A DNA stretch of 64,000 bases from a virus. The notes beneath the pieces are model-generated. The model ran no database searches. It saw only the letters and a list, made by a program, of their open reading frames with translations, and had not been told where the DNA came from. Numbering within the stretch: position 1 is the first letter of the stretch; every line of letters starts with the position of its first letter. Of this stretch, positions 1-64,000 are shown in pieces. Where the stretch lies: positions 96,001-160,000 of IMG/VR virus record IMGVR_UViG_3300023174_000050; one strand, written 5' to 3'. Both the position numbers and the translations under genes were made by a program.

Positions 1-612
1 GATTCTATTTTAACTGAGGATCCGCTAAACACTTTTGATTACGCTTTTTCAATTGAAATGTATATGGAAAATACTATGGGGTTTTTAGGTGACGGGGAAT
101 TAATGTCCAAATTTGGTTTAGAAATACGAGACTCTGCAAATTTTATAGTAGCAAGAAAACGATGGACAGAGGATATTGGTTCCCAAAATGTAACCATATT
201 GCCGAGACCAGCAGAAGGCGATATAATATACTTTCCAAAAACTAAATCATTTTTTGAAATACGAAAAGTAGAAGGGCATGATCCTTTCTACCAAGTTGGT
301 AAATTATATGTTTACAAAATGATGTGTGAACTTTATCAGTTTGCCAATGAAAGATTTAACACTGGGGTAGATGAAATTGATAGTATAACTGCAGAAGCTA
401 CATTAGATATAGATGCTCATCAGTTATTGCAAGAAACAGGGGAGGCACTATTGTCAGAATCTAACGCATTGACTCCGATTGTATTGGAAGATTATAATTT
501 AAGTTTGGATGGTCATTATCAAATTGGTGCAGATAATGAAGCTTTTGAAGCAGAAGTAAATGACGTATTAGATTTTTCTGAAAGAAACCCGTTTGGTGAG
601 GTATTTCAATAA
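1..612 (+). CDS. gp14: Neck protein gp14 (5'-truncated)
   Basis: Frame is open from base 1; FPKTKSFFEIRKVE..PFYQVGK and C-terminal DFSERNPFG are gp14-like; lies just before gp15. Confidence 0.9.
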   Translation, partial: DSILTEDPLNTFDYAFSIEMYMENTMGFLGDGELMSKFGLEIRDSANFIVARKRWTEDIGSQNVTILPRPAEGDIIYFPKTKSFFEIRKVEGHDPFYQVGKLYVYKMMCELYQFANERFNTGVDEIDSITAEATLDIDAHQLLQETGEALLSESNALTPIVLEDYNLSLDGHYQIGADNEAFEAEVNDVLDFSERNPFGEVFQ

Positions 613-1367
613 TGTTGGATAACAGATTTTATTGGGGCACTATAAGGAAATCTATTGTAGCTTTTGGTAATATGTTTAATAATATTACCATACAAAGAAC
701 AAATGCAGATGGAGAAGTAGTTCAACTACAAAGAGTACCTTTATCATATTCACCTAAACAAAAATTCTTAGCAAAAATAAGACAACAGCCTAGTGTAGAT
801 TCTACAAATTTTCAAGTCATTCTTCCTAGAATGGGATTTGAAATGGTAGCGTTAGATTATGATGCCAATAGAAAAATTAGTCCAATGCAACAAAGCAGGA
901 CAATTAATAGTACTATATCTGCCTCTGCTCAATATGCGCCAACTCCGTATAATGTAAGTATATTACTTTACATCTATGCGAAAAATCAAGATGATGGATT
1001 ACAAATAATAGAACAGATATTGCCCTATTTTAATCCCGATTATAATTTATCAATGAAAGCCATTCCTGAATTAGATATTAAAAACGATCTTCCTATTCTT
1101 TTAAATTCTATTGGGTTTCAGGATGATTACGAAGGCGACATGACAACCCGTCGTGCTATTATATGGACTCTTAGTTTTGTTATGAAACTTAATTTTTATG
1201 GTCCAATTAATAAACAGGGAATTGTTAATAAAGTTATTACTAATACATTCAGAGATTCCGCATTAACCAATCAGCTACAAAAAATATCTGTCCAAGGAAC
1301 TGGAGATTTGGCAAATACTATACCTACCGGGAATGTGCAATATGTTGATTCTTTTGAAGATTTTTAA
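612..1367 (+). CDS. gp15: Tail sheath stabiliser/completion protein gp15
   Basis: FYWGTIRKSIVAFG, VPLSYSPKQK, EQILPYFNP motifs; synteny. Confidence 0.93.
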   Translation: MLDNRFYWGTIRKSIVAFGNMFNNITIQRTNADGEVVQLQRVPLSYSPKQKFLAKIRQQPSVDSTNFQVILPRMGFEMVALDYDANRKISPMQQSRTINSTISASAQYAPTPYNVSILLYIYAKNQDDGLQIIEQILPYFNPDYNLSMKAIPELDIKNDLPILLNSIGFQDDYEGDMTTRRAIIWTLSFVMKLNFYGPINKQGIVNKVITNTFRDSALTNQLQKISVQGTGDLANTIPTGNVQYVDSFEDF

Positions 1368-1368
1368 A

Positions 1369-1806
1369 ATGAAAAATATGGAAAAATTGGATGAGTTGTT
1401 TAATATAGATCCTATGAAGGTTGATCCTACCACGGGCGAAATACTTGCCATTTCTGAAGCAATAAACAAAACTAAAGAAATGGATCAAGAAGACGACTAT
1501 CAATTGGCTCGTTCTACTATGAGAAAACTTTTAATGAAGGGTGAATCGACTTTGGACGAATTAATAAATTTATCTAAAAGTTCTGAACATCCAAGAACTT
1601 ATGAAGTTGCTGGGCAGTTTATGAAAACTATGTCTGACGTGTCCAAAGACCTTCTTGGATTACAAAAACAAGTTAAAGATTTAAAAGCAGATGATGCAGT
1701 AAAAATTGGTACACAAAATAATGTAGTGTTTAATGGCACAACTGCCGAGCTTTTTAAGATGTTAAAAAACGGCCCTGTTGAAGATGGAAAAATAATTGAG
1801 CAGTAA
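1369..1806 (+). CDS. gp16: Terminase small subunit gp16
   Basis: SEHPRTYEVAGQ and NNVVFNGTTAEL motifs; between gp15 and gp17; start moved to ATG at 1369. Confidence 0.88.
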   Translation: MKNMEKLDELFNIDPMKVDPTTGEILAISEAINKTKEMDQEDDYQLARSTMRKLLMKGESTLDELINLSKSSEHPRTYEVAGQFMKTMSDVSKDLLGLQKQVKDLKADDAVKIGTQNNVVFNGTTAELFKMLKNGPVEDGKIIEQ

Positions 1807-3469
1807 ACAAATATCCTATAACGGTAACCCCAATCTAAAACAGATTGGCACTCCTGTATCTTATACTTTAGATCAGATGAGAGAAATACAAAAATGTATT
1901 CTCAATCCTATCTATTTTATTGAAGAATATTGTCAGATTGTTTCTTTGGATAAAGGTTTAGTTCCGTTTAAATTATACGATTGTCAAAAAGAAAAAGTTC
2001 AAACCATTCTAAATAATCGTAAAGTTATTTTGATGGAAGGTAGACAACAAGGTAAAACAATTACTGCTGCTGCTTGTATACTTTGGTACACCCTGTTTCA
2101 AGAAAATAAAACAGTTGCTATTCTAGCAAATAAATCTTCAGCTGCTCGCGAAGTTCTTTCTAGATATGAATTGATGTACGAAATGCTTCCCATGTGGATG
2201 CAACAAGGTGTTAAGACATTCAACAAGGGCGACATCGAACTTGAAAATGGATCTAAAGTATTTACTGCGGCAACAAGTACTTCCGGTATTCGAGGTAAAT
2301 CTGTAAACTGGTTATATATTGACGAGGCAGCAATTATCCCCAATAATGTTGCAGAGCAATTCTTTACATCTGTTTATCCTACAATTTCTGCAGGTACCAC
2401 CACAAAGATTTTACTTACATCCACTCCACTGGGTTATAACCATTTTTGGAAATTTTGGAATGAAGCAGAACAGGGACTAAACGGATTTGTTCCAATGTTT
2501 ATTCCGTATGATAAAATTCCCGGCAGAGATCAAAAATGGGCGGACGAACAACAAGCCATGTTGGGCGAACTTAAATTTAACCAAGAGGTTTTATGTAGGT
2601 TCCTGGGATCATCTAACACACTTATCAATCCTGATACTATTGGTAGAATGTCTGTTAAACCGTATATCTATAGTAACGAAGGATTGGACATATTTGTAGA
2701 ACCTGAAGAAGATCACGTATATATGCTAGTTGCTGATACGTCTAGGGGTGTTGGGGGAGATTATTCGGCATTTACAGTCATAGATATAACCGCATACCCG
2801 TATTCTATTGTTGCAAAATACAGAAGTAATAAAATTAGCCCCCTTCTTTTTCCGAATATAATATATAAGGTAGCGAAAGATTACCACAGAGCCTATTGTT
2901 TGGTGGAGATCAACGATAATGGTCAGCAAGTAGCAGATACACTATATATGGATTTAGAATACGAAAACGTATTCTTTGTGGGAAGTAACAGTAAAAGTGG
3001 GCAATATTTGTCCGGAGGATTTTCGCCAGGGGCAACATTGGGCGTTAGAACTACCAAGCAAGTAAAACGCTTAGGATGTACATCTTTTAAAAGTTTAGTC
3101 GAGGGCACTAAACTACTAATTCACGATCCAGATATAATTAATGAAATTTCTACATTTATTGAAGTTCGCGGTACCCATAAAGCAGATGAGGGATACTTTG
3201 ACGATTTGGTAATGACTCTGGTGCTATTTTCTTGGGCAACGAACGAACCCTTCTTTAAAGATTTAACAGATTCGAATTTACGAAAAGCTCTATATGAGGA
3301 GCAATTTAAACAGATTGAAGAAAATCTCACTCCGTTTGGTATAATTGATAACGGCATTCCTGAAGAAGAAAGACCTCAAATTATGACCGATGCTATTTGG
3401 TTTAATGCATATTCTAAATCCCCTGGGGAAATTGATGATGCTCAAAGAAAATTTCTTGAAAATGTCTAA
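1796..3469 (+). CDS. gp17: Terminase large subunit gp17
   Basis: YNGNPNLK N-terminus, GRQQGKT Walker A, YIDEAA Walker B, STPLG, DDLVM nuclease motif. Confidence 0.97.
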   Translation: MSSKQISYNGNPNLKQIGTPVSYTLDQMREIQKCILNPIYFIEEYCQIVSLDKGLVPFKLYDCQKEKVQTILNNRKVILMEGRQQGKTITAAACILWYTLFQENKTVAILANKSSAAREVLSRYELMYEMLPMWMQQGVKTFNKGDIELENGSKVFTAATSTSGIRGKSVNWLYIDEAAIIPNNVAEQFFTSVYPTISAGTTTKILLTSTPLGYNHFWKFWNEAEQGLNGFVPMFIPYDKIPGRDQKWADEQQAMLGELKFNQEVLCRFLGSSNTLINPDTIGRMSVKPYIYSNEGLDIFVEPEEDHVYMLVADTSRGVGGDYSAFTVIDITAYPYSIVAKYRSNKISPLLFPNIIYKVAKDYHRAYCLVEINDNGQQVADTLYMDLEYENVFFVGSNSKSGQYLSGGFSPGATLGVRTTKQVKRLGCTSFKSLVEGTKLLIHDPDIINEISTFIEVRGTHKADEGYFDDLVMTLVLFSWATNEPFFKDLTDSNLRKALYEEQFKQIEENLTPFGIIDNGIPEEERPQIMTDAIWFNAYSKSPGEIDDAQRKFLENV

Positions 3470-3480
3470 AAGATGAGAAT

Positions 3481-3488
3481 TATAAATA
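3481..3488 (+). promoter_or_regulatory. T4-type late promoter TATAAATA before gp18
   Basis: Exact gp55-dependent consensus in an intergenic region. Confidence 0.85.
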
Positions 3489-3540
3489 AATAGAAATCAT
3501 AATATAGAACAACATCTATAAAATTATCAAGGAGAAGAAG

Positions 3541-6237
3541 ATGGCATTTCAGCTTTCACCTGGGGTTGCAGTAACCGAAGAAGATAGAACAACGATAATT
3601 CCTTCGGTGGCAACTACTTCTGGCGGGTTTGCCGGGGCATTTCAATGGGGACCTGTTGAAGAAGTAACAACCGTAGATACAGAAATTAATTTGGTTAGTT
3701 TGTTTGGAAAACCAAATGATACTACAGCGGGTTATTTCTTTACTGCAGCAAACTTTTTATCATATGGCAATAATTTAAAATTAGTCCGTACTGTGGATGC
3801 AGCAACAGCTAAAAATGCAGTTTCCATTCCATCTGGAAGAGTTGCATCAATTCAAGTTGGTACTCAGGCAAATCTTTATGTAGGTAATGTAGGAGCCCAT
3901 CGTATAGATGTTAGTATTTCTGCACCTCAAATACCTGGCGGAACGCAAGCAGTTGCTAACGTATATCTATCAAGATTTGGCAATGTGCGACAATTAAATT
4001 TACTTACTGCTGGTTATGGATACAACACTGCACCTACTGTTTCTATAAACAATGGAGATTATATTGTACAAGCAACAGCAACTGCGATATTAGGTTCGGG
4101 CGAAGTATCCAATATTTATGTAATAAATGCAGGTAATAATTATACAACTTCATCAAATATAGAAATACAAAATCAATTTTCTACAGGCGCAAGAGCAAAT
4201 CTAAATGTACATTTTAAACTATTAGATCTTTACACTATTGTAAATGGTGGCAATAATTATAGTAGTCTTTCAAATGTTGAATTCTCAGGAAATATTGTTC
4301 CTGGAGGAAATCATGCTCAGGCAAACTTGGTATTGACAGGGAACGTAATAACAGGATTTGTAATTACAAATAGTGGCAATGGTTATATCGGTGCTCCCAA
4401 TGTTATTATTAATAGAAATACTGCAAATGCAAATGCAGGAAACGCAATTGTCACTGCAAATATTGGTTATGGGTATATAAATAGGGTATCCATAATTAAT
4501 CCCGGTTTAGGTGGTTACGCATTTGTACCAAATGTTATTATTAATAGAAATAATACTTTGCCGGTTTTAGATACAACTTCTGCTACATTCCAGGCTCGTA
4601 TTAAAGCAGGTGTTGGTAGTTTAACACTTACAAATCCCGGCGCATCATATCTTGTAGGTGATACACCTATAGTCTTGTTTACTCCAGCAACTGACGATGT
4701 CCAATTTGTTTCAAATACATCAGCAACTGCTAATGTAATTCTTGGATTCCCAATTAACAATGTTGTTGTTGAACAATCTGGTTCTGGATATACTTCAACA
4801 CCAAATGTATTAATTTCTGATAATTTTTCCTCTACACCTGCAACTGCGACATTGCTATTGACACCTCCCTTAATTAAAAATCGAGATAACTATGATACTA
4901 ATTATAGTTCGGGTGGATTCCAATTCGGAGAATTTGCAGCAAAATATCCCGGCGTATTAGGCAACTCAATTAGAGTGTCTATGGCAGATAGTAATACTTT
5001 TGCTACATGGCAATATAGATCTCAATTTGATTCTGCTCCATCAACTTCTTCGTATGTTTCTACTAGAGGCGGTTCTAATGATGAAATACACGTTATAGTT
5101 CTCGATGCAACTGGAGAGTTAACTGGAGTTTTAGGTTCTGTATTAGAAAAATACTCATATTTGTCTAAAGCATCTGACGCAAAGAATACTGATGGTTCTA
5201 CAAATTACTATAAAAATGTAATTAATAATCAATCCAATTATCTTTGGGTAATTGACCATCCGTCGGTTGGCACAGATTGGGGAACTGATTCTAAAAATAA
5301 TACTTTTGTATCATTAAGTTCAAATGTTACTTCCACATTAAGTGGCGGGGCATCTGGAGATAGTATTTCTACAGCAAACGTTTTGTCTGGATATAGTTTA
5401 TTCTCCAATGATGAATTATACGATGTAAGTTTAATCCCAATGGGTCCAACAACAGCAGTTTCTGCAGTTAATACTGTAATAGGTATTGCCGAGTCCAGAA
5501 GAGATGCTGTTGTATTTGCATCGCCCCAATATACAGATGTTGTAAACACTACAGGGCAGGCAGATAAAATTGTTTCATATAGAAATAATTTAACAGCTTC
5601 TTCATACGCAGTTTTAGATTCTGGTTGGAAATATCAATATGATCGTTACAATGATAAGTATAGATATGTTCCTTTAAATGGAGATATTGCTGGGCTTGCT
5701 GCAAGAACAGATTATGTGGCAGATCCTTGGTTCTCTCCTGCAGGATATAATAGAGGTGTAATTAAGAATTTAGTTAAACTTGCATATTCACCTACTAAGA
5801 CAGATAGAGATACTTTATACAAAAATGGTATTAATCCTGTAGTAACATTCCCAGGACAGGGAACTTTACTGTTTGGAGATAAGACATTATTGGCAAGACC
5901 AAGCGCATTTGATCGTATCAATGTTCGTAGATTGTTTATTGTTCTTGAAAAATCTATTGCAACAGCATCCAAATTCCAATTATTTGAATTTAACGATGCC
6001 TTCACGCGAGGACAATTTAAAAATATTGTTGAACCATTCTTGAGAGATGTTCAAGGTCGTCGTGGTATTACAGACTTTAGAGTAATTTGCGATGAAACAA
6101 ATAATACGCCCGGGGTAATAGATCGCAATGAGTTTGTTGCAGATATATACATCAAACCATCGAGAGCTATCAACTTTATTCAGCTAAACTTCATAGCTAC
6201 AAGAAGTGGTATAGCTTTTGAAGAAGTTGGCGCCTAA
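3541..6237 (+). CDS. gp18: Tail sheath protein gp18 with ~350-aa repetitive insertion
   Basis: LSPGV, FQWGP, PWFSPAG, FDRINVRRLF motifs; 898 aa. Confidence 0.96.
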   Translation: MAFQLSPGVAVTEEDRTTIIPSVATTSGGFAGAFQWGPVEEVTTVDTEINLVSLFGKPNDTTAGYFFTAANFLSYGNNLKLVRTVDAATAKNAVSIPSGRVASIQVGTQANLYVGNVGAHRIDVSISAPQIPGGTQAVANVYLSRFGNVRQLNLLTAGYGYNTAPTVSINNGDYIVQATATAILGSGEVSNIYVINAGNNYTTSSNIEIQNQFSTGARANLNVHFKLLDLYTIVNGGNNYSSLSNVEFSGNIVPGGNHAQANLVLTGNVITGFVITNSGNGYIGAPNVIINRNTANANAGNAIVTANIGYGYINRVSIINPGLGGYAFVPNVIINRNNTLPVLDTTSATFQARIKAGVGSLTLTNPGASYLVGDTPIVLFTPATDDVQFVSNTSATANVILGFPINNVVVEQSGSGYTSTPNVLISDNFSSTPATATLLLTPPLIKNRDNYDTNYSSGGFQFGEFAAKYPGVLGNSIRVSMADSNTFATWQYRSQFDSAPSTSSYVSTRGGSNDEIHVIVLDATGELTGVLGSVLEKYSYLSKASDAKNTDGSTNYYKNVINNQSNYLWVIDHPSVGTDWGTDSKNNTFVSLSSNVTSTLSGGASGDSISTANVLSGYSLFSNDELYDVSLIPMGPTTAVSAVNTVIGIAESRRDAVVFASPQYTDVVNTTGQADKIVSYRNNLTASSYAVLDSGWKYQYDRYNDKYRYVPLNGDIAGLAARTDYVADPWFSPAGYNRGVIKNLVKLAYSPTKTDRDTLYKNGINPVVTFPGQGTLLFGDKTLLARPSAFDRINVRRLFIVLEKSIATASKFQLFEFNDAFTRGQFKNIVEPFLRDVQGRRGITDFRVICDETNNTPGVIDRNEFVADIYIKPSRAINFIQLNFIATRSGIAFEEVGA

Positions 6238-6250
6238 TAGGAGAAAATAG

Positions 6251-6856
6251 ATGGCAACAGAAACTCAAAAATTTAATATTAATAATTTTAAGGCTGCAAT
6301 AGGTGCGGGCGGGGCCCGCCCTAATCAGTTTGAAGTTACTATAACTTATCCTAGTGTTTTGCCCACCACTGGTAATCCAGGATTGCAGGGATCGTTTTTA
6401 ATTACTACTGCAGAATTACCGGGATCGACACAAGGAGTTACTCCGGTATATTACAGAGGAAGATTAATTAAGTTGGCGGGAGATAAAGAATTTGCTCCAT
6501 TCAACATGACTGTAATAAATGATTCTGCATTTACAATTAGAAAAGCTTTAGAAGATTGGATGGCAGCAATAGAAGGTCGAGGTACTAAATCTGGATTAAC
6601 AGTACCGTCAACTTATATGGGAACTATAACCATTAAGCAGTTGGAACGTAATGGCGGTGTATTACGACAATATAAAATTGTAGACGCATTTCCCGTGGAA
6701 GTAGGTCCAGTACAACTAGACTTTGGCTCCAATGATCAAATATCCACATTTGGTGCAACATTTCAATATCAAACTTTTGAAATACTTAATGAGCCAGCTA
6801 ATATAGTAGCACCTATTTTATCAGACGTGATTAACAACAACAGCATAACTAGATAA
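6251..6856 (+). CDS. gp19: Tail tube protein gp19
   Basis: GGARPNQFEV, YRGRLIKLAGD, FPVEVGPVQLD motifs. Confidence 0.93.
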   Translation: MATETQKFNINNFKAAIGAGGARPNQFEVTITYPSVLPTTGNPGLQGSFLITTAELPGSTQGVTPVYYRGRLIKLAGDKEFAPFNMTVINDSAFTIRKALEDWMAAIEGRGTKSGLTVPSTYMGTITIKQLERNGGVLRQYKIVDAFPVEVGPVQLDFGSNDQISTFGATFQYQTFEILNEPANIVAPILSDVINNNSITR

Positions 6857-6883
6857 TTAGTTATTATTGAAGAGGTTTAAATT

Positions 6884-8449
6884 ATGGCAGCAGTCAAATT
6901 ATTTGGCTTTACTTTTGGTCGTGATGACGAAGATGATCAACCGATTACTAAGAATAAGCAGGGATTTGCCACACCAATACTAGATGATGGCGCATCTACT
7001 GTTCAGGCAGGTGGTTACTTTGGCACGTATGTTGATTTAGATGCAACTACTAAATCTGAATATGAATTAATTACTCGTTATAGAGAAGCGGCATTATATC
7101 CTGATACCACTTCTGCTATAGATGAAATACTTACTGAGGCAATTGCTGCAGTAGACGATGAACCTGTTGTAAGAATAAATTTGGATATGTTAGATATACC
7201 TGATGATATTAAAGATACTATAGAAAATGAATTTGAGAATATACTTAAACTATTAGATTTTGATAGTAAAGGATATGATATTTTTAGAAGATGGTATGTT
7301 GATGGAAGATTATATTTTCAAAAGATAATTGATACTAAAAATCCAAGAAGAGGAATTTTAGAACTTATACAAATAGATCCTAGAAAAATTAAGAAATTAC
7401 GTGAAGTTAAGAAGGAAAAGGATAAGGAAACAGGCGTTGACCTTATTAAATCCGTAGAAGAATTTTTTGTATATAATGATAAAGGATTAACTTATAATCC
7501 AACATATTCTACTACTGCTCATCAGGGCATTAGAATAAACACAGATGCAATTTGCTTCGTTCCATCTGGTCTATTGGATTATGATAAGAATATAGTAATT
7601 GGTCATTTACACAGGGCAATTAAACCTGTTAACCAATTAAAGATGATGGAAGATGCTTTAGTTATTTACAGAATAGCAAGAGCACCCGAAAGACGAATAT
7701 TTTATATTGATGTTGGCAATTTGCCTAAATTGAAAGCTGAGCAATATCTAAAAGATATTATGGCTCGCTATAGAAATAAAATAGTTTATGATTCTAATAC
7801 TGGCGAAATTAGAGATGATAGAAAAATGATGTCAACTCTAGAAGATTTTTGGTTGCCAAGAAGAGAAGGTGGTCGAGGTACAGAAATTACTACATTACCT
7901 GGCGGTGAAAATTTAGGTCAGATAGAGGATATTAATTATTTTCAGACAAAGTTATATCAAGCATTAAATGTTCCTTTGTCAAGAATGCAACCTCAAACTG
8001 GTATCTCATTTGGTAGGGCGACGGAGATAACTAGAGATGAATTAAAATTTGCTAAGTTTGTTAGTAGATTACGAAAGAAATTTAATGAAATATTTAGTGA
8101 TTTATTAAAAACACAGTTAGTATTAAAAGGTGTTTTAACCGAAAAAGATTGGGATGAGATCTATAGTAAAATACAGTATAGATATACCCAAGATCAGTAT
8201 TTTGAAGAAATGAAAAATGCTGAAAATATGCGAAACAGAATTGATTTGTTAATGCAGATACAACCGTTTGTGGGTGCATACTATAGTCAAGATTATGTTA
8301 TGAAAAATGTATTAAGAATGTCTGAAAAAGAAATTACGGATATGAAGGCTCAAATAGAATCTGAACCTTCACCTCCACAGATAGGAATGCCGGGTATGCC
8401 CCCAGGTCAGTTGCCCCCTGATCAAAATATAAATAATAATGCTCAATAG
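6884..8449 (+). CDS. gp20: Portal protein gp20
   Basis: WYVDGR, IYRIARAPERRIFYIDVGNLPK, EDFWLPRREGGRGTEITTLPGG. Confidence 0.97.
   Translation: MAAVKLFGFTFGRDDEDDQPITKNKQGFATPILDDGASTVQAGGYFGTYVDLDATTKSEYELITRYREAALYPDTTSAIDEILTEAIAAVDDEPVVRINLDMLDIPDDIKDTIENEFENILKLLDFDSKGYDIFRRWYVDGRLYFQKIIDTKNPRRGILELIQIDPRKIKKLREVKKEKDKETGVDLIKSVEEFFVYNDKGLTYNPTYSTTAHQGIRINTDAICFVPSGLLDYDKNIVIGHLHRAIKPVNQLKMMEDALVIYRIARAPERRIFYIDVGNLPKLKAEQYLKDIMARYRNKIVYDSNTGEIRDDRKMMSTLEDFWLPRREGGRGTEITTLPGGENLGQIEDINYFQTKLYQALNVPLSRMQPQTGISFGRATEITRDELKFAKFVSRLRKKFNEIFSDLLKTQLVLKGVLTEKDWDEIYSKIQYRYTQDQYFEEMKNAENMRNRIDLLMQIQPFVGAYYSQDYVMKNVLRMSEKEITDMKAQIESEPSPPQIGMPGMPPGQLPPDQNINNNAQ
8428..8435 (+). promoter_or_regulatory. 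Late promoter TATAAATA before prohead core genes
   Basis: Exact consensus at the 3' end of gp20. Confidence 0.7.
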
Positions 8450-8454
8450 GAGAA

Positions 8455-8628
8455 ATGATGGAATCAACAGTTATACACCATATGGTAGATAGTATTATCA
8501 ATAATCAACAGAATGATGCTTTGGCAACATTTAATGAGATTATGGCAAATAAAATAACTGATGCTTTAGATGCAAAGAAAACAGAAATAGCTTCAACAAT
8601 AGGCAGAGAAGAACATGAAGAAATTTAA
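8455..8628 (+). CDS. Small prohead core protein, gp67-like (57 aa, absent from ORF track)
   Basis: Translated by hand: MMESTVIHHMVDSII...KITDALDAKKTEIA...EEI; AGGAG SD; gp67 position. Confidence 0.75.
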   Translation: MMESTVIHHMVDSIINNQQNDALATFNEIMANKITDALDAKKTEIASTIGREEHEEI

Positions 8629-9211
8629 AGAACTCAGAGAGAGTTATTTAGAAGAAAAGCTAAAGGCATCCGATCCTGCAGGAACATACATACACGATTT
8701 TGTACATTCCGACAATCCTAAATTTGCAGGTAAATCAAAAGTTAAACGCATTCAAATGGCGCTTGCTGCATCTTATGCTGCCAAAGGCAAATCAAGAAAT
8801 GAAGAAGTTGATGAAGCAGCAAATGCTGCACAACAGGCTGCTATTGCCATTGCCATGAAAAAAGCTGGTAAGAAACCAAAAAATGAAGAAGTTGAAAATG
8901 TGGAAGAAGGCATGATGGCCACAGCTAAGAAGGTTGTTAAAACTGTTGGCAAAGCTCTTACTGGTGGTTCAGATACAGATCAATTAAAGAATTTGCAAAA
9001 GAAAATGGGTATGCCCCAAACAGGCAAGAAACCTCAAATGAAGGAAGACTTAGAAATTTTAGATGAAGAGAAACCTGGACTATATGCAAATATTCACGCA
9101 AAACAAAGACGTATTGCTGCAGGTAGCGGAGAACATATGAGAAAACCTGGTAGCAAAGGTGCACCCACTGCAAGCGCATTCAAAGATGCAGCAAAGACAG
9201 CAAAGAAATAA
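8615..9211 (+). CDS. Putative internal head/prohead core protein (modular, Lys/Ala/Glu-rich)
   Basis: Located between gp20 and gp21; repeated NEEV(D/E) acidic linkers. Confidence 0.55.
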   Translation: MKKFKELRESYLEEKLKASDPAGTYIHDFVHSDNPKFAGKSKVKRIQMALAASYAAKGKSRNEEVDEAANAAQQAAIAIAMKKAGKKPKNEEVENVEEGMMATAKKVVKTVGKALTGGSDTDQLKNLQKKMGMPQTGKKPQMKEDLEILDEEKPGLYANIHAKQRRIAAGSGEHMRKPGSKGAPTASAFKDAAKTAKK

Positions 9212-9220
9212 GAGACCAAC

Positions 9221-9652
9221 ATGGCAGCAACACAGTCAATATTACAAAACGTAAGACAACAAACTGTTGTTAAAGTTATTTCGGATGGTTCACCTGGACA
9301 ATCTAATGTTAATTTATTAGACTTAAAACGACCAGATGAAACATTTTTAGGTTATCCATTGTGCAATGTTAATATACAAACAGTAATATTTTCTTCATCT
9401 GATTCCTCATCGTCACCGATTGTTATTTCGAGAGGTATATCTGCATACAGTGCATCAAATGTAATGTATTTACATGGTTCGGGTAGTATGAATTTTGCGC
9501 AAGAAACAGGATTTCATGATAAAACATTAAATGCATCTAATGTAACGGTTAATATGCCTGCATTGTCAGTATTGTATCTTATTTTAGGAAAATCATCAGG
9601 ATATTTAGAACCAGATTTCCAGGGCAATATATTCGTACAAAGGATGAATTAA
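9221..9652 (+). CDS. Hypothetical protein in head module
   Basis: 143-aa ORF tightly packed between head genes. Confidence 0.6.
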   Translation: MAATQSILQNVRQQTVVKVISDGSPGQSNVNLLDLKRPDETFLGYPLCNVNIQTVIFSSSDSSSSPIVISRGISAYSASNVMYLHGSGSMNFAQETGFHDKTLNASNVTVNMPALSVLYLILGKSSGYLEPDFQGNIFVQRMN

Positions 9653-9653
9653 T

Positions 9654-10304
9654 ATGAGATTAATAAAAGAAGTAGCACAGGATATAAATTACCTTGTAGA
9701 AGCAAAGGAAGGCGGTGGTAAAAATATTTTTATTGAAGGCATATTTGCTCAATCTGATACTGCAAACAAAAACAATCGTTCGTATGGTAAAAGCATCATG
9801 GAGCGGGAAGTTAATAAGTATCAAGATCTAATAGGACAAAAACGCTCATTAGGTGAGCTTGGTCACCCGGAGAATCCTTCTATCAACCTACATCAGGTTT
9901 CCCACCTAATCACAAATCTTCGTATGGAAGGTAAAGATGTTTATGGTAAAGCAAAAATACTAGAAACCCCTATGGGTAATATTGCAAGAAATTTAATAGA
10001 AAATGAAATTCGTTTGGGCGTATCGACCAGAGGTCTAGGATCGTTAAAAATGAATTCAAATGGAATTAACGAAGTGCAAGATGACTTTCATTTGGCTACC
10101 GTTGATATTGTTGCTGACCCATCCGCCCCGGATGCCTTTGTGCAAGGTATTATGGAATCGGCGGAGTGGATATTAGAGAATGGTATGTGGAAAGCAATAC
10201 AGGTTGAAACTGCACAGAAACAAATTCGCAAAACTTCTGCTAAAAACTTAGACGAAGTTAAGTTAAAAATATTTGAACAATTTGTTAATCAATTGTCTAG
10301 ATAA
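9654..10304 (+). CDS. gp21: Prohead protease gp21
   Basis: LGELGHP, GVSTRGLGS, DIVADPSAPDAFV. Confidence 0.96.
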   Translation: MRLIKEVAQDINYLVEAKEGGGKNIFIEGIFAQSDTANKNNRSYGKSIMEREVNKYQDLIGQKRSLGELGHPENPSINLHQVSHLITNLRMEGKDVYGKAKILETPMGNIARNLIENEIRLGVSTRGLGSLKMNSNGINEVQDDFHLATVDIVADPSAPDAFVQGIMESAEWILENGMWKAIQVETAQKQIRKTSAKNLDEVKLKIFEQFVNQLSR

Positions 10305-10311
10305 CTAAACT

Positions 10312-10319
10312 TATAAATA
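10312..10319 (+). promoter_or_regulatory. Late promoter TATAAATA before gp22
   Basis: Exact consensus, intergenic. Confidence 0.85.
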
Positions 10320-10352
10320 TCAATTGAGAACATTCATTTAGGAGACACTATA

Positions 10353-11534
10353 ATGTCAGTAGAAAGTAAAGTTAAGGAATTGCTAGAACGCGTAACTGCA
10401 AAGGCCTCTTCTTTAGATGAGGCCATGGATCAACCAAAACAAGGCGATTCAAAAGAATCATCTGGCGCTGGTCCAATGGTTCCAACTAAGGCTAAAGATT
10501 CCACAATTAAAGCTGCCAACTCTGGCGATAGTAGTCAGCCAAGACAAGGCGATTCAGAAGATGCTAGCTTTGATACACGTCAACAAAATGACGTTAATCA
10601 AGGAGCAATCACGGCCAAGGGTATATCTAAAAATGATATTCATATGAAAGGCCCTGTAGGTGCGGCACCTAATTTCACAACAACTAAAGATCTAAGTCAG
10701 ATTCCTCACAATACAGGTGTTGTATTCCAAGAAGAAGCTGAAGAAGACGAGAATCTAGAAGTTGTTGCTGAAGAAGAAATCGAAGACGAAACAACAGAAA
10801 CAGTTGTTGAACCTATTGATCTATCACCTATATTTGGTGAAGATTTATCTGAAGATTTTAGAGGTAAAGCTACTGCTATTTTTGAAGCAGCAGTTATTGC
10901 CCGTGTAAATAACGAAATGGAAAAAGTTTCTGTAGCATTGGAAGAAAAATATGCTGAGGAATTTGTAGGATATAAAGAAAGCATTGTAGAAAAGATTGAT
11001 GCTTATCTCAATTATGTGGTTGAGAATTATTTGGAAGAAAATAAATTGGCTGTCGAAAATGGTCTTCGCTCAGAAATTGCTGAAGACTTTATGTCAGGTT
11101 TAAAAGCTCTATTCAAGGAACACTACATTGATGTGCCTGAAGAAAAATATGATGTAGTAGGTGAATTACAAACTAAAGTATCAGAGTTAGAAGACGGTTT
11201 AAATACTCAGTTGGAAAACAATATTAGTTTAAATACTGAAGTAACAGATCTAAGAAAACGCCTTATTATTAAGGAAATGTCTAAAGATCTAGCGGATACT
11301 GAAGCTAACAAATTAGCAAAACTTCTAGAAGGTGTAGAATTCGATAGTACAGATCTTTATAAAGAAAAAGTATCTGTTATTAAAGAAAATTACTTTCCTC
11401 GCAACGCTGTAGTATCAAAAGAAAAAGCAAAGCAGGCTCTAGTAGAAGAGGTATCACCGACTGAAACTTATTCAGGCAATGATGTTGTTTCATCTTATGC
11501 ACAGGCATTATCGAGAACAATCAAAAGACAATAA
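10353..11534 (+). CDS. gp22: Prohead core scaffold gp22
   Basis: KATAIFEAAV, YLNYVVENYLEEN, FMSGLKALFKEHYIDVPEEK. Confidence 0.93.
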   Translation: MSVESKVKELLERVTAKASSLDEAMDQPKQGDSKESSGAGPMVPTKAKDSTIKAANSGDSSQPRQGDSEDASFDTRQQNDVNQGAITAKGISKNDIHMKGPVGAAPNFTTTKDLSQIPHNTGVVFQEEAEEDENLEVVAEEEIEDETTETVVEPIDLSPIFGEDLSEDFRGKATAIFEAAVIARVNNEMEKVSVALEEKYAEEFVGYKESIVEKIDAYLNYVVENYLEENKLAVENGLRSEIAEDFMSGLKALFKEHYIDVPEEKYDVVGELQTKVSELEDGLNTQLENNISLNTEVTDLRKRLIIKEMSKDLADTEANKLAKLLEGVEFDSTDLYKEKVSVIKENYFPRNAVVSKEKAKQALVEEVSPTETYSGNDVVSSYAQALSRTIKRQ

Positions 11535-11536
11535 CT

Positions 11537-11544
11537 TATAAATA
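11537..11544 (+). promoter_or_regulatory. Late promoter TATAAATA before gp23
   Basis: Exact consensus, intergenic. Confidence 0.85.
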
Positions 11545-11584
11545 CTTATAAGTTATTCAAATAGTTAACACAAGGAGAAACTAA

Positions 11585-12862
11585 ATGTTTTTATCAGAAA
11601 ATATCCAAAAGAAATGGGAAGCAATTCTTGACCACCCAGATCTTCCACAAATCAAAGACAACTATAAGCGTCAAGTTACAGCTGTATTGTTAGAGAATCA
11701 AGAAAAATCTTTACGTGAAGAACGTCAAGCATTGTTCGAGACTCCAGCAAACAACATTATGGCTACAAGCGGTATCGACAAGTATGACCCAATTCTTATT
11801 GGTCTAGTACGTCGTGCTATGCCTAACCTAATGGCATATGACATTTGCGGTGTTCAACCAATGACAGGACCAACAGGCTTGATTTTTGCAATGAAATCAA
11901 ACTACGGTTCAGACAGAACTCTTGCAGGTCGTACAGAAGCATTATACAATGAAGCAAATACTTCATTCTCAAGCTCAGGCCAAGACGCAACAGGTAACAA
12001 CCCAGTATTTGGTACATACAACACTGGCAATGCTACAATGACAGCTTCAATGGAAGCTCAAAGCGACTTTGCAGAAATGTCCTTCTCTATCGACAAGACA
12101 ACAGTTACTGCTAAGTCAAGAGCATTGAAAGCAGAATATACTGTTGAATTAGCACAGGATTTGAAAGCAATTCATGGTCTTGACGCAGAAGCAGAATTGT
12201 CCAACATTCTATCACAAGAATTCATGTTTGAAATCAATCGTGAAGTTGTTAGAACAATTTATAAAGTTGCAAAAGCAGGTTCACCAGCAACAGCAACAGC
12301 AGGTACATTTGACCTAGACGTTGACTCCAATGGTCGTTGGTCTGTAGAACGCTTCAAGGGTCTTCTATTCAATATCGAACGCGATGCTAATCACATTGCA
12401 CAAGATACTCGTAGAGGCAAAGGTAACTTCATCGTTTGCTCTGCAGACGTTGCAAGTGCATTAGCTATGTCTGGTGTTCTAGACTATACTCCAGCTCTTT
12501 CTACAAACTTAAATGTGGACGACACAGGCAATACATTCGCAGGTGTTCTAAATGGTCGCTTCCGTGTTTATATTGATCCATATTCTGCAAACCTAGGAGC
12601 TGCTAATCAGTTCTACATGGTTGGTTATAAGGGTTCTAGCCCATATGACGCAGGTATGTTCTATTGCCCATATGTTCCTCTACAAATGGTTCGCGCAATC
12701 GATCCTAACAGCTTCCAGCCAAAGATTGGCTTTAAGACACGTTACGGTTTGATTGCTAACCCATATGTAACAGGTAGCAACGGTTATACACCAGATGCAG
12801 ATTCATTCACAGCATCACGTAACCAATACTATCGTAAGACTAAGGTTATTAACCTAATGTAA
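11585..12862 (+). CDS. gp23: Major capsid protein gp23
   Basis: VQPMTGPTGLIFAM, KSRALKAEYTVELAQDLKAIHGLDAE, FQPKIGFKTRYG. Confidence 0.98.
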   Translation: MFLSENIQKKWEAILDHPDLPQIKDNYKRQVTAVLLENQEKSLREERQALFETPANNIMATSGIDKYDPILIGLVRRAMPNLMAYDICGVQPMTGPTGLIFAMKSNYGSDRTLAGRTEALYNEANTSFSSSGQDATGNNPVFGTYNTGNATMTASMEAQSDFAEMSFSIDKTTVTAKSRALKAEYTVELAQDLKAIHGLDAEAELSNILSQEFMFEINREVVRTIYKVAKAGSPATATAGTFDLDVDSNGRWSVERFKGLLFNIERDANHIAQDTRRGKGNFIVCSADVASALAMSGVLDYTPALSTNLNVDDTGNTFAGVLNGRFRVYIDPYSANLGAANQFYMVGYKGSSPYDAGMFYCPYVPLQMVRAIDPNSFQPKIGFKTRYGLIANPYVTGSNGYTPDADSFTASRNQYYRKTKVINLM

Positions 12863-12887
12863 TCAACCGACAATAAGATCGGACTTT

Positions 12888-12913
12888 AAGGGGGAAGAAA
12901 TTCCCCCTTTTTT
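12888..12913 (+). terminator. Rho-independent terminator after gp23
   Basis: AAGGGGGAA-GAAA-TTCCCCCTT followed by T run. Confidence 0.9.
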
Positions 12914-12927
12914 GTCTTTGCACAGGC

Positions 12928-12935
12928 TATAAATA
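12928..12935 (+). promoter_or_regulatory. Late promoter TATAAATA before gp3
   Basis: Exact consensus, intergenic. Confidence 0.85.
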
Positions 12936-12955
12936 TATAAGAGAAAGGGAACATT

Positions 12956-13543
12956 ATGGCATATACGGCAAACATCAATACTATACAAAACAATTTTTAT
13001 AATTCGTTACCTAAAACGTATGACTATCTAAGACCTAACGCATTTAGGTTTAGTATAAAAGATATGCCCAATGTTTCCTTTACTTGTCAATCCGCAAATA
13101 TTCCTGATTTACAATTAGGATATGCAGTTCAACCTACTCCCTTTGTGGACATTCCCACTATTGGTGACAAATTAAACTTTGGAGAATTAAGTCTTAGATT
13201 TTTAATTTCCGAAGATATGTCAAATTATATGGAAATGTATAGATGGTTGGTGGCTCTAGGATTCCCTAAAGACTATAACCAATTCTCAACATTCACAAAA
13301 AGTAGGCCGAGTAGGTTTCCATTTGTCACACGAACCGATGGAAAAGAAGAAATTTTGGCATACTCGGATGCAACTTTAACGATTTTAGACTCGACAAATA
13401 CAGCTAAAGTAAATATAATATTTAAAAATCTGTTCCCTATATCATTGCAAGCTCTTGATTTTGATATAGCGTCAGCCAGTGTAGAATATTTCACAGCGAT
13501 CGCATCGTTCAAATATACTATTTTCGAAGTAGAACCCTTATAA
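12956..13543 (+). CDS. gp3: Tail tube terminator/completion protein gp3-like
   Basis: FTCQSANIP, GDKLNFGEL, SDATLTIL, FKNLFPISL; follows gp23. Confidence 0.85.
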   Translation: MAYTANINTIQNNFYNSLPKTYDYLRPNAFRFSIKDMPNVSFTCQSANIPDLQLGYAVQPTPFVDIPTIGDKLNFGELSLRFLISEDMSNYMEMYRWLVALGFPKDYNQFSTFTKSRPSRFPFVTRTDGKEEILAYSDATLTILDSTNTAKVNIIFKNLFPISLQALDFDIASASVEYFTAIASFKYTIFEVEPL

Positions 13544-13560
13544 TATAACTTGGAGTTATT

Positions 13561-14460
13561 ATGAATCAACCAAAAAAGAAAATTACCCCTATGGCTTTGC
13601 CTAAGGTTCCTTCATTACCAAAGGTACCTAATGCAGGCGGCACCCCTCCTGCAGATCCAAATCAAAATAAATTGGAAGTTAGATTAGAGGATTTGCGTAA
13701 AGAAAGAATCTTTATTGCAACTCCTTGCTATGGTGGACAATTAACTGAAGCATATTTCAGATCAACAATTAGATTACTTACATTCTGCAATCAACATCAA
13801 ATCCCAGTTGCATTTGGTACGATTGCAAATGAATCTTTGGTAACACGAGCACGTAATGTTCTTGTTGCTTATTTCCTACAGAGCGATTTTACACGGTTAA
13901 TGTTTATTGATGCAGACATTGAATTTCAAGTAGAAGATGTTATTAAACTAATTGCACATAATAAAGATGTTGCAGTTGGTGCATACCCTAAGAAGGGTGT
14001 AAATTGGCAACGTATTCGTGAAAGTGTTAGATTAAAAGATGATGCATATAACGATCAGCAAATTGCATCCTTTGGTAGCGATTATGCGATTAATTTTAAA
14101 TTTATCAATCGTGATGCAAAACAAATTGCCATTGAAAATGGTTTAATTCGACTTCATGATGGAGCTACAGGTTTTATGATGATTAAGCGTGAAGTAATTG
14201 ATAAGATGATTACTGCATATCCTGATCTAAAATATAACAACGATTTAAATACTCCGCCAGAATTGAATCCGCATTTCTATGCGTTCTTTGATACAATGAT
14301 TGATCCCAAGGATCGACGTTATTTGTCTGAGGACTATACCTTTAGTCGTAGATGGCAAGATATTGGTGGAGAAATTTGGCTTGACCCTTCAATCTCTTTA
14401 AACCATTATGGTTCGTTTAATTTCCAAGGTAATCCTCAACAAATTATTCAAGTCGGTTAA
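13561..14460 (+). CDS. GT-A-fold glycosyltransferase-like protein
   Basis: IFIATPCYGG, ESLVTRARN, FIDADI (DxD), YLSEDY motifs. Confidence 0.65.
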   Translation: MNQPKKKITPMALPKVPSLPKVPNAGGTPPADPNQNKLEVRLEDLRKERIFIATPCYGGQLTEAYFRSTIRLLTFCNQHQIPVAFGTIANESLVTRARNVLVAYFLQSDFTRLMFIDADIEFQVEDVIKLIAHNKDVAVGAYPKKGVNWQRIRESVRLKDDAYNDQQIASFGSDYAINFKFINRDAKQIAIENGLIRLHDGATGFMMIKREVIDKMITAYPDLKYNNDLNTPPELNPHFYAFFDTMIDPKDRRYLSEDYTFSRRWQDIGGEIWLDPSISLNHYGSFNFQGNPQQIIQVG

Positions 14461-14476
14461 TTAAAGGTTTTATATT

Positions 14477-14917
14477 ATGAAATTGACTGAGTTACAAGAT
14501 ACTTGGCAAGAAGATTGTAAGATCAATGAATTAAATTTGGGACAGGAGTCTTTAAAAACTCCTAACCTTCATGCTAAATATTTGACCATGCTATCCTCAG
14601 CTAGACTCAATCTTCGTAAAGCCGAATCAAGTTATCTTAATTGTCGTCGCTTAAAGTATCGATATTACAGGGGTGAGATGACTCAAACAGAACTTGAGCA
14701 AGAGGGTTGGGATCAGTGGCAGGGAAATAAACCATTAAAAAATGAAATGGATGAATTCTTAACTGTTGATTCTGATCTTGTATCTTATCAGGATAAAGTT
14801 GAATATTTTAAAACAGTACTATATCATTTAGAACAAATTATCCGTTCAATTAATAGTAGAGGCTGGGATATAAAAAATGCTATTGAATGGCAAAAATTTA
14901 CCAACGGTATGATGTAA
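14477..14917 (+). CDS. uvsY: Recombination mediator UvsY
   Basis: NLHAKYL, YRYYRG, RGWDIKNAIEWQKF. Confidence 0.9.
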   Translation: MKLTELQDTWQEDCKINELNLGQESLKTPNLHAKYLTMLSSARLNLRKAESSYLNCRRLKYRYYRGEMTQTELEQEGWDQWQGNKPLKNEMDEFLTVDSDLVSYQDKVEYFKTVLYHLEQIIRSINSRGWDIKNAIEWQKFTNGMM

Positions 14918-16398
14918 TGTCAGATATACAATTATCTAAAAAAGATGAAGTTTACCTTAAGGTAAAGTGTGAACCTTCATTGGGGCAAGAATTAAATGAT
15001 CATTTTTCGTTTGATGTTCCCGGTGCCAAGTTTCATCCTTTATACAAGTCTCGTATGTGGGATGGTAAAGTTCGTCTGTATTCTTTGTTTACGCAGGAAT
15101 TATACGTTGGATTAAAAAGTTATCTCGAAAGATTCTGCGAGGAAAGAGATTATACTATAGATTATTCTAATTATGTGGAAGAGGCAGATGCTGCAACTTA
15201 TGATATAGTTAGAAAATTTTGCGAAGATCTTAATATTGGTTCAAATGGTAAACCTCTTGCGATTCGAGATTATCAGATTGATGCAGTATTTCAATCTATA
15301 AAAGATTCAAGAAGATTATTATTATCTCCTACTGGTTCAGGAAAATCTCTTATCATTTATTGTCTAATTCGTTGGCATGAAAGATACGATAGACGACAAT
15401 TAATCTTAGTACCAACCACTTCCCTTGTAGAACAAATGTATTCCGATTTTCAAGATTATTCTTGTTTAAATGGTTGGAAGGCATCGGAACATTGTCATCG
15501 CATTTACGGTGGCCATGAAAAATCAAATGAGTATGATGTTATTATTAGTACATGGCAATCATTATATAAATTACCGAAAACTTTTTTTGCAAATTTTAAA
15601 ACCATATATGGCGATGAGGCACATAATTTTAAAGCAAAATCGTTAACAAGTATTTTAAATAAGTGCACATCTTCTCCTTTTAGGATCGGAACTACAGGTA
15701 CATTGGATGGAACTAAAACTCATAAATTAGTATTGGAAGGTTTGTTTGGTTCAGTATATAAAGTTACTACAACAAAGAAACTTATTTCGGATAACACATT
15801 GGCAGATCTTGAAATTTATAATATAATATTAGAATACAATGATGAGATGCGAAAAGGGTTAAAGGGCAAAACATATCAAGATGAAATGGATTTTATAGTT
15901 CAGTATGAACCACGAAATAAATTTATAAGAAATTTGGCAATCAAACAAGAAGGTAATACTTTAGTGTTATTTCAGTATGTGGAAAAACACGGAAAAATAT
16001 TGTTTGATCTAATACAAGAAAAAGCGAAAAATAGAAAAGTATTTTTTGTGTTTGGAGGTACAGATACAGATCAACGAGAAGATATTCGTCGCATTACTGA
16101 GTTAGAAAAAGATGCAATTATTGTTGCTAGTTATGGAACCTTCTCCACAGGAATAAATATTAAAAATCTGCATAATATTATTTTTGCATCCCCTTCAAAG
16201 TCTAGAATTAGAAATTTACAATCCATTGGTAGAGGATTGAGAACCAGTGAAACTAAAAAAAGTTGCAATTTATATGATATCGCAGATGATTTAACATGGA
16301 AAAGTAAAAAGAACTATACGTTACTTCATATGATTGAAAGAATTAAAATTTATAACGATGAGCATTTCAACTATAAATTAGTAAAGGTACAAATATGA
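14917..16398 (+). CDS. uvsW: SF2 helicase UvsW
   Basis: WDGKVRL, SPTGSGKS, DEAH, QSIGRGLR; start moved to ATG overlapping the uvsY stop. Confidence 0.96.
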   Translation: MSDIQLSKKDEVYLKVKCEPSLGQELNDHFSFDVPGAKFHPLYKSRMWDGKVRLYSLFTQELYVGLKSYLERFCEERDYTIDYSNYVEEADAATYDIVRKFCEDLNIGSNGKPLAIRDYQIDAVFQSIKDSRRLLLSPTGSGKSLIIYCLIRWHERYDRRQLILVPTTSLVEQMYSDFQDYSCLNGWKASEHCHRIYGGHEKSNEYDVIISTWQSLYKLPKTFFANFKTIYGDEAHNFKAKSLTSILNKCTSSPFRIGTTGTLDGTKTHKLVLEGLFGSVYKVTTTKKLISDNTLADLEIYNIILEYNDEMRKGLKGKTYQDEMDFIVQYEPRNKFIRNLAIKQEGNTLVLFQYVEKHGKILFDLIQEKAKNRKVFFVFGGTDTDQREDIRRITELEKDAIIVASYGTFSTGINIKNLHNIIFASPSKSRIRNLQSIGRGLRTSETKKSCNLYDIADDLTWKSKKNYTLLHMIERIKIYNDEHFNYKLVKVQI

Positions 16399-16871
16399 TG
16401 GACAATCTTTACTACAAATATATAAAACTAGTATCAGGGGATGGTATAATTTGTACTACCTTTGATAACTATGAAAATTTATATGATTTAAAAACCATAA
16501 AGGTATCAACCCCTGTGGTATTAAATCCTATTCGCATCCCTAGGGGAGATGTTTTAGTAGAATCTTACATAATGTATCCTTGGTTTAGTTTTTCAGAAGA
16601 AACAGAATATACATTACCCACAACGCAAATTTTATTTGCAGTGAATATTAAAGAAACTTTAAAGAAAAATTATTTAACTTATCTTTCTAATAGAGAAGAT
16701 GAGGGTGAAGATGAACTTATAGACGATGATGAATTTGAAGAAGATGAAGAACTTTTTAATGCACTTTTAAATACCCTAGGAGATGAAATACATGAAGACA
16801 AAGAAAACCAAGAATCCGGAGACGGATCTAATATTGAAAGAGTTGGAAGAACTACAAGAAGACTCCACTAA
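16395..16871 (+). CDS. Hypothetical protein with acidic tail between uvsW and gp55
   Basis: IKLVSGDGII N-terminus (Sm-like start); position typical of T4-like phages. Confidence 0.65.
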   Translation: MMDNLYYKYIKLVSGDGIICTTFDNYENLYDLKTIKVSTPVVLNPIRIPRGDVLVESYIMYPWFSFSEETEYTLPTTQILFAVNIKETLKKNYLTYLSNREDEGEDELIDDDEFEEDEELFNALLNTLGDEIHEDKENQESGDGSNIERVGRTTRRLH

Positions 16872-17421
16872 AACTAAACAACCCGCGCATTACGTAGATA
16901 ACAAAAAATTCTTAGCTGCTCTTATAGATTATAAAGCAAGTATAGATGCGGCTCGCGCAGAAGAAAAACCTACCCCACAGGTACCCAAATATATCGGCGA
17001 ATGCTTTATAAAAATTGCTACTCATTTATCGTATAAATCTAATTTTATAAATTATACTTTTAAAGATGATATGATTTCAGATGGAATTGAAAATTGTCTA
17101 ACTGCAGCTACAAAATTTGATCCAGCCAAATCATCAAATCCATTTGCATACTACACTCAAATTATTTACTTTGCCTTTATTCGCAGAATACAAAAAGAGA
17201 AAAAACATCAGGCAACCAAATACAAAATTATTGAGAATTTAGATTTAGATTCCATTATTCAAAATAGTGATGATTCGGATGCAAGTAGACAACTTGTAGA
17301 CTATTTGAAAAAACAATTGGACAATATTGATCCTGAGAAACGGGAAACTCCCTCAGAAACCAAAACAAGAAAAAGAAAATTAACAGAAAAAGATCAAACT
17401 ATTGTTGACTTCATGAACTAA
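16792..17421 (+). CDS. gp55: Late-transcription sigma factor gp55
   Basis: HYVDNK, FINYTFKDDMISDGIENC, NPFAYYTQIIYFAFIRRIQKEKK. Confidence 0.95.
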   Translation: MKTKKTKNPETDLILKELEELQEDSTKTKQPAHYVDNKKFLAALIDYKASIDAARAEEKPTPQVPKYIGECFIKIATHLSYKSNFINYTFKDDMISDGIENCLTAATKFDPAKSSNPFAYYTQIIYFAFIRRIQKEKKHQATKYKIIENLDLDSIIQNSDDSDASRQLVDYLKKQLDNIDPEKRETPSETKTRKRKLTEKDQTIVDFMN

Positions 17422-17433
17422 AGACTATATAAT
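17405..17433 (+). promoter_or_regulatory. Sigma70-type promoter for the mazG-queE operon
   Basis: TTGACT-17 nt-TATAAT. Confidence 0.75.
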
Positions 17434-17464
17434 AGACCATATTAACAACTAAATACTTTATATT

Positions 17465-17743
17465 ATGAATGATTCTAAAAAAGAAGTCATGCTTATTCTT
17501 CAAGAAGAATGCGCAGAAGTGACACAGGCAATCTCAAAATGTTTACGTTTTGGAATAGATGGTGAATATAATGGTGCTACTAATCGAGAAAGATTGACTG
17601 AGGAAATCGGTGATCTTATAGCAATGATTGAACTATGCTACGATAACGACATTGTAGATTACTTACAAGTCAAAGAAGCACAGCATAGAAAATTTGATAA
17701 ATTAAAAAAATGGTCTACAATATATGAAACTGAAAATATCTGA
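17465..17743 (+). CDS. MazG-like nucleotide pyrophosphohydrolase
   Basis: QEECAEVTQAISK and EEIGDL motifs. Confidence 0.8.
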   Translation: MNDSKKEVMLILQEECAEVTQAISKCLRFGIDGEYNGATNRERLTEEIGDLIAMIELCYDNDIVDYLQVKEAQHRKFDKLKKWSTIYETENI

Positions 17744-18569
17744 ATTATTTTATAGTATACAAGGTGAGGGTCGCTTTATGGGCGTCCCTTCTATCTTTTT
17801 AAGAACCTTTGGTTGCAATTTTACTTGCGGTGGTTTTGGAATGCCAAAGGGACAAATGAGTGAAGAAAGGTCAAAAATAAATGCAACATCTTTTAAGAAT
17901 TATCGGGATCTTCCTTTGGTCGATACTGGGTGCGATAGCTACGCTAGTTGGGATGTCAATTTTAAGCATCTTAGTCCCGTTATGGACATTCAAAGTATCG
18001 TTACAAGAATATTAGCAGAGTTACCGCACAAAGAATGGAAAGATGAGCATCTAGTAATTACTGGGGGCGAACCTTTATTAGGATGGCAAAAAGCATATCC
18101 CGATTTATTGGAATATAAAGGAATGCGAGATCTTGCCGAGCTTACTTTTGAAACTAATGGTACTCAAATGTTAAGTGCAGATTTTGAGGAATATTTATTT
18201 CAAGATTGGACTAGATTTGGTCGCAGATATAGTAATCTAACATTTTCGGTTTCTCCTAAATTATCTGTATCTGGGGAGAAATGGGAAGACGCAATTAAAC
18301 CAGATGTTGTGTCTCAATATCAAAGTGTAGGATATACCTATTTGAAATTTGTAGTAGCAACAAAAGAAGATGCAGAAGAAGCAGAGCAAGCAGTAAATGA
18401 ATATCGTAAAAAAGGTTTTGGCGGTCCTGTTTATCTTATGCCTCTTGGTGGCACCGAGCAGTTGTACTCTCTTAATAATCGGGCGGTGGCAGAATTGGCA
18501 TTGCGAAAAGGTTGGAGGTATTCCGATAGATTACAGATCCCATTGTTTAAGAATGCCTGGGGAACATAA
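17724..18569 (+). CDS. queE: 7-carboxy-7-deazaguanine synthase QueE (radical SAM)
   Basis: SELFYSIQGEG, FLRTFGCNFTC, ITGGEP, FETNGT, SVSPKL. Confidence 0.93.
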   Translation: MKLKISELFYSIQGEGRFMGVPSIFLRTFGCNFTCGGFGMPKGQMSEERSKINATSFKNYRDLPLVDTGCDSYASWDVNFKHLSPVMDIQSIVTRILAELPHKEWKDEHLVITGGEPLLGWQKAYPDLLEYKGMRDLAELTFETNGTQMLSADFEEYLFQDWTRFGRRYSNLTFSVSPKLSVSGEKWEDAIKPDVVSQYQSVGYTYLKFVVATKEDAEEAEQAVNEYRKKGFGGPVYLMPLGGTEQLYSLNNRAVAELALRKGWRYSDRLQIPLFKNAWGT

Positions 18570-18576
18570 ATACTAA

Positions 18577-18633
18577 TGCTACACAAAGGTAGCGAATTTC
18601 AATCATCACATCCGCGTAAGGAAGGATTCAAAA
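18577..18633 (+). promoter_or_regulatory. Candidate structured leader upstream of folE
   Basis: GCTAC/GTAGC hairpin, then TCC-GCGTAA-GGA or ATCC/GGAT pairings that cover the AGGAAGG SD; CATAAATA at 18565-18572. Confidence 0.4.
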
Positions 18634-19314
18634 ATGTCATACAACAAAACAAAAACTGACCCTGAACTTGGTCTAAAGGTTCACGAACATCTTGTCAAAA
18701 TGGGTGTTGAAACGCCATATGAAGATAATGATATAGATCGCAAAATTAAAATTGAACTTATAGAAAAAGCTTTTAGTACAATTATGCGAACACTCGGATT
18801 GAATTTATCTGATGATAGTTTAATGGAAACTCCTAATCGTGTTGCTAAGATGTATGTTAACGAAATCTTTTGGGGTTTAGATTACGATGCTTTTCCAAAA
18901 TGTACAACCGTCGATAACAAGATGAAGTATAATGAAATGGTATGCGAGCGTAATATTAATGTACAATCCAATTGCGAGCATCACTTCGTAGTTATTGATG
19001 GGCTTGCTACTGTGGCATATGTTCCTAAAGATAAAGTTTTAGGTCTTTCTAAAATTAATCGTATTGTAGAATATTTTAGTAAGCGTCCTCAGATTCAGGA
19101 AAGATTGACTGAACAAGTATTTCATACATTACAATATATTCTTGATACAGAGGATGTTGCTGTTATGATTGATGCACAACACTATTGCGTTAAGAGCCGA
19201 GGAGTTGAAGATACTGGTAGTTCTACAGTTACAGTAAGATTAGGCGGTGGATTTAAAAATGATCCTGCTGCTAGAAATGAATTTTTAAGTATTGCAAGAA
19301 TGGGTAAAAAATGA
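18634..19314 (+). CDS. folE: GTP cyclohydrolase I FolE
   Basis: ETPNRVAKM, CEHH, GLSKINRIV, RPQIQERLT, CVKSRG. Confidence 0.97.
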   Translation: MSYNKTKTDPELGLKVHEHLVKMGVETPYEDNDIDRKIKIELIEKAFSTIMRTLGLNLSDDSLMETPNRVAKMYVNEIFWGLDYDAFPKCTTVDNKMKYNEMVCERNINVQSNCEHHFVVIDGLATVAYVPKDKVLGLSKINRIVEYFSKRPQIQERLTEQVFHTLQYILDTEDVAVMIDAQHYCVKSRGVEDTGSSTVTVRLGGGFKNDPAARNEFLSIARMGKK

Positions 19315-19820
19315 CAGTTAATATAATGGTTGACTTAGAGACAATGTCAACAAGATCACATGCAGCCATTTGTTCAATTGGTGCAGTAAAATTTGAAGGT
19401 AAAGAAATACTTGATACTTTTTATTGCACTGTGGATATTAAAACTTGTAAAGATGCAGGAATGCATATTTCAAAAGATACCGTTAAGTGGTGGTCAGAAC
19501 AAAATAAAGAAGCACTACGAGAACTTACTCGTAACAATATTCCTTTGGATGAGGCATTAACAAGTTTTGAGGAATGGTTCGGTCCTAAGAGTTTGCCTGT
19601 ATGGGGCAATGGTGCAGTGTTTGATAATACTATTTTAGCCAATGCATATTTTAACACTGATAGAGAACCACCTTGGAAATGTTGGGATGATCGTTGCTAT
19701 AGAACAGTTAAGGCATTATTCCATTGGGTGCCTGCAGATGCAAGAGAAGGTGTTTATCATAATGCCTTAGATGATGCAATGCACCAAACTAAACATCTAA
19801 TTAAAATATTAGGTGAATAA
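19311..19820 (+). CDS. DEDD-family 3'-5' exonuclease
   Basis: MVDLET, WGNGAVFD, HNALDDA. Confidence 0.85.
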   Translation: MTVNIMVDLETMSTRSHAAICSIGAVKFEGKEILDTFYCTVDIKTCKDAGMHISKDTVKWWSEQNKEALRELTRNNIPLDEALTSFEEWFGPKSLPVWGNGAVFDNTILANAYFNTDREPPWKCWDDRCYRTVKALFHWVPADAREGVYHNALDDAMHQTKHLIKILGE

Positions 19821-21187
19821 TGAAAACTTATCATAAGCGTATTGCCTTTTGTTTAAGTGATCAACATACTATTCCTCATGGTGGTCTAGGGCAATTTGCC
19901 AAATCCTTTATTGAGAATTTTGTTCCGCTTGGATATAAAGTAGATATTATATCTGATAAACCTACATCCAATATTGACTTCAAAGCGTATCTAGAAAGTC
20001 AAGGTGCAAATTTTGTTTATCCTTCGGATGTTCGACCATATAGTACACATACCAAAACATTCATGTTTGAGGATTCCTATAACTTTGAAAAGATGAGTAA
20101 TTTTAGAGATGCTATGATGAAAGCTCTAAACACAAATCTATATGATATTATTATTTGTAATACATTAGAATCCTTTCCGGGGATTTATGCTTTAAACATT
20201 CACAAATCAATTCAAGTTATTTACTATACTCACAATGAAAGTATGGTGTTCTTAGATGATAGAACATGGAAGAATGAATTTACAGAATCATTTAATGAAT
20301 TGTTCAATGCATTAATGAAGGTCAAAGGTATAACCATTGGTACACAAACTCTAAGAAATAATTACGAACTTCAAGCACATGGTATTACTAACTCATATGA
20401 ACTTCCTATTCCAATGACTGAAAAAAGTTTATTGGTCGAACATAATAAACCAAGAGAGGGTGTTTTATGGATTGGTCGTTGGGAACCAAGAAAGAATCCC
20501 GAGGAGTTTATTCGTGTAATTAAAGAAACAGGATTGCCTGCAAAAGTAATTACTAATACTAATGGTGCCAAAAAATTTGAAGAAGCCCTAAAAGCAATAG
20601 GTGCTAAATATGAAATAAGGATAGGTGTATATGGTCAGGAAAAAGTTGACTTTATAACAAGTGCTCGAGTTGCATATAATCCTGCAATTAGAGAAAGTTT
20701 TGGATTAGCATTTTATGAATGTATGGGTCATTTACCTACTGTTGCTATAACAGGTATGTCCTGGTTAGATAACTTTGGCAGACACTGGTATTTTTGTGAG
20801 GATAAGAAAAATATCCCATCTTTAATAACTAAACTATATGAAGATTTTGAAAAGTCTGAAGTTTGGTATAGTAAAAATCCATTACATAATATTATTACAC
20901 AACATGAAATGGGTATACAAGCATGGATAGATATTTTTAATTCGTTCAAACCGGTCGAATCAAATTCTATCAGAGCAACGATTAATGAATATTCGGAAAT
21001 TGAATATTCCGAGTTTATTAAAATACTAAATAGGAAAGATTTGTCTATAGATGATGTTAAATCTGTATTGACAAATAAGTACAAATATAATATAATTTAT
21101 ACTGATACGAGCACATACCTATCAAAAGATCCAAACTTTGTACCTAAAGAAAAAGAAACAACTAATTTAGAAAGTCTATTCGCATGA
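19820..21187 (+). CDS. GT-B (GT4-like) glycosyltransferase with C-terminal extension
   Basis: PHGGLGQF, IGRWEPRKN, ESFGLAFYE (E-x7-E); ends LESLFA. Confidence 0.85.
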   Translation: MKTYHKRIAFCLSDQHTIPHGGLGQFAKSFIENFVPLGYKVDIISDKPTSNIDFKAYLESQGANFVYPSDVRPYSTHTKTFMFEDSYNFEKMSNFRDAMMKALNTNLYDIIICNTLESFPGIYALNIHKSIQVIYYTHNESMVFLDDRTWKNEFTESFNELFNALMKVKGITIGTQTLRNNYELQAHGITNSYELPIPMTEKSLLVEHNKPREGVLWIGRWEPRKNPEEFIRVIKETGLPAKVITNTNGAKKFEEALKAIGAKYEIRIGVYGQEKVDFITSARVAYNPAIRESFGLAFYECMGHLPTVAITGMSWLDNFGRHWYFCEDKKNIPSLITKLYEDFEKSEVWYSKNPLHNIITQHEMGIQAWIDIFNSFKPVESNSIRATINEYSEIEYSEFIKILNRKDLSIDDVKSVLTNKYKYNIIYTDTSTYLSKDPNFVPKEKETTNLESLFA

Positions 21188-22473
21188 GCAAAATTTTAGA
21201 ATATGTTATATCTGGTCCTGCATATTTGCGATTAGGTGCAGAACAATGTAATGACCCCGAAACCTTGCAGATGATTCTAGACTTAATTAATAAGACAGTA
21301 CATAAAAAGAACAACCATGAATTTTCTTTATTATATAATGGTTTTACAGAAAAGAATTTCGGTAAAAAATTACAAAAATTTAGACCTGCTATTAAAAATA
21401 TTCATGCTGACTCTGGTGGTTTGCAGATTATTACGCGCGGTCTCCAAAATACGCCTGAGACTCGTAATAAGGTTTATGAGAATCAAGGTGGTTTTGCTGA
21501 TATAGGAATGGCATTTGATGAGATTCCCGTTAAGTCTACTTCTGCAAGTGGCACATCTGCAAAGATTGATACCAAGCGTAGATATGTTGATACGGAAAAT
21601 TTTGAGTCGTATGCGAGAGCAACAGGCAAGAATGTTAAAGATCAAATTTTAAAATTTGATTCTATGAAAAGTAATTGTAGACCCTTTGCTATTTTACAGG
21701 GTTCAGGTGCAGACACTTATGCCAAATGGGCAGAATGTATGTTGGATGAGATTCCAAAAGAACTACATTCTCGCATTGGCGGTGTGGCTATGGGATCAGC
21801 TGCGTTAGGTATGGGGCCACTTGAAGATGTTAAACGAGCATTTTATGTTAATGCTGTTCCATTTGAGAGACCATTTCATTTGCACGTATTGGGAGTTGGG
21901 GCACTTAAACGTATTTTACCTTATCTATTATTTAGTCAAACTGGTCTATATGAAGGCGTAGATATTTCGTATGACTCTACTACACATTCTATGTCATTAG
22001 ATAATGGATTATTTTATTTCTCACACTGCAAGAAAAATAGTCCAAGTGATTATGGCGGTTCTTCTGTTAAGATGGGAAGAGAATATTCTAACATCTATAG
22101 AACAGTAACTGAAGAAATTAATAACGTATGCGGAACAGACTATACTCCAGAACAATATCATAAACTAATGAATATTGCAGTAGGCGAGTATATTGAAAAG
22201 GGTGGAAAATTTATAGATGTGATGAAAGCGCGTCTATCTTTTATTCTAACTAATGTTCATAATTTTACAATGGATGTTTCTGAACTAATGAATTCTAAGG
22301 AAAACTTCTTAAGATTCTGCAGAGATAAAAATTGTGAGAATGAATATTCTACATTATTTGACGTAAAAACCACAGAGGATTTTCTATACTGGGAAAAGCA
22401 TGTTGGTAAATTTATGGATTCGGAGCCAGTCAATTCTGTAGCTCCATCATCACTAGAGGACTTATTTGCATGA
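21184..22473 (+). CDS. dpdA: DpdA-like TGT-family DNA 7-deazaguanine transglycosylase
   Basis: HADSGGLQ, AFDEIP, ILQG, HLHVLGVG, SYDSTTH TGT-barrel motifs; located in the que cluster; ends LEDLFA. Confidence 0.82.
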   Translation: MSKILEYVISGPAYLRLGAEQCNDPETLQMILDLINKTVHKKNNHEFSLLYNGFTEKNFGKKLQKFRPAIKNIHADSGGLQIITRGLQNTPETRNKVYENQGGFADIGMAFDEIPVKSTSASGTSAKIDTKRRYVDTENFESYARATGKNVKDQILKFDSMKSNCRPFAILQGSGADTYAKWAECMLDEIPKELHSRIGGVAMGSAALGMGPLEDVKRAFYVNAVPFERPFHLHVLGVGALKRILPYLLFSQTGLYEGVDISYDSTTHSMSLDNGLFYFSHCKKNSPSDYGGSSVKMGREYSNIYRTVTEEINNVCGTDYTPEQYHKLMNIAVGEYIEKGGKFIDVMKARLSFILTNVHNFTMDVSELMNSKENFLRFCRDKNCENEYSTLFDVKTTEDFLYWEKHVGKFMDSEPVNSVAPSSLEDLFA

Positions 22474-22862
22474 GTATGTTTACATTAAATAAAAGTTATA
22501 TCTGGGTAACCTTTCGTAAAGAAGGTATCCATAAGTATCCTGCTGCCGCAACTGATCCAAAGTTGGCTACAGGCGATTGGTTGGATGTTTCCTTTTTAGG
22601 TACGCCTCATAGGCATATTTTTCATTTTAAAGTTGAAATGCAAGTGTTTCATGATAACAGAGATGTGGAATTTATTCAGGCAAAGCGTATTATGGAACGA
22701 TGGTATTCTGATGGCACATTACAATTAGATCATAAATCATGCGAAATGATGGCAAGAGAATTGTATGCCAAATGTCTTGAGCAATGGCCCTCAAGATGTT
22801 ATACTATAGAAGTATCAGAAGATGGTGAGAATGGTTGTAGACTTGTTTTTGAGGAAAGATAA
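22470..22862 (+). CDS. T-fold QueD paralogue, DpdL-like (putative CDG decarboxylase)
   Basis: LGTPHRHIF (LxxxHRHxF), SCEM, VSEDGENG; directly after dpdA. Confidence 0.65.
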   Translation: MSMFTLNKSYIWVTFRKEGIHKYPAAATDPKLATGDWLDVSFLGTPHRHIFHFKVEMQVFHDNRDVEFIQAKRIMERWYSDGTLQLDHKSCEMMARELYAKCLEQWPSRCYTIEVSEDGENGCRLVFEER

Positions 22863-24043
22863 TGGGTAAATTATATTATATGGGTTTAGAGCCCTATGAA
22901 GGTAGATACACACTACAGTTGCAGCAATGGAACGAGGCAGCATTTAAGCGTCGTGGTATTGATTATGAAATTATTCATGGTGATACTTTAGATGATACTA
23001 AAGCTATTGTTACAGGACAAGTTCTTGATGCACATGGTCGCAGTTATTATTCTTTAACACAGATGGCGAATCTTGTTAAGAAAATGAAGGCAGGAGAAAT
23101 TACTTGGGAGGATAAAATTTTCTTTGAAGATATGTTTACTCCCGGTATTGAGGCATTGCCATATATTATGGATCAGGTTGAATGGCAATATAAACCTCAG
23201 GTATATGTTAGATGCCTTGCACAATCTATTGATCCCGACGATTTTCTCCATGTACATGGAATGAATAGATGGATGTCTTTATATGAGAAGATGACTATTG
23301 AGTTTGCAACTGTTCTTGCTTCCAATGAAGAAATGGTTGCCCATATGAAAATAGCAGGATGGGAAGTTCCAATTTATAATATTTCAGGATTGGCATTTGA
23401 CAAAAATGAAGTTCAAAGTCGTGTTGCAGAAATTAAACCATTCATTAATCGTAAAAAGCGAGTGGTGTTTGCTGCAAGATTTGATCAAGAAAAACAACCC
23501 GGTTTCTTTATGGATTTGGTAGAAGAATATGGTCAAGAACATAGAGATGTGGAATTTGCTGTTTTATCGGGTGGACCTTTACGTAGCAATGCGGAGCATT
23601 ATTTGGAAAGAGCAAGAGAATTAGAAAAGACTGCTAATTTTAAAATATACGAAAATCTTAAAAAGAATGAATACTATGAATTGCTTGCCGATTCTAGAGT
23701 ATTATTTAATTGTGCTTTGCAGGATTGGGTAAGTAATACAGCATCGGAAGCAGATTCACTGGGTACAAATTGTTTATATCCTGCGTATCGTTCTTTCCCC
23801 GAGACATTTGCTAATGATAATGAATGTTTATATATTCCTTGGTCTATGGAAGATGCTAAAGAAAAATTAGATAAACTATTAGTTACTCCTAGAAAAAATA
23901 TGGGTAAGTTATCAGACTGGACATCTGGTACTATTGATAGATGTCTAGATATTATGTTTCCGGATGCAGAGTTTGATTTAAGCTATCAGTGGTATAGAGG
24001 TGCAAATGATTATAGAAACTACACAAAAGAATCCAAATACTAA
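22862..24043 (+). CDS. GT-B glycosyltransferase
   Basis: FAARFDQEKQP, YYELLADSRVLFNCALQDWVSNTASEA (D-x7-E), LYPAYRSFPE. Confidence 0.8.
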   Translation: MGKLYYMGLEPYEGRYTLQLQQWNEAAFKRRGIDYEIIHGDTLDDTKAIVTGQVLDAHGRSYYSLTQMANLVKKMKAGEITWEDKIFFEDMFTPGIEALPYIMDQVEWQYKPQVYVRCLAQSIDPDDFLHVHGMNRWMSLYEKMTIEFATVLASNEEMVAHMKIAGWEVPIYNISGLAFDKNEVQSRVAEIKPFINRKKRVVFAARFDQEKQPGFFMDLVEEYGQEHRDVEFAVLSGGPLRSNAEHYLERARELEKTANFKIYENLKKNEYYELLADSRVLFNCALQDWVSNTASEADSLGTNCLYPAYRSFPETFANDNECLYIPWSMEDAKEKLDKLLVTPRKNMGKLSDWTSGTIDRCLDIMFPDAEFDLSYQWYRGANDYRNYTKESKY

Positions 24044-25046
24044 AGTTATCGTAACAGGTGCCGCCGGTTATATCGGTGGCGCTATTTGTATCGAACTTAA
24101 AAAACAGGGTTATACTGTTATTGGAGTTGATCGAAGAAAGCTACCAAAGCATCTTGAAAAGTATGTAGATACTTTTGTCAATGAATGTTTTACTCACCCG
24201 TTTTCCTTAGAACATCTTGAGAGTAATCCCATTGCAGTTATACATTGCGCAGGAACAAGTTTAGTTGGTCCAAGTATAGAAAATCCTTCGGAATATTATG
24301 ATAACAATGTAGCTAAAACTCTAAAGTATTTAGATTATATTCGTCGTTGGTCATCTATTACCAAATTTATTTTTAGTAGTAGCGCATCTGTTTATGGATC
24401 ACCTGATACCGCAGTTATATTTGAAGGAACAAGAACAGAACCCATTTCTCCATATGGTGAATCTAAATTAATGACAGAGAAAATGTTACATTGGTTTGAA
24501 AAGGCATATGGATTAAATTATGTGTCGTTTAGATACTTCAATGCCTGTGGTGCAGTTGAAGGTGGGCTACATGGACAAGAACCAGGGGCAACGCATATCC
24601 TTGCTAGATTATTTGAAGCTGCAATGTCAAAAGAAGATTTTACTCTGAATGGTGTAAATTTTCCTACACCTGATGGAACGTGTGTCAGAGATTATATTCA
24701 TGTTACTGATATTGCCAAAGCACATATCTTGGCTATTGAGGAAAATATCAAAGGGATATATAATATAGGATCAATAAAAGGTTATTCTAATTTAGAAATT
24801 TTTACGAAGGTTGAAAATTATCTAATAGATGAAGAGTTATTACATGATGGTATTATAATGCATGTCGAAAAAGCACGCGAAGGTGATCCCGCAATGTTAG
24901 TTGCAAATTCTGATAGATTACAAAAAGAATCTTCGTGGAAACCTGAAAGAAATATTGATACAATTATAGATGATCTACATGCATGGTATCTTTCGCCTGC
25001 ATATGAGAAACTACAAAAGAGGTCTCCGGCATTCACCCCTCTCTAA
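24006..25046 (+). CDS. galE: UDP-glucose 4-epimerase-like extended SDR
   Basis: TGAAGYIG, FSSSASVYG, YGESK, FRYFNACG, DGTCVRDYIHV. Confidence 0.9.
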   Translation: MIIETTQKNPNTKVIVTGAAGYIGGAICIELKKQGYTVIGVDRRKLPKHLEKYVDTFVNECFTHPFSLEHLESNPIAVIHCAGTSLVGPSIENPSEYYDNNVAKTLKYLDYIRRWSSITKFIFSSSASVYGSPDTAVIFEGTRTEPISPYGESKLMTEKMLHWFEKAYGLNYVSFRYFNACGAVEGGLHGQEPGATHILARLFEAAMSKEDFTLNGVNFPTPDGTCVRDYIHVTDIAKAHILAIEENIKGIYNIGSIKGYSNLEIFTKVENYLIDEELLHDGIIMHVEKAREGDPAMLVANSDRLQKESSWKPERNIDTIIDDLHAWYLSPAYEKLQKRSPAFTPL

Positions 25047-25086
25047 ATATTCTGCATGTCATCAAACTTACTCAAGGAGGCAAGAG
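25018..25086 (+). ncRNA. Candidate preQ1-I-like pseudoknot riboswitch upstream of queD
   Basis: P1 AGAGG/CCTCT, loop GGCAT pairs with downstream ATGTC, and alternative GTCTCC/GGAGGC pairing hides the SD. Confidence 0.5.
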
Positions 25087-25563
25087 ATGACAAAATTTAT
25101 CTCAACAAAAACTTATAAACAAATAGGACCCGTAGCATATAGACAATGGAGAGCAGATAGTCACTGCAATCTAATTCATGGTTATGCTTTATCTTTTCAT
25201 TTCGAATTCGAATGTGATACTTTAGATGCTCGCAACTGGTGTATGGACTTTGGAGGATTAAAAGATCTAAAACATAATCTAGAAGATTGGTTCGACCATA
25301 CATTACTTGTAGCAGAAGATGATCCTAAACGTGAAGAATTACTACACTTAGGTAAAATTGGTCTTGCTAAAATTACAGAAGTTGAAAAGACAGGATGTGA
25401 AGGCATTGCAGATTTTTTATATGAATATGTAAATACAATTTATTTACCAATGTATGGTAAAACAGAAGCTGAAAGAATCTGGTGCTGCAAGGTTGAAGTA
25501 CGAGAAACAGATTCTAATATGGCAATGCGCGTAGGTCACAGGGAAGATAATGAATTCCAATGA
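25087..25563 (+). CDS. queD: 6-carboxy-tetrahydropterin synthase QueD
   Basis: SHCNLIHGY, MDFGGLK, FDHTLLV, TGCEGIA; GGAGG SD. Confidence 0.9.
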   Translation: MTKFISTKTYKQIGPVAYRQWRADSHCNLIHGYALSFHFEFECDTLDARNWCMDFGGLKDLKHNLEDWFDHTLLVAEDDPKREELLHLGKIGLAKITEVEKTGCEGIADFLYEYVNTIYLPMYGKTEAERIWCCKVEVRETDSNMAMRVGHREDNEFQ

Positions 25564-26038
25564 TAAATCTAATTTACTAAAAGGTCGCAATAGTGTCGAT
25601 GCTAATCTTAGCGGAACCGTTGTTGCATTTTTTAATCGTAATATAAGTGAATATCCTACAGAACAGGGTGCATTTTTTGCACCCGTTGTTGTAGAAAAAG
25701 AAAAAGATATTTCACTCAATATTGCTAAACAACACGCCAAGCAAGAATATGATAGAATCATGGAAATGGTTCGTGTTCTAGAAGAACAGGCAAAACAATT
25801 AGTTAGTAGATTAGACGCAACTGAAGTAGTCCATAAAACAACTTTTTCCTTTACTCCTGTGCACGGCAGGGTATATCATATTTACCACAATGACCACAAT
25901 CAAACAAATCAAATGAGTTTAATTGGTCCGACCGAATGGTGTGCCGGTCCAGGAGAACATTTAAAATTTGTAGTATCTGTTCGTAAAAAAGGTGATTCAA
26001 CTTGGGAATATATAGATGAAGATAGCGTTAGTAACTGA
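25550..26038 (+). CDS. Hypothetical protein (DUF2452-like)
   Basis: YPTEQGA, AKQEYDRIME, FTPVHGRVYHIY; family call from memory. Confidence 0.55.
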   Translation: MNSNDKSNLLKGRNSVDANLSGTVVAFFNRNISEYPTEQGAFFAPVVVEKEKDISLNIAKQHAKQEYDRIMEMVRVLEEQAKQLVSRLDATEVVHKTTFSFTPVHGRVYHIYHNDHNQTNQMSLIGPTEWCAGPGEHLKFVVSVRKKGDSTWEYIDEDSVSN

Positions 26039-27080
26039 CACCCACTTTGGGGCAAGGTCGGATTCTTTACAATTTGATTTATATTTTAAAAAATTTTATA
26101 ATGATATATTTTTCCCCGAATTAGATAAACGGGGAATTAAAGATGTAATACATTTGGGTGATTGTTTTGATCGCAGAAAATATATCAATTTTAATTCTTT
26201 AAAATCTTGCAAAGAATATTTCTTTGAACAATTAAATGTTCGCGGAATTCATATGGACATGATTGTTGGCAATCATGATACATTCTATAAAAATACAAAT
26301 GATGTAAATTCTCCAGAATTATTGCTAGGGGAATATCCCAACTTAACCACATATGATAAAGCTGAAATTGTTAGTTATGACGGATTAAAGATTTTATTAA
26401 TGCCATGGATATGCGCTGATAATTGGGAGCACTCATCTAAACTAATACAAAGCAATATATCAGAAGTTTGCTTTGGGCATTTAGAACTTGCGGGTTTTGT
26501 GATGTTCAAAGGTCAAGATACCCATATAGATCATTCTGGGTTAGATCCTACAATCTTTAAAAATTATAAACTAGTATGCTCAGGACATTTTCATCATAAA
26601 CATGGCAAAGGTAATGTAGAATATTTAGGCAATCCATATCAATTATTCTGGAATGATTTTGAGGATGATCGAGGATTTCATATATTTGATACTAATACAT
26701 TGCAGTTGGAGTTTATAAAAAATCCTTATACTATATTTGAAAAATATTATTACGATGATGAAAAAGAAGATCCATTAACAGTTGATCCTTCTAGATTCAA
26801 TTCAAAACTAATCAAAATTATTGTAGTAAATAAAAAGGACTTTTATAAATTCGACAAATTTATAGAGGCAATTTACAAGGAAAATCCTATTGAAGTAAAA
26901 ATCATTGAGGACTTTTCCGAATTTGAAACTGAGGCATTAGATGAAACTATTGACTTAGAAGATACTATGACATTATTATCAAACTATGTCGATGGTATAG
27001 AAACTGATGCGGATAAAGAAAGACTAAAGAGTATATTAAAAACTCTTTATGTCGAAGCACAACACTATGAGGAAGTATGA
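26016..27080 (+). CDS. gp47: Recombination nuclease gp47 (Mre11/SbcD-like)
   Basis: TDTHFG, HLGDCFD, VGNHD, SGHFHH. Confidence 0.95.
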   Translation: MKIALVTDTHFGARSDSLQFDLYFKKFYNDIFFPELDKRGIKDVIHLGDCFDRRKYINFNSLKSCKEYFFEQLNVRGIHMDMIVGNHDTFYKNTNDVNSPELLLGEYPNLTTYDKAEIVSYDGLKILLMPWICADNWEHSSKLIQSNISEVCFGHLELAGFVMFKGQDTHIDHSGLDPTIFKNYKLVCSGHFHHKHGKGNVEYLGNPYQLFWNDFEDDRGFHIFDTNTLQLEFIKNPYTIFEKYYYDDEKEDPLTVDPSRFNSKLIKIIVVNKKDFYKFDKFIEAIYKENPIEVKIIEDFSEFETEALDETIDLEDTMTLLSNYVDGIETDADKERLKSILKTLYVEAQHYEEV

Positions 27081-28795
27081 TAAGATTTACGAATGTTAGA
27101 TGGAAAAATTTCTTATCCACTGGTGCGCAATTCACAGAAGTAAAATTAGATAAAACAACTACTACACTTATCGTAGGTGAAAATGGTGCAGGTAAAAGTA
27201 CCATTCTTGATGCTATTTGTTTTTGTTTATTCAATAAACCTTTTAGGAATATTAATAAACCTCAGTTGATGAATAGTATCAATGGTAAAAATTTACAGGT
27301 GGAATTAGAGTTTTCCATTGGACCAAAGGATTATAAAATTGTTCGAGGCATTAAGCCTGGTATATTTGAAATCTATGTAAACGGCTCGTTATTAAATCAA
27401 GATGCTGCATCAAAAGATTACCAAAAATATCTTGAGGATGCTATTCTAAAATTAAACTATAAATCATTTACTCAGATTGTTATTCTTGGCAGTGCATCTT
27501 TTACACCGTTTATGCAGTTGCCGTTAAGTCACAGAAGAGAAATTATTGAAGACATTTTAGATATCCAAATTTTTACTGTGATGAATTCTGTTCTTAAAGA
27601 TAAAAATATTGAAATCAAAACTAAAATAACAGACATTGATACTAAAATTGAACTTGGCAAAAACAAAGTTAAATTGCAACAGCAATACATTACAACATTA
27701 GAGAATGACAAACAAAGGAAGGTAGAGGATGTCCAAAAGCGAATACTTGAATCGACTGAAGAAATATCACAGCTTACATTGTTGGTCGACGCTGAAAAAG
27801 AATCGGAAGGAAATCTTAAATCCTCGATACAAGACTCCCCTGAGAAACGTAACCGATATACGGAAATGGGAACTTTACTTAGAAAACTTACCGAGCGAAT
27901 TAAGACACAGGAAAGCAGTATTCAATTTTACCACGAACATGACCTTTGTCCGACATGCAACCAAGATTTGGATGCAAATCTCAAACACTCAGCAATCTCA
28001 CTTCATACACATAAACTCGAGGAAGTACAAGCAGCAATACAAGCCCTTACCGTTCAACTTAATGATACCGAAACTAGACTTAATGAGATTGCTGATATCG
28101 AATCGAAAATCTCTGAACATCAGGGCAATATCATACAACTCAATTCAAGAATCATTGCCGGGCAAAGTTACATTCATAAACTCCAGAGCGAATTGGCAAG
28201 AGACACTACAGATACAACAAACCTGGAAGATGAAAAGAGGAAGCTCAAAACTCTGGCAAAAGAAGTCGTCGCGCATGCAGATGATAAAACGAAGCTTAAT
28301 GAAGATAAACATTACCTCGATATCGCATCCGTACTTCTTAAGGACACCGGCATTAAGACTAAGATCATCCGTCAGTATCTGCCCGTAATTAATAAACTTG
28401 TAAACAAGTATTTACAGGCAATGGATTTCTTTTGTCACTTTGAATTGGATGAAACATTTAATGAATCAATTAAATCTAGACATCGAGATGAATTCTCATA
28501 CGCATCATTTAGTGAGGGTGAGAAACAACGTATTGATTTAGCATTGTTATTTACATGGAGAACAATTGCCAAGATGAAGAATTGTGCTAGCACAAATCTC
28601 TTGTTACTTGATGAGGTTTTTGATTCTTCTTTAGATGCTAACGGTACAGATTACGTGATGAACTTAATAAATACGTTAGGCGAAGAGACTAATGTATTTG
28701 TTATTAGTCACAAGGGAGATCTTCTTTTTGATAAATTTAGAAGTATTATAAAATTTGAGAAGTATCAAAACTTTTCTAGAATACAAGGAAATTGA
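27077..28795 (+). CDS. gp46: Recombination ATPase gp46 (Rad50/SbcC-like)
   Basis: GENGAGKST, CPTC zinc hook, FSEGEKQRIDL, LDEVFD. Confidence 0.96.
   Translation: MIRFTNVRWKNFLSTGAQFTEVKLDKTTTTLIVGENGAGKSTILDAICFCLFNKPFRNINKPQLMNSINGKNLQVELEFSIGPKDYKIVRGIKPGIFEIYVNGSLLNQDAASKDYQKYLEDAILKLNYKSFTQIVILGSASFTPFMQLPLSHRREIIEDILDIQIFTVMNSVLKDKNIEIKTKITDIDTKIELGKNKVKLQQQYITTLENDKQRKVEDVQKRILESTEEISQLTLLVDAEKESEGNLKSSIQDSPEKRNRYTEMGTLLRKLTERIKTQESSIQFYHEHDLCPTCNQDLDANLKHSAISLHTHKLEEVQAAIQALTVQLNDTETRLNEIADIESKISEHQGNIIQLNSRIIAGQSYIHKLQSELARDTTDTTNLEDEKRKLKTLAKEVVAHADDKTKLNEDKHYLDIASVLLKDTGIKTKIIRQYLPVINKLVNKYLQAMDFFCHFELDETFNESIKSRHRDEFSYASFSEGEKQRIDLALLFTWRTIAKMKNCASTNLLLLDEVFDSSLDANGTDYVMNLINTLGEETNVFVISHKGDLLFDKFRSIIKFEKYQNFSRIQGN
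27729..28388 (+). CDS. Candidate overprinted basic protein in the +1 frame of gp46
   Basis: 219 stop-free codons; AAGGAAGG SD 6 nt before ATG; shifted gp46 codon use. Confidence 0.4.
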   Translation: MSKSEYLNRLKKYHSLHCWSTLKKNRKEILNPRYKTPLRNVTDIRKWELYLENLPSELRHRKAVFNFTTNMTFVRHATKIWMQISNTQQSHFIHINSRKYKQQYKPLPFNLMIPKLDLMRLLISNRKSLNIRAISYNSIQESLPGKVTFINSRANWQETLQIQQTWKMKRGSSKLWQKKSSRMQMIKRSLMKINITSISHPYFLRTPALRLRSSVSICP

Positions 28796-28796
28796 A

Positions 28797-29390
28797 ATGG
28801 CAAATGAATGGCAATTACAGACGCACCAAGTTAACGCATATTGTTATTACTCGGGCATATTTGACGATGATATGATTAATAGCATTGTAGAACTTGGGGA
28901 CAAACTGGAAAAAGGGCCTGCTCTTGTTGGCGGGGATTTTGAGAAAGCTGGCGGTACAAATGAAAAAATTCGAAAAACAGAAATTGGCTGGATTCCTACC
29001 ACCGAAGAAAACGCTTGGCTATTTAGAAAATTGACAGACGTTATTCTTCAAGCAAATACGCAATGGTTTGGATTTGATCTTAATCATATAGAAAATTTGC
29101 AATACTCAGTATATAACAAGGGCGACTTCTATGAAAAGCATGTTGACCATCACTTTCAAGGTGCAGGTCAATATCCTAGAAAATTAAGTTTTACCTTACA
29201 ATTAACAGATCCTGCAGAATATAAGGGCGGGGAAACAATGCTAATTACTGCACAGGACCCTTTTGCTATTCCTAAAGAAAAGGGAACTTTAACATTCTTT
29301 CCATCTTATACTTTACACGAAGTTAAACCTATTACAAAAGGAACTCGTAAAGCATTAGTAGGATGGATACATGGACCAAGGTGGAAATAA
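28797..29390 (+). CDS. 2OG-Fe(II) oxygenase (PKHD/P4H-like)
   Basis: HVD...H triad, RKLSFTLQL, RKALVGW. Confidence 0.88.
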   Translation: MANEWQLQTHQVNAYCYYSGIFDDDMINSIVELGDKLEKGPALVGGDFEKAGGTNEKIRKTEIGWIPTTEENAWLFRKLTDVILQANTQWFGFDLNHIENLQYSVYNKGDFYEKHVDHHFQGAGQYPRKLSFTLQLTDPAEYKGGETMLITAQDPFAIPKEKGTLTFFPSYTLHEVKPITKGTRKALVGWIHGPRWK

Positions 29391-29391
29391 A

Positions 29392-29667
29392 ATGGCAACC
29401 AAAATACCATTAGAGTATTTGGACTTAAGTAATGATTTTGGATTTACAGCAGTACATGAAAATGATGTTTTAGATCCTGTCATTACTGAAGTTTCAGCAA
29501 AAGCAGATACCGAAATCAAACAGAAATTATCTTCTATTGAAAAATTGGTTTTGCCTCTTTTGGTTAACTTAATGAAGAACCCGGAAAAAGACTACATACA
29601 TTGGCCAAATAGAGTTCCGTTGATTGAAAAACAAATTGAAAAGATACTTGCAATCACCCGTAGTTAA
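29392..29667 (+). CDS. Hypothetical protein
   Basis: DFGFTAV, LPLLVNLMKNPEKDYIHWPNR; packed ORF. Confidence 0.65.
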   Translation: MATKIPLEYLDLSNDFGFTAVHENDVLDPVITEVSAKADTEIKQKLSSIEKLVLPLLVNLMKNPEKDYIHWPNRVPLIEKQIEKILAITRS

Positions 29668-29682
29668 TGGCTAAACTGGGGC

Positions 29683-29711
29683 TTGACTTCTGATCCTAAA
29701 GGTGTTATAAT
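29683..29711 (+). promoter_or_regulatory. Early sigma70 promoter with extended -10
   Basis: TTGACT-17 nt-TATAAT with TG at the extended -10 position. Confidence 0.85.
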
Positions 29712-29734
29712 AATGAAAACCGAAGGAGAAAAGA

Positions 29735-31864
29735 ATGTTAGCTCAATCCAAATCTATTCTAGCAAAGCTTCTCGCAACTGAGAACATCACAGTCGAGCAT
29801 CGCAAGATCTCGACTGCGTACTTTGATACTGCGAATCGAGTTATGGCACTTCCTATTTGGAAGGATATGTCATCCGAATTATATGACCTTCTACTAGGTC
29901 ATGAAACAGGGCATGCGCTGTTCACACCAAATGAAGGCTGGCATGACAACCTTAAAGACAAAACACAAAAAGGCTTCAAAACATTTTTGAACGTAATTGA
30001 AGACGTTCGAATTGAAAAACGTATACAAGAAAAATATCCCGGATTAAAAATTAGTTTTAAAAAGGGCTATTCTGAACTAATGGCCAAAGACTTCTTTGGT
30101 GTTGTAAAGCACGAACTTGCGATTCCAACGCTTCCTTTAATTGATAGAATCAATCTTCACTATAAAGTTGGATCATATCTAAATATTCAGTTTAATTGTG
30201 AAGAACAATATTATATTGATCAAATTGATGCAATCAAAACTTGGGAAGATGTTGTTCATATTTCCAAAGAATTATATCAATATGCAAAAGATGACGCAAG
30301 CAAATTAGCAGATATGGGCGATCTAATGGTGCGTACTGGATCTTCGGATGGACATAACGATGAAGACTTCGATGACTTCGATGACTTTGAAGAAATAGAT
30401 GTTGAAGATCCTGAATCTATCACTGATAGAAACTTTAGAGAGCGTGAACATGAATTAGTAGATGATTCTGTTAAACCGTACATATATGTAAATTGCCCTA
30501 CTCCTAATTTGAGTAAGATAATTGTACCATATAAGAACATTAAAAAGTTTTACAACCAATTCAATCAACGTCATTTCACTGAAATGACACATGACGAATT
30601 TGATGCAGTAGTGCTGGAATCCAAAACAAAACTATTTAATAAATTTAATAATACGAATAAAAAATATATTTCTTATTTGATTAAAGAATTTGAAATGCGT
30701 CGTAATGCAAGGCAATTTGCAAGAACATCTGTATCTAAAACTGGCGAATTAGATATGAAGAAAATTCATCAGTATAAATTAAATGATGATTTGTTCAAAC
30801 GTATGGCGGTTGTGCCTAAAGGTAAATCGCATGGTTTAGTTATGTTCATAGATTATTCCGGATCAATGACAGACAATATTAAAGCAACAATTGAACAGAC
30901 TTTGGTTCTTGCAACATTCTGCAGAAAGGTAAATGTTCCTTTTAGGGTATATGCTTTTACTAATTCATCTTTATCCATTGAAGATGAGATTAAGGAATTT
31001 GGTCACATAGTAAGAAAAGACTTTACTAATTTCGAGGATTATACTCAATCCTTTAAGTTTTCCCAAAATAATAATGAACTAAGTTTTAGGGGAAATAGTT
31101 TTAGATTGCGAGAATATTTGTCTAGTGAAATGTCGAGTTTGGATTTTAAAGAAGCAACAAAATATTGGTTGCTTGTAGGCGAACTTTTTAGCGGCAAATC
31201 CTGGAGAAATAATACTACTAGCGATATACATCCCGAAATCCTAGTTTCGGGATTTGAGGATTTGTCTGGTACACCCCTAAATGAAGCAATTATTTCATCT
31301 ATGGAAATTGTCAAAGAATTTAGAAAACAATATAAATTAGATGTTGTTAATACTGTATTCTTAACAGATGGCGATAGTGACGAAAATAGATATGTGAATG
31401 GGGGAACAAATATTCCAAATCCTAAGTATCAATCGTTTAATTTGATTATTCGAGATACTAAGACAATGAATGAAGGTAAAGCGTTACCGGGAACTGAGAT
31501 GACGGTTGCCTTATTAGAATTGCTAAGAGCAAACACTGGCGTAAATGTACTTGGATTTTTTATTAGCGCAGGTAACCATAAAAGAAACATTCTAGCTCGG
31601 TTAAATAAAACTGGAAAAGTAATTAGTAATATAGATGAAAGTTTGAAAAACTTTAGAAAAGAAAAATTCTTTATGATAAACGATGTTGGATATGATGATT
31701 TTTATATTATACCTGGCGGAGAAGACTTATCCATTGAGGATGAAGAAATGAAGGTGGAATCTGGAGCATCAACTGCGAATTTGAAAAAGGCCTTTATGAA
31801 TATGCAAAAAGGCAAGAGTGTGAATCGAGTTCTTTTGAACAGATTTGTAGGAAAAATTGCTTGA
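29735..31864 (+). CDS. HExxH peptidase-like plus VWA-domain protein (MoxR partner)
   Basis: HETGH, EDVRIE, FIDYSGSM MIDAS, GTPLN, FLTDG. Confidence 0.8.
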   Translation: MLAQSKSILAKLLATENITVEHRKISTAYFDTANRVMALPIWKDMSSELYDLLLGHETGHALFTPNEGWHDNLKDKTQKGFKTFLNVIEDVRIEKRIQEKYPGLKISFKKGYSELMAKDFFGVVKHELAIPTLPLIDRINLHYKVGSYLNIQFNCEEQYYIDQIDAIKTWEDVVHISKELYQYAKDDASKLADMGDLMVRTGSSDGHNDEDFDDFDDFEEIDVEDPESITDRNFREREHELVDDSVKPYIYVNCPTPNLSKIIVPYKNIKKFYNQFNQRHFTEMTHDEFDAVVLESKTKLFNKFNNTNKKYISYLIKEFEMRRNARQFARTSVSKTGELDMKKIHQYKLNDDLFKRMAVVPKGKSHGLVMFIDYSGSMTDNIKATIEQTLVLATFCRKVNVPFRVYAFTNSSLSIEDEIKEFGHIVRKDFTNFEDYTQSFKFSQNNNELSFRGNSFRLREYLSSEMSSLDFKEATKYWLLVGELFSGKSWRNNTTSDIHPEILVSGFEDLSGTPLNEAIISSMEIVKEFRKQYKLDVVNTVFLTDGDSDENRYVNGGTNIPNPKYQSFNLIIRDTKTMNEGKALPGTEMTVALLELLRANTGVNVLGFFISAGNHKRNILARLNKTGKVISNIDESLKNFRKEKFFMINDVGYDDFYIIPGGEDLSIEDEEMKVESGASTANLKKAFMNMQKGKSVNRVLLNRFVGKIA

Positions 31865-31889
31865 CAGGAATTCAAAAAGGTGTTATAAT
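31861..31889 (+). promoter_or_regulatory. Early sigma70 promoter
   Basis: TTGACA-17 nt-TATAAT. Confidence 0.85.
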
Positions 31890-31919
31890 TAATTATGAAT
31901 TTTGAACAGGAGTTATATT

Positions 31920-33101
31920 ATGTCTAAGTCTCATTTTACCCCAGAACAACGAAAAGAATTAATTGTAAAATTAATTTCTAAGTTTGGTTCTAATGTAACC
32001 AAGGAACAGATTGTTTCTTATTGCGAAGGCAACGGATTGCCTAACCCACATTTTCTTATCTCACGTCGAGACATTAAATCTGGGAAAAATTATATGTTGA
32101 ATTTATTTGATAATGAAAGCGAGAATGTTGTGATGTCTAACGATGAGGAAATGGCTCCTGCTCTTCAAGCACAGGTAATTCCTTTTAAGCAAAAACGAAT
32201 GACTGTGGATATTGATAGTGTTGTCCCAGACAAAGATAATACTTATGTTCCTTTTGGATTTTTCAAGCAATTGGAAATGATTCTAAAATCTAAAACATTC
32301 TATCCTGTGTTTATTACCGGATTGTCTGGTAATGGCAAAACTACTATGGTAGAACAAGTTGCTTCCAAATTAAAACGCGAATGTATTCGTGTTAACATTT
32401 CTGTGGAAACAGATGAAGAAGATTTGATTGGTGGCAATACCCTGCAAGATGGCAATGTTATCTATCGTGAAGGTCCTGTACTAACAGCAATGCGTCGAGG
32501 CGCTATTCTTTTGATTGACGAAATTGATCGTGGTTCTAATAAATTGATGTGTTTACAAAGTGTGTTGGAAGGCAAGGCGTACTTTAATAAAAAGACAGGT
32601 GAAGTTATTCGACCAGCGTCAGGTTTCAATGTTATCGCAACTGCTAACACTAAAGGTCGAGGTACGGAAGACGGTCGTTTTATTGCAGCGCAAATTTTGG
32701 ATGAGGCTTTTCTAGAACGATTTCCTATTACAGTAGAACAAGAATATCCTAGCACAACTGTAGAGAAAAAAATTATTGCTAATAAAATGGAATTCTATAA
32801 TTGTGTTGATAAAGAATACGCAGAGAAATTAGTTAATTGGGCAGACATTATTCGCAAAACCTTTAAAGAAGGTGGTATTGATGAGATCATTAGTACACGT
32901 CGTTTGGTAAATATTGTTCAAGCATATTCTATCTTTAATGATAAGACTGAGGCAATTAATTATTGTATCAATCGGTTTGATGATGACACAAAGACTGCAT
33001 TCATGGATTTGTATACTAAAATGAATGCTCCTGTAGAAACAGTTAAAGAAAATGAATCAATGAAAGAAGTGACGGCAATTGATGATGAAATTCCATTTTA
33101 A
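31920..33101 (+). CDS. MoxR/CobS-like AAA+ ATPase
   Basis: GLSGNGKT, LLIDEID, ATANTKG, AFLERF. Confidence 0.9.
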   Translation: MSKSHFTPEQRKELIVKLISKFGSNVTKEQIVSYCEGNGLPNPHFLISRRDIKSGKNYMLNLFDNESENVVMSNDEEMAPALQAQVIPFKQKRMTVDIDSVVPDKDNTYVPFGFFKQLEMILKSKTFYPVFITGLSGNGKTTMVEQVASKLKRECIRVNISVETDEEDLIGGNTLQDGNVIYREGPVLTAMRRGAILLIDEIDRGSNKLMCLQSVLEGKAYFNKKTGEVIRPASGFNVIATANTKGRGTEDGRFIAAQILDEAFLERFPITVEQEYPSTTVEKKIIANKMEFYNCVDKEYAEKLVNWADIIRKTFKEGGIDEIISTRRLVNIVQAYSIFNDKTEAINYCINRFDDDTKTAFMDLYTKMNAPVETVKENESMKEVTAIDDEIPF

Positions 33102-33116
33102 TTTAAATTAAACTAA

Positions 33117-33138
33117 TTAGGGCACTTCGGTGCCCTAA
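33117..33138 (+). terminator. cUUCGg hairpin, likely terminator or stabiliser
   Basis: TTAGGGCAC-TTCG-GTGCCCTAA; no strong U-tract. Confidence 0.6.
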
Positions 33139-33148
33139 ACCTACCTAT

Positions 33149-33985
33149 ATGCACACTAACGAAATATTACACGATACCTTTATCCCAAGATGGTATGGAA
33201 GATTGGGAAACAATATACAGCAAATTTCTAATGCTATTTATTTCTGTAGAGAAAATGGAATACATTTTACATCTCCAGATCATCCCATGATTAAAGCAAT
33301 AGATATTCCTTTTGGAACAATAGAATACAAAATACCAGAAACAAGCAATAACTGGTTTTATCACTTCGAAAAAGAATATAGCGATTTTGATGTAGACATA
33401 GATAGATTAAATTTGCTACGAAAAAATATTTGTGAGGATTATATTTTACCTAATCTAAAAGTAGATCATGAAAAATTAAAAGAACCATTACCGTATGATA
33501 CTTTAGTTGTACATATACGAAGTGGAGATATTTATACTAATTTTCCAAATACTCATCCACAAAATCCTTTGATGTACTATATAGAATTATATAGAAGATT
33601 CAATGAAAAGGTTATTTTTGTGGCAGAAGATGATAAGAATCCGATTGTACAATATTTTCAAAGTATCAAGGCGGATATTAGAATATGGTGGGTTGAAGAT
33701 ACGTATACATTATTATTACGAGCACAAAACCTAGCGACTTCTGGCGCAGGATCTTTTGCAATATCATCTGCATTTTGTTCTACAAATCTTAGGAATTTTT
33801 ATTGTACAGATTTATATATAGACCATAGTTTAAATCCGACTATGTTAAAAGAACAACTTAATGTTTTTATAGCGGATGTCTCAGGCAATAAATATTTTAG
33901 AGTGGGTGAGTGGAGCTCAGCTAAAAATAACATCAATAAAATTCTTGACTATCAAGAAAATATAATATTTAGGAGACTTACATAA
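33149..33985 (+). CDS. GT11-like glycosyltransferase
   Basis: [10 protein letters not shown] and VVHIRSGD resemble GT11 motifs GxGNQ and HxRRGD. Confidence 0.55.
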
Positions 33986-34998
33986 TGACAAACAAAGTAG
34001 CCCTTATTACGGGCATTACCGGACAAGACGGTTCTTATCTTGCAGAACTTCTTTTATCAAAAGGTTACGAAGTGCATGGCATTGTTCGTCGTAGCTCTTC
34101 TATGAATACTGGTCGCATCGACCACATCTATTCAAATCCAAATTTACATCTTCATTACGGTGACGTAACAGATTCACTCTCTATTATGAGCGTACTTAAA
34201 AAGTATAATCCTAGTGAGATCTATAATCTTGCGGCGCAAAGTCATGTTAAGGTTTCTTTTGAAACTCCTGAGTATACAGCAATGGTAGATGGTTTAGGTA
34301 CTCTTAAAATTCTAGAATCTGTTAGATTAATGGGGATGGAAAAGACTACTAAAATTTATCAGGCATCAACATCTGAACTATATGGATTAGTTCAAGAAAT
34401 CCCACAAAAAGAAACAACACCATTCTATCCAAGATCGCCGTACGGTGTAGCTAAGTTATATGCATATTGGATTGTTAAGAACTATCGAGAATCATATAAT
34501 ATGTTTGCGTGTTCTGGTATTTTATTTAATCACGAATCTCCTAGACGAGGTTTCAATTTTGTGACTAAAAAGATTGTTAATGGATTAGAAGCAGTTAGCG
34601 CTGGTCGCCAAGAGTGTTTGACATTGGGCAATTTAACAGCACTTAGGGATTGGGGTCACGCTAAAGATTATGTTGAGGCAATGTGGTTAATGCTACAACA
34701 AGATACGCCAGACGATTTTGTTATCTCAACAGGTGAGCAGTATACAGTTAAACAATTTGTAGAACATTGTGCCCCATACTTTGCTTTAAAGATTCGCTGG
34801 GAAGGCGAAGGATTGAACGAAGTAGGTATTGATACTAACACGAATAAAGTAGTTATCAGAGTTGATCCTAAATACTTCCGTCCCGCCGAAGTTCAAACTT
34901 TATTAGGCGATTCGTCAAAGGCAAGGAGTGTGCTCGGTTGGTCACCTAAACATTCTTTTGATGACCTAGTCGAAGATATGTGTTTAAACTTTGCATAA
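33985..34998 (+). CDS. gmd: GDP-mannose 4,6-dehydratase
   Basis: [42 protein letters not shown]. Confidence 0.97.
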
Positions 34999-34999
34999 T

Positions 35000-35635
35000 A
35001 TGTTTCCTCCTTCATACAAAGATACAAATAGAGCAGTTACAGAAAAATATTTAAACTATGATAATGGTTTTTATATTGAAGTAGGTGGCGCCGATGGTAT
35101 TACTCAAAGTAATACTTGGCACCTTGAAATGTATAAAAAATGGACCGGTATATTGGTTGAACCAAATCCTAACGCTGCAAAACAGTGCAGAAACAATAGA
35201 CCAAATTCTACAGTATTCAATTATGCTTTGGTCGGTGACAATTTTGAAAACGATACTATAAAAATGTTGTATCGTACAGTATACGGAGACGACCCAGGAT
35301 TAATGACTTCTACTATAGATTCTCCTATTAGACAAAATTTAGAATGGATGGCACCTGCAACTGATACTGATAAAACTGAGGAATTTGAAATTCAAGTAGC
35401 TACATTGAATGATATTTTAGAATCACAAAATGTAACAAAAATAGATTTCTTTTCGTTGGATGTTGAAGGATATGAATTAGAAGTATTGAAAGGATTAGAT
35501 TTGAAAAGATTTACTCCAAAAGTTATTTTAGTTGAATGGCATTTGGATTTTGAAGATATTAAACAGTTGTTAGATGCGACACACGTATACGCAGAACAAT
35601 TAACTAAACATGATTATGTTTTTTTAGCGAGGTAA
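35000..35635 (+). CDS. FkbM-family methyltransferase
   Basis: IEVGGADG, SLDVEGYELEVL. Confidence 0.85.
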   Translation: MFPPSYKDTNRAVTEKYLNYDNGFYIEVGGADGITQSNTWHLEMYKKWTGILVEPNPNAAKQCRNNRPNSTVFNYALVGDNFENDTIKMLYRTVYGDDPGLMTSTIDSPIRQNLEWMAPATDTDKTEEFEIQVATLNDILESQNVTKIDFFSLDVEGYELEVLKGLDLKRFTPKVILVEWHLDFEDIKQLLDATHVYAEQLTKHDYVFLAR

Positions 35636-35636
35636 T

Positions 35637-36572
35637 ATGGAAAAAAATAGTAAAATATTTGTAGCAGGGCATAATGGCTTAGTCGGCTCAGCAATAATTA
35701 GAAAATTAAAAGAAGAAGGTTACACAAATCTTATTCTTAGATCAAAGGCCGAATTAGATCTTAGAGATCAACGAGCTGTCAGGAATTTCTTTAGTACTGA
35801 AATTCCTGAATACGTATTCTTATGTGCTGCCAAGGTTGGCGGTATCAATTGGAACTGGACAAATCCAGGTGAATTTATTTACGACAATTTGATGATTCAA
35901 TCGAATGTTATAGATGCAGCATATCGCAATAATACTAAGAAGTTATTGTTCTTAGGTTCTGCCTGCATCTATCCAAAGGTTACCCCTCAACCTATCAAGG
36001 AAGAATATCTTCTTACTGCTCCACTTGAGCCTACGAATGAGGGGTATGCATTAGCAAAAATTACTGGCTTACGTATGTGCGAATACTACAGACGTCAGTA
36101 TGGATTCAATGCTATTAGTTGTATGCCTGCAAATTTATATGGTCCTAATGATAATTTCATTCCTGAACATGGTCATGTTATCCCAGGTATTATTACTAAG
36201 ATGCACAATGCTATGAAAGCAGGTGAAAAAAGTATTGAATGCTGGGGTGATGGTTCGCCTACTCGAGAATTTTTATATGTTGATGATTTGGCAGATGCTT
36301 GTTTTTGGTTAATGCAAAACTATAATGAAGCAGAATTTGTTAATGTAGGCAGCGATGAAGAATTAACAATTAAAGAATTAGTAAATAAACTTACAAAAGA
36401 ATTTGGATTTAAAGGTAAGGTTGTTTGGAATAAAAATAAACCAAATGGCACCCCAAGACGTAAGATGGATAATAGTAAATTGAAAGCACTGGGTTGGTCT
36501 TCTAAAGTAACCTTTGATGATGGTTTAAAGCGTACTATAGATTGGTATAAAAAAGAAAAGGGATTATCATGA
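35637..36572 (+). CDS. fcl: GDP-L-fucose synthase / ColC-like epimerase-reductase
   Basis: VAGHNGLVGSA, LGSACIYP, YALAK, ANLYGPNDNF, WGDGSPTREF. Confidence 0.92.
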   Translation: MEKNSKIFVAGHNGLVGSAIIRKLKEEGYTNLILRSKAELDLRDQRAVRNFFSTEIPEYVFLCAAKVGGINWNWTNPGEFIYDNLMIQSNVIDAAYRNNTKKLLFLGSACIYPKVTPQPIKEEYLLTAPLEPTNEGYALAKITGLRMCEYYRRQYGFNAISCMPANLYGPNDNFIPEHGHVIPGIITKMHNAMKAGEKSIECWGDGSPTREFLYVDDLADACFWLMQNYNEAEFVNVGSDEELTIKELVNKLTKEFGFKGKVVWNKNKPNGTPRRKMDNSKLKALGWSSKVTFDDGLKRTIDWYKKEKGLS

Positions 36573-37738
36573 GATGGCCTTTGATGGGTGAGACAATCAC
36601 CTTTACTGATAGATTAAAGATGGCACACTTTGCTTTGACGGCAAAGAAATTTACCTTCGGCGAAAAAGTAGAACAATTTGAGCATGAGTGGAGCACCTGG
36701 CTAGGAGCTAAACATTCTTTATTTGTATCTTCGGGTAGCACAGCCAATTTTTTACTTATTGCAGCCGTTAAAGAATTATATGGATTAAAGAATGGAGATA
36801 AGGTTTTATTGCCAGCATGCACTTGGATGACGAATGTTGCTCCTATTATGCAACTTGGTCTTGAACCAGTATTTTGCGATATCAATTTATACAATTTTAG
36901 TTTTGATTTAGCTGAAGCTAAAAACATTGCAACAAAACATGATATTAAATTAGTATTCATTACTCACCTATTAGGATTTTCTGCAGATAATGAAAGCTTA
37001 AAGAAAATATTTCCAAAAGCTTTATTTTTAGATGACGTATGTGAATCGCACGGTTGTACTAATCTATTAGGCGAAAAAAGGGGTTCGGATAGCTTAGGTG
37101 CATCATTTAGTTTTTATTTCGGTCATCATATGTCTACAGTAGAAGGTGGTATGGTATCAACTAATAATACTGATCTTTATGATTTGATGCTAATGAAACG
37201 TAGTCATGGCATGGCAAGAGTTTCTACAAGATTTGATGATTATGCAGAAGCATATCCTAACATAGATAAAAAATTCTTATTTGTGACCGATGGCTATAAT
37301 TTTAGAAATCATGAAATATGTGCGGTGTTAGGTTCATCGCAACTTAGTCGTTTGGATAAAATGATAAAAATTCGTAAAAGAAATCACGAATTATTTACAG
37401 AAATTATTGACTCTTGTCCTACTTTATTTTATAATATAAAGAATCCTGCAACAAATAGTAGTTTTTGTTTGCCATTCATTTGTAAGTCGCCAGAAATAAT
37501 GAAGGCAATGAAAAAAGTATTTAACAAACATGGTATAGAATATAGACCAGTTGTTGCGGGGAATTTATTGACACAGCCTTTTCTTAAAGACTATACGATT
37601 GATACTAAAAGAACAGTTACAAATGCAGACATAATAAACAATCAAGGGGTTTATATTGGTAACAACCATTTTGTAACTGAAAAAGATATGGCATATTTAA
37701 AACAAGTTGTAGGAGAAATCGTTGACAAATTTAGGTGA
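36569..37738 (+). CDS. ColD-type GDP-4-keto-6-deoxymannose 3-dehydratase (DegT fold)
   Basis: SSGSTAN, DVCESHG, SFYFGHHMSTVEGG (His at the usual Lys position), YRPVVAGN. Confidence 0.8.
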   Translation: MRWPLMGETITFTDRLKMAHFALTAKKFTFGEKVEQFEHEWSTWLGAKHSLFVSSGSTANFLLIAAVKELYGLKNGDKVLLPACTWMTNVAPIMQLGLEPVFCDINLYNFSFDLAEAKNIATKHDIKLVFITHLLGFSADNESLKKIFPKALFLDDVCESHGCTNLLGEKRGSDSLGASFSFYFGHHMSTVEGGMVSTNNTDLYDLMLMKRSHGMARVSTRFDDYAEAYPNIDKKFLFVTDGYNFRNHEICAVLGSSQLSRLDKMIKIRKRNHELFTEIIDSCPTLFYNIKNPATNSSFCLPFICKSPEIMKAMKKVFNKHGIEYRPVVAGNLLTQPFLKDYTIDTKRTVTNADIINNQGVYIGNNHFVTEKDMAYLKQVVGEIVDKFR

Positions 37739-38072
37739 GAGCATAGAATTAATTATTAAGGAAACAGTAGATCGAGTATTGATAGAAACTGGTCTACCTG
37801 ATTCTGAATATGTAGCAACAGATAACTTAGGTGAGGTTATTGAAAAACTAGCTATTATTCATATTAGAATGTGGATGCTTGAAGACGCAATTCAAGCAGC
37901 AACATCTGCAGAAGAAATTGCTGAACTAAAACGCAAATGCGATATTTGTTTTAAAGTTAAGCGTCCCCGGTATGTCCAAGCAATTAATTTAATTGTAGAC
38001 GATGCCATCAAACACAATAAATCTTTGAGAGAAGATTCCGTTAAACTTTATAAGGGTGTAGACAATGCCTAA
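37722..38072 (+). CDS. Hypothetical helical protein (DUF4254-like)
   Basis: LGEVIEKLAIIHIRMWMLED; TTG start with AGGAG SD. Confidence 0.5.
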   Translation: MTNLGESIELIIKETVDRVLIETGLPDSEYVATDNLGEVIEKLAIIHIRMWMLEDAIQAATSAEEIAELKRKCDICFKVKRPRYVQAINLIVDDAIKHNKSLREDSVKLYKGVDNA

Positions 38073-39036
38073 GATAGTATTTTTTAATCATTATCACCGA
38101 GGTGATCTATTGACGCATAAAGAATTTATTCGCCATATACAAAGCGAATTGGATGTCCAATATGAGTATATGCATTTTAATCATCCAAAATTAACTAGAG
38201 ATCTAGATATTCCGTTGGTGGGTGATCCTACTAATTTAGATCCTAAGACTCCTTTTTATCAAGAAGATGACTCTTTGTTTATTAATACTTGGATAGGTTG
38301 CCATTGGGATATATTCTGCCAACATGGCGGTATTAATATGGAATCCTTGCGAGGACAATGGTATAGAATTTTTGAAATGATTAATCAATGCTTTGGAACT
38401 TCGTTAGTTATTAATCCTATTAAAGAATTTTATTTGCCAAGAATAGATTTTACAAGATTTGATGTATCTAATATTGATGCATACTTACAGGAAAGTAAAA
38501 ATAAGAAAATTTTAATTTGTAATGGTGCTCCTAAATCTGGCCAATCATTTGCCTCAAATATGAAAGAGTTTTTAGAACCCCTTGCTGAAGAAAATGATAG
38601 TGTAGATTTTATTTGTACAGAAAAATTTGATACTACATTTAGTAATATTAAATTTACTGATGACATTATTGGTGATACTGAAACAGTAGATAAAAGAGCT
38701 CCGTGGGAGGATCGATTAACTAATACATGTGACGTACAAGAAATTTCTTATTTGAGTGAGAATTGTGATGCTATTGTAGGTAAGAATTCTGGTCCATTTG
38801 TTTTTTGTGAAACATGGAATAACTATAAAAATCCGAATAAGAAATTTCTTTCATTCAATGTTAGTTGGGGCATTGGAAAAGAAACAACAGAAACAATGTC
38901 TCATGGTTTAGAAAAATTATGCGAATATAATATTATACCTGTTGAAGGCCCTGCAAAGGGAGATCTTAATAATCTAACTAGCGATGATATTGCTAATATT
39001 AACACAGCATTAGATACATTAGTGAGAAGCCTATGA
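38065..39036 (+). CDS. Putative GT-B/GT9-like protein
   Basis: HRGDLL near N-terminus, IVGKNSGPF; glycan island context. Confidence 0.45.
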   Translation: MPKIVFFNHYHRGDLLTHKEFIRHIQSELDVQYEYMHFNHPKLTRDLDIPLVGDPTNLDPKTPFYQEDDSLFINTWIGCHWDIFCQHGGINMESLRGQWYRIFEMINQCFGTSLVINPIKEFYLPRIDFTRFDVSNIDAYLQESKNKKILICNGAPKSGQSFASNMKEFLEPLAEENDSVDFICTEKFDTTFSNIKFTDDIIGDTETVDKRAPWEDRLTNTCDVQEISYLSENCDAIVGKNSGPFVFCETWNNYKNPNKKFLSFNVSWGIGKETTETMSHGLEKLCEYNIIPVEGPAKGDLNNLTSDDIANINTALDTLVRSL

Positions 39037-39920
39037 GGAAATTGAAACTAGGGTTTACAGATACCCACGATCATTTACTGCAATTCTTTTATAATTTATT
39101 AGCTAATAGATTTGATATTGAAATTATAGATGTAGAAAAGGAAACTCCCGATTATTTAATTTTTGGTGATGCTAATTTTGGTACTAACAATAAAAAGTTT
39201 TCTAAAAAGGACTGTATAAAGATTTTTTATACTGGAGAAAATCAGAGACCTGAAGATTACGATTGTCATTATGCAATTAGTTTTGACCACAATTTTAATA
39301 ATTGGCATTATCGTTTGCCGCTATTTGTTATCTATATGTGGTCATTAGATATGATCCACAATACTAAATATGGTTATTATCATATTTTAGGGGAACATAA
39401 TCCTATTCTAAAAACAGATTTTGCCTCTTTTGTGGTTGCAAATCCTAAATGTAATGAACGCAACGAATTTTTTAAAAAGCTAAATGCTATTAAAAAAGTA
39501 GATAGCGGCGGCCCTTTATATAATAATACCGGAACAAATCTTGAAGGCGAAGTTGCTAAAATTGATTTTTTGGCTAAGCGTAAATTTAATATTTGCTTTG
39601 AGTCTGGTTCTTATCCCGGGTACACTACAGAAAAAATTCTACATGCATTTTACGCAAGAACTATTCCTATTTACTGGGGAAGTCCTACAGTAACATCTGA
39701 TTTTAATATTCAATCTTTTATTAATGTACATGATTTCAATAATACAGATGAAGTTATTGAATACGTTATGAGATTAGATTCGGATGAAGATTTATATAAT
39801 AGAGTTATTTCTGCACCTCCTTTAGCTTCCGGAATACCTAGAGATTATATGATATTGAATAATTTCCTAAATTGGTTTGATTCAGTTGTTTATAACAAAA
39901 TAGATATGAGAGAAGAATGA
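39033..39920 (+). CDS. GT10 alpha-1,3/4-fucosyltransferase-like
   Basis: FYTGEN, KFNICFES..GYTTEKI, IPIYWG. Confidence 0.88.
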   Translation: MRKLKLGFTDTHDHLLQFFYNLLANRFDIEIIDVEKETPDYLIFGDANFGTNNKKFSKKDCIKIFYTGENQRPEDYDCHYAISFDHNFNNWHYRLPLFVIYMWSLDMIHNTKYGYYHILGEHNPILKTDFASFVVANPKCNERNEFFKKLNAIKKVDSGGPLYNNTGTNLEGEVAKIDFLAKRKFNICFESGSYPGYTTEKILHAFYARTIPIYWGSPTVTSDFNIQSFINVHDFNNTDEVIEYVMRLDSDEDLYNRVISAPPLASGIPRDYMILNNFLNWFDSVVYNKIDMREE

Positions 39921-40636
39921 ATATACAAACTTTTATTTTTAATTGGCGCGGACAATACGAAAAGACAATAGAAAAAGAAATACAACTTTTGTCTATAGGT
40001 AAACATCCTATCGTAATTAATAGTGATGATGAAAAAACAAAAGAGGGTTGGTATAACATAGGTGAAGCTAGTTATTTTACAGATCAATTTCTAAAAGCAA
40101 TTGAGTTATTTGATGGTGATGTATTATTCCATATTCAGGGCGACGCGTCATATGATGATTGGGAAAAATTATATGCAGATGCTGAGAAATATTTTGAAGA
40201 AACAGAATGGGGAATCTATGCCCCAAATGTAGATTATACTTGGTATGATGCCTCAAGAACAGATATTGAATCCATTGGCTTTCCTTTGGATAAATTAAAA
40301 ATTGTAGCAAACACAGATTGTACTTGTTGGTTTATTCACAAAGATGTAATTAATTGGTACAAGGAACGTAAATTAGATTTTTCTAAGTACAAAATGGGGT
40401 GGTGCTGGGATATTATTTTTCCTGCATTATGTTTTATAAATCAAAGACCAGTTATCCGAGACTATGCTCATACTATTGACCATCCTAGAGGAACCAATTA
40501 TAATACAGATCAGGCTGAAAAAGAGATGTGGCAACTATTTGAAACATTACCCAAAGATCTAAAAGAAGCGTTTAGTTATATTAAAGGCGAAAGAGAAAAC
40601 CTATCTAAATACTATGCAGAAAATCATATCGTTTAG
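39917..40636 (+). CDS. Hypothetical, possibly GT-A-like
   Basis: FHIQGDA, GIYAP, GWCWD; context. Confidence 0.4.
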   Translation: MNIQTFIFNWRGQYEKTIEKEIQLLSIGKHPIVINSDDEKTKEGWYNIGEASYFTDQFLKAIELFDGDVLFHIQGDASYDDWEKLYADAEKYFEETEWGIYAPNVDYTWYDASRTDIESIGFPLDKLKIVANTDCTCWFIHKDVINWYKERKLDFSKYKMGWCWDIIFPALCFINQRPVIRDYAHTIDHPRGTNYNTDQAEKEMWQLFETLPKDLKEAFSYIKGERENLSKYYAENHIV

Positions 40637-41252
40637 TCTATGGGGCAATGACCCTAAGTATTGTGTTGGCGCAATACGCAATGCTCAATTAGCGCAAAAA
40701 TATTTTCCCGACTGGATATGTAGATTTTATTGTAGCAGAGATGTTCCGGGAATTTATATATCCGCATTAAATGCTTTTGATAATACTAGAGTTTGGATAC
40801 GGCCAAAAGAAGATAACACCTTTGGAGCATTTTGGAGATTTGACGCAATGGAATCTAACACCATTGTATTATCTAGAGATTGCGATTCAAGATTATCTGA
40901 AAGAGAAAAACAAATTGTGGATGAATGGGTATCTTCTGATTCTAAATTATCTGTTATACGAGACCATGCCAATCATTATGAGTTTCCAATCCTTGCAGGG
41001 ATGTGGGGAATAAAAGATGGATTGAGTAAAGATATGGTATTAGGGCAATCTAAGTATAATACTCATCACACTTATCTAATGGATCAATTATGGTTAAGAG
41101 ATCTTGTTTGGCCTAGCCTACAGAACAATGCCATGATACATGGCATTAAAGAAACAATGTGGATGAGAAATTCTTATACTAAAATAGGTAAAGATTTTAT
41201 AGGACAAACTTATGATAGCAATGACAACCCAGTATACGATGGAAAATTATAA
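40614..41252 (+). CDS. Putative glycosyltransferase-like protein
   Basis: IISFSLWG, RDCDSR (DxD), IRDH, LAGMWG, DQLWL. Confidence 0.5.
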   Translation: MQKIISFSLWGNDPKYCVGAIRNAQLAQKYFPDWICRFYCSRDVPGIYISALNAFDNTRVWIRPKEDNTFGAFWRFDAMESNTIVLSRDCDSRLSEREKQIVDEWVSSDSKLSVIRDHANHYEFPILAGMWGIKDGLSKDMVLGQSKYNTHHTYLMDQLWLRDLVWPSLQNNAMIHGIKETMWMRNSYTKIGKDFIGQTYDSNDNPVYDGKL

Positions 41253-41980
41253 TGAGTAAAAAAGTAACAATCATCACACCAACAACAGGTTCACTTTATC
41301 TTAAAGAAAATTTGTTATCTGTTGCAGAGCAAACTTATGACAACATTGAACATCTTGTGGTAATTGATGGAACAAAATTTACCCCGAAGGTATCTTCAAA
41401 TTGGACGGTTAAATCTAAAGCCACATTTATGCAATTACCACATAATACGGGACACAGTCAATATAATGGTCATAGAATTTATGGAGCAATACCATTTCTA
41501 ATTGATTCAGACTATGTGCTGTTTTTGGATGAGGATAATTATATTAAACCCGATCATGTGGAGTCTTTAGTAAAAGTATGTGAAACAAATGACTGGGCAT
41601 TTTCATTAAGAACTATTGTAGATCATGCAAGTAACTATGTATGCCTTGATGATTGTGAAAATTTAGGTAAGTGGCCTACTTGCTTAAGTGAACAAGAATA
41701 TTTTGTAGATGTTGGAGCATACTTTTTACCCGTGCCGATAGCTGTTCAAATATCTCCTTTATGGTATCGCAGAGCAAGACATCCCGATGAACAACCAGAA
41801 GTAGATAGAATCATAATGCAAGTTCTTTTAGAACAAGGGTATTCTTATGATACTAATGGTAAATATACGTTACAATATAGAGTGGGTAATAGAGAAGATT
41901 CTGTTAAAGCCGATTTCTTTTTATGGGGTAACGCGCAAATGGAAGCAAAGTATAAGAATGGATTCCCATGGAGAAAATAA
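41252..41980 (+). CDS. GT2 glycosyltransferase
   Basis: VTIITPT, HLVVIDG, FLDEDN. Confidence 0.82.
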   Translation: MSKKVTIITPTTGSLYLKENLLSVAEQTYDNIEHLVVIDGTKFTPKVSSNWTVKSKATFMQLPHNTGHSQYNGHRIYGAIPFLIDSDYVLFLDEDNYIKPDHVESLVKVCETNDWAFSLRTIVDHASNYVCLDDCENLGKWPTCLSEQEYFVDVGAYFLPVPIAVQISPLWYRRARHPDEQPEVDRIIMQVLLEQGYSYDTNGKYTLQYRVGNREDSVKADFFLWGNAQMEAKYKNGFPWRK

Positions 41981-42714
41981 AACAAACAATACTACATACA
42001 CATTCTGGGTTAGGTGATACTTTATGTCTATATGGCATGGTAAAATATTTACTAGATACTAAGTATGAAAATATCTATTTAGTATGTAAAGATACCTATC
42101 TAGATTCCATCGCACATCTTTATAAAGATGATGATAATGTACATATTATTTCTATGCCTAATCCGGGTAACGATATGGCACAAGAAATGGCATACGCAGC
42201 CCATTTTTCTGAGACAGAAAATATACCTATTATACGAATAGGATTTGAGAACTTACAGCAACCTTTTCATTATTCTCAATTTTTTAATCAACTGTCGGTA
42301 CCATACGAAACCAGTTGGAATAATTTTCCGCACTTTGATTCTACGGATGAATCAAAAGAATTATATAAATCTTTAGATTTGGATGGAAAAGAATATGCGC
42401 TTTTAATTAATGAAAATTCATATGGTAAAAGCGATTTAAAAGTAACAACAGATTTACACACAGTATTACTACATAAAACTGAATTGGGTACAGGAGTATT
42501 TGATTGGTTGGATGTAATTAGAAATGCTTCTGTAATACATAGTGTAGGTACAGGACCCTTTCATCTTGTGGATCGCCTAGATAATTTAAAGGCAGTTGAT
42601 AACTTATATTTTCACAATGTCAGAGATGACTTTAAAACAATTAGCACGCGTTTAGAATGGAATTTAATTGAATATGAACAAACATCACTTGGTTATTGGC
42701 GATCTGATACTTGA
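41968..42714 (+). CDS. Putative GT-B/GT9-like protein
   Basis: HSGLGDTL, IHSVGTGPFHL. Confidence 0.45.
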   Translation: MEKIKQTILHTHSGLGDTLCLYGMVKYLLDTKYENIYLVCKDTYLDSIAHLYKDDDNVHIISMPNPGNDMAQEMAYAAHFSETENIPIIRIGFENLQQPFHYSQFFNQLSVPYETSWNNFPHFDSTDESKELYKSLDLDGKEYALLINENSYGKSDLKVTTDLHTVLLHKTELGTGVFDWLDVIRNASVIHSVGTGPFHLVDRLDNLKAVDNLYFHNVRDDFKTISTRLEWNLIEYEQTSLGYWRSDT

Positions 42715-43606
42715 TAGATTTATCTATGGCAATGCCAATAGAATATCTGCAGAAGCACCTTCATTAGTTTTAGATGTAGAAGAAGAAATAGATATGCTCG
42801 GTGGAGCATATAATGTTGCGGCTCATATAAGTTCTTTAGGTCATACTTGTAGTTTTGTAACTGTTACTGGTACAGATTTTGAATACAAGTATGAAAATTT
42901 TAAAGACAAATTTCATACAAAATGTAATCCTCTTATTTTAGGAGAGGAAAATCGTAGAACTTCCGTAAAAACTAGATTAATTTCTAAATATAAAAATACT
43001 CATTTATTAAGATATGATGATGAAACAATACGGGATATTGATGAACAGAATAGATTAAACATACTTTCCTATATAGATAGTAAAAAAAATGAGATTGATG
43101 ATATCATTATTATTGATTATAAAAAGGGAGTTGTTACAAAAGATCTTGCTGGAGTAATTATTAGATTTGCCAATCAAAATAACATACCTGTATATGTTGA
43201 TACTAAGAAAGATGACTTAGGATGCTTTGAGGGATGCAATATTATTAAACCTAACAAGTATGAGTTTGAGAAAATTAAATTAAGATATGCCCCAGATTGT
43301 GAAATAGAAGAAGCTTGTAAAATAATTTGCGATAAGTTAAATATAAAAAGAATTGTTGTTACTGCAGGGAATGAAGGTATATATGCGTATGATATAAATG
43401 AAGGACTTATTCATTCTGAGGCAATAAAGGTTGAAGTAAAGGAATTAAGCGGTGCAGGTGATTCTGTTCTTGCAGTATTAAGTTATTGTTTTTCTGAAGG
43501 TTACTCGTTTGCCAGTAGCGTGGATTATGCAAATAAACTGGCAGCAAAATTTGTTTCTTCAGGGATACAGTATAGAGCAAAAAAAGAAGATTTATTTGGA
43601 AGATAA
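42674..43606 (+). CDS. HldE/RfaE-type PfkB sugar kinase (kinase domain only)
   Basis: GDLILDRFIYG, RISAEAP, LGGAYNVA, IKPNKYE, GAGD. Confidence 0.85.
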   Translation: MNKHHLVIGDLILDRFIYGNANRISAEAPSLVLDVEEEIDMLGGAYNVAAHISSLGHTCSFVTVTGTDFEYKYENFKDKFHTKCNPLILGEENRRTSVKTRLISKYKNTHLLRYDDETIRDIDEQNRLNILSYIDSKKNEIDDIIIIDYKKGVVTKDLAGVIIRFANQNNIPVYVDTKKDDLGCFEGCNIIKPNKYEFEKIKLRYAPDCEIEEACKIICDKLNIKRIVVTAGNEGIYAYDINEGLIHSEAIKVEVKELSGAGDSVLAVLSYCFSEGYSFASSVDYANKLAAKFVSSGIQYRAKKEDLFGR

Positions 43607-43607
43607 T

Positions 43608-44615
43608 ATGAAACAATTTACAGCAGCAGTATTAAGGGAACATTATAAACCTTTAACCATAGAAACATTTAATGCAGAACAACCTCGCAAAGGCCAAGTT
43701 CTAGTAAAGATGATTACCTCTGGTTTATGCGGCGCACAAATTAATGAGATAGATGCAGTAAAGGGACAGGACAAATACCTACCTCATTTTATGGGACACG
43801 AAGGATTTGGACAAGTTATTGCTTTCGGCGAAGATGTTACTACAGTAAAAAAAGATGACTATGTTGTCCTACACTGGAAAATAGGAAGCGGTTGCGATTG
43901 TTTTGGTGGGAAGTATTTTAGCAAATTAGGTATAGTAGGTTCGGGTCCTGTGACTACTTTTGCAGAACAAACAATCGTTGCTGAAAATAGAGTAACACGA
44001 GTTGAGTTTGATACTGCATTAACCAATCTGTATCCTTTAATGGGATGTGCATTATCCACCGCATATGGAATTGTAAAATCAGATATTAAACCCGACTCAT
44101 CTGTTTTGATTACCGGGGCAGGCGGATTGGGATTAACTATTGCATTCTGGCTAAAAGTGTTATATAATACTAATGTAGTTGTGATGGACAAGTATGAATC
44201 TAAAGAAAAATATGTTAAAGAATTTGGTGCTACATTTGTTACCCCCGAAAAATTAAATGCGGATAAGTATGACTATGTGGTTGACACCACCGGGAATGTA
44301 GACGTTATTTCCATAGGATTTTCTTTAATTAAAAAGAAAGGTTCTTTGATACTTGTAGGCCAACCTAGAGTTGGAACAGATTTAGTTTTAAAGAATGCAT
44401 TATCTATATTTGACGGAATAAAAATATTTAGTTCAGATGGTGGAAATTTTGTTCCAGATGCAGATCTTCCGAACATTATTAAACACGTAAAGAATAATTT
44501 AAGTATGGCTAATAAATTAATTACCCATACTATAAAACTAGAAGATATTAACGAAGGCTTTGCCAAAATGAGGGGCGGCGAAGCAGGAAGAATTATTATT
44601 AATTTTAAGGAGTAA
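43608..44615 (+). CDS. Zn-dependent MDR alcohol dehydrogenase
   Basis: SGLCGAQ, MGHEG, LMGCALSTA, ITGAGGLG. Confidence 0.88.
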   Translation: MKQFTAAVLREHYKPLTIETFNAEQPRKGQVLVKMITSGLCGAQINEIDAVKGQDKYLPHFMGHEGFGQVIAFGEDVTTVKKDDYVVLHWKIGSGCDCFGGKYFSKLGIVGSGPVTTFAEQTIVAENRVTRVEFDTALTNLYPLMGCALSTAYGIVKSDIKPDSSVLITGAGGLGLTIAFWLKVLYNTNVVVMDKYESKEKYVKEFGATFVTPEKLNADKYDYVVDTTGNVDVISIGFSLIKKKGSLILVGQPRVGTDLVLKNALSIFDGIKIFSSDGGNFVPDADLPNIIKHVKNNLSMANKLITHTIKLEDINEGFAKMRGGEAGRIIINFKE

Positions 44616-44617
44616 GA

Positions 44618-45820
44618 ATGAGAAAAACATGGACAGAACAAGAGCTTATTGCTTTTGAAGATAGGATCGGCGAATTATATTTAGATAATAAATTGCCATT
44701 TTTGTTTCATTTATCTGGTGGCAATGAAAAAGAATTAATTGATATTTTTAAAGATATCAAAGAAGGCGATTATGTTATTTCTAATCATAGAAGCCACTAT
44801 CATGCATTGCTCCATGGCATTCCCCCCGAAGTGGTTGAGGATAGAATTTTAAATGGTCGTAGTATGTTTATCTATGATCGTGAAAGAAACTTTTTCTGTT
44901 CTGCTATTATTGGTGGCACTCCCGCAATTGCTGCAGGTATTGCCTGGGCATTGAAACGTAAAGGATCCGATAAAAAGGTATGGTGTTTTATTGGCGATGG
45001 CACAGAAGATAATGGTCACACATATGAAGCAATTCGGTATGTAGATGGTTGGGATTTACCGTGTAAATTTGTAATTGAAAATAACAATCGTTCTGTGGAA
45101 GCATCCAACGAAGAGCGTTGGGGCAAGCAAGCAGACTATGTTTGGAACTCACCTTCAGTAATTAAGTATTACTATAACATCACATATCCTCATGCTAGAA
45201 AACCCGGTATGATTGATTTATCTAAAGCTGTTAAGAAAACTGACGATGATTACTTTCCTAAGTTGCCAGAAATATCCTATCCAAACATTACTGGATCTGG
45301 TCTAAGTTATAAAGAAACAGCAACAAAAGTTATGACAGAGTTAGGCAATGAAGGTTTTATCTTTGTTGGTTATAATGTTAACAATGCCCCAGGCGGTAAT
45401 GCTATGGGCACACTTAAAAATGTTCCAGACAATCAAAAATTAGAAACGCCTGTTGCTGAAAATTTAATGGCTGGACTTTGTATCGGTATGAGTTTTGAAG
45501 GATATAAACCTGTACTATATATTGAACGACATGATTTTATTCTAGTTGCAATGGATGCTATTGTAAACCATATTGATAAGATTGAGCGTATATCTCATGG
45601 CGAGTATAAAGTCCCAGTTATTATTAGAGCAGTTACTGCCGATGCTGGTCCTTTCTATTCAGGCATTACCCATACACAAGACTTTACTAATATGTTTAAG
45701 GCAGCTGTTAGTATTCCAGTTTATGATCCTGTAACAGGAAATGATTTAGAAGAAGCATATGCTAAAGCAAAATATAGTGGCAGACCTGCTATCATTGTTG
45801 AAAGAAAGTCTAGATATTGA
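44618..45820 (+). CDS. Fused TPP-dependent E1 alpha/beta (transketolase-like) enzyme
   Basis: GDG...ENNN TPP motif in N-half; ETPVAENLMAG beta-type motif in C-half. Confidence 0.8.
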   Translation: MRKTWTEQELIAFEDRIGELYLDNKLPFLFHLSGGNEKELIDIFKDIKEGDYVISNHRSHYHALLHGIPPEVVEDRILNGRSMFIYDRERNFFCSAIIGGTPAIAAGIAWALKRKGSDKKVWCFIGDGTEDNGHTYEAIRYVDGWDLPCKFVIENNNRSVEASNEERWGKQADYVWNSPSVIKYYYNITYPHARKPGMIDLSKAVKKTDDDYFPKLPEISYPNITGSGLSYKETATKVMTELGNEGFIFVGYNVNNAPGGNAMGTLKNVPDNQKLETPVAENLMAGLCIGMSFEGYKPVLYIERHDFILVAMDAIVNHIDKIERISHGEYKVPVIIRAVTADAGPFYSGITHTQDFTNMFKAAVSIPVYDPVTGNDLEEAYAKAKYSGRPAIIVERKSRY

Positions 45821-46653
45821 TGGAAAAATATTATGTCGAGGATAGCGAATTTAATTATATTCGTTATAATAGTTTACCGATTCTTGCAGACCATATATTA
45901 GATCATCCTGTAGAATACTATAAAGGATGGGGTGTTACTGTTGCACATAATAAACCTATAGGATTAGGTGAAGTAGAACAGTATCATTCTGTTTTTGTTA
46001 ATGCGGATTTAATAGAACAGTATATAGATACACTTACTAGTATTACGGTACCATATCATTTAATAACCGGCAATGCCGATAGAATAATACCAGATGAGAC
46101 AATACAAAGAGTATTGCAAACTAAAATTGTAACTTGGACTGCTCATAACTGTAAAAAGATTGATGAAAGATTTTTACAAATACCAATGGGCTTTACAGAA
46201 ATGGGGTCTCAAAGGCCTAACAGTTTTACTGAGTATATGGAATGCCCAAAAGAAAAATTAATTCCAGTTATAGTAACTCCGTTTGGTGCTACTCATGGTA
46301 GTAGATCTGATCTTAATAATTTATATGGAGATGGAATTTTAAATTTAAAAGGCAGAATAGATTATGAGCAGTTTTTAACATTGCTTTCAATATCTAAATA
46401 TTCTTGCTGCCCTCGAGGCAATGCTTTGGATTCTCATAGATTTGTAGAATCCATATTATGCAATAGTATACCTATAGTAATGACTTCTGATTTAGATCCT
46501 GTGTATAAAGAAATGGGCGCAATTATAGTAAATGATTGGAACGAATGTAAAGATATTGAAAATTTGCCGACACCTATTTTAAATCGCGATGTAATAACAA
46601 TGCAATATTGGCAAGATAAAATTACAGAACATCAACAAAAATATGAAAGATAA
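45817..46653 (+). CDS. Exostosin/GT47-like protein
   Basis: CCPRGNALDSHRFVESILCNSIPIV. Confidence 0.7.
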   Translation: MMEKYYVEDSEFNYIRYNSLPILADHILDHPVEYYKGWGVTVAHNKPIGLGEVEQYHSVFVNADLIEQYIDTLTSITVPYHLITGNADRIIPDETIQRVLQTKIVTWTAHNCKKIDERFLQIPMGFTEMGSQRPNSFTEYMECPKEKLIPVIVTPFGATHGSRSDLNNLYGDGILNLKGRIDYEQFLTLLSISKYSCCPRGNALDSHRFVESILCNSIPIVMTSDLDPVYKEMGAIIVNDWNECKDIENLPTPILNRDVITMQYWQDKITEHQQKYER

Positions 46654-46655
46654 TA

Positions 46656-47477
46656 ATGTACAATACAAATCCTGAATATCTTACACTTAAAAAATTAACT
46701 AATATCTTAGGAATTCAAGGTGGCTTGATATTAGATATAGGTGCTCATGATGGTATATCTGGTTCTTGTGCATATCCATTTTGGAAAGATGAAACCGATA
46801 AATGGAAAGGCATAGCTGTAGAAATAGATCCTACAAGATGTGAAATCATGAAAAGTTCTTATGCTGGATTAACTGTTGCCGTAGAAAATATGAAGGTTAC
46901 TCCTGAAAATATTGTAGAACTTTTAGATGGTTATGACATAGACGAAGGAATAACTATTATGAATATTGACATTGACTCATATGATTTAGAAGTTGCTGAT
47001 ACAATGTTAACTGCAGGATATAGACCTGGAATTATAACTATTGAAGTTAATCCTATTATACCTCCTCCTATATATTTTGAAGTTTTATATCATCCTGAGC
47101 AGCATCATAGAGCAAACAATTTCTTTGGTTGTTCAATAACTGCAGCAATAGAAAAAGTTATACCACATGGTTATGTTCTATATTCTTATGAAATAGGAAA
47201 TGCTTTCTTTATACGAGAAGATTATGCTAGAAATAAAATAAAAAATATTAGTGCAGATGAAGCATATGATATGGGATATAGAAAAATGTCAGATTGGAAA
47301 GATCACTTTTGGTACCACGAACCATTGAGGGAATGGTTAGATATGGATCCCAAAGTTGTTATAGAAGAACTAAGAAAACATTTTACAGATATTATCAATG
47401 GCGAAGGTCCTCACGTCAATCCTAGTTGGACTGGCAAATATTGGTGGGAACCTAAATATATTTTAGAAATGAGGTAA
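46656..47477 (+). CDS. FkbM-like methyltransferase
   Basis: LDIGAHDG, MNIDIDSYD. Confidence 0.65.
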   Translation: MYNTNPEYLTLKKLTNILGIQGGLILDIGAHDGISGSCAYPFWKDETDKWKGIAVEIDPTRCEIMKSSYAGLTVAVENMKVTPENIVELLDGYDIDEGITIMNIDIDSYDLEVADTMLTAGYRPGIITIEVNPIIPPPIYFEVLYHPEQHHRANNFFGCSITAAIEKVIPHGYVLYSYEIGNAFFIREDYARNKIKNISADEAYDMGYRKMSDWKDHFWYHEPLREWLDMDPKVVIEELRKHFTDIINGEGPHVNPSWTGKYWWEPKYILEMR

Positions 47478-47479
47478 TA

Positions 47480-47770
47480 ATGATTAATTACAAATATAAT
47501 GAAGATGCTCTTTTAATAGAACTAAAAGAATATATTGATGCAACATATGGTCAGCATTATTCTCAAAATAAATTTCAAACAACTGAATTTATAATTGACA
47601 GCGGCCACGGTGTAGGGTTTACCGTTGGTAACATAATGAAGTATACCCAAAGATATGGAAAGAAAGCCGGAAGGAATAGACAAGACATACAAAAGGTGTT
47701 ACACTATGCTTTAATGCTGTTATATACGCATGACATTGAAACCAAGGAGCTATACAATGCAAATAAGTAA
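47480..47770 (+). CDS. Conserved T4-like protein (DUF3310-like)
   Basis: TYGQHY, GNIMKYTQRYGKK, KVLHYA; precedes gp45. Confidence 0.65.
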   Translation: MINYKYNEDALLIELKEYIDATYGQHYSQNKFQTTEFIIDSGHGVGFTVGNIMKYTQRYGKKAGRNRQDIQKVLHYALMLLYTHDIETKELYNANK

Positions 47771-48413
47771 TGAGACGATTCAAATTTTAAAGAACTTTGC
47801 TACAATCAATAGTAACATATTGATTCGAAAAGGCAAGGTATTATCAACAATTAGTACAGCAAAAAATATTTTTGCTCGTGCAGAAGTAACCGAGGACTTC
47901 CCTGAGGAGGTTGCGGTATATGATTTAAATTCTTTGTTGGCATTGCTGACATTAATGGAAAATCAAAATGTAGAATTTGGCGATAAGAGCTTAACCATTT
48001 CTAAAGACAATGGTAAGTTCGAATATTTTTATTCGGCACCAAATGTAATCGTAGCAGCCCCTGCTAAAGAAATTGAAATTGATACACACTATGAATTTAA
48101 ATTGACTGCAGAAGATGTTAATATGATTATGAAGGCATCTGCTATTACGGGTGCTCCAACAATTACAATTTCAAGTAAGGGTGAAAATGTAACCTTGACC
48201 GTTGGTGATAAAAAGAACGATACTGCAAATACCTATAAGAAAATTATTGGCACTAGTGAACATTCTTTTGATTGTCATATGGCAGTTGAAAACTTTAAGA
48301 TTGTTCCTGATGCATATAATGTTACAATCTCAAAGAAAAAGGCATTTCAGTTTAAACATGCGACAAAGCCACTGGGATATTTTATAGCAATGGAACCTGA
48401 TTCGGTGGTATAA
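47757..48413 (+). CDS. gp45: Sliding clamp gp45
   Basis: ETIQILKNFATINSNI, VYDLNSLL, YFIAMEPDS. Confidence 0.93.
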   Translation: MQISNETIQILKNFATINSNILIRKGKVLSTISTAKNIFARAEVTEDFPEEVAVYDLNSLLALLTLMENQNVEFGDKSLTISKDNGKFEYFYSAPNVIVAAPAKEIEIDTHYEFKLTAEDVNMIMKASAITGAPTITISSKGENVTLTVGDKKNDTANTYKKIIGTSEHSFDCHMAVENFKIVPDAYNVTISKKKAFQFKHATKPLGYFIAMEPDSVV

Positions 48414-48823
48414 TGAATGGACGTCGTTCTTTTGTTAAAGGCATCAGTTTGTTTGGTGCTTTGGGTGCTGGCTATGCTACAGCTCTTCTACAAGATAGAG
48501 TCACCCAAATGGCTAGCACCAGTGTACCTGATGCTGATAGTAATCCTGTTGTTGAGGACATAAGTCACCTAGCTCCGCTAGGATCTACAACACTTATTCT
48601 TTCAGCAAACAATGAACCGCCACCGCCGCCGCCACCGATAACATCTAGTGATGGAACTATATTCACAACAACCGGCGGGTATTATAGCATGGTATCTTCT
48701 ACATTACACATTAACAGTTCAGGTAATCCTGAACAAAATAATGTAAAAATGTCTGTGGGCAAAGATGATAGGTTGTGGATTGAAGTTGGTGGTAAGTGGC
48801 GCCGAGTTGCGCTTGACGCTTAA
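48413..48823 (+). CDS. Hypothetical protein with twin-arginine-like leader
   Basis: GRRSFVK followed by a hydrophobic stretch; poly-Pro linker. Confidence 0.55.
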   Translation: MNGRRSFVKGISLFGALGAGYATALLQDRVTQMASTSVPDADSNPVVEDISHLAPLGSTTLILSANNEPPPPPPPITSSDGTIFTTTGGYYSMVSSTLHINSSGNPEQNNVKMSVGKDDRLWIEVGGKWRRVALDA

Positions 48824-48840
48824 AATATTATGAGGTTATT

Positions 48841-49782
48841 ATGGATTATCGTGAAAATGAATTTTTGTGGGTTGAAAAGTATCGACCACGCAAATTAGAA
48901 GATTGTATTTTACCTGCAGATCAAAAGAACATCTTTCATGAGATGTTGGCTAAGGGTGAAATACAGAATATGCTTTTATGCGGCGGCGCAGGTATGGGCA
49001 AGACCACAGTTGCCCGAGCATTATGTGAAGAGTTAGAAACAGATTATATCATCATTAACGGTTCGGAAGAATCTGGTATTGATGTTCTTCGTACTAAAAT
49101 TAAACAGTTTGCATCTACTGTATCGTTCAGTGGTAAGCCAAAGGTTGTTATTTTAGACGAGGCAGACTATCTAAACCCTAATTCTACACAACCTGCATTG
49201 AGAGCATTTATAGAAGAGTTCTCAGCAAATTGTAGATTTATTTTAACCTGCAACTTTAAGAATAGAATTATTCCTCCACTTCATTCTAGAACTGCGGTTA
49301 TTGAATTTAAACTTCCGAAGTCTGAAAAGCCAAAGATTGCCGCAGCATTCTTTAAACGTGTTACGGAAATCATGGGCATTGAAAAGATTGATGCCGATGG
49401 TAAAGTAATTGCAAAAGTTATTGAGAAACACTTTCCCGATTATCGGCGAGTCTTGAATGAGCTACAACGATATTCAGCTTCGGGTAAAATTGACGAGGGC
49501 ATCTTTGTTAATCTAGGTGAGTCCAATATGCAAGAACTAATCTCATCTTTAAAAGATGGTGATTGGAAGAAAATGCGTACTTGGGTTGTTAATAATATTG
49601 ACAATGATCCCGGAACTATTTTTAGAAAACTATATGATACATTAACGGATCAGGTTAAACAGGTTCCGCAACTTATTCTTCTGCTTGCTGATTATCAGTA
49701 TAAAGCAGCATTCTGCGCAGATCAAGAAATTAATCTAGTAGCCTGCTTGACTGAGATTATGGCTGCGGTAGAATTTAAATGA
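48841..49782 (+). CDS. gp44: Clamp loader large subunit gp44
   Basis: LWVEKYRP, GAGMGKT, ILDEAD, PLHSR. Confidence 0.96.
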   Translation: MDYRENEFLWVEKYRPRKLEDCILPADQKNIFHEMLAKGEIQNMLLCGGAGMGKTTVARALCEELETDYIIINGSEESGIDVLRTKIKQFASTVSFSGKPKVVILDEADYLNPNSTQPALRAFIEEFSANCRFILTCNFKNRIIPPLHSRTAVIEFKLPKSEKPKIAAAFFKRVTEIMGIEKIDADGKVIAKVIEKHFPDYRRVLNELQRYSASGKIDEGIFVNLGESNMQELISSLKDGDWKKMRTWVVNNIDNDPGTIFRKLYDTLTDQVKQVPQLILLLADYQYKAAFCADQEINLVACLTEIMAAVEFK

Positions 49783-50063
49783 TTGATTTATTTAGACCTA
49801 CTTTTGAATGGATTCGTAATGATTATCGTACTAATCGCTTTCGTTTTGCTGTTGAGCTCCTGGCTTGGTCTATTAGTGTTGGCTGCTCAATTACCATGGC
49901 ACTCACAGTACCAACCCCTCCTCTTCTTTACATGTATCCTGTTTGGATCAGTGGTTGTGCCATGTATGCTTGGGCTGCATATACTAGGAAATCATTTGGC
50001 ATGCTTGCCAATTATGTACTCTTAACAACTATTGATACTATTGGTTTGGTGAGAATGCTATGA
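49779..50063 (+). CDS. Small multi-TM membrane protein
   Basis: About three hydrophobic segments; overlaps the gp44 stop and gp62 start. Confidence 0.65.
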   Translation: MIDLFRPTFEWIRNDYRTNRFRFAVELLAWSISVGCSITMALTVPTPPLLYMYPVWISGCAMYAWAAYTRKSFGMLANYVLLTTIDTIGLVRML

Positions 50064-50503
50064 GTTTATTTGGAGAACCTGTAGTAAAACCTGTAGCAGA
50101 ACCATATAAAGCGCCTGCTATATCTCCCTTTGATTTTATCAATGCAATTCATCATGGCAAAGATAATCTTATTGTGGACGATTGGTCTGAGAAACAATAT
50201 AACCCCTATATCATTAATAAAGGATTATCATACGGTCACGATACAGTAATTCCTGCCAACGAGATGAATTCTCGCCCCCATTTGGACAAGATCCTACAAT
50301 TTCATTTTCTTATAAATATTGTTAGGCCTCGGAAAAGATACAACAAATGGATCAAGGCCGAGAAGATCGATGATTTGGAAGTTGTCAAAGAATATCATGG
50401 CTACAGCACAGAAAAGGCCAAACAAGTTTTACCACTTCTAAACTCTTCGATTATTGAAGATATGAAAAGAAAAATAACAAAAGGTGGTAGGAATGAGTAC
50501 TAA
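50060..50503 (+). CDS. gp62: Clamp loader small subunit gp62
   Basis: YNPYIINKGLS, NEMN, RPRKRYNKW. Confidence 0.9.
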   Translation: MSLFGEPVVKPVAEPYKAPAISPFDFINAIHHGKDNLIVDDWSEKQYNPYIINKGLSYGHDTVIPANEMNSRPHLDKILQFHFLINIVRPRKRYNKWIKAEKIDDLEVVKEYHGYSTEKAKQVLPLLNSSIIEDMKRKITKGGRNEY

Positions 50504-50927
50504 TATGATCAATATTAATTTCTCTGGGTATAAGCCCTTAGAAGTTACACTAACAGAACCCGACGATTTTTTAAAGGTAAGAGAAACCTTGACTAGAATA
50601 GGTGTGGCATCTAGAAAAGACAAAACACTATTTCAATCTTGCCACATTCTACATAAACAAGGCCATTATTTTATAGTTCATTTTAAAGAGCTCTTTGCTC
50701 TAGATGGAAAGACTGCTGATCTATCAGACAATGACCTGCAACGAAGAAACACTATTGCTAAATTATTAGTAGATTGGGGATTAGTTAAAATTAACGATCC
50801 TGATTTATTTAAAGATTATGCTCCGTTATCTCAAATTAAAGTTATTTCCCATAAAGAAAAAGATGACTGGAAATTGGAAACAAAGTATAATATTGGTAAG
50901 AAAAAATTAGGCAACGACAATAAATAA
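50493..50927 (+). CDS. regA: Translational repressor RegA
   Basis: DDFLKVRETLTRIG, QSCHILHKQG, VHFKELFALDG. Confidence 0.96.
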   Translation: MSTNMININFSGYKPLEVTLTEPDDFLKVRETLTRIGVASRKDKTLFQSCHILHKQGHYFIVHFKELFALDGKTADLSDNDLQRRNTIAKLLVDWGLVKINDPDLFKDYAPLSQIKVISHKEKDDWKLETKYNIGKKKLGNDNK

Positions 50928-50932
50928 TTTTA

Positions 50933-51032
50933 TTCCCGGGATGGGAAAGGGTTGACGGATCCCAATAAAACCGTCACTTAACGCTACGCCGCAAGGGTAG
51001 TATTTTTAACTCGCTTATTTAAGGAGAGCACT
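50933..51032 (+). ncRNA. Candidate structured RNA leader of hsp20
   Basis: Two hairpins with complementary loops (GGGAT/ATCCC), a GCAA tetraloop hairpin and weak pairing over the SD. Confidence 0.5.
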
Positions 51033-51551
51033 ATGACACATTTGTCAGTATTTGGTCCAGGCTTTAAGGACTTCGATAAATTCTTTGTTGGGTTTGACGA
51101 TCAATTCAATCGCATTGCAAAAATGCATGATGATCTAACAAAAAACATTCCCAACTATCCTCCATACAACATCAAGAAAACAGGCGATAACACCTATGTT
51201 ATTGAATTAGCTGTTGCTGGTTTTGCTAAACAGGATATTGAGATTGAGCTTGCTGATGGCAAAATGCTAATTAAAGGTAATACGCAGAGCCAAGAAGAAG
51301 AAGAAAATTTCTTGTTCAAAGGTATTGCAGGAAGAAACTTCATTAGAACATTCGCATTGGATGATCAAATTGAAGTTAAAGATGCAGCTATGTTGAATGG
51401 CATGCTAAAGATTTTCTTAGAACGTATTATTCCCGAACATAAGAAACCTAAAAAAATTGAGGTTAAAGATGTAGAAGAAGGTACAACTAAAACATCTAAA
51501 GCAAGCAAAAAACAATTGCTTACAGAAGATCCTGAATCTAGGGTACTATAA
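51033..51551 (+). CDS. Small heat-shock protein (Hsp20/IbpA family)
   Basis: NYPPYNIKK, ELAVAGF, FLFKGIA, LNGMLKI. Confidence 0.95.
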   Translation: MTHLSVFGPGFKDFDKFFVGFDDQFNRIAKMHDDLTKNIPNYPPYNIKKTGDNTYVIELAVAGFAKQDIEIELADGKMLIKGNTQSQEEEENFLFKGIAGRNFIRTFALDDQIEVKDAAMLNGMLKIFLERIIPEHKKPKKIEVKDVEEGTTKTSKASKKQLLTEDPESRVL

Positions 51552-51554
51552 TCC

Positions 51555-51572
51555 ATGGGGCTTCGGCCCCAT
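51555..51572 (+). terminator. cUUCGg hairpin after hsp20
   Basis: ATGGGGC-TTCG-GCCCCAT; short U-tract. Confidence 0.6.
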
Positions 51573-51591
51573 TTAACACAAAGGAAATAAA

Positions 51592-51870
51592 ATGCTAGAT
51601 CCAGTAAATCTAACTATAGACGCAATACAAAATGGCAAGAAACAATTCATTGAACAGTACATTAAAAATGCTAATCTCAAAAAATCTTGGACAAAGTATG
51701 TAGACACACAAGGTGCATTTTTGCATAGTGCATTAGAAACACAATTAGAAATGACATCCGAATTAACTAAAACATTTATGGATACTAAATTGGAAAAATT
51801 ATATAATCCATTTGGTATAGATTGGTTTCAGGCCGGTTGGGATGCCTACCAACAAAACAATAGGAAATGA
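51592..51870 (+). CDS. Hypothetical helical protein
   Basis: 92-aa ORF with AAGGA SD. Confidence 0.6.
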   Translation: MLDPVNLTIDAIQNGKKQFIEQYIKNANLKKSWTKYVDTQGAFLHSALETQLEMTSELTKTFMDTKLEKLYNPFGIDWFQAGWDAYQQNNRK

Positions 51871-52202
51871 TAATGATTAAAATACTTAAACTTGTTACAG
51901 GCGAAGAAATTATTGGGCAATTGACATATGGCGATACGCACATTGAGGCGGTTCGTCCATGTGCAGTTATGTTGGTTGCTTCAAAATCAACACCAGACCA
52001 ACATTCTATGGCATTAATTCCGTATGCAGGATATGCTAAAGATCATACTATTACAATTGATAAAACGGCAGTAATTTGGGAAGCAGACTTAGAAGATTCT
52101 GTTTATAATCAGTATCAATCTATTTTCGGATCGGGCATTGAGATATTCACACAAGATGCGGCAAGCCCAAATAACGCATCATTAAATATTGTTAGAAGTT
52201 AA
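51867..52202 (+). CDS. Hypothetical Sm-like T4-type protein
   Basis: IKILKLVTGEEII N-terminus; near gp43. Confidence 0.65.
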   Translation: MIMIKILKLVTGEEIIGQLTYGDTHIEAVRPCAVMLVASKSTPDQHSMALIPYAGYAKDHTITIDKTAVIWEADLEDSVYNQYQSIFGSGIEIFTQDAASPNNASLNIVRS

Positions 52203-52495
52203 TCTTTTTTATTGATTCTTTCTGTCACTATGTCGGGACAAGTTTTTGATGCATTATAGTAAGTTCTATATATTGAAACCTTGTCCTCACCTCTACATTG
52301 ATATTCGCATACTAAAAATTTATTATCAGTAACAGTCTTGCTTTTTATATCGCAGACCGCTTCCGCTGTCCTATAAGTTTTTTCTTTTTTGCCGGATTGT
52401 TCCATTGTAATATTTAGATTTACAGTTTTTGGAATCAAAGGTGCGACTATTGCTGCTACCGTAGCAATACTTACAAGTGTTTTTTTACTTAACAT
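52199..52495 (-). CDS. Putative secreted Cys-containing protein
   Basis: Basic/hydrophobic N-terminus; four Cys. Confidence 0.5.
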   Translation of the reverse strand: MLSKKTLVSIATVAAIVAPLIPKTVNLNITMEQSGKKEKTYRTAEAVCDIKSKTVTDNKFLVCEYQCRGEDKVSIYRTYYNASKTCPDIVTERINKKD

Positions 52496-52498
52496 TGT

Positions 52499-52648
52499 TT
52501 AGTAACGTGTAGGATCAGTTACAAACCAAACTATTGTCAATGCTGTTACTACTGCCACCACGGCAATTAGTGAAGATACCATTATAAACTTTAATGTATT
52601 TATTTTCTCAAGCCACATCCATAATTTTGATGCGCTTTCTGTTGGCAT
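52499..52648 (-). CDS. 49-aa single-TM protein (absent from ORF track)
   Basis: Translated by hand: MPTESASKLWMWLEKINTLKFIMVSSLIAVVAVVTALTIVWFVTDPTRY. Confidence 0.5.
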   Translation of the reverse strand: MPTESASKLWMWLEKINTLKFIMVSSLIAVVAVVTALTIVWFVTDPTRY

Positions 52649-52665
52649 AATGCCCTTCTTTAAAA

Positions 52666-53010
52666 TTAAGTTTTACTGTTGAATATACTATGTTTTTCAA
52701 TCCAGTGTTCTAATTCTTTTAAATTAATGTCTCCGTCAAAGTGTTTTTTGAATGCGTGATATCTTTCAAGCAATTGTTTATTACCATGAAACCTGTGTAG
52801 CATTTGTTCTTCTTCTATTTCATGTTTTCTAATTACTGGTAATAAATCGTGATATGCATAATAACTAACCAAAGCAAAGCATGCAATAGTTGCAGACGCA
52901 AAAATTATTGCACTTATATAATTATGTAATAATATTAAAATTCCAGGTACTAAGAATATTGCGAATAACAAACTCAAAACAATTAAAAATGTTTTAGTTG
53001 TTGGTTTCAT
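52666..53010 (-). CDS. Two-TM membrane protein
   Basis: Two N-terminal hydrophobic helices, charged C-terminus. Confidence 0.6.
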   Translation of the reverse strand: MKPTTKTFLIVLSLLFAIFLVPGILILLHNYISAIIFASATIACFALVSYYAYHDLLPVIRKHEIEEEQMLHRFHGNKQLLERYHAFKKHFDGDINLKELEHWIEKHSIFNSKT

Positions 53011-53815
53011 TTTCCTTTTGAGAATTTTTTAAGTATAGATAATCCTCATATTCTTGTAGTTTGCGCTTATGGTCGTACCATTCTTGTCTTCTAACTGCTT
53101 CTAATCTTTTTTGATATGGTTTATCATCTAGATCTCCCCATCGTTGTTTTGCGTCATGGGCAATATACATAAACAACATCATTGTAAAAAAGAAAAATAT
53201 TATGCCAGCTATAGCTATTGCAATCTCAAAATAATATATTGATCTTCTTTGACGACGTTGTCTATCTTTTTCAATTTGTTTTGTAATAAGAATTTTTTGT
53301 TGAGCCCCTAACACTTTAGTCATAGACTCAACTTCAGTATATAATGCTCCTAACTCAGGAGGGCTTTGATATATCATTAACTCTCGTAATTCTTTTCCCA
53401 TTTGTTCTAATTGTTTTTGCATTAGAACTCTTTTTAGGGCACGCTTTGCTAGACTGTCGCCGCCAGTATATACCTCAGTAGAACTTCTTTTTTCTTCATC
53501 CTCAAGAACAGCGACACATTTAAAATAGTTGTCATAATATTGGCCTAGATAATCACCTATTTCAACATAAAGATCAGAAGTTTCTTCACTACGTTTGTTT
53601 AATTCTGTAACACGAGCTTTTTCCTCCGCTAATTGTTTTTTAGCTTCAGGGGGTGCGGCTTTCCCCTCGTACTTTTTATGGAACTGATCATCAAGATCTT
53701 TAAGTACGCCTTTTACATCACCAGCGGCACTTTTGATGTCTTTATATAATTGACAACCTTTTTTTACTGCAGCCACCGCACCATTGCAAAGAGCAAATAG
53801 TGTTAAAGGATCCAT
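52994..53815 (-). CDS. Coiled-coil protein with a C-terminal TM helix
   Basis: 273 aa; hydrophobic IAIAIAGIIFFFFTMMLFMYIA segment. Confidence 0.65.
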   Translation of the reverse strand: MDPLTLFALCNGAVAAVKKGCQLYKDIKSAAGDVKGVLKDLDDQFHKKYEGKAAPPEAKKQLAEEKARVTELNKRSEETSDLYVEIGDYLGQYYDNYFKCVAVLEDEEKRSSTEVYTGGDSLAKRALKRVLMQKQLEQMGKELRELMIYQSPPELGALYTEVESMTKVLGAQQKILITKQIEKDRQRRQRRSIYYFEIAIAIAGIIFFFFTMMLFMYIAHDAKQRWGDLDDKPYQKRLEAVRRQEWYDHKRKLQEYEDYLYLKNSQKENETNN

Positions 53816-54364
53816 TTACAACATTAAGGGAATCCATAACCAAATAGCCTGGCTCATCAATAACATAGCAAAAATGCCTACTCCTAGACTTGCCCAGTAT
53901 AATCTATTGTTAACTGCTAGTATACTTGCTGTCAATAGAACAATCGCAATTTGAAATAATGAGCCTGCATAAGTATACCAAGGCCCGCGACTTTTTGCTA
54001 TAGCACGATCTGCTTCTAACATGCGAGCCTTTAAAGATAATTCTTTTTTACCCTCATTTGTAACAGGATCAGATTCATATCTTTCTATTTTAGCTTTCAA
54101 TGATTCCATTTTCTTTTTATCGTGTGCTCTTTCAGCATCATCATACGCCATTTCTGCAAGTGTACCTTTAATACTTTTTGCCTGATAAAAAGCCCAGGTG
54201 TTATTTGCTTCTATAGTGTTGTTTAAAACTTTGCCCGAATTACTTCCGCCCATTAAAGTATTGATTGCCAGTAATGCTGCAAGTACCGTAATTACCCAAC
54301 CCGCTTTATCCTTTATTAGAGCTTCTTTTTCGCTTCTGGATAAAGGTTTGATTGTTTCAGCCAT
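53816..54364 (-). CDS. DUF4337-like membrane protein
   Basis: NNTWAFYQAKSIK, LFQIAIVLLTASI; TAAGGAG SD. Confidence 0.7.
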   Translation of the reverse strand: MAETIKPLSRSEKEALIKDKAGWVITVLAALLAINTLMGGSNSGKVLNNTIEANNTWAFYQAKSIKGTLAEMAYDDAERAHDKKKMESLKAKIERYESDPVTNEGKKELSLKARMLEADRAIAKSRGPWYTYAGSLFQIAIVLLTASILAVNNRLYWASLGVGIFAMLLMSQAIWLWIPLML

Positions 54365-54382
54365 TTTATTCTCCTTATTATA

Positions 54383-54411
54383 TTGACACAACTTTGTTTT
54401 TATAATATAAT
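54383..54411 (+). promoter_or_regulatory. Sigma70-type promoter for gp43
   Basis: TTGACA-17 nt-TATAAT. Confidence 0.75.
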
Positions 54412-54420
54412 GTTACTTAA

Positions 54421-54428
54421 TATTTATG
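54421..54428 (-). promoter_or_regulatory. Late-promoter variant CATAAATA facing the reverse cassette
   Basis: One mismatch to TATAAATA, ~57 nt upstream of the DUF4337-like start. Confidence 0.4.
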
Positions 54429-54444
54429 ATCTAAAGGTTTTCTA

Positions 54445-56934
54445 ATGAAGTTTTATACTAGCGTAAATCAGTATGGCAACAATATCCTTGTCCGTGGGAT
54501 AAATAACGGGCACAAAGTACAGGATAGGATTCCCTTTAAACCTACTCTGTATGTAAATTCTCAAAAAGAATCAAAATTTAAATCAATATATGGTCAGAAT
54601 CTTGCTCCTATAGAATTTAGCAGTATTAATGATGCAAAAGAATATGTCCAACAATATAAAGAAGTTGAGAATTTTTCAGTATTTGGTAATACAAATTTCG
54701 CATACCAATACATATCGTCAGCATTTAAAGATGATGTAGAATTTGATATTTCTCAAATGAAGATATGGTCATTGGATATTGAGACTACTGCAGACTTAGG
54801 ATTCCCCGATGTAGTGAACACTAATGAAAAAGTATTGTTGATTACCACACAAGATTACGAAACAAAACAAATTGTTACCTTTGGTTTACACCCCGCAAAA
54901 CCTGTTAGTGAAAAACATACTTATGTTCATTGTTCTGACGAAATAAGTTTACTAAAAGAATTTTTAGATTATATTTCTGAGGATCATCCTCATATTATTA
55001 CAGGATGGAATGTGGAATTTTTTGATATCCCATATCTATGTAATCGTATTACTAAAATTCTTGGCGAGGATGCTTTAAAGAAATTATCTCCTTGGAAAAT
55101 AGTAAATGAGAAACGTATTCTAAAATTAAAAAAAGAAAATGTTTCTTTCGAGGTAATGGGTGTAGCCATTCTAGACTATCTGGACTTGTATAAAAAGTTT
55201 ACATATAATGCACAAGAATCTTATAAGTTAGATCATATTGCTAAGGTTGAATTGGGTAGCGAAAAATTATCATATGATGAATATGATTCTTTTACTGCAT
55301 TTTATAAAGGCAACTGGCAAAAGTTTGTAGAGTATAATATTCGAGATGTAGAAATTGTTGACCAACTTGAAGATAAGATGAAATTGATTGAACTTATTCT
55401 TACAATGGCATATGATGCCAAGTGTAATTATATTGACATTTTCTCTGCAGTAAGAACTTGGGATTGTATTTTATATAATCAACTACTAAAGAAAAATATT
55501 ATTGTCCATCAAAGAGAGGATAAGCCCGGTAGACAAATTGCAGGAGCATATGTTCAAGAACCTAAACCGGGAAAATATAATTGGGTGGTTTCATTTGATG
55601 CAACAAGTCTGTATCCTAGTATTATTATGCAATATAATATGTCTCCAGAAACACTTGTTAATAATCCAAAACACTTTGATATACAAATTAAAGATCTTCT
55701 AAAAGGCGATGATTTATCTGATCTAACAGTTAAAGATTATTGTATGGCATCTAATGGTAGATGTTTTACAAGAGATAAACAAGGCATCTTTCCTGAGATT
55801 GTTCAAAAGTTATTTGACGATAGAAAGCAATACAAGAACTTGATGTTGGATGCACAAGCCGAATATGAGAAAACAAAGAATCCAATTTGGCAAAAAGAGA
55901 TATCAAAATATAACAATTTTCAGATGGCTAGAAAGATTCAAATGAATTCTTTATTTGGTGCCTTAGCCAATGAATATTTCAGATTCTATGATTCTAACAT
56001 TGCGGAAGGTATCACTTTAACCGGCCAATATATTATTCAGAAAGTCGGTAGAGATTTAGATACATACTTGAATAAAGTTTGCGGAACAAAAGATCATAGC
56101 TATTCTTTTTATTCTGATACTGATTCTTGTTATGTTACCTTCGCACCTCTTGTAGAAAAATTCTATAAAGGAAAAGATCCAGAAAAGATTGTAGACATTC
56201 TTGATGAAATCTGCGAGGGAAAGATTCAAGAAATTCTAAATAAGAGTTGTAATGAAATTGCAGAGTATACTAATGCGTTTGATAAGAAGATTTATTTTAA
56301 ACGAGAAGCAATCGCAGAAACAGGAGTATGGGTTGCGAAGAAACGATATGCTTTAAATGTTTATAATAATGAAGGGGTTAAATACTCAGAGCCCAAGCTA
56401 AAGGTTATGGGATTGGAGATTGTAAGATCTTCTACCCCTGAACCTATTAGAGATGGTTTGCGAAAAGCAGTTAAATTGGCTTTGACTTCTGATGAACAGA
56501 CTCTTCAAGATTATATTCGAGGATTTGAGACAGAATATAGAAAAATGAAACCTGAATTGATATCTTTTCCTAGAAGTGTTAACGGATTGGATAAATATAC
56601 AGATAGAGCCAATATATATAAACAGGCTACCCCGATGCATGTCAGAGGGGCACTATTATATAATTTTTATCTTGACAAATATGATCTAGGTAAAAGATAT
56701 GAAAAGATTAAAGAAGGCGATAAAATTAAGTTTATTTATTTAAAAGAACCAAATATTATCGGTGAAAATTGTATAGCATTCAATACTATTATACCCCCTG
56801 AATTAGATCTGATTAAGTACGCAGATTATGATACTATGTTCGAGAAATCATTTCTGGAACCTATGAATACAATATTAGATGGAATAGGTTGGTCTGCTAA
56901 ACCTCAAGCAACATTAGAAGGATTATTCGGATGA
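54445..56934 (+). CDS. gp43: Family B DNA polymerase gp43
   Basis: DIET exonuclease, SFDATSLYPSII, KIQMNSLFG, YSDTDS; ends LEGLFG. Confidence 0.98.
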   Translation: MKFYTSVNQYGNNILVRGINNGHKVQDRIPFKPTLYVNSQKESKFKSIYGQNLAPIEFSSINDAKEYVQQYKEVENFSVFGNTNFAYQYISSAFKDDVEFDISQMKIWSLDIETTADLGFPDVVNTNEKVLLITTQDYETKQIVTFGLHPAKPVSEKHTYVHCSDEISLLKEFLDYISEDHPHIITGWNVEFFDIPYLCNRITKILGEDALKKLSPWKIVNEKRILKLKKENVSFEVMGVAILDYLDLYKKFTYNAQESYKLDHIAKVELGSEKLSYDEYDSFTAFYKGNWQKFVEYNIRDVEIVDQLEDKMKLIELILTMAYDAKCNYIDIFSAVRTWDCILYNQLLKKNIIVHQREDKPGRQIAGAYVQEPKPGKYNWVVSFDATSLYPSIIMQYNMSPETLVNNPKHFDIQIKDLLKGDDLSDLTVKDYCMASNGRCFTRDKQGIFPEIVQKLFDDRKQYKNLMLDAQAEYEKTKNPIWQKEISKYNNFQMARKIQMNSLFGALANEYFRFYDSNIAEGITLTGQYIIQKVGRDLDTYLNKVCGTKDHSYSFYSDTDSCYVTFAPLVEKFYKGKDPEKIVDILDEICEGKIQEILNKSCNEIAEYTNAFDKKIYFKREAIAETGVWVAKKRYALNVYNNEGVKYSEPKLKVMGLEIVRSSTPEPIRDGLRKAVKLALTSDEQTLQDYIRGFETEYRKMKPELISFPRSVNGLDKYTDRANIYKQATPMHVRGALLYNFYLDKYDLGKRYEKIKEGDKIKFIYLKEPNIIGENCIAFNTIIPPELDLIKYADYDTMFEKSFLEPMNTILDGIGWSAKPQATLEGLFG

Positions 56935-57776
56935 AAAAATTATTAAAACAAACAATATGGGCAACACTTGCTATAGCAGGTTTATTATTTCCCGCATGGA
57001 ATAACCATGCATTTGCCTGGGATCAACGACAACCATTGCCGACAGAGCAATGTAAAATACATAGCCCATTCGGATTTGCTGATAGCGCTAAAAAATATTC
57101 GCCTATTTGTCGACAAGCATATTTTGTGGCATATGATGCACCTGCAAAAATTCCCGCATATGTGGCATATACATTGGAGCCAAAGAATGCTCTTGGGTGT
57201 GTTGCAAGAACAAATGCTTTTGCAACAGATCAATCTGTTAAAGGTGGCGCTGTTCCTGCAGACTATGCAGGAACAGGATATGACAAAGGTCACGTATCAC
57301 CCGATGGGGATTTATCCTGGGATACTCAGGTTGAATTTGAAAGTTTCTTGATGACAAATATGTTACCTCAAGCGGGATCTTTGAATCGTGGAATTTGGAA
57401 ATTGTTAGAAACATCTGTACGCGGATGGGCAGTCCAATTAGATTCGCCATTTACTATTTACGGCGGTGGTATCTATAATGATACTAATAAAAAAATTGGT
57501 AGCGGAGTAGTTGTCCCGCACGCGTATTATAAAATTGTTATTAATAGAAAAACAAATGAATATGCTGCATGGATGTTTCCTCATACTGCACCATATCCAA
57601 ATTTAGGAAATGATTTAACAAAATATAGAACACAAGTTTCTGCTATTGTAAAAGAAGCAAAGATCGGATTTCTTGTGCCACCAAATGGTAAAGAATTGCA
57701 GCCAGGAAAAGAATGGCCTGTTGATTTTGGCAAATTGACTAATGCTAAAAGGACAAAGTGCGGCAAAGATGAATAG
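56931..57776 (+). CDS. Secreted DNA/RNA non-specific (NucA-like) endonuclease
   Basis: Signal peptide ending AFA; YDKGH, NMLPQ..LNRGIWKLLE, VPHAYYK. Confidence 0.88.
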   Translation: MKKLLKQTIWATLAIAGLLFPAWNNHAFAWDQRQPLPTEQCKIHSPFGFADSAKKYSPICRQAYFVAYDAPAKIPAYVAYTLEPKNALGCVARTNAFATDQSVKGGAVPADYAGTGYDKGHVSPDGDLSWDTQVEFESFLMTNMLPQAGSLNRGIWKLLETSVRGWAVQLDSPFTIYGGGIYNDTNKKIGSGVVVPHAYYKIVINRKTNEYAAWMFPHTAPYPNLGNDLTKYRTQVSAIVKEAKIGFLVPPNGKELQPGKEWPVDFGKLTNAKRTKCGKDE

Positions 57777-57802
57777 ACAAAAAATACATTATGCTATATA
57801 AT
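57774..57802 (+). promoter_or_regulatory. Sigma70-type promoter for uvsX
   Basis: TAGACA-17 nt-TATAAT. Confidence 0.6.
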
Positions 57803-57827
57803 ATTGAAACATACTTAAGGAGTTATT

Positions 57828-58907
57828 ATGTCTTTACTTGACAAATTGAAGAAAAATTCGACGATCAAGGAAACAGAGGTTTTAAATAAATCAAAATTCT
57901 TTCAAAAGAAAGATATGATTCAAACATCTGTTCCTATGATCAATGTGGCGCTGTCGGGAAGTTTAGAAGGTGGACTAACACCTGGTTTAACAGTTTTTGC
58001 TGGACCTTCCAAACATTTTAAGACAGCTTTTTCATTATTACTTGCGAAAGCTTATTTGGAAAAATATGAAGATGCTATTTTATTGTTTTATGATTCTGAG
58101 TTTGGTAGTCCTCAGTCTTATTTCGATAGTTTCGGAATTGATACGAACAGGGTATTACATACTCCTATAACAGATATTGAACAACTAAAGTTTGATATTA
58201 TGAGTCAAATTAATAATATTGAGCGAGGCGATCATGTTCTTATTTGTATTGATTCAGTAGGCAATCTTGCTTCTAAGAAAGAAGTTGATGATGCACTTGA
58301 AGGTAAATCTGTTGCAGATATGACCCGTGCTAAACAAATGAAATCTTTATTTAGAATGGTTACGCCGCATTTGACTATTAAAGATATTCCAATGGTCGTC
58401 GTTAATCATACTTATTCCGAAATTGGTCTGTTCCCTAAACAGATTGTATCCGGAGGAACAGGCATTTATTATTCCGCGGACAACATCTTTATTATTGGTC
58501 GCCAGCAAGAAAAAGATGGCACGGAGGTGGTGGGATACAACTTTATTGTGAATGTAGAAAAATCTAGATTTGTAAGAGAAAAATCTAAGATTCCTGTCGA
58601 GGTAACATTTGAGGGTGGTATTAGTACTTGGTCTGGTCTATTGGATGTAGCAATTGAAGGTAAGTTTGTTATTAAACCATCAAATGGTTGGTACTCAAAA
58701 GTAGATACAAAGACGGGCGAAACAGAAGAAAAAAAGTATCGTATCAAAGACACATACACAAAAGAATTCTGGATGCCTATTCTTCAATCAAAAGCATTCC
58801 GAGATTATATTGAAGGCCGCTATAAAGTAGCATCTATTGATATGGTTGGAACAGAAATGACAAACATAGATATAAGCGAGGAGTTCGAACATGCAAGTGA
58901 ATTATGA
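57828..58907 (+). CDS. uvsX: RecA-like recombinase UvsX
   Basis: AGPSKHFKT, YDSEFG, DSVGNLASKKE, SGGTGIYYSAD. Confidence 0.96.
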   Translation: MSLLDKLKKNSTIKETEVLNKSKFFQKKDMIQTSVPMINVALSGSLEGGLTPGLTVFAGPSKHFKTAFSLLLAKAYLEKYEDAILLFYDSEFGSPQSYFDSFGIDTNRVLHTPITDIEQLKFDIMSQINNIERGDHVLICIDSVGNLASKKEVDDALEGKSVADMTRAKQMKSLFRMVTPHLTIKDIPMVVVNHTYSEIGLFPKQIVSGGTGIYYSADNIFIIGRQQEKDGTEVVGYNFIVNVEKSRFVREKSKIPVEVTFEGGISTWSGLLDVAIEGKFVIKPSNGWYSKVDTKTGETEEKKYRIKDTYTKEFWMPILQSKAFRDYIEGRYKVASIDMVGTEMTNIDISEEFEHASEL

Positions 58908-59193
58908 ACCTTGGGTAATCAGAAAAGATGACGAGGAAATATGGGGCGTTAAATTATTGGATGGGGAATTTGCAGGTACTGCATTATCCATTAATGAATT
59001 AGATGAAAAAGATGGGTCAAAAGAATTGATCCTAGATTATACCGTGGTACAGCCACCCGACGGTATGACGGTTGAACAAGTTGCAGGAAGTAATTTTGAT
59101 GCAATTCTAAATTTTATTATTAGTGATATATTACAAAAGGCTGTCGATGAATACGAAAATAGAAAAGGTAATACTTCAGAATCTAGCGAATGA
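58891..59193 (+). CDS. Hypothetical protein between uvsX and gp41
   Basis: 100-aa acidic ORF at the T4 gp40 position. Confidence 0.6.
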   Translation: MQVNYEPWVIRKDDEEIWGVKLLDGEFAGTALSINELDEKDGSKELILDYTVVQPPDGMTVEQVAGSNFDAILNFIISDILQKAVDEYENRKGNTSESSE

Positions 59194-60559
59194 TGATGTG
59201 TTTATGAGAAAAGTAATCCCGTTTCTACAACGCGATTACTTTATAGAAAACACAGAAAAAATTGTTTATGAAAAGATAAAGAGTTTTATTGATGAGTATA
59301 ATGTAATCCCTACAAAGGATGCATTGGTAATTGCTGCACAAAATGATAAAACTTTAAATGAAGATCAGTATAAGGAAGTTGTGGAGCTTATACATGAACT
59401 AGAACCCACAGAACATAATAAAGATTGGCTTTATAAAGAAACAGAAAAATTCTGTAAAGATAAGGCAATCTATAATGCTATTCTACAATCTATTTCTATT
59501 ATAGATGGAAGAGATAAAGCAAGGTCCGAAGATGGTATTCCTCAATTATTGCAGGATGCACTCGGTGTTTGCTTTGACAATAATGTGGGACATGACTATA
59601 TTGAAAGCGCAGATAAACGATATGAATTCTATCACCGCGTAGAATCCAGAGTTCCTTTTGACTTAGATTACTTTAATAAAATTACCAATGGCGGAATGCC
59701 TAACAAGACTTTGAATGTCTGCCTAGCTGGTACCGGTGTTGGTAAATCTTTATTCATGTGCCATGTTGCTGCATCAGTACTCGCACAGAACAAAAATGTA
59801 TTATATATTACTTTAGAGATGGCAGAAGAAAGAATTGCAGAACGTATTGATGCAAATTTAATGAACATCACTATGGATCAGCTTAAAGATCTTCCTAAAT
59901 CTATTTTCGATAATCGTATTGAAAAGATTAAAGCAAAGACAGAAGGTACTTTAATCATTAAAGAATATCCTACAACTGGCGCACATACCGGACACTTTAA
60001 AGCATTGTTGAATGAGCTACAACTAAAGAGACAATTCAAACCTGATCTAATTGTTATTGATTACTTGAATATTTGCGCATCATCTAGATTTAAAGGTGGG
60101 GCAAATATTAATTCGTATACTTTAATTAAATCTATTGCTGAAGAACTTAGGGGGTTGGCAGTAGAAGAGAATGTTCCTATTCTATCTGCTACACAAACTA
60201 CAAGGGGTGGTTATGGTAATACGGATGTAGAATTAACAGATACTTCTGAATCTTTTGGTTTGCCTGCGACAGTAGATTTTATGTTTGCTTTGATATCCAC
60301 TGAGGATATGGAAAAGATGAATCAGTTAATGGTCAAACAACTTAAGAATAGATATAATGACCCTACACTTAATAAGAGATTTGTAATAGGTGTAGATAGA
60401 GCAAAAATGAAACTATATGATTTAGAACAATCTGCACAAAAAGGTTTGAGTGATTCTGGAATTGTTCACGAACGTCCTTCACATAAACCTGCAGTTGATC
60501 CGGCATTTGATGGAATTTTTAATAGTCCAAGACGAGACTTCTCAAAGATAAAGGTCTAA
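59147..60559 (+). CDS. gp41: Replicative helicase gp41
   Basis: AGTGVGKS, TLEMAEE, IDYLNI, ATQTTR, SESFGLPATVD, QLKNRY. Confidence 0.96.
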   Translation: MNTKIEKVILQNLANDDVFMRKVIPFLQRDYFIENTEKIVYEKIKSFIDEYNVIPTKDALVIAAQNDKTLNEDQYKEVVELIHELEPTEHNKDWLYKETEKFCKDKAIYNAILQSISIIDGRDKARSEDGIPQLLQDALGVCFDNNVGHDYIESADKRYEFYHRVESRVPFDLDYFNKITNGGMPNKTLNVCLAGTGVGKSLFMCHVAASVLAQNKNVLYITLEMAEERIAERIDANLMNITMDQLKDLPKSIFDNRIEKIKAKTEGTLIIKEYPTTGAHTGHFKALLNELQLKRQFKPDLIVIDYLNICASSRFKGGANINSYTLIKSIAEELRGLAVEENVPILSATQTTRGGYGNTDVELTDTSESFGLPATVDFMFALISTEDMEKMNQLMVKQLKNRYNDPTLNKRFVIGVDRAKMKLYDLEQSAQKGLSDSGIVHERPSHKPAVDPAFDGIFNSPRRDFSKIKV

Positions 60560-60560
60560 T

Positions 60561-60755
60561 ATGCAGAAATTAAGTAGCACTAGATTAACAACCAGTAATT
60601 TAAAATTAAAAGCAAATGTAAATAACACGATACAGGAAGTGGATACTCCAATCCCAATGAACATTTCAGATTTTAAGTCGAGCCAAAAATTAGAATCCAC
60701 TCAAAAGATTGAAGGCGTAGATTTAACTTATATTAAACATATAAATAAAATGTAA
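60561..60755 (+). CDS. Small hypothetical protein
   Basis: 64-aa ORF directly after gp41. Confidence 0.4.
   Translation: MQKLSSTRLTTSNLKLKANVNNTIQEVDTPIPMNISDFKSSQKLESTQKIEGVDLTYIKHINKM
60740..60747 (+). promoter_or_regulatory. Late promoter TATAAATA
   Basis: Exact consensus ~25 nt before the ORF at 60772. Confidence 0.7.
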
Positions 60756-60771
60756 CCAACAAGGAGGCGAT

Positions 60772-61284
60772 ATGCTAATTACTGTTAGTGGAGCGAAAGA
60801 TATGCATCTTACAAAACTACTAAAATTAGCAGCACGATCATTCGCAGACAAACTCCTGTCCTCTCAATTAGAAAAAAATATTTCAATTAAAATTAACATC
60901 AAAGAAAAACTTGATGCTGGCGGATATTGTGATTTTATAGAAGAAGGGTTACCTTGCCCTAGAAGGTTTGTAATAGACATTCAAAGAACAAAAAAGAAAA
61001 TACATATGTTTTCTGTACTTGCTCATGAAATGGTTCATCTTAAACAAATGGCTACGGGCGAGATGAAAGATAGATATAAAAAGACAAAATATGTAACAGT
61101 GTGGAGGGGAGAAACTTACGAAGACGATGTTCATTACTGGGATCAGCCTTGGGAGATTGAGGCATACGGTTTGGAAAATAGTCTTGTTGCAAAGTTTTTG
61201 ATAGAACACAACCAATTTAAAAATCTTAGACAGCGGCAAAAAGATTGGTTTGTGTATGAAGAAGATAATGTTTTGGATGATTGA
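60772..61284 (+). CDS. HExxH metallopeptidase-like protein
   Basis: LAHEMVHLKQ, YWDQPWEIEAY. Confidence 0.7.
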   Translation: MLITVSGAKDMHLTKLLKLAARSFADKLLSSQLEKNISIKINIKEKLDAGGYCDFIEEGLPCPRRFVIDIQRTKKKIHMFSVLAHEMVHLKQMATGEMKDRYKKTKYVTVWRGETYEDDVHYWDQPWEIEAYGLENSLVAKFLIEHNQFKNLRQRQKDWFVYEEDNVLDD

Positions 61285-61328
61285 TAGGAGTATATCATGT
61301 AATTCAAACTTAATTATAAGGAGAAGTA

Positions 61329-61508
61329 ATGGAACATTTTACATTTACATTTTATGATATAGTGCAAATCATTTTATTATTAGCAGCATGCTGGGCTTGT
61401 AAAATTAATGGATACCATCAGGGCATAACTGACACTGTTGGTTTTTTTGAAGATAAAGGTATTATAGAAATAACCGAAGACGCAGAAGTCCGAAAAACCA
61501 AAGATTAA
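61329..61508 (+). CDS. 59-aa single-TM protein (absent from ORF track)
   Basis: AAGGAG SD; translated by hand: MEHFTFTFYDIVQIILLLAACWAC...KTKD. Confidence 0.6.
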   Translation: MEHFTFTFYDIVQIILLLAACWACKINGYHQGITDTVGFFEDKGIIEITEDAEVRKTKD

Positions 61509-61519
61509 TAATAAATTAT

Positions 61520-61548
61520 TACCCCAGTAAGGACTGGGGTATTTTTTT
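61520..61548 (+). terminator. Rho-independent terminator
   Basis: TACCCCAGT-AAGG-ACTGGGGTA followed by T7. Confidence 0.9.
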
Positions 61549-61560
61549 GGCAGAAAATGC

Positions 61561-61589
61561 TTGACTTCTGATCCAAAAGGTATTATAAT
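61561..61589 (+). promoter_or_regulatory. Early sigma70 promoter
   Basis: TTGACT-17 nt-TATAAT; nearly identical to the promoter at 29683. Confidence 0.85.
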
Positions 61590-61613
61590 TATGGTTCGAA
61601 TGAGGAAAAGGTT

Positions 61614-61982
61614 ATGAATTTTTCAATTGGTGCGGATATAGAATTGACAACAAAATGGAGATCTAATCTCTTAGGTCAGGAGTTCGATATCAAGTCCTTT
61701 AAGGGCAAAGTAGTTCCTAATCCAAAATGGTTGGACGGGGATTACATATCTCTTCGTACAGGCAATCCAGAATATCCCATATCCTATATTCATAAGAAGT
61801 TTATAGTCGGGCATACTTTTACAGAAACAAGAAGCATAGCGCGCATATTTGTAGTCAAATCAAAATCGTCGGGCAAGACCTATAACGTCATGTCCGAAGA
61901 TGGCGAAGTTACTTGTGATTGTGTTGGTTTCCAATTCCGTAGAATGTGCAAACATTCTGCTAAAGTTAAGTCGGTGTTGTGA
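61614..61982 (+). CDS. SWIM zinc-finger protein
   Basis: CDC...CKH. Confidence 0.75.
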   Translation: MNFSIGADIELTTKWRSNLLGQEFDIKSFKGKVVPNPKWLDGDYISLRTGNPEYPISYIHKKFIVGHTFTETRSIARIFVVKSKSSGKTYNVMSEDGEVTCDCVGFQFRRMCKHSAKVKSVL

Positions 61983-62008
61983 AAGAACAACACTGCCAAA
62001 CTTTATGC

Positions 62009-62037
62009 TTGACACAGGATCGAATCGGTGTTATAAT
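62009..62037 (+). promoter_or_regulatory. Early sigma70 promoter
   Basis: TTGACA-17 nt-TATAAT with extended TG. Confidence 0.85.
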
Positions 62038-62098
62038 AGAGTTTGAGAGCAGATGCTTTCGGTGAAGTTTGTTTTTTTTTATTATTAAGGAGTATTTT

Positions 62099-62521
62099 AT
62101 GTTTTCAGTTGCCGGTGTTTCTACACAAAATGGTATCACAAAAGTTCGTTTCGCAAACGATATCGTATCCCGCACTAAGGTCTTGGCCAAGGGCGGACAT
62201 TCTCCCTTGGAACTCATTGAGTTGCCCAATCTAATGACTAAGTATGATGCTTGTCAGTATCTCTTAGATCGCGGTGGCGTATTTGCACAATGGTCTGGTC
62301 TTATCATCGAGACAATGTCCAAGAAAGATGACAAGGCCCCTGCTAAGCCCGTTAAGGCTCCTGCAAAGGCACCTGCTAAAAAGACAGCACCAGCGCCTAC
62401 TAAGACCCCTGCCCCAGCAAAGCAACCCAAAATTACTAAGCCTGCAAAAGCAGAAGACGATCTAGAAATTAAAGAGATCAAAACTCTTGCAGAAGTAATG
62501 GCAGAACCAGCATTAGTTTAA
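62099..62521 (+). CDS. Hypothetical early protein with Pro/Ala/Lys-rich tail
   Basis: TAAGGAG SD; KAPAKPVKAPAKAPAKK repeats. Confidence 0.7.
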   Translation: MFSVAGVSTQNGITKVRFANDIVSRTKVLAKGGHSPLELIELPNLMTKYDACQYLLDRGGVFAQWSGLIIETMSKKDDKAPAKPVKAPAKAPAKKTAPAPTKTPAPAKQPKITKPAKAEDDLEIKEIKTLAEVMAEPALV

Positions 62522-62534
62522 TTAGGAGAACAGC

Positions 62535-63098
62535 ATGCCCAATTGGTGCCAAAACGTATTGACTCTTACACATGAGAATCCAGAGGTTATCAAAAGGGCA
62601 GAATCTGCTTTTGTTAATGGTAAATTTTTAGAAGAATTTATTCCAACTCCCGAGGAGTTGAAATCGGATGATTCTACTACCCGAGGTGGACCTAATTCTG
62701 AGAAATATGATAAGTTGCGTGAACAACTATTAGACAAATATGGTTATGATAGTTGGTACCATTTTCGTATTAATGAATGGGGTACCAAATGGGATGTGGG
62801 CGATGCACACGGAATCAACGAAGTGTCCGAAAATTCGTTATGCGTTTATTTTGATTCTGCTTGGTCTCCTCCGATTGCAGCATATGAAAAACTAAGTGAC
62901 CTAATTGGGTTTAAAGTTGAAGCATATTACTGTGAAGAAGGTGTAGGATTCTGCGGTAAGTGGACCACTGAAGGTGGGGATGAGGAATATGAAATTCCTA
63001 GTTCTCTTGAAGAAATTAAAGAAAAAATTCCTGCAGAATTAGATGATATGTTTTGTATATCTGAAAATAAAGCAGAATTTGATGAAACTATAGATTGA
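62535..63098 (+). CDS. DUF1281-like protein
   Basis: MPNWC, WYHFRINEWGTKWD, FDSAWSPP, YYCEEG. Confidence 0.75.
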   Translation: MPNWCQNVLTLTHENPEVIKRAESAFVNGKFLEEFIPTPEELKSDDSTTRGGPNSEKYDKLREQLLDKYGYDSWYHFRINEWGTKWDVGDAHGINEVSENSLCVYFDSAWSPPIAAYEKLSDLIGFKVEAYYCEEGVGFCGKWTTEGGDEEYEIPSSLEEIKEKIPAELDDMFCISENKAEFDETID

Positions 63099-63115
63099 CC
63101 TAAATTTCTAATTGG

Positions 63116-63123
63116 TATAAATA
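63116..63123 (+). promoter_or_regulatory. Late promoter TATAAATA
   Basis: Exact consensus before the Gly-rich gene. Confidence 0.75.
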
Positions 63124-63147
63124 TACAGTATATCAATTAGGAATAAT

Positions 63148-64000
63148 ATGGAAATTGGTCAAGGTATAACAATATCTGGTGGTACTGCAATAAGTACCAC
63201 CAAACCTTCGTTTGGTCAGAATATTAATTTTTTATTAGTTGCAGGTGGCGGGGGAGGTGGTGGTTTGGCCTTTGGCGGTGGCGGTGGAGGCGGGGGATTT
63301 GTATCATCCACTACTACTATAAATGTTGGCACAAACTATAATGTAATAGTAGGTGCCGGCGGCGGTGTTGTTCAAAATTGGCCGAGTTATCCTAATTATG
63401 GGTATTGTGGTGATAACGGTGCAAATACCACGTTTAACGAAATAACAGCTGTCGGTGGTGGCGGTGGCGGAAATTATATTAGTCCTTTTGTAGGAACTCC
63501 TACATCTGGAAACCATGGCGGAAGCGGCGGTGGCGGCACTGCAGGTTCTAACCCAAACGGGTCTGGTGAAACTGCAGGTGGAGCTGGATATGATTATCCG
63601 TCACCTACTCAACAAGGTTATCCAGGGGGATATGGGAGGATGGGCCCATCGGGTGGCGGCTCAGGTGGCGGCGGTGGCGCTGGCGGATCAGGTGGGGTAA
63701 ATCCCGGGAGGTATAATGTTTCAGGCGGAGGCAATGGTGGCATTGGGCGACAGTGGTGGGATGGTAACTACTATGCTGGCGGTGGAGCTGGTGCTTCCAA
63801 TTTTTCAGCTCCAGGACAAAATTTAGGCGGCCTCGGAGGAGGCGGCAACAGCGGGGTATTCGACAACTCCTACGGTGCAAATAATAACGGTGCCAATGCA
63901 GCAATAAACACTGGCGGTGGAGGTGGTGGCGCAGCATGGTATAATTCTTCGGGGGTTCCTCCGGGATCACCAATCAATTCAATTGCAGGACAGGGCGGTT
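63148..64000 (+). CDS. Glycine-rich (likely virion/fibre) protein, 3'-truncated
   Basis: Read by hand as open to the window end: FLLVAGGGGGG, YNVIVGAGG, YYAGGGAG, NTGGGGGG. Confidence 0.8.
   Translation, partial: MEIGQGITISGGTAISTTKPSFGQNINFLLVAGGGGGGGLAFGGGGGGGGFVSSTTTINVGTNYNVIVGAGGGVVQNWPSYPNYGYCGDNGANTTFNEITAVGGGGGGNYISPFVGTPTSGNHGGSGGGGTAGSNPNGSGETAGGAGYDYPSPTQQGYPGGYGRMGPSGGGSGGGGGAGGSGGVNPGRYNVSGGGNGGIGRQWWDGNYYAGGGAGASNFSAPGQNLGGLGGGGNSGVFDNSYGANNNGANAAINTGGGGGGAAWYNSSGVPPGSPINSIAGQGG

Follow-up and report, generated by a model that had tools for sequence, protein, structure and literature searches.

An early operon of an uncultured T4-like phage would, as we read its sequence with somewhat more confidence than doubt, replace guanine in the phage DNA with a 7-deazaguanine made independently of QueC and then, most likely, glycosylate it. 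One of its two glycosyltransferases, GT1, ends in the same type of peptide by which the phage polymerase docks on the sliding clamp, so that the phage DNA probably carries a sugar-decorated purine. We found no paper describing such a system.

Organization of the operon

The window (the whole stretch of 64,000 nucleotides that was analyzed) is part of a complete 190-kb phage genome, in which the operon (17465–25563) occupies the gp55/gp47 slot. All ten ORFs were verified (Table 1), in the order MazG, QueE, FolE, exonuclease, GT1, DpdA, DpdL, GT2, GalE, and QueD, confirming the single co-oriented, mostly overlapping run from mazG to queD described in an earlier note; most adjacent genes overlap by 1–4 nt. 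This arrangement is not due to chance, because the same gene order was found again in dozens of independent contigs. The sigma70 promoter that the earlier note placed ahead of the run does have a counterpart in the gp55–mazG gap, which is a consensus match only (11/12) and of a class that is not enriched in the region (54 promoter-like sites versus 47 ± 8 in shuffles). MazG is present in only some related contigs, and by annotation a MazG also adjoins dpdL in phage phiST. Synteny of the exonuclease extends to group 1, BUCT-ZZ01, and marine relatives.

Table 1. Positions in the window of the operon genes, the putative promoter, and the features related to clamp docking
Feature	Position	Strand	Remarks
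Sigma-70-like promoter, TTGACT-17-TATAAT	17405..17433	+	gp55/mazG gap; consensus match only, 11/12
MazG-like NTP pyrophosphohydrolase, 92 aa	17465..17743	+	PF03819, phrog_4856
QueE-like radical-SAM CDG synthase	17724..18569	+	phrog_2076 at 1e-51
FolE, GTP cyclohydrolase I	18634..19314	+	PF01227 at 1e-61
Rv2179c-like DEDD 3'-5' exonuclease	19311..19820	+	PF16473 at 1.6e-46
GT1, GT-B/GT4-like retaining glycosyltransferase	19820..21187	+	extra C-terminal domain, flexible tail
GT1 C-terminal clamp-binding-type peptide, TTNLESLFA	21161..21184	+	matches gp43 tail ATLEGLFG
DpdA-like DNA-guanine transglycosylase	21184..22473	+	phrog_10773; HADSGGLQ and LGVG motifs invariant
DpdA C-terminal clamp-binding-type peptide, SSLEDLFA	22447..22470	+	
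DpdL, QueD-like T-fold protein, proposed CDG decarboxylase, 130 aa	22470..22862	+	LGTPHRHIF fits signature LxxxHRHxF
GT2, GT-B/GT4-like glycosyltransferase	22862..24043	+	PF00534 at 28.4 bits, cut-off 26.4
GalE, UDP-hexose 4-epimerase	24000..25046	+	TIGR01179 at 268 bits, cut-off 262
QueD, 6-carboxytetrahydropterin synthase	24970..25563	+	PF01242, phrog_2389
gp45 sliding clamp, presumed docking partner of the GT1, DpdA, and gp43 tails	47757..48413	+	PF09116
gp43 DNA polymerase	54445..56934	+	C-terminus ATLEGLFG

Predicted deazaguanine synthesis and insertion

The synthesis of 7-carboxy-7-deazaguanine (CDG) by the FolE, QueD, and QueE families is established enzymology. The QueE found here matches the NCBIfam QueE models weakly, under their cut-offs, and the true start of QueD probably lies downstream from 24970, with the onset of its domain near residue 41–56. 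QueC was not found in the complete phage genome by a search that matched 14 of 14 control genomes, so the phage's own pathway should end at CDG/DG. The DpdL, which carries the published signature (PMC10516641), is 33% identical to that of phiST and 56% identical to that of ACP17. In E. coli, expression of only dpdL and dpdA from ACP17 yielded no dDG, and its authors suspected that further enzymes were lacking (PMC10516641); a GT2-like gene, not mentioned in the text of that paper as searched, sits between these two genes in ACP17.

The DpdA is closest to those of ACP17 and of KVP40-type vibriophages (33% and 31% identity by tblastn). It has no Pfam match, the Pfam TGT model failing to detect it, and the profile of its family matched no solved structure. 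Its Atlas feature score was 0.95 to a cluster with Pfam TGT in 30% of members and 0.90 to a PF23859 DpdA cluster, and its comparison with a second DpdA subfamily gave 93% in hhalign.

The glycosyltransferases and their linkage

Both transferases look active, with predicted GT-B folds (pLDDT 87.8 for GT1 and 77.6 for GT2) and retained donor-binding and catalytic motifs. In GT1, GRWExxK and E292-x7-E300 (EX7E) are invariant and the R...K donor motif is kept; in GT2, R206/K211 (R...K donor motif) and D288-x7-E296 (DX7E) are invariant. The Pfam GT1/GT4 matches of GT1 are weak, under the gathering score, and the PDB structures that match it best are those of MshA, sucrose-phosphate synthase, BshA, TarM, and PglA. 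For GT2, the structure matches to PimA, BshA, and BGluT were tied, at a VIA Z of about 22.

The linkage of these genes to deazaguanine genes, whose conservation the earlier note proposed to check, was strongly borne out (76/76 loci for GT1; 39/39, plus cultured phages, for GT2). The GT1 sample comprised 80 IMG/VR contigs, and in every one of the 76 that retain the upstream flank, GT1 adjoins QueE, FolE, QueD, DpdL, or DpdA. These loci represent two phage lineages using different DpdA subfamilies: T4-like phages (63%–91% identity) and jumbo phages of 335–367 kb (45%–49% identity), the latter with another gene order. With the GT2 of the window as query, five of 50,697 phage records were matched, each with the gene adjoining dpdA. 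The ACP17 homologue matched 23 records, beside or near dpdL/dpdA in each of the six groups that were inspected or positioned (ACP17, BUCT-ZZ01, X1/BUDD, the PA5oct group, Phosso, and BCSR5), a count that leaves out five Ep026-type records. Among cultured phages, BUCT-ZZ01, ACP17, X1/BUDD, PA5oct, and Phosso carry a GT2-like gene near dpdA/dpdL, and each of the 39 additional loci from IMG/VR is a deazaguanine cluster, with several architectures represented. Across unrelated phage lineages, GT2-family genes have essentially no other setting than beside dpdA or dpdL; in the operon itself, the GT2 start overlaps the DpdL stop. The DNA of PA5oct contains a modified G whose structure was not determined (PMC12191111).

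Glycosyltransferases are not rare in this phage genome, which has a separate large glycan island at 33–47 kb (GDP-mannose dehydratase, DegT, fucosyltransferase, and GT2-family genes). This island, the label "glycosyltransferase involved in cell wall biosynthesis" given by JGI to homologues, and the cell-envelope GT4 enzymes that are the nearest solved structures would all suit auxiliary genes for glycosylating the host cell surface, lipids, or proteins, brought by chance, together with GalE, into a hypervariable T4-like slot. We consider this the least probable of the explanations, as the linkage persists even where the genes are reordered, the lineage is different, and another DpdA subfamily has taken over, no GT2-like gene lay outside deazaguanine clusters among the phage records inspected, and the conserved clamp-type tail of GT1 co-varies with that of the polymerase.

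The slot itself recalls DNA glycosylation, since the T4 map has a-gt between genes 55 and 47. The transferases could modify the DNA backbone or a different base, for instance through an hmC/hmU-type handle as in T-even phages, and be grouped with dpdA only as a second anti-restriction system; phage transferases that put diverse glycans on 5hmC are known (bioRxiv 10.1101/2023.12.21.572611). This, too, is very improbable, only slightly less so than surface glycosylation: The complete genome yielded neither a ThyA-family hydroxymethylase nor a C5 cytosine methyltransferase, and the near-exclusive company of dpdA/dpdL kept by GT2 across unrelated lineages also argues against it. Tet/JBP likewise had no match in the genome, in a search whose control was also silent.

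Clamp-binding-type tails

Of the 259 ORFs of the genome, only four have a C-terminus of the L..LF type: those of gp43, DpdA, and GT1 and a small ORF. The epitope by which gp43, gp55, and gp33 of T4 and RB69 bind gp45 is a C-terminus of this kind (PMC2988020); the start of gp45 was refined here by comparison with homologues. The tail is retained in 55 distinct GT1 homologues and 20 distinct DpdA homologues, and from phage to phage the GT1 and DpdA tails co-vary with that of their own polymerase (window, LEGLFG/LEDLFA/LESLFA; BUCT-ZZ01, LDDFFS/LDSFFD/LEDFFND; ACP17, LDDLFE/LDELFE; X1, LESLFG/LEELFG; jumbo lineage, F-x-x-LF-x-F/L).

The GT2 family, on the other hand, lacks the tail and is acidic (pI 4.8–6.1), properties as compatible with a small-molecule acceptor as with DNA. 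It is conceivable, although in our estimate unlikely, that the transferases, GT2 especially, have as their acceptor a small molecule of the pathway in free form, and either glycosylate the deazaguanine base before its insertion by DpdA or form a pterin glycoside from intermediates of the FolE/QueD type, in the way that cyanobacterial BGluT acts on tetrahydrobiopterin. GT2 accompanies DpdL, whose predicted substrate is the free base (PMC10516641), and huimycin biosynthesis includes a GT4-type enzyme, HuiG, that N-glycosylates a free deazapurine derived from preQ0 (bioRxiv 10.64898/2026.04.15.718813). Tetrahydrobiopterin glucosyltransferases are also among the tied best structure matches of both models (BGluT structures 5zes, 9v0l, and 9v0w), but these matches are no better than those of a dozen unrelated GT4 enzymes. 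Moreover, the operon has no sepiapterin-reductase-type step, the transferases track DpdA/DpdL clusters rather than FolE/PTPS alone, and the polymerase-type tail of GT1 would be purposeless in a small-molecule enzyme. If DpdA then inserted a glycosylated base, the end product would be glycosylated DNA anyway. Structure searches cannot tell DNA-acting from small-molecule GT4 enzymes.

Proposed pathway

Taken together, the linkage, the absent pyrimidine handles, and the clamp tail of GT1 and DpdA favor sugar addition within the deazaguanine DNA pathway. The interpretation of the earlier note is supported in part: the tie to dpdA and the DpdL-like gene holds, and the inserted base is a candidate site of the sugar, which may be added before or after insertion. 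In this pathway, FolE, QueD, and QueE would produce CDG, which DpdL, as proposed in the literature, would decarboxylate to 7-deazaguanine. DpdA, docked on gp45 through its polymerase-like C-terminal peptide, would exchange G for deazaguanine in newly replicated DNA, and GT1, with the same docking peptide, would transfer a sugar to the DNA; GT2 may glycosylate either the free base ahead of insertion or DNA. GalE would provide a 4-epimerised UDP-sugar. GalE is, however, the least conserved member of the operon, missing in BUCT-ZZ01 and with a different SDR in its place in the jumbo phages, which makes Gal/GalNAc no more than a guess.

Candidate acceptors are the C7 carboxyl of dCDG, giving a glycosyl ester; the exocyclic N2, with huimycin as precedent; and C7/C8 of dDG, giving a C-glycoside. 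The C7 position of dDG offers no obvious handle (hydroxyl, amine, or carboxyl), which speaks against the favored reading, and we know of no GT4 enzyme that performs C-glycosylation. Because phiST makes dDG with DpdL and without a transferase, the transferase is an add-on to the dDG system and not a requirement.

Comparison with known systems

The closest systems are the DpdL-type dDG/dCDG system of phiST and the ACP17 cluster (Cui, Hutinet et al., NAR 2023, PMC10516641). Common to them and to the operon are FolE, QueD, and QueE without QueC, the DpdL signature, a DpdA-family transglycosylase (33% identity to ACP17), and, in phiST, a nearby MazG. phiST, however, uses DpdA3 and has no glycosyltransferase, whereas the operon has two GT4-like transferases and GalE, with a polymerase-like clamp tail on DpdA and GT1.

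KVP40-like vibriophages (nt-1, VH7D), which are T4-like myoviruses as is the phage of the window, use DpdA2 and contain preQ0, preQ1, mdPreQ1, and dG+. They encode a single TGT-like protein, which we take to be the published DpdA2, about 31% identical to the DpdA of the window over 85% of its length. Unlike the operon, they have QueC (with QueF, DpdM, or ArcS), modify <1% of G, and lack DpdL and a GT2-like gene.

The analogy to the glucosyl-hmC of T-even phages drawn in the earlier note stands at the level of function: in a T4-like phage, a non-canonical base receives (here, presumably) a sugar after replication through GT-B enzymes using UDP-sugars, with a gene in the gp55–gp47 region and transferases swapped between relatives. 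It does not extend to homology, as no sequence relation to the T4 alpha-GT or beta-GT (GT63, GT72) was detectable; in addition, this phage lacks an hmC pathway, the presumed acceptor is a purine analogue, and the T4 enzymes have not been described as having a clamp-docking tail.

Glycosylated 7-deazaguanine derivatives in nucleic acid are found in animal tRNA, where QTGAL and QTMAN/GTDC1, the latter a GT4-type GT-B enzyme, form galactosyl- and mannosyl-queuosine after insertion by a transglycosylase. These are in RNA, with the sugar on the cyclopentenediol hydroxyl, a group that the pathway of this operon cannot make. In huimycin/dapiramicin biosynthesis (HuiG), a GT4-type enzyme likewise glycosylates a deazapurine derived from FolE, QueD, and QueE; there, preQ0 from a route that includes QueC is turned into a secondary metabolite in free form, and neither DpdA nor a nucleic acid is involved.

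Genomic setting of the operon

The source record is the complete 190,131-bp genome of a T4-like myovirus in IMG/VR, of which the window covers bases 96001-160000. By megablast the operon matched none of 50,697 phage records, and gp43, the DNA polymerase, was at most 49% identical to the polymerases of cyanomyoviruses, so the phage has no close cultured relative. A co-oriented run of ten genes behind a sigma-70 promoter had been described in an earlier note; all ten ORFs were found, in one direction, and a near-consensus sigma-70-type match lies in the gap between gp55 and mazG. MazG, QueE, FolE, an Rv2179c-like exonuclease, GalE, and QueD were assigned by Pfam, PHROG, and NCBIfam, with GalE above the equivalog cut-off (TIGR01179, 268.1 vs 262.3). 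The positions of these and other features are collected in the following table.

Features of the window and of compared loci (window coordinates unless another record is named)
Feature	Position	Remark
UvsW	14887-16398	Upstream of the operon
gp55	16783-17421	Upstream of the operon
Ten-gene operon	17465-25563	mazG to queD
GT1	19820-21187	GT-B/GT4-like glycosyltransferase
Sigma-70 consensus	21068-21096	Candidate internal promoter
DpdA	21184-22473	429 aa
DpdL	22470-22862	130 aa
GT2	22862-24043	GT-B/GT4-like glycosyltransferase
Terminator-like hairpin	25666-25684	Bidirectional
gp47 and gp46	26016-28795	Downstream of the operon
Glycan-biosynthesis island	33149-47477	Between gp46 and gp45
gp45	47757-48413	Sliding clamp; longest ORF 47730-48413
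gp43	54445-56934	DNA polymerase
142-aa ORF	1794-2222 (+), genome	Outside the window
Phosphoribosyltransferase-like	6310-6816, L096	
Phosphoribosyltransferase-like	5748-6209, L001	
Phosphoribosyltransferase-like	8324-8758, L099	
ASD50402-type protein	5320-5718, L084	About 132 aa
EST35_0320	7794-8312, L099	PA5oct

A perfect (12/12) sigma-70 consensus, TTGACA-17-TATAAT, in the 3′ end of GT1 and some 90 nt before the dpdA start may serve as an internal promoter for dpdA-dpdL-GT2. The hairpin (GGGTGCA-loop-TGCACCC) falls within a 162-aa ORF after queD that has no PHROG match. Farther downstream is a separate glycan-biosynthesis island encoding a GDP-mannose 4,6-dehydratase, a GDP-fucose-synthase-like SDR, a DegT aminotransferase, a GT10 fucosyltransferase, a GT2-family transferase, a Zn-dehydrogenase, and a transketolase/E1-like protein; it may serve the host envelope or the virion, or supply the DNA glycosyltransferases with sugar donors.

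DpdA and DpdL

The 429-aa ORF is predicted to be a DpdA-like DNA-guanine transglycosylase of the TGT superfamily. Across 20 aligned homologues the segments HADSGGLQ and LHVLGVG do not vary, and we take HADSGGLQ and LGVG to be the TGT catalytic core motifs (DSGGFQ-like Asp loop and LGVG strand). The same motifs line up with those of a second DpdA subfamily found in jumbo phages, DpdA′ (hhalign 93%, E 3e-7). Along 100% of its length the protein shares 33% identity with the DpdA of Acidovorax phage ACP17 (ASD50403, 4e-59), and it is about 31% identical to a TGT-like protein of KVP40-type vibriophages (~1e-46), and an Atlas feature search led to TGT- and DpdA-bearing clusters (scores 0.95 and 0.90). 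The ORF itself had no Pfam or NCBIfam match, the Pfam TGT model was silent against the genome at E <= 1, and phmmer and profile searches of PDB sequences with DpdA and the second subfamily gave nothing usable. The published DpdA3 and DpdA4 are likewise detectable only by HHpred, and ACP17 dpdA, named in the same work, was inactive in E. coli (PMC10516641).

The 130-aa ORF is assigned to DpdL, a proposed decarboxylase of 7-carboxy-7-deazaguanine (CDG). Its LGTPHRHIF fits the DpdL signature, a QueD-like protein with LxxxHRHxF replacing CxxxHGH (Cui et al., PMC10516641), and it is 56% identical to the DpdL of ACP17 (3e-35) and 33% identical to CGPG_00067 of phage phiST (4e-9). The context also agrees, as the genome encodes FolE, QueD, QueE, and DpdA and is without QueC.

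Fold and motifs of the glycosyltransferases

The models of both GT1 (pLDDT 87.8) and GT2 (pLDDT 77.6) have a GT-B fold, with a Foldseek E of 3.5e-12 to MshA for the former and, for the latter, a VIA Z of 22 to PimA, BshA, and other enzymes across some 318 residues. The best structural matches of the two are retaining GT4-type enzymes: MshA, BshA, PimA, sucrose-phosphate synthase, TarM, glycogen synthase, and OtsA. Invariant residues comprise GRWExxK (R220, K225) and E292-x7-E300 in 34 GT1 sequences, and R206, K211, and D288-x7-E296, a DX7E variant, in 25 GT2 sequences, the EX7E and GR...K donor-binding motifs having been assigned by eye. Against Pfam Glycos_transf_1 (gathering score 26.4), GT2 scored above the threshold (28.4) and GT1 below it (21.7). 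Because the donor and catalytic motifs are kept in a GT-B fold, both transferases look catalytically competent.

The fold gives no indication of the acceptor. Tetrahydrobiopterin glucosyltransferases (BGluT 5zes, 9v0l, 9v0w) rank level with numerous GT4 enzymes of other kinds at Z 21–22, and the isoelectric points, GT2 being acidic, carry no decisive signal overall.

Linkage to deazaguanine genes

The earlier note had asked whether the GT-dpdA-dpdL-GT linkage is conserved in relatives, and it was indeed recovered there. Scanning IMG/VR with GT1 yielded 80 loci, onto which the window's proteins were mapped. Deazaguanine genes adjoin GT1 in every locus with an upstream flank (76/76), the remaining four being cut just upstream. 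The loci fall into two groups. The first (63–91% GT1 identity) has the gene order of the window, between gp55 and gp47, with a divergent GT2-like gene in place of GT2 and GalE in part of the contigs. The second (45–49% identity) consists of jumbo phages of 335–367 kb with the order DpdA′-x-DpdL-GT2-FolE-QueD-QueE-GT1-SDR; here DpdA′ is 490–546 aa long, carries LGDSGGFQ, is distantly related to the window's DpdA, and is 34% identical to EST35_0316 of phage PA5oct. In Synechococcus phage BUCT-ZZ01 the order is QueE-PRT-x-QueD-FolE-GT1-DpdA-DpdL-GT2-Exo. The matches listed from a GT1 profile search were close relatives only, with no distant contexts among them. A distant GT1-like gene of Xanthomonas phage X1 (28% identity) lies outside the cluster and is without a clamp tail, and was not counted as an orthologue.

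For GT2, tblastn against the 50,697 phage records gave only five matches (BUCT-ZZ01, two records of ACP17, Xanthomonas X1, and BUDD), all adjoining dpdA. In ACP17 the GT2-like protein ASD50404 sits between DpdA and the DpdL ASD50405 (LGSPHRHLF). Used as a query, it added the PA5oct group, Sinorhizobium phage Phosso, and Burkholderia BCSR5, each match beside or near dpdL, and all 39 of the further IMG/VR loci that it found were deazaguanine clusters, which differ in architecture. Marine T4-like relatives, which are abundant, lack GT1 and carry DpdA-x-DpdL-GT2-like-QueD, likewise in the gp55/gp47 slot. The GT2-like family is structured into two subfamilies. DpdL is more widely distributed than the GT2-like gene, and phiST has DpdL and no glycosyltransferase; the transferase would thus be an add-on tailoring step not required for 7-deazaguanine in DNA (dDG). 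The two transferases probably belong to the deazaguanine DNA-modification pathway.

Other small genes recur in these clusters. In several lineages (also L127, L130, L131, and L137-L140), a homologue of the ACP17 protein ASD50402 sits with DpdA′ or FolE on one side and DpdL on the other; the window's operon has none. The clusters of BUCT-ZZ01, PA5oct, and marine T4-like phages share a small phosphoribosyltransferase-like protein, a possible sign of a branch at the base-salvage or nucleotide level in its carriers; since no homologue was found in the genome of the present phage, a nucleotide-level route is unsupported here. PA5oct EST35_0320 is a short Rossmann/SDR-like protein similar to the N-terminal part of the window's GalE (31% over 71 aa), so that sugar-nucleotide tailoring genes accompany the transferase in that lineage too.

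Clamp-type C-terminal tails

A loose L..LF-type pattern at the C-terminus occurs in 4 of the 259 ORFs of the genome: GT1, DpdA, gp43, and the 142-aa ORF, whose LKLEKLF ending may mark a clamp client or be a chance match. The tail is retained in 55 distinct homologues of GT1 and 20 of DpdA, and it co-varies with the tail of each phage's own polymerase across five lineages.

C-terminal tails by phage or lineage
Phage or lineage	Polymerase	DpdA	GT1
This window	ATLEGLFG	SSLEDLFA	TTNLESLFA
BUCT-ZZ01	STLDDFFS	ASLDSFFD	GSLEDFFND
ACP17	PSLDDLFE	TTLDELFE	no GT1
X1	SSLESLFG	QSLEELFG	no GT1 orthologue
Jumbo lineage	TF(N/D)xLF(T/S/E)(F/L)x	FNELFEF (one DpdA′ form)	xLF(E/S)(G/F)x

In T4 and RB69, the clamp gp45 is bound through comparable hydrophobic/acidic epitopes at the C-termini of gp43, gp55, and gp33 (PMC2988020). 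The tails of GT1 and DpdA fit this class, being short, hydrophobic/acidic, at the extreme C-terminus after a flexible linker, and like the cognate polymerase tail; in the GT1 model a low-confidence linker precedes it (low pLDDT, residues 440–455). By sequence, both proteins are putative clients of gp45, and most likely they act on clamp-loaded, newly replicated DNA. The longest gp45 ORF begins 9 codons before the start common to its homologues (MQISNETIQ...), which is probably the true one. No gp45 match was found in five jumbo-lineage records, where the clamp is probably too divergent for detection, and the tail argument there thus draws only on likeness to the phages' own polymerase tails. 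GT2 has no clamp-type tail.

Candidate acceptor of the sugar

QueC is absent from the complete genome (the control search was positive in all 14 genomes), so the phage's own pathway ends at CDG or the DpdL product. The genome encodes ThyX and no ThyA-family enzyme, hence no gp42-type hydroxymethylase, and no C5 cytosine methyltransferase; it thus provides none of the hydroxymethyl-pyrimidine handles on which DNA is known to be glycosylated. A Tet_JBP search gave no matches, but its control was silent too, which makes it uninformative. By exclusion, we lean slightly toward the inserted deazaguanine as the acceptor.

For GT2, action on the free base before insertion may be considered besides action on DNA. 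Its missing tail, its acidity, its tight pairing with DpdL, and the failure of ACP17 dpdL plus dpdA to yield dDG in E. coli (PMC10516641) would all suit a free-base substrate, although the T4 glycosyltransferases are likewise tail-less. For the inserted base, the reading is weakest in its chemistry, since dDG lacks a classical handle; the sugar could be attached as an ester on dCDG (the DNA nucleoside of CDG), by N2-glycosylation, for which huimycin is a precedent, or by C-glycosylation.

We give even chances to the full scheme, in which a clamp-tethered DpdA inserts dDG or dCDG and GT4-type enzymes, one of them riding the clamp, add one or two sugars. Such DNA would be the first with a sugar on a purine analogue, through a replication-coupled hypermodification of G that would be widespread in freshwater and marine T4-like phages and in jumbo phages; PA5oct, ACP17, and BUCT-ZZ01 would be among its cultured carriers. 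As several carriers are in culture, the prediction is directly testable.

Comparison with known modification systems

In full-text searches of open-access papers and bioRxiv, neither a glycosylated deazaguanine as a DNA base nor a glycosyltransferase in dpdA clusters was found described. To our knowledge, the sugar-bearing DNA bases are all pyrimidines (glucosyl- and arabinosyl-hmC, base J, and glucosylated hmU derivatives), and we know of no sugar on any of the eight phage 7-deazaguanines. If the prediction is true, a glycosylated deazaguanine would constitute a new class of DNA base, would account for the failure of dpdL plus dpdA, when expressed alone in E. coli, to give dDG, and would possibly identify the modified G of PA5oct-type phages that is sensed by END nucleases; a modified G, its structure not established, has been reported in PA5oct DNA (PMC12191111). 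With a DNA transglycosylase and a glycosyltransferase both bearing clamp-docking tails, the sliding-clamp 'toolbelt' would also come to include enzymes that modify bases, and docking would provide a mechanism for high-coverage, replication-coupled modification.

GT1 and GT2 had no PHROG or Pfam match linking them to T4 AGT or BGT, which were not among the top structure matches listed, and any relation may be a distant one. The T4 alpha-GT/beta-GT system uses an hmC/hmU acceptor supplied by a phage hydroxymethylase, whereas the present phage is without such an enzyme and shares with phiST and ACP17 a pathway that ends at CDG or the DpdL product.

Follow-up and report, generated by a model that had tools for sequence, protein, structure and literature searches.

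Several bacteriophage T4 proteins reach the gp45 sliding clamp through short C-terminal peptides. In the T4 record, gp43 ends in SLDFLFG, gp55 in SLDFLYEAND, and gp33 in TLDFLL. Clamp binding is documented for all three tails (PMC2988020, PMC6212786), which sit on divergent linkers and can replace one another as gp45 ligands (PMC2988020). The motif can also serve other DNA enzymes: T4 DNA ligase carries it within EPEGLDFLFD, and its LDFLF peptide binds gp45 as a short amphipathic helix with a Kd of 10.7 μM (PMC6212786). Among the T4 glucosyltransferases, alpha-GT copurifies with gp45 and beta-GT does not (Sommer et al. 2004; PMC13216743); the alpha-GT contact is not the main determinant of the glucosylation share (PMC13216743), so the effect of a clamp tail could be modest. 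For DpdA2, a phage transglycosylase type that places 7-deazaguanine in DNA, activity was shown for nt-1 and VH7D, and the validated type is also encoded by phi-Grn1 and phi-ST2; DpdA2 phages modify <0.1% of G, and the literature states the modification only as post-replicative (PMC10516641). No paper that we found connects DpdA with a clamp. A phage genome undergoes replication and packaging within minutes, and the question addressed here is how DpdA gains access to its guanines.

We present an analysis of a T4-like phage genome of 190,131 bp (IMG/VR record IMGVR_UViG_3300023174_000050), centered on a 64,000-nucleotide window (positions 96,001 to 160,000 of the record) that encodes a glycosyltransferase (GT1), a DpdA-like transglycosylase, and a family-B DNA polymerase (PolB). 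The features are listed in Table 1. GT1 ends in KETTNLESLFA, DpdA in APSSLEDLFA, and PolB in PQATLEGLFG. Compared with the form [S/T]-L-[D/E]-x-[L/F]-[F/Y/L], these read N-L-E-S-L-F, S-L-E-D-L-F, and T-L-E-G-L-F, each at the extreme C-terminus with one residue after the F. Only these three of the 936 six-frame ORFs of at least 40 amino acids (aa) in the whole genome end in LExLF[GA]. LE.LF occurs four times in a non-overlapping set of 244 ORFs (58,818 aa), and three of these lie one residue from the C-terminus, where 0.017 would be expected, or 0.037 for the looser L[DE].[LFM]F (Poisson P for at least three, ~8e-6). The five-codon stretches (tta gaa agt cta ttc in GT1, cta gag gac tta ttt in DpdA, and tta gaa gga tta ttc in PolB) use different synonymous codons, which rules out a recent DNA copying of the tail. 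An earlier note on this DNA had reported that the GT, DpdA, and gp43 share an ending that the second GT lacks. The shared endings are real, with chance excluded by the whole-genome ORF count, and GT2 ends in TKESKY. The C-terminal clamp peptides that the note ascribed to T4-family gp43, gp55, and gp33 could be read in the T4 record, in agreement with the binding studies cited above. Its tail coordinates delimit the six-residue core LExLF[A/G] and not the eight or nine residues that it quoted.

Table 1. Features of the tail-bearing locus and of the replication genes, in window coordinates.
Feature	Position	Strand	Basis
gp55-type late sigma factor	16783..17421	+	phrog_234, 1.4e-59
QueE and FolE, 7-deazaguanine precursor genes	17724..19314	+	NCBIfam matches
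GT1, GT-B (GT4-like) glycosyltransferase with C-terminal tail, 455 aa	19820..21187	+	ORF, fold
GT1 flexible linker, residues 437-449	21128..21166	+	Entropy, indels, pLDDT
GT1 tail LESLFA, putative clamp-binding peptide	21167..21184	+	Conservation
DpdA2-like DNA 7-deazaguanine transglycosylase with C-terminal tail, 429 aa	21184..22473	+	phrog_10773, fold, tblastn
DpdA linker, residues 409-423	22408..22452	+	Entropy, pLDDT
DpdA tail LEDLFA, putative clamp-binding peptide	22453..22470	+	Conservation
p130, conserved protein between DpdA and GT2, function unassigned	22470..22862	+	phrog_17812, 1.3e-32
GT2, second glycosyltransferase, without clamp motif	22862..24043	+	Own conserved ending YRNxxxE[ST]KY
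GalE	24000..25046		NCBIfam matches
QueD-like gene	25087..25563		NCBIfam matches
gp45-type sliding clamp, presumed tail receptor	47730..48413	+	phrog_223, 8e-65; PF09116, 6e-7
gp44-type clamp-loader ATPase	48841..49782	+	phrog_168, 4e-118; PF21328 (Gp44_lid)
PolB, family-B DNA polymerase (gp43 type), 829 aa	54445..56934	+	phrog_262, E 0; PF00136, PF03104
PolB tail LEGLFG, matching T4 gp43 LDFLFG	56914..56931	+	Sequence

The AlphaFold2 (AF2) model of GT1 (pLDDT 91.4) has the two-Rossmann GT-B fold. Its Foldseek matches (MshA, sucrose-phosphate synthase [SPS], BshA, and WaaG at the top, as well as TarM; E 1e-11 to 1e-9) are generic, with a pterin glucosyltransferase among them. Pfam matches to Glycos_transf_1 and Glyco_transf_4 fell below the cut-offs (PF00534, 21.7 versus 26.4 bits). 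A Pfam scan at E <= 0.01 gave only PF00534, PF13439, and PF13692, placing GT1 outside the T4 alpha-glucosyltransferase family PF11440, and T4 AGT was absent among the Foldseek matches listed. Sequence searches of DpdA with Pfam, NCBIfam, and PDB profiles gave no match, so a fold search was needed. The top 50 Foldseek matches of its AF2 model (pLDDT 91.2) were all tRNA-guanine transglycosylase (TGT) entries (E 5e-10, probability 1.00, TM 0.5 to 0.6), led by the Zymomonas mobilis enzyme. DpdA also matches phrog_10773 at 1.6e-96 and is 31% identical (tblastn, E ~1e-46) to the DpdA proteins of KVP40, phi-Grn1, and phi-ST2. D76-S-G-G-L-Q81 and Y263-D264-S are invariant in its homologues and, at the sequence level, resemble the TGT motifs DSGGFQ and FDCV. 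The closest characterized relatives of DpdA are the Vibrio-phage DpdA2 enzymes (nt-1, VH7D, phi-Grn1; PMC6884629, PMC10516641), with which it shares the TGT fold and a FolE, QueD, and QueE neighborhood. The FolE, QueE, and QueD-like genes are adjacent to the DpdA region here, and the position of p130 in the gene order is kept in relatives. In contrast to the Vibrio-phage systems, QueC is absent from the whole genome.

In both enzymes, the tail follows a divergent linker. GT1 linker columns have entropies of 2 to 3.2 bits, with indels, and the pLDDT drops to 65 and then 50 across the last 15 residues; DpdA linker entropy is 2.8 to 3.1 bits at residues 417 to 419 and 422, and pLDDT is 71 over residues 421 to 429. 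The L, L, and F of the tails are invariant or nearly so beside linker columns of 2 to 3 bits that contain indels. F454 of GT1 is invariant, with L453 kept in 52/53, L450 in 49/53, and E451 in 43/45 sequences; L424 of DpdA is invariant, with F428 kept in 62/63, L427 in 57/63, and E425 in 55/63. The earlier note had offered conservation in orthologues as the point on which its reading could fail at the sequence level. The tail is kept in every close orthologue (all 56 for DpdA and all 50 for GT1 in IMG/VR loci) and in 113 of 120 DpdA and 104 of 112 GT1 homologues, down to ~40 to 50% identity. Synonymous changes occur at the L, E, and F codons of both tails without altering the residues, which indicates that selection acts on the peptide. 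The DpdA of KVP40, which is of the Vibrio-phage type validated as DpdA2, ends in EFPAFKEQE, without a clamp-type tail, and that of pf16 in a degenerate TLDLMCA, so the tail is dispensable for DpdA catalysis. Xanthomonas phage X1 has a more remote GT (28% identity) that lacks the tail and is probably no orthologue.

Across more than 20 genomes, the enzyme tails also follow the tail of the cognate polymerase. Pol, DpdA, and the GT of Synechococcus phage BUCT-ZZ01 all carry F-F (LDDFF, LDSFF, and LEDFF, respectively). The Pol and DpdA tails are LDDLFE and LDELFE in ACP17, LESLFG and LEELFG in X1, and LEDLFG and LDDLFG in Mendera; 12 further IMG/VR genomes behave likewise. Relatives keep ATLEGLF[GSA] as the polymerase tail. 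In a jumbo-phage clade, Pol ends in F-x-x-LF[ST]F/LG/A and GT1 in LFEGL, LFSW, or LFDFA, with two or three residues after LF in both; a search of limited sensitivity found no DpdA in the jumbo-phage genomes. In one 216-kb relative, the resemblance among the three tails is weaker (LLDFG in Pol, LELEF in DpdA, and FDDIF in the GT). Few independent changes underlie the co-variation. The regular expression used here, applied to BUCT-ZZ01, Mendera, and ACP17, retrieved Pol, DpdA (with the GT in BUCT-ZZ01), and a gp26 homologue, plus one stray ORF each in BUCT-ZZ01 and Mendera and two further ORFs in ACP17. In T4 it retrieved gp43 and, when loosened, gp55 and gp33; an antisense ORF ending in FLDFLLG was set aside, as no gene is annotated there.

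A cognate clamp and loader are encoded in this genome alongside the polymerase bearing the same motif. The clamp, which probably starts at Met10 (position 47757), aligns end to end (phmmer) with gp45 of RB69 (1B77/1B8H; 5e-20) and T4 (1CZD; 3e-18). The gp55-type protein ends in TIVDFMN, a looser hydrophobic-acidic C-terminus; its relatives end in PTIDLLT, NPLDLDD, or VVDFFP. As in the T4/RB69 "toolbelt," a peptide of the form [S/T]-L-D/E-x-L-F stands at the extreme C-terminus behind a linker that is divergent and flexible, and is found on the phage's own polymerase as well. Position 4 of the motif is F in the T4 tails and G, S, or D here. The toolbelt carriers are replication and transcription factors, whereas here they are a DNA-modifying base-exchange enzyme of the TGT family and a GT4-like glycosyltransferase. 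AF2 predicts short helices at GT1 residues 450 to 454 and DpdA residues 424 to 428, and the T4 ligase peptide is likewise helical when bound, although its motif is internal, in a loop. The division between GT1, with a tail, and GT2, without one, parallels that between T4 alpha-GT, which contacts the clamp, and the other T4 GT. The two systems differ in that alpha-GT belongs to another GT family, has an undefined gp45 contact site, and ends in FKEQFDIITK, without a polymerase-type tail; its substrate is 5-hmC, and this genome has no ThyA/dCMP-hydroxymethylase homologue. DNMT1 and UNG2 reach PCNA through PIP boxes, a similar logic in which a short clamp-binding motif brings a DNA-modifying enzyme to newly replicated DNA, with a different clamp, motif, and chemistry and no homology to the system described here.

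We consider it likely that the GT1 and DpdA tails dock in the phage's gp45-type clamp and so couple modification to replication. The match of the peptide to the one that holds T4 proteins on the clamp, and to the ending of the phage's own polymerase, makes clamp riding likely. [S/T]-L-E-x-L-F plus one free residue would be a short linear motif that docks in a hydrophobic pocket of the clamp, at the same site as the polymerase tail. GT1 and DpdA would each consist of a compact catalytic domain, a floppy linker of ~13 to 15 residues, and the motif. Clamps loaded at the fork and left on the new duplex would carry both enzymes along fresh DNA, where DpdA would replace G with a 7-deazaguanine base and GT1 would attach a sugar, presumably with that base as the acceptor. 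Docking would thus link modification with replication both spatially and temporally, and GT2 would act untethered, like T4 beta-GT. We infer gp45 binding and action on nascent DNA from the tails; on this evidence, GT1 and DpdA probably ride the clamp and modify DNA during copying, and the interpretation put forward in the earlier note is supported overall. DNA as the acceptor of GT1 is made more likely by its clamp-type tail and by the arrangement of the genes (GT1-DpdA-p130-GT2-GalE).

The motif pattern by itself is no proof of clamp binding, because the baseplate-hub protein gp26 has a look-alike ending, G-[LI]-x-x-F-F, in all T4-like phages checked (GL[ED]xFF in most and GLKEFFELL in T4), and we know of no binding of gp26 to gp45. 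The gp26 ending may itself be a C-terminus of another kind, such as an intramolecular latch, an oligomerization element, or a degradation or localization signal. If the GT1 and DpdA tails were of that kind, the moderate rather than very low AF2 confidence over them would fit. We think this improbable, since the same peptide sits on two unrelated folds (TGT barrel and GT-B) and on the polymerase, behind variable linkers with indels, and tracks the polymerase tail across clades. Moreover, KVP40 DpdA is tail-less, yet enzymes of its type, the Vibrio-phage DpdA2, show activity in E. coli (PMC10516641); the tail thus lies outside the fold. Slightly more credible, yet still unlikely, is a different shared partner, namely, the host beta clamp (DnaN), the phage SSB, or a replication-factory scaffold. 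DnaN ligands carry QL[SD]LF-like motifs, which the L-x-x-L-F core resembles, and a second GT1 clade ends in GLxLFEGL, nearer to QLxLF. The spacing here is nonetheless T4-like (L-acidic-x-L-F), and a full-length gp45 homologue and a loader are encoded in the same genome. The polymerase itself also bears the tail, and the partner of the T4/RB69 polymerase tail is gp45 (PMC2988020; PMC6212786).

The similarity could also be fortuitous or a by-product of constraint on the DNA, as all three tails overlap the ATG of the next gene (gcATGa or ggATGa) and a purine-rich stretch. The stops take the form NNA-TGA, the last codon is almost always NNA, and the L-E-x codons resemble Shine-Dalgarno sequences (GAAGGA, GAGGAC, or GAAAGT 8 to 13 nt upstream), so some DNA-level constraint is mixed in. 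The overlap, however, accounts only for the free last residue, and the L and F codons change synonymously while the residues stay fixed. The motif is present without overlap in BUCT-ZZ01, X1, and Mendera, where the next gene lies 42, 71, and 35 nt away, respectively, and T4 gp43 likewise carries it without overlap. These observations rule out Shine-Dalgarno sequence and overlap as the sole cause, and the observed count of 3 against 0.02 to 0.04 expected speaks against chance. Together they largely refute the chance or DNA-level explanation, to which we give very little credence.

Judged by their sequences, GT1 and DpdA thus appear to be new additions to the clients of an established clamp-docking system. 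Recruitment by the sliding clamp, through a tail on DpdA and its partner GT, would be a concrete and testable answer to how DpdA reaches its guanines. It would extend the known range of gp45 clients, made up of replication and transcription factors, to two families of DNA-hypermodification enzymes, and the tail could be a simple means of recognizing, from sequence, enzymes that act on DNA in genomes of T4-like phages. More speculatively, tethering might turn an inefficient DpdA2-type enzyme into a high-density, replication-coupled modifier that forms with clamp-bound GT1 an ordered two-step line on nascent DNA, leading to glycosylated 7-deazaguanine; we hold this extension to be possible but doubtful. 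If true, glycosylated 7-deazaguanine would be a DNA base not yet described, and T4-like phages of fresh and marine waters, as well as jumbo phages, would possess a viral equivalent of maintenance modification by PCNA-DNMT1. Tailed relatives are in culture (BUCT-ZZ01, ACP17, Mendera, and X1), which makes direct testing possible.

Other candidate tails in the genome were rejected. The endings of a ferredoxin-oxidoreductase-like auxiliary protein (FMDDVLFQEK), an AAA ATPase of the porphyrin-biosynthesis type (AIDDEIPF), a metallophosphoesterase (YLPFVFEV), and the SSB (YFAKLAED) fall outside the motif. A glycine-rich structural protein (63148 to 64155) ends in NSLDFI, which we take as a coincidence within a paralogous fiber-like family.

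The C-terminal tails of the glycosyltransferase GT1, the transglycosylase DpdA and the family-B DNA polymerase (Pol) end alike, in LExLF plus one residue. The peptides quoted in the earlier note were confirmed in the translated ORFs, as was the lack of the motif in the second glycosyltransferase, GT2; the positions given there mark the six-residue cores correctly, not the whole peptides. In the whole genome (IMG/VR record of 190,131 bp, 36% G+C, rated complete), of which the window spans bases 96,001 to 160,000, the ending LExLF[GA] is found on just three of the 936 six-frame ORFs, namely GT1, DpdA and Pol. LE.LF has four occurrences among 244 ORFs that do not overlap (58,818 aa), three of which lie exactly one residue from the end, where chance would give 0.017 to 0.037 occurrences (Poisson P(≥3), ~8e-6). 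The three tails are spelled by differing synonymous codons, which excludes recent copying.

Features discussed, in window coordinates unless stated otherwise (G000, this phage's whole genome; L149, the locus that holds the gp26-type gene)
Feature	Position	Strand	C-terminal end	NNA-TGA with overlapping ATG
gp55-type late sigma factor	16783-17421		...TIVDFMN	
Rv2179c-like 3'-5' exonuclease (PF16473, 1.6e-46)	19311-19820			
GT1	19820-21187	plus	...TTNLESLFA	21182-21187
DpdA	21184-22473	plus	...SSLEDLFA	22468-22473
p130 (phrog_17812, unknown function)	22470-22862			
GT2	22862-24043	plus	...ESKY	
gp45-type clamp	47730-48413			
gp44-type clamp loader	48841-49782			
Pol	54445-56934	plus	...ATLEGLFG	56929-56934
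Glycine-rich-domain protein (PF21722, phrog_2295)	63148-64155		...NSLDFI	
gp26-type baseplate hub (phrog_150), outside the window	G000:C1:69852-70544 (L149:5852-6541)	minus	HLEGLQNFFV	

The replication genes of the window are T4-type, with UvsX and a DnaB-like helicase also encoded, and the clamp aligns end to end with gp45 of RB69 (5e-20) and T4 (3e-18). DpdA had no match in Pfam, NCBIfam or PDB sequence searches. An AF2 model built from a 63-sequence alignment (pLDDT 91) gave best Foldseek matches that were all tRNA-guanine transglycosylases (E, 5e-10). The protein is ~31% identical to homologues in KVP40, phi-Grn1 and phi-ST2, which are of the DpdA2 subfamily, for which insertion of preQ0, preQ1 or CDG into DNA has been proven by experiment (PMC10516641). 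GT1 has a GT-B, GT4-like fold (AF2 pLDDT, 91.4; Foldseek matches to MshA, SPS, BshA, and WaaG, E ~1e-11), from which its acceptor is not deducible.

In T4, gp43 ends ...KASLDFLFG, gp55 ends ...SPSLDFLYEAND and gp33 ends ...NTLDFLL, as read from the record, and these hydrophobic-acidic ends are documented as gp45-binding epitopes, in line with the earlier note; they are interchangeable, with that of gp55 carried on a divergent, mutation-tolerant linker (PMC2988020). The same C-terminal scan run on T4 returned gp43 alone in its strict form; the looser form added gp55, gp33, the gp32 acidic tail and a few unannotated ORFs. Sommer reportedly described the T4 α-GT as a gp45 binder in 2004. A 2026 study confirmed this binding by pull-down, found that β-GT was not bound, and attributed the α/β ratio to expression strength, not clamp contact (PMC13216743). 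Unlike GT1, T4 α-GT lacks a polymerase-type tail. Full-text literature searches found nothing relevant joining DpdA or 7-deazaguanine with clamp terms; as for timing, the literature on DpdA goes no further than calling the insertion post-replicative (PMC10516641).

Conservation in orthologues, the check proposed in the earlier note, was assessed in IMG/VR relatives found through DpdA. The tail [S/T]LE[S/D/E/A]LF plus one residue is kept in 56/56 DpdA (68 to 94% identity) and 50/50 GT1 orthologues (50 to 91% identity), while the 6 to 10 residues before it vary freely. Among the best 120 database homologues of each, it is kept in 113/120 for DpdA and 104 of the 112 full-length GT1 proteins, down to ~40 to 50% identity. 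L424 of DpdA is invariant in the alignment (F428, 62/63; L427, 57/63), as is F454 of GT1 (L453, 52/53); the linker columns have entropies of 2 to 3 bits and indels. Over 22 to 23 distinct tail DNA sequences the residues are fixed and the codons vary (Leu TTA, CTA, CTT, CTG, TTG, CTC; Glu GAA, GAG; Phe TTT, TTC). In the GT1 and DpdA orthologues, overlap of the stop with the next gene's ATG makes the last codon nearly always NNA, and the last tail residue is thus free; the same overlap is seen in all three tail genes here. AF2 models of DpdA and GT1 show a low-confidence linker and then a short helix across the motif, the shape taken by the T4 ligase LDFLF peptide on gp45 (PMC6212786).

Tails of Pol, DpdA and GT1 in individual phages
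Phage	Pol	DpdA	GT1
This phage	TLEGLFG	SLEDLFA	NLESLFA
Synechococcus phage BUCT-ZZ01	TLDDFFS	SLDSFFD	SLEDFFND
Acidovorax phage ACP17	SLDDLFE	TLDELFE	none
Xanthomonas phage X1	SLESLFG	SLEELFG	none
Stenotrophomonas phage Mendera	SLEDLFG	SLDDLFG	none
Pseudomonas phage pf16	SLEDFFS	TLDLMCA (degenerate)	none
Vibrio phage KVP40	TLESFFG	no tail	none

In BUCT-ZZ01, Pol, DpdA and GT switch jointly to F-F. In 12 further IMG/VR genomes (polymerase C-terminal third 57 to 94% identical to that of this phage), Pol [S/T]LE[G/D]LF plus one residue is paired with DpdA [S/T/N]LE[D/E]LF and then one residue or none. A clade of GT1 orthologues (43 to 49% identity) lies on contigs of 72 to 524 kb, several of them jumbo genomes of 335 to 524 kb; its GT1 proteins end ...LFEGL, ...LFSW or ...LFDFA and its polymerases ...TFDDLFSFG or ...LFSLA, so that 2 to 3 residues including a hydrophobic one follow LF in both. 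The pattern is less regular in one 216-kb relative (Pol LLDFG, DpdA LELEF, GT FDDIF). The co-variation is consistent but comprises few independent changes and is therefore supportive, not decisive. Four jumbo-phage genomes (L086, L092, L096, and L111; 335 to 524 kb) carry GT1 with a polymerase-like tail, GT2 and p130, and no DpdA2-type gene was detected in them by a search of limited sensitivity. G009 (524 kb) has two polymerase copies, one near each end, which may reflect a terminal repeat or an assembly concatemer.

When the complete BUCT-ZZ01, Mendera and ACP17 genomes were scanned with a loose regex, it returned Pol and DpdA, the GT in BUCT-ZZ01, a 236- to 253-aa protein ending GL[ED]xFFx, and one stray ORF each in BUCT-ZZ01 and Mendera. 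ACP17 gave two more: a protein of 567 aa with the end ...RFDQLFSL, and a short ORF. The 236- to 253-aa protein is the gp26-type baseplate hub, which ends ...RGLKEFFELL in T4 and ...RGIEDFFV in KVP40, giving the form G-[LI]-x-x-F-F across these five phages. As gp26 is not known as a gp45 binder, this conserved look-alike is a caveat on the motif, and also a lead.

The reading that GT1 and DpdA dock into the phage's own clamp is supported by every available sequence-level test, and would make two new enzyme families putative clients of an already known T4-type motif. The gp44-type loader would put on clamps with three pockets each, which Pol, DpdA, GT1 and probably gp55 would share or compete for via their tails. 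Linkers of ~13 to 15 residues would tether DpdA and GT1 as they scan freshly made duplex, on which DpdA would replace G by a 7-deazaguanine base and GT1 would glycosylate; GT2 would act untethered.

Other C-terminal ends were also compared. In relatives, the gp55 homologue ends ...PTIDLLT, ...NPLDLDD or ...VVDFFP, a hydrophobic-acidic tail far more variable than those of Pol, DpdA, and GT1. GT2 has its own conserved end, Y-R-N-x-x-x-E-[S/T]-K-Y, which every relative keeps, BUCT-ZZ01 and the jumbo-phage clade among them. The end of the glycine-rich-domain protein is probably a coincidental likeness, since it belongs with the genome's many fibre-like paralogues, which end in ...GTITF-type peptides.

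The modification cassette runs QueE, FolE, Rv2179c-like exonuclease, GT1, DpdA, p130, GT2, GalE, and QueD-like. No QueC (PF06508) was found anywhere in the genome, though FolE, QueE, DpdA and a QueD-like gene are present, so the inserted base may be CDG (7-carboxy-7-deazaguanine), or the phage may rely on the QueC of its host. No thymidylate synthase (ThyA)/dCMP-hydroxymethylase homologue (PF00303) was found in the whole genome, making 5-hmC unlikely as the sugar acceptor. The exonuclease lies between FolE and GT1. p130, whose position between DpdA and GT2 is constant, has no Pfam match, carries a conserved ...VSEDGE(N/S)... motif close to its C terminus, and may be a further step in the modification pathway.

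Follow-up and report, generated by a model that had tools for sequence, protein, structure and literature searches.

A phage-borne pseudoknot in the leader of queD-type genes resembles preQ1-I riboswitches in shape and is predicted to turn translation on

PreQ1-I riboswitches are compact H-type pseudoknots with a P1 helix of 5-6 bp and an A-rich loop L3 placed in the groove of P1, and their specificity base is a C located immediately before the P1 3' strand (PMC10622847). All preQ1 riboswitches measured so far repress, and their Shine-Dalgarno (SD) sequence is buried in P2 or next to it (PMC11625349). Named examples of preQ1-I (types I-III) are B. subtilis queC, T. tengcongensis and E. coli yhhQ. 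Other pseudoknotted aptamers acting on translation are preQ1-II, preQ1-III, SAM-II, SAM-V and guanidine-III, all of which, to our knowledge, bury the SD upon ligand binding. In the adenine (add) riboswitch and other translational ON riboswitches, a ligand-stabilised aptamer withholds a strand from the sequestor of the ribosome-binding site (RBS). The phiST/ACP17-type pathway, by which phages modify their DNA with 7-deazaguanine, involves FolE, QueD, QueE, DpdL and DpdA3 (PMC10516641). No RNA regulator has been described for it, and the literature that we searched, with incomplete coverage, contained no description of a phage queD riboswitch.

The locus studied here lies in a window of 64,000 nucleotides, positions 96,001 to 160,000 of the IMG/VR virus record IMGVR_UViG_3300023174_000050, a complete genome of 190 kb. 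The following genes of the window are relevant to the analysis:

17724-18569, plus strand: QueE-like gene (context gene)
18634-19314, plus strand: GTP cyclohydrolase I, FolE (context gene)
21184-22862, plus strand: 429-aa protein and DpdL-like T-fold protein (context genes)
24000-25046, plus strand: GalE-like epimerase (TIGR01179, 268 bits), the 3' end of which overlaps the aptamer
25087-25563, plus strand: QueD-like gene of the PTPS family (Pfam PTPS, 59.6 bits; phrog_2389 QueD-like, E 9e-40)

The QueD-like protein stays below the NCBIfam QueD cut-off (39 vs. 89 bits) and carries CxxxHGY where CxxxHGH is expected; a PDB sequence search with it returned nothing. It shares 46% identity with QueD of Pseudomonas phage Iggy in tblastn (45% in the alignment), and the signature RQWRA..SHCxLxHGY is common to both proteins. 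Phage Iggy is reported to make dPreQ0 (PMC10484667), and because of the likeness to the QueD of this phage we accept a QueD-type function. The 429-aa protein is 33% identical to gp123 of Acidovorax phage ACP17 and, by this identity only, a candidate DpdA3. The DpdL-like T-fold protein contains LGTPHRHIF, is 56% identical to ACP17 gp125 and carries the motif LxxxHRHxF reported as the DpdL signature (Hutinet et al., 2023, PMC10516641). No DpdA was detected with the Pfam TGT model in the genome of the window or in 25 related records, and the absence of queC, which the earlier note had reported from the window, extends to the entire 190 kb record.

The gene content thus resembles the phiST/ACP17-type pathway in having FolE, QueE, QueD, a DpdL-like protein and an ACP17 gp123-like protein but no QueC, and differs from it in that two glycosyltransferases and GalE are interleaved in the window and in that ACP17 lacks the RNA motif described below. 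The co-occurrence of these genes was compared between 21 large records with the motif and four QueD-bearing records without it, a small sample in which many records are fragments. FolE was present in 20/21 records with the motif and in 3/4 without, a strong match to QueE in 19/21 and 2/4, a DpdL-like protein in 19/21 and 1/4, and the 429-aa protein (phrog_10773) in 4/21 and 0/4, respectively, while true QueC was found in 0/21 and 1/4. Since FolE, QueE and DpdL-like proteins are present and QueC is absent in the motif records, the motif goes with the proposed route from CDG to 7-deazaguanine, and the phages carrying it appear, from their gene content, to make 7-deazaguanine for their DNA. The lack of QueC further implies that the carriers do not themselves make preQ0 or preQ1.

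The RNA element upstream of the QueD-like gene had been proposed, from the letters of the window, to be an H-type pseudoknot with an A-containing linker. Its parts, as refined by comparison of many copies, are the following:

25018-25022, plus strand: P1 5' strand AGAGG, pairing with 25038-25042
25023-25027, plus strand: L1, UCUCC, in which C25024 and U25025 are kept (alignments A1 and A2)
25028-25032, plus strand: P2a 5' strand GGCAU, pairing with 25056-25060
25033, plus strand: U25033, opposite C25055 in a conserved U·C mismatch within P2
25034-25035, plus strand: P2b 5' strand CA, pairing with 25053-25054
25036-25037, plus strand: L2, two nucleotides, ending in the invariant C25037 immediately 5' of the P1 3' strand
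25038-25042, plus strand: P1 3' strand CCUCU, pairing with 25018-25022
25043-25052, plus strand: L3, CUAAAUAUUC, about 10 nt, including the galE stop codon TAA at 25044-25046
25053-25054, plus strand: P2b 3' strand UG, pairing with 25034-25035
25055, plus strand: conserved C25055, opposite U25033
25056-25060, plus strand: P2a 3' strand AUGUC, which doubles as part of the sequestor hairpin

Direct reading confirms that the two P1 strands are complementary, that GGCAU at 25028-25032 can pair with AUGUC at 25056-25060 with one G-U pair, and that the linker 25043-25055 reads CUAAAUAUUCUGC. The second helix, proposed as these five pairs, is longer than had been thought, as two more pairs follow beyond the U·C mismatch; P2 therefore consists of 5+2 pairs around the mismatch, and P1 and P2 together of 12 pairs. 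A P2 of seven pairs might fold without any ligand. About 10 unpaired bases are conserved within the 43 nt of the aptamer (25018-25060). U25033 corresponds to T in 39/39 copies of A1 and faces C in at least 90%; A25045, A25047, A25049, U25051 and C25052 of L3 are invariant columns of A1 and A2; and C25037 is the invariant column C21 of A2, its position being partly imposed by the search patterns. L1 opens with N-C-U and ranges from 4 to about 14 nt in the relatives.

The galE-like frame reads into the element, as stated in the earlier note: with the stop codon at 25044-25046, the element supplies the final 13 codons of this frame (EKLQKRSPAFTPL*), whose match to the GalE profile has already ended at residue 330 of 348. 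A ribosome that completes galE has to open P1 and comes to a halt in L3, which would disturb the aptamer in the window.

A single-sequence fold of the leader was no better than those of shuffled sequences (MFE z = -0.89), and the significance of the structure consequently rests on comparison. A search at the protein level gave 351 viral relatives of the QueD-like gene, from which 80 loci were retained; in these, the 100 nt upstream of the QueD-type genes contain a common motif with evident compensatory changes. Among 39 distinct copies (A1), P1 and P2 pair in 95.4% of the cells, all five P2a pairs covary, and double changes occupy 73 cells as against 24.9 in shuffles, a value reached in 0/500 of them. 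A degenerate DNA pattern run against IMG/VR matched at least 120 stretches, and with these an alignment of 134 distinct copies, among the matches listed, was obtained. Pairing amounts to 92.5% in this larger set, with 279 double changes vs. 91.7 in shuffles (0/500) and a covariation score of 0.427 vs. 0.03-0.09 for slid partners, the slid controls of both sets spanning 0.03-0.13; as the sequences are related, the shuffle counts and the Wilcoxon p-value overstate independence. The absence of covariation in homologous queD leaders had been named as an observation against the element; covariation is present in both sets and extends to P1, the middle pair of which is C-G in 80, A-U in 39 and U-A in 15 of the 134 copies, with G-C, C-G and U-A variants at the second pair.

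P2b is nearly uniform in the same alignment (C25034-G25054 is C-G in 130/134, A25035-U25053 is A-U in 129/134), and in a second pattern TCCGC replaced TCTGC and the partner base was left free. It gave at least 78 distinct matches in IMG/VR; in this TCG/TCCGC clade the partner is G in 75/78 distinct matches listed, while the motif fold is missing from the other three. The P2b pair thus switches cleanly from A-U to G-C in the second clade. Several of the bases described as invariant (GG, CU, the C of L2, CC, three A's and UCYGC) were imposed by the patterns; they also hold in all 59 model matches of the protein-selected set, although the model was trained on pattern-selected copies. Judged by these compensating base changes, the P1 + P2 pseudoknot is real and is retained by hundreds of uncultured phages.

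Its distribution was followed with R1, a covariance model built for the motif, which finds exactly one copy in the 190 kb genome, at the queD leader (57.7 bits), and no second one, the folE leader included. When loci were selected by QueD protein similarity alone, 59/80 had exactly one R1 match each, on the sense strand and immediately before either the QueD-type gene or a short ORF that leads into this gene; the 453 kb of these loci contain no further match. Conversely, a PTPS-family ORF lies directly downstream in 112/119 of the pattern matches listed, with 32-92% identity to the protein of the window. In five of the other seven, the same operon contains a PTPS-family gene: it comes second after a gene for a cupin or a methyltransferase-like protein or after an unknown 243-aa ORF, one case is a divergent 306-aa PTPS, and in another the PTPS lies beyond the search range. 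The remaining two are a locus that breaks off before any ORF and a chance match without the motif fold. At one locus (L175) the motif operon runs on into QueE.

That the element is phage-borne, as proposed in the earlier note, agrees with hundreds of phage copies and with only four matches to a stricter pattern in 185,579 prokaryote species genomes. These four are true copies with the same gene downstream, all on short MAG contigs, and probably represent binned phage DNA. A blastn search with the QueD region and two leader variants found no copy in 50,697 GenBank phage records, and the whole genomes of the nearest cultured QueD relatives, Acidovorax phage ACP17 and Xanthomonas phages BUDD and X1, lack the motif; no isolate carrying the element was thus found. 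A TAAATA (T4-late-like) or TATAAT box occurs within 30 nt upstream in 90/152 distinct contexts, most frequently at a distance of 5-9 nt from P1, compared with about 1.5% of the control windows, and the motif starts inside a long upstream ORF in only 17/152 contexts. This implies that the usual position of the motif is the extreme 5' end of the mRNA. The arrangement in the window, inside a polycistronic message and overlapping the galE stop, belongs to the minority of 17.

Between P2 and the start codon lies the putative expression platform, which comprises in the window:

25057-25092, plus strand: sequestor hairpin (MFE fold), UGUCAUC at 25057-25063 with GAUGACA at 25086-25092, the AUG included
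25067-25069 with 25082-25084 and 25071-25073 with 25077-25079, plus strand: inner pairs of the sequestor, the latter covering GAG of the SD
25074-25080, plus strand: Shine-Dalgarno sequence AAGGAGG (read from the sequence), with the ATG at 25087

The P2 3' strand ends in UGUC (25057-25060), and these four bases are at the same time the start of the hairpin in which the AUG and part of the SD are buried. The relatives contain at least six platform types unrelated to each other in sequence, and in every type a hairpin that has the SD or the AUG as its other arm starts within P2, at the final 2-4 bases of the 3' strand:

Platform 1, the type of the window: UGUCAUC...GAUGRCA
Platform 2: CCUAUG...CAUAGG(AG)
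Platform 3: GUCAUCA...UGAUGAC
Platform 4: ACUCC...GGAGU
Platform 5: GUCAUUGUU...AACAAUGGC
Platform 6: CCUUAUU...AAUAAGG

A different competitor had been suggested earlier, namely a helix between GUCUCC (25022-25027) and GGAGGC (25076-25081); the two strands are complementary in the window, but such pairing is not conserved beyond chance among 152 distinct leaders (mean run 4.72 vs. 4.35 in composition-matched shuffles). By comparison of the leaders, the conserved competitor is instead the local hairpin of 25057-25063 with 25086-25092, which has four bases in common with the P2 3' strand. In the same 152 leaders, the P2 3' region and the RBS can pair over 6.47 contiguous bases on average vs. 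4.26 for shuffled strands, and the runs comprise six bases or more in 145. With the five 3' bases of P2 kept out of pairing, opening of positions -13 to +4 is predicted to cost 4.3 instead of 8.3 kcal/mol; the saving amounts to 2 kcal/mol or more in 128/152 leaders, and the native P2 3' strand contributes 4.05 kcal/mol vs. 2.04 for strands taken from other copies; since the nearest-neighbour energy model cannot fold pseudoknots, the knot was only mimicked in these calculations by blocking bases. Knot and sequestor are mutually exclusive, which implies that a stabilised knot should turn translation on. The ON direction that the earlier note had read from the geometry agrees with this overlap of P2 and sequestor in every platform type, and we infer an ON logic in which knot formation should free the ribosome site. 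For a biosynthetic enzyme, control by an ON switch would be uncommon.

The closest known relative in shape is preQ1-I (RF00522). Both are compact H-type pseudoknots of about 35-45 nt in translational control of a 7-deazaguanine pathway gene, with a 5-bp P1 (AGNGG/CCNCU) that ends in G-C pairs and an L3 that contains A's and has to cross the P1 minor groove. A C precedes the P1 3' strand in both; in preQ1-I it is the specificity base, and C25037, the position of which was partly set by the search patterns, is a candidate for this role. The P1 strands AGAGG/CCUCU of the window read as in B. subtilis queC, and queD belongs to the preQ1 regulon of bacteria. It would be conceivable, then, that the element is an ordinary if divergent preQ1-I riboswitch, with preQ1 or preQ0 as ligand and repression of queD as the outcome. 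We consider this very improbable. P2 has seven pairs around the conserved U·C mismatch rather than 3-4, L3 measures about 10 nt rather than about 6-8 nt and has alternating A's before a conserved UC, and L1 starts with N-C-U and tolerates insertions. The SD is neither in P2 nor beside it but 14 nt beyond it, and the P2 3' strand overlaps the anti-RBS arm, so that the motif would be wired ON and not OFF as are the measured preQ1 riboswitches, and it occurs in phages without QueC, the gene being absent from all 21 motif records and from the complete genome. The Rfam preQ1 search proposed in the earlier note gave no match at the leader, neither among the preQ1 models at E<=10 on 24950-25150 nor with RF00522 on the whole genome, where seven other places scored at most 15.6 bits vs. 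a gathering score of 39. Rfam 15 at gathering likewise matched nothing in the window or in 20 diverse copies. The former description of the element as a preQ1-I-like variant thus applies to its layout; the motif resembles preQ1-I in shape and is not a family member by the Rfam model. PreQ1-II, preQ1-III, SAM-II, SAM-V and guanidine-III differ from it in size, loops and conserved bases, and the adenine (add) riboswitch, which likewise would keep a strand from an RBS sequestor, has a three-way-junction purine fold without pseudoknot and regulates other genes. Small self-cleaving ribozymes (pistol, twister and others) and other pseudoknot families of Rfam gave no model match either; the readings as a ribozyme or a frameshift stimulator were dropped, as no ribozyme model matches and most copies are intergenic behind promoter-like boxes.

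Chance pairing without function might be suspected from the lone-sequence fold, and its probability is close to nil given hundreds of copies with compensatory changes at a strict position and on one strand; the comparative data already refute it. More serious is a protein-binding translational operator of the type of the T4 gene 32 leader pseudoknot, with a phage or host protein stabilising or melting the knot: RNA operators are known from T4-like phages, ACP17 has a gene for a RegA-type repressor, and a protein ligand would give the same covariation and platform logic. We regard this as unlikely, since 43 nt is very small and conserved junction and loop bases are typical of a small-molecule pocket, one metabolic enzyme is tied to the motif across T4-like and 300-400 kb jumbo phages while the other genes differ, and no constantly co-occurring partner gene was seen beside the motif. 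Similarly doubtful is a structure that needs no ligand at all, be it a constitutive translation enhancer, a 5'-terminal cap for mRNA stability, a thermosensor or a means of coupling translation to the upstream gene. The extreme 5' end of most transcripts is a place where stable structures protect mRNA, P1 and P2 provide 12 pairs, and in the window the galE stop is overlapped; a mere stability element, however, needs no conserved unpaired bases, the conserved overlap with the RBS sequestor implies two alternative states, and with only 17/152 contexts inside an upstream ORF, coupling cannot be the general role.

We favour, with some reserve, a phage-specific cis-regulatory RNA that controls translation of the QueD-type gene and is most likely a riboswitch. 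Generic features of riboswitches were found, namely covarying helices with conserved unpaired bases, a 5' leader position acting in cis on one gene class, and interchangeable platforms the pairing of which is mutually exclusive with the aptamer. In such a riboswitch, a small ligand would dock at the junction of P1 and P2, where it would probably be read by C25037. The docked ligand would stabilise the knot and keep the P2 3' strand from the sequestor, and the sequestor, having lost this strand, would open the ribosome site, so that presence of the ligand would mean ON. The textbook design for biosynthetic control is an OFF switch operated by the end product. The invariant C suggests a guanine-like reading face of the ligand; taken with the ON logic, this speaks for a precursor or signal. 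Guanine, CDG and 7-deazaguanine had already been suggested as possible ligands in the earlier note. We would accordingly rank guanine, a GTP-derived compound or the pterin substrate H2NTP somewhat above CDG and 7-deazaguanine as candidate ligands, and one of the latter two, as end product of the pathway, could still be the compound sensed. A wider reading, which to us appears evenly balanced between right and wrong, is that the motif would be a new phage-only riboswitch class, the first to serve a pathway of DNA hypermodification and the first relative of the preQ1-I fold to act as an ON switch, and that it would sense a guanine-faced metabolite and time QueD synthesis in phages replacing G by 7-deazaguanine via the DpdL route. 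Guanine-faced metabolites within this reading are guanine from DpdA base exchange, H2NTP, CDG or DG.

A better knowledge of this element may be of use beyond the single locus. By its tight link with the set FolE, QueD, QueE and DpdL without QueC, the motif may serve as a marker for phages with 7-deazaguanine (dDG-type) genomes, and the identity of its ligand may clarify the still unproven DpdL step. An ON switch of about 43 nt would be useful for studying how specificity and regulatory sign change in small pseudoknots. If a ligand is found, the element would constitute a compact natural ON switch on a preQ1-I-like scaffold and a new riboswitch class living in viruses rather than in cells, and it would imply that phages pace the synthesis of a non-canonical DNA base by metabolite sensing.

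The window encodes a 130-aa T-fold protein whose LGTPHRHIF stretch corresponds to the signature of DpdL, a proposed CDG decarboxylase. It shares 56% identity with gp125 of the Acidovorax phage ACP17, and homologues occur in 20 of the 25 related large phage records. A 429-aa protein without a Pfam match aligns along its entire length with ACP17 gp123 at 33% identity, which makes it a candidate DpdA3-type transglycosylase. This protein was found in only four of the 25 records, and a recognisable DpdA is therefore absent from most jumbo phages with the motif.

Window 21184-22473: candidate DpdA3-type protein, phrog_10773
Window 22470-22862: DpdL-like T-fold protein
Window 25550-26038: DUF2452-family ORF, overlapping the queD stop by 14 nt
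Window 25666-25684, both strands: perfect 7-bp hairpin GGGTGCA-TTTTT-TGCACCC, flagged as terminator-like

The DUF2452 ORF, within which the hairpin lies, may be translated jointly with queD; other phages carry different genes in this position. In some phages, KdsA-like (IAGPCQIES) and FAD-oxidoreductase genes, not deazaguanine genes, adjoin the QueD-type gene.

L161 (motif/QueD locus) 5084-5917, minus strand: KdsA-like/FAD-oxidoreductase neighbourhood
L210 (MAG contig) 4731-5567: KdsA-like/FAD-oxidoreductase neighbourhood
G001 (record behind locus L046) 308995-309234: partial QueC-profile match
G002 (record behind locus L113) 71437-71634: partial QueC-profile match

The latter two records are complete jumbo phage genomes, and the matching ORFs are 311-323 aa long. 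With scores of 23-26 bits, the matches to the QueC profile are confined to its first ~75 positions; the ORFs are predicted PP-loop ATPases and not QueC proper.

The phage motif with a QueD-like gene was also found on four MAG contigs of 4-8 kb (L209-L212, from genome_contigs), binned as Bacteroidetes, Crocinitomicaceae, Nitrospira and Chitinophagales. They probably represent fragments of phage DNA that ended up in MAG bins, or else give hints of the hosts.

The queD frame of the window remains open 5'-ward to an ATG at 24970, overlapping the end of galE (24970-25086). This extension is probably not used, because the start at 25087, 6 nt past AAGGAGG, agrees with all homologues. The phage QueD family of the window (25087-25563) carries CxxxHGY and RQWR in place of the CxxxHGH and the His of E. 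coli-type QueD; QueD of the Pseudomonas phage Iggy shares the phage pattern. The zinc site of this family may be unlike that of canonical QueD.
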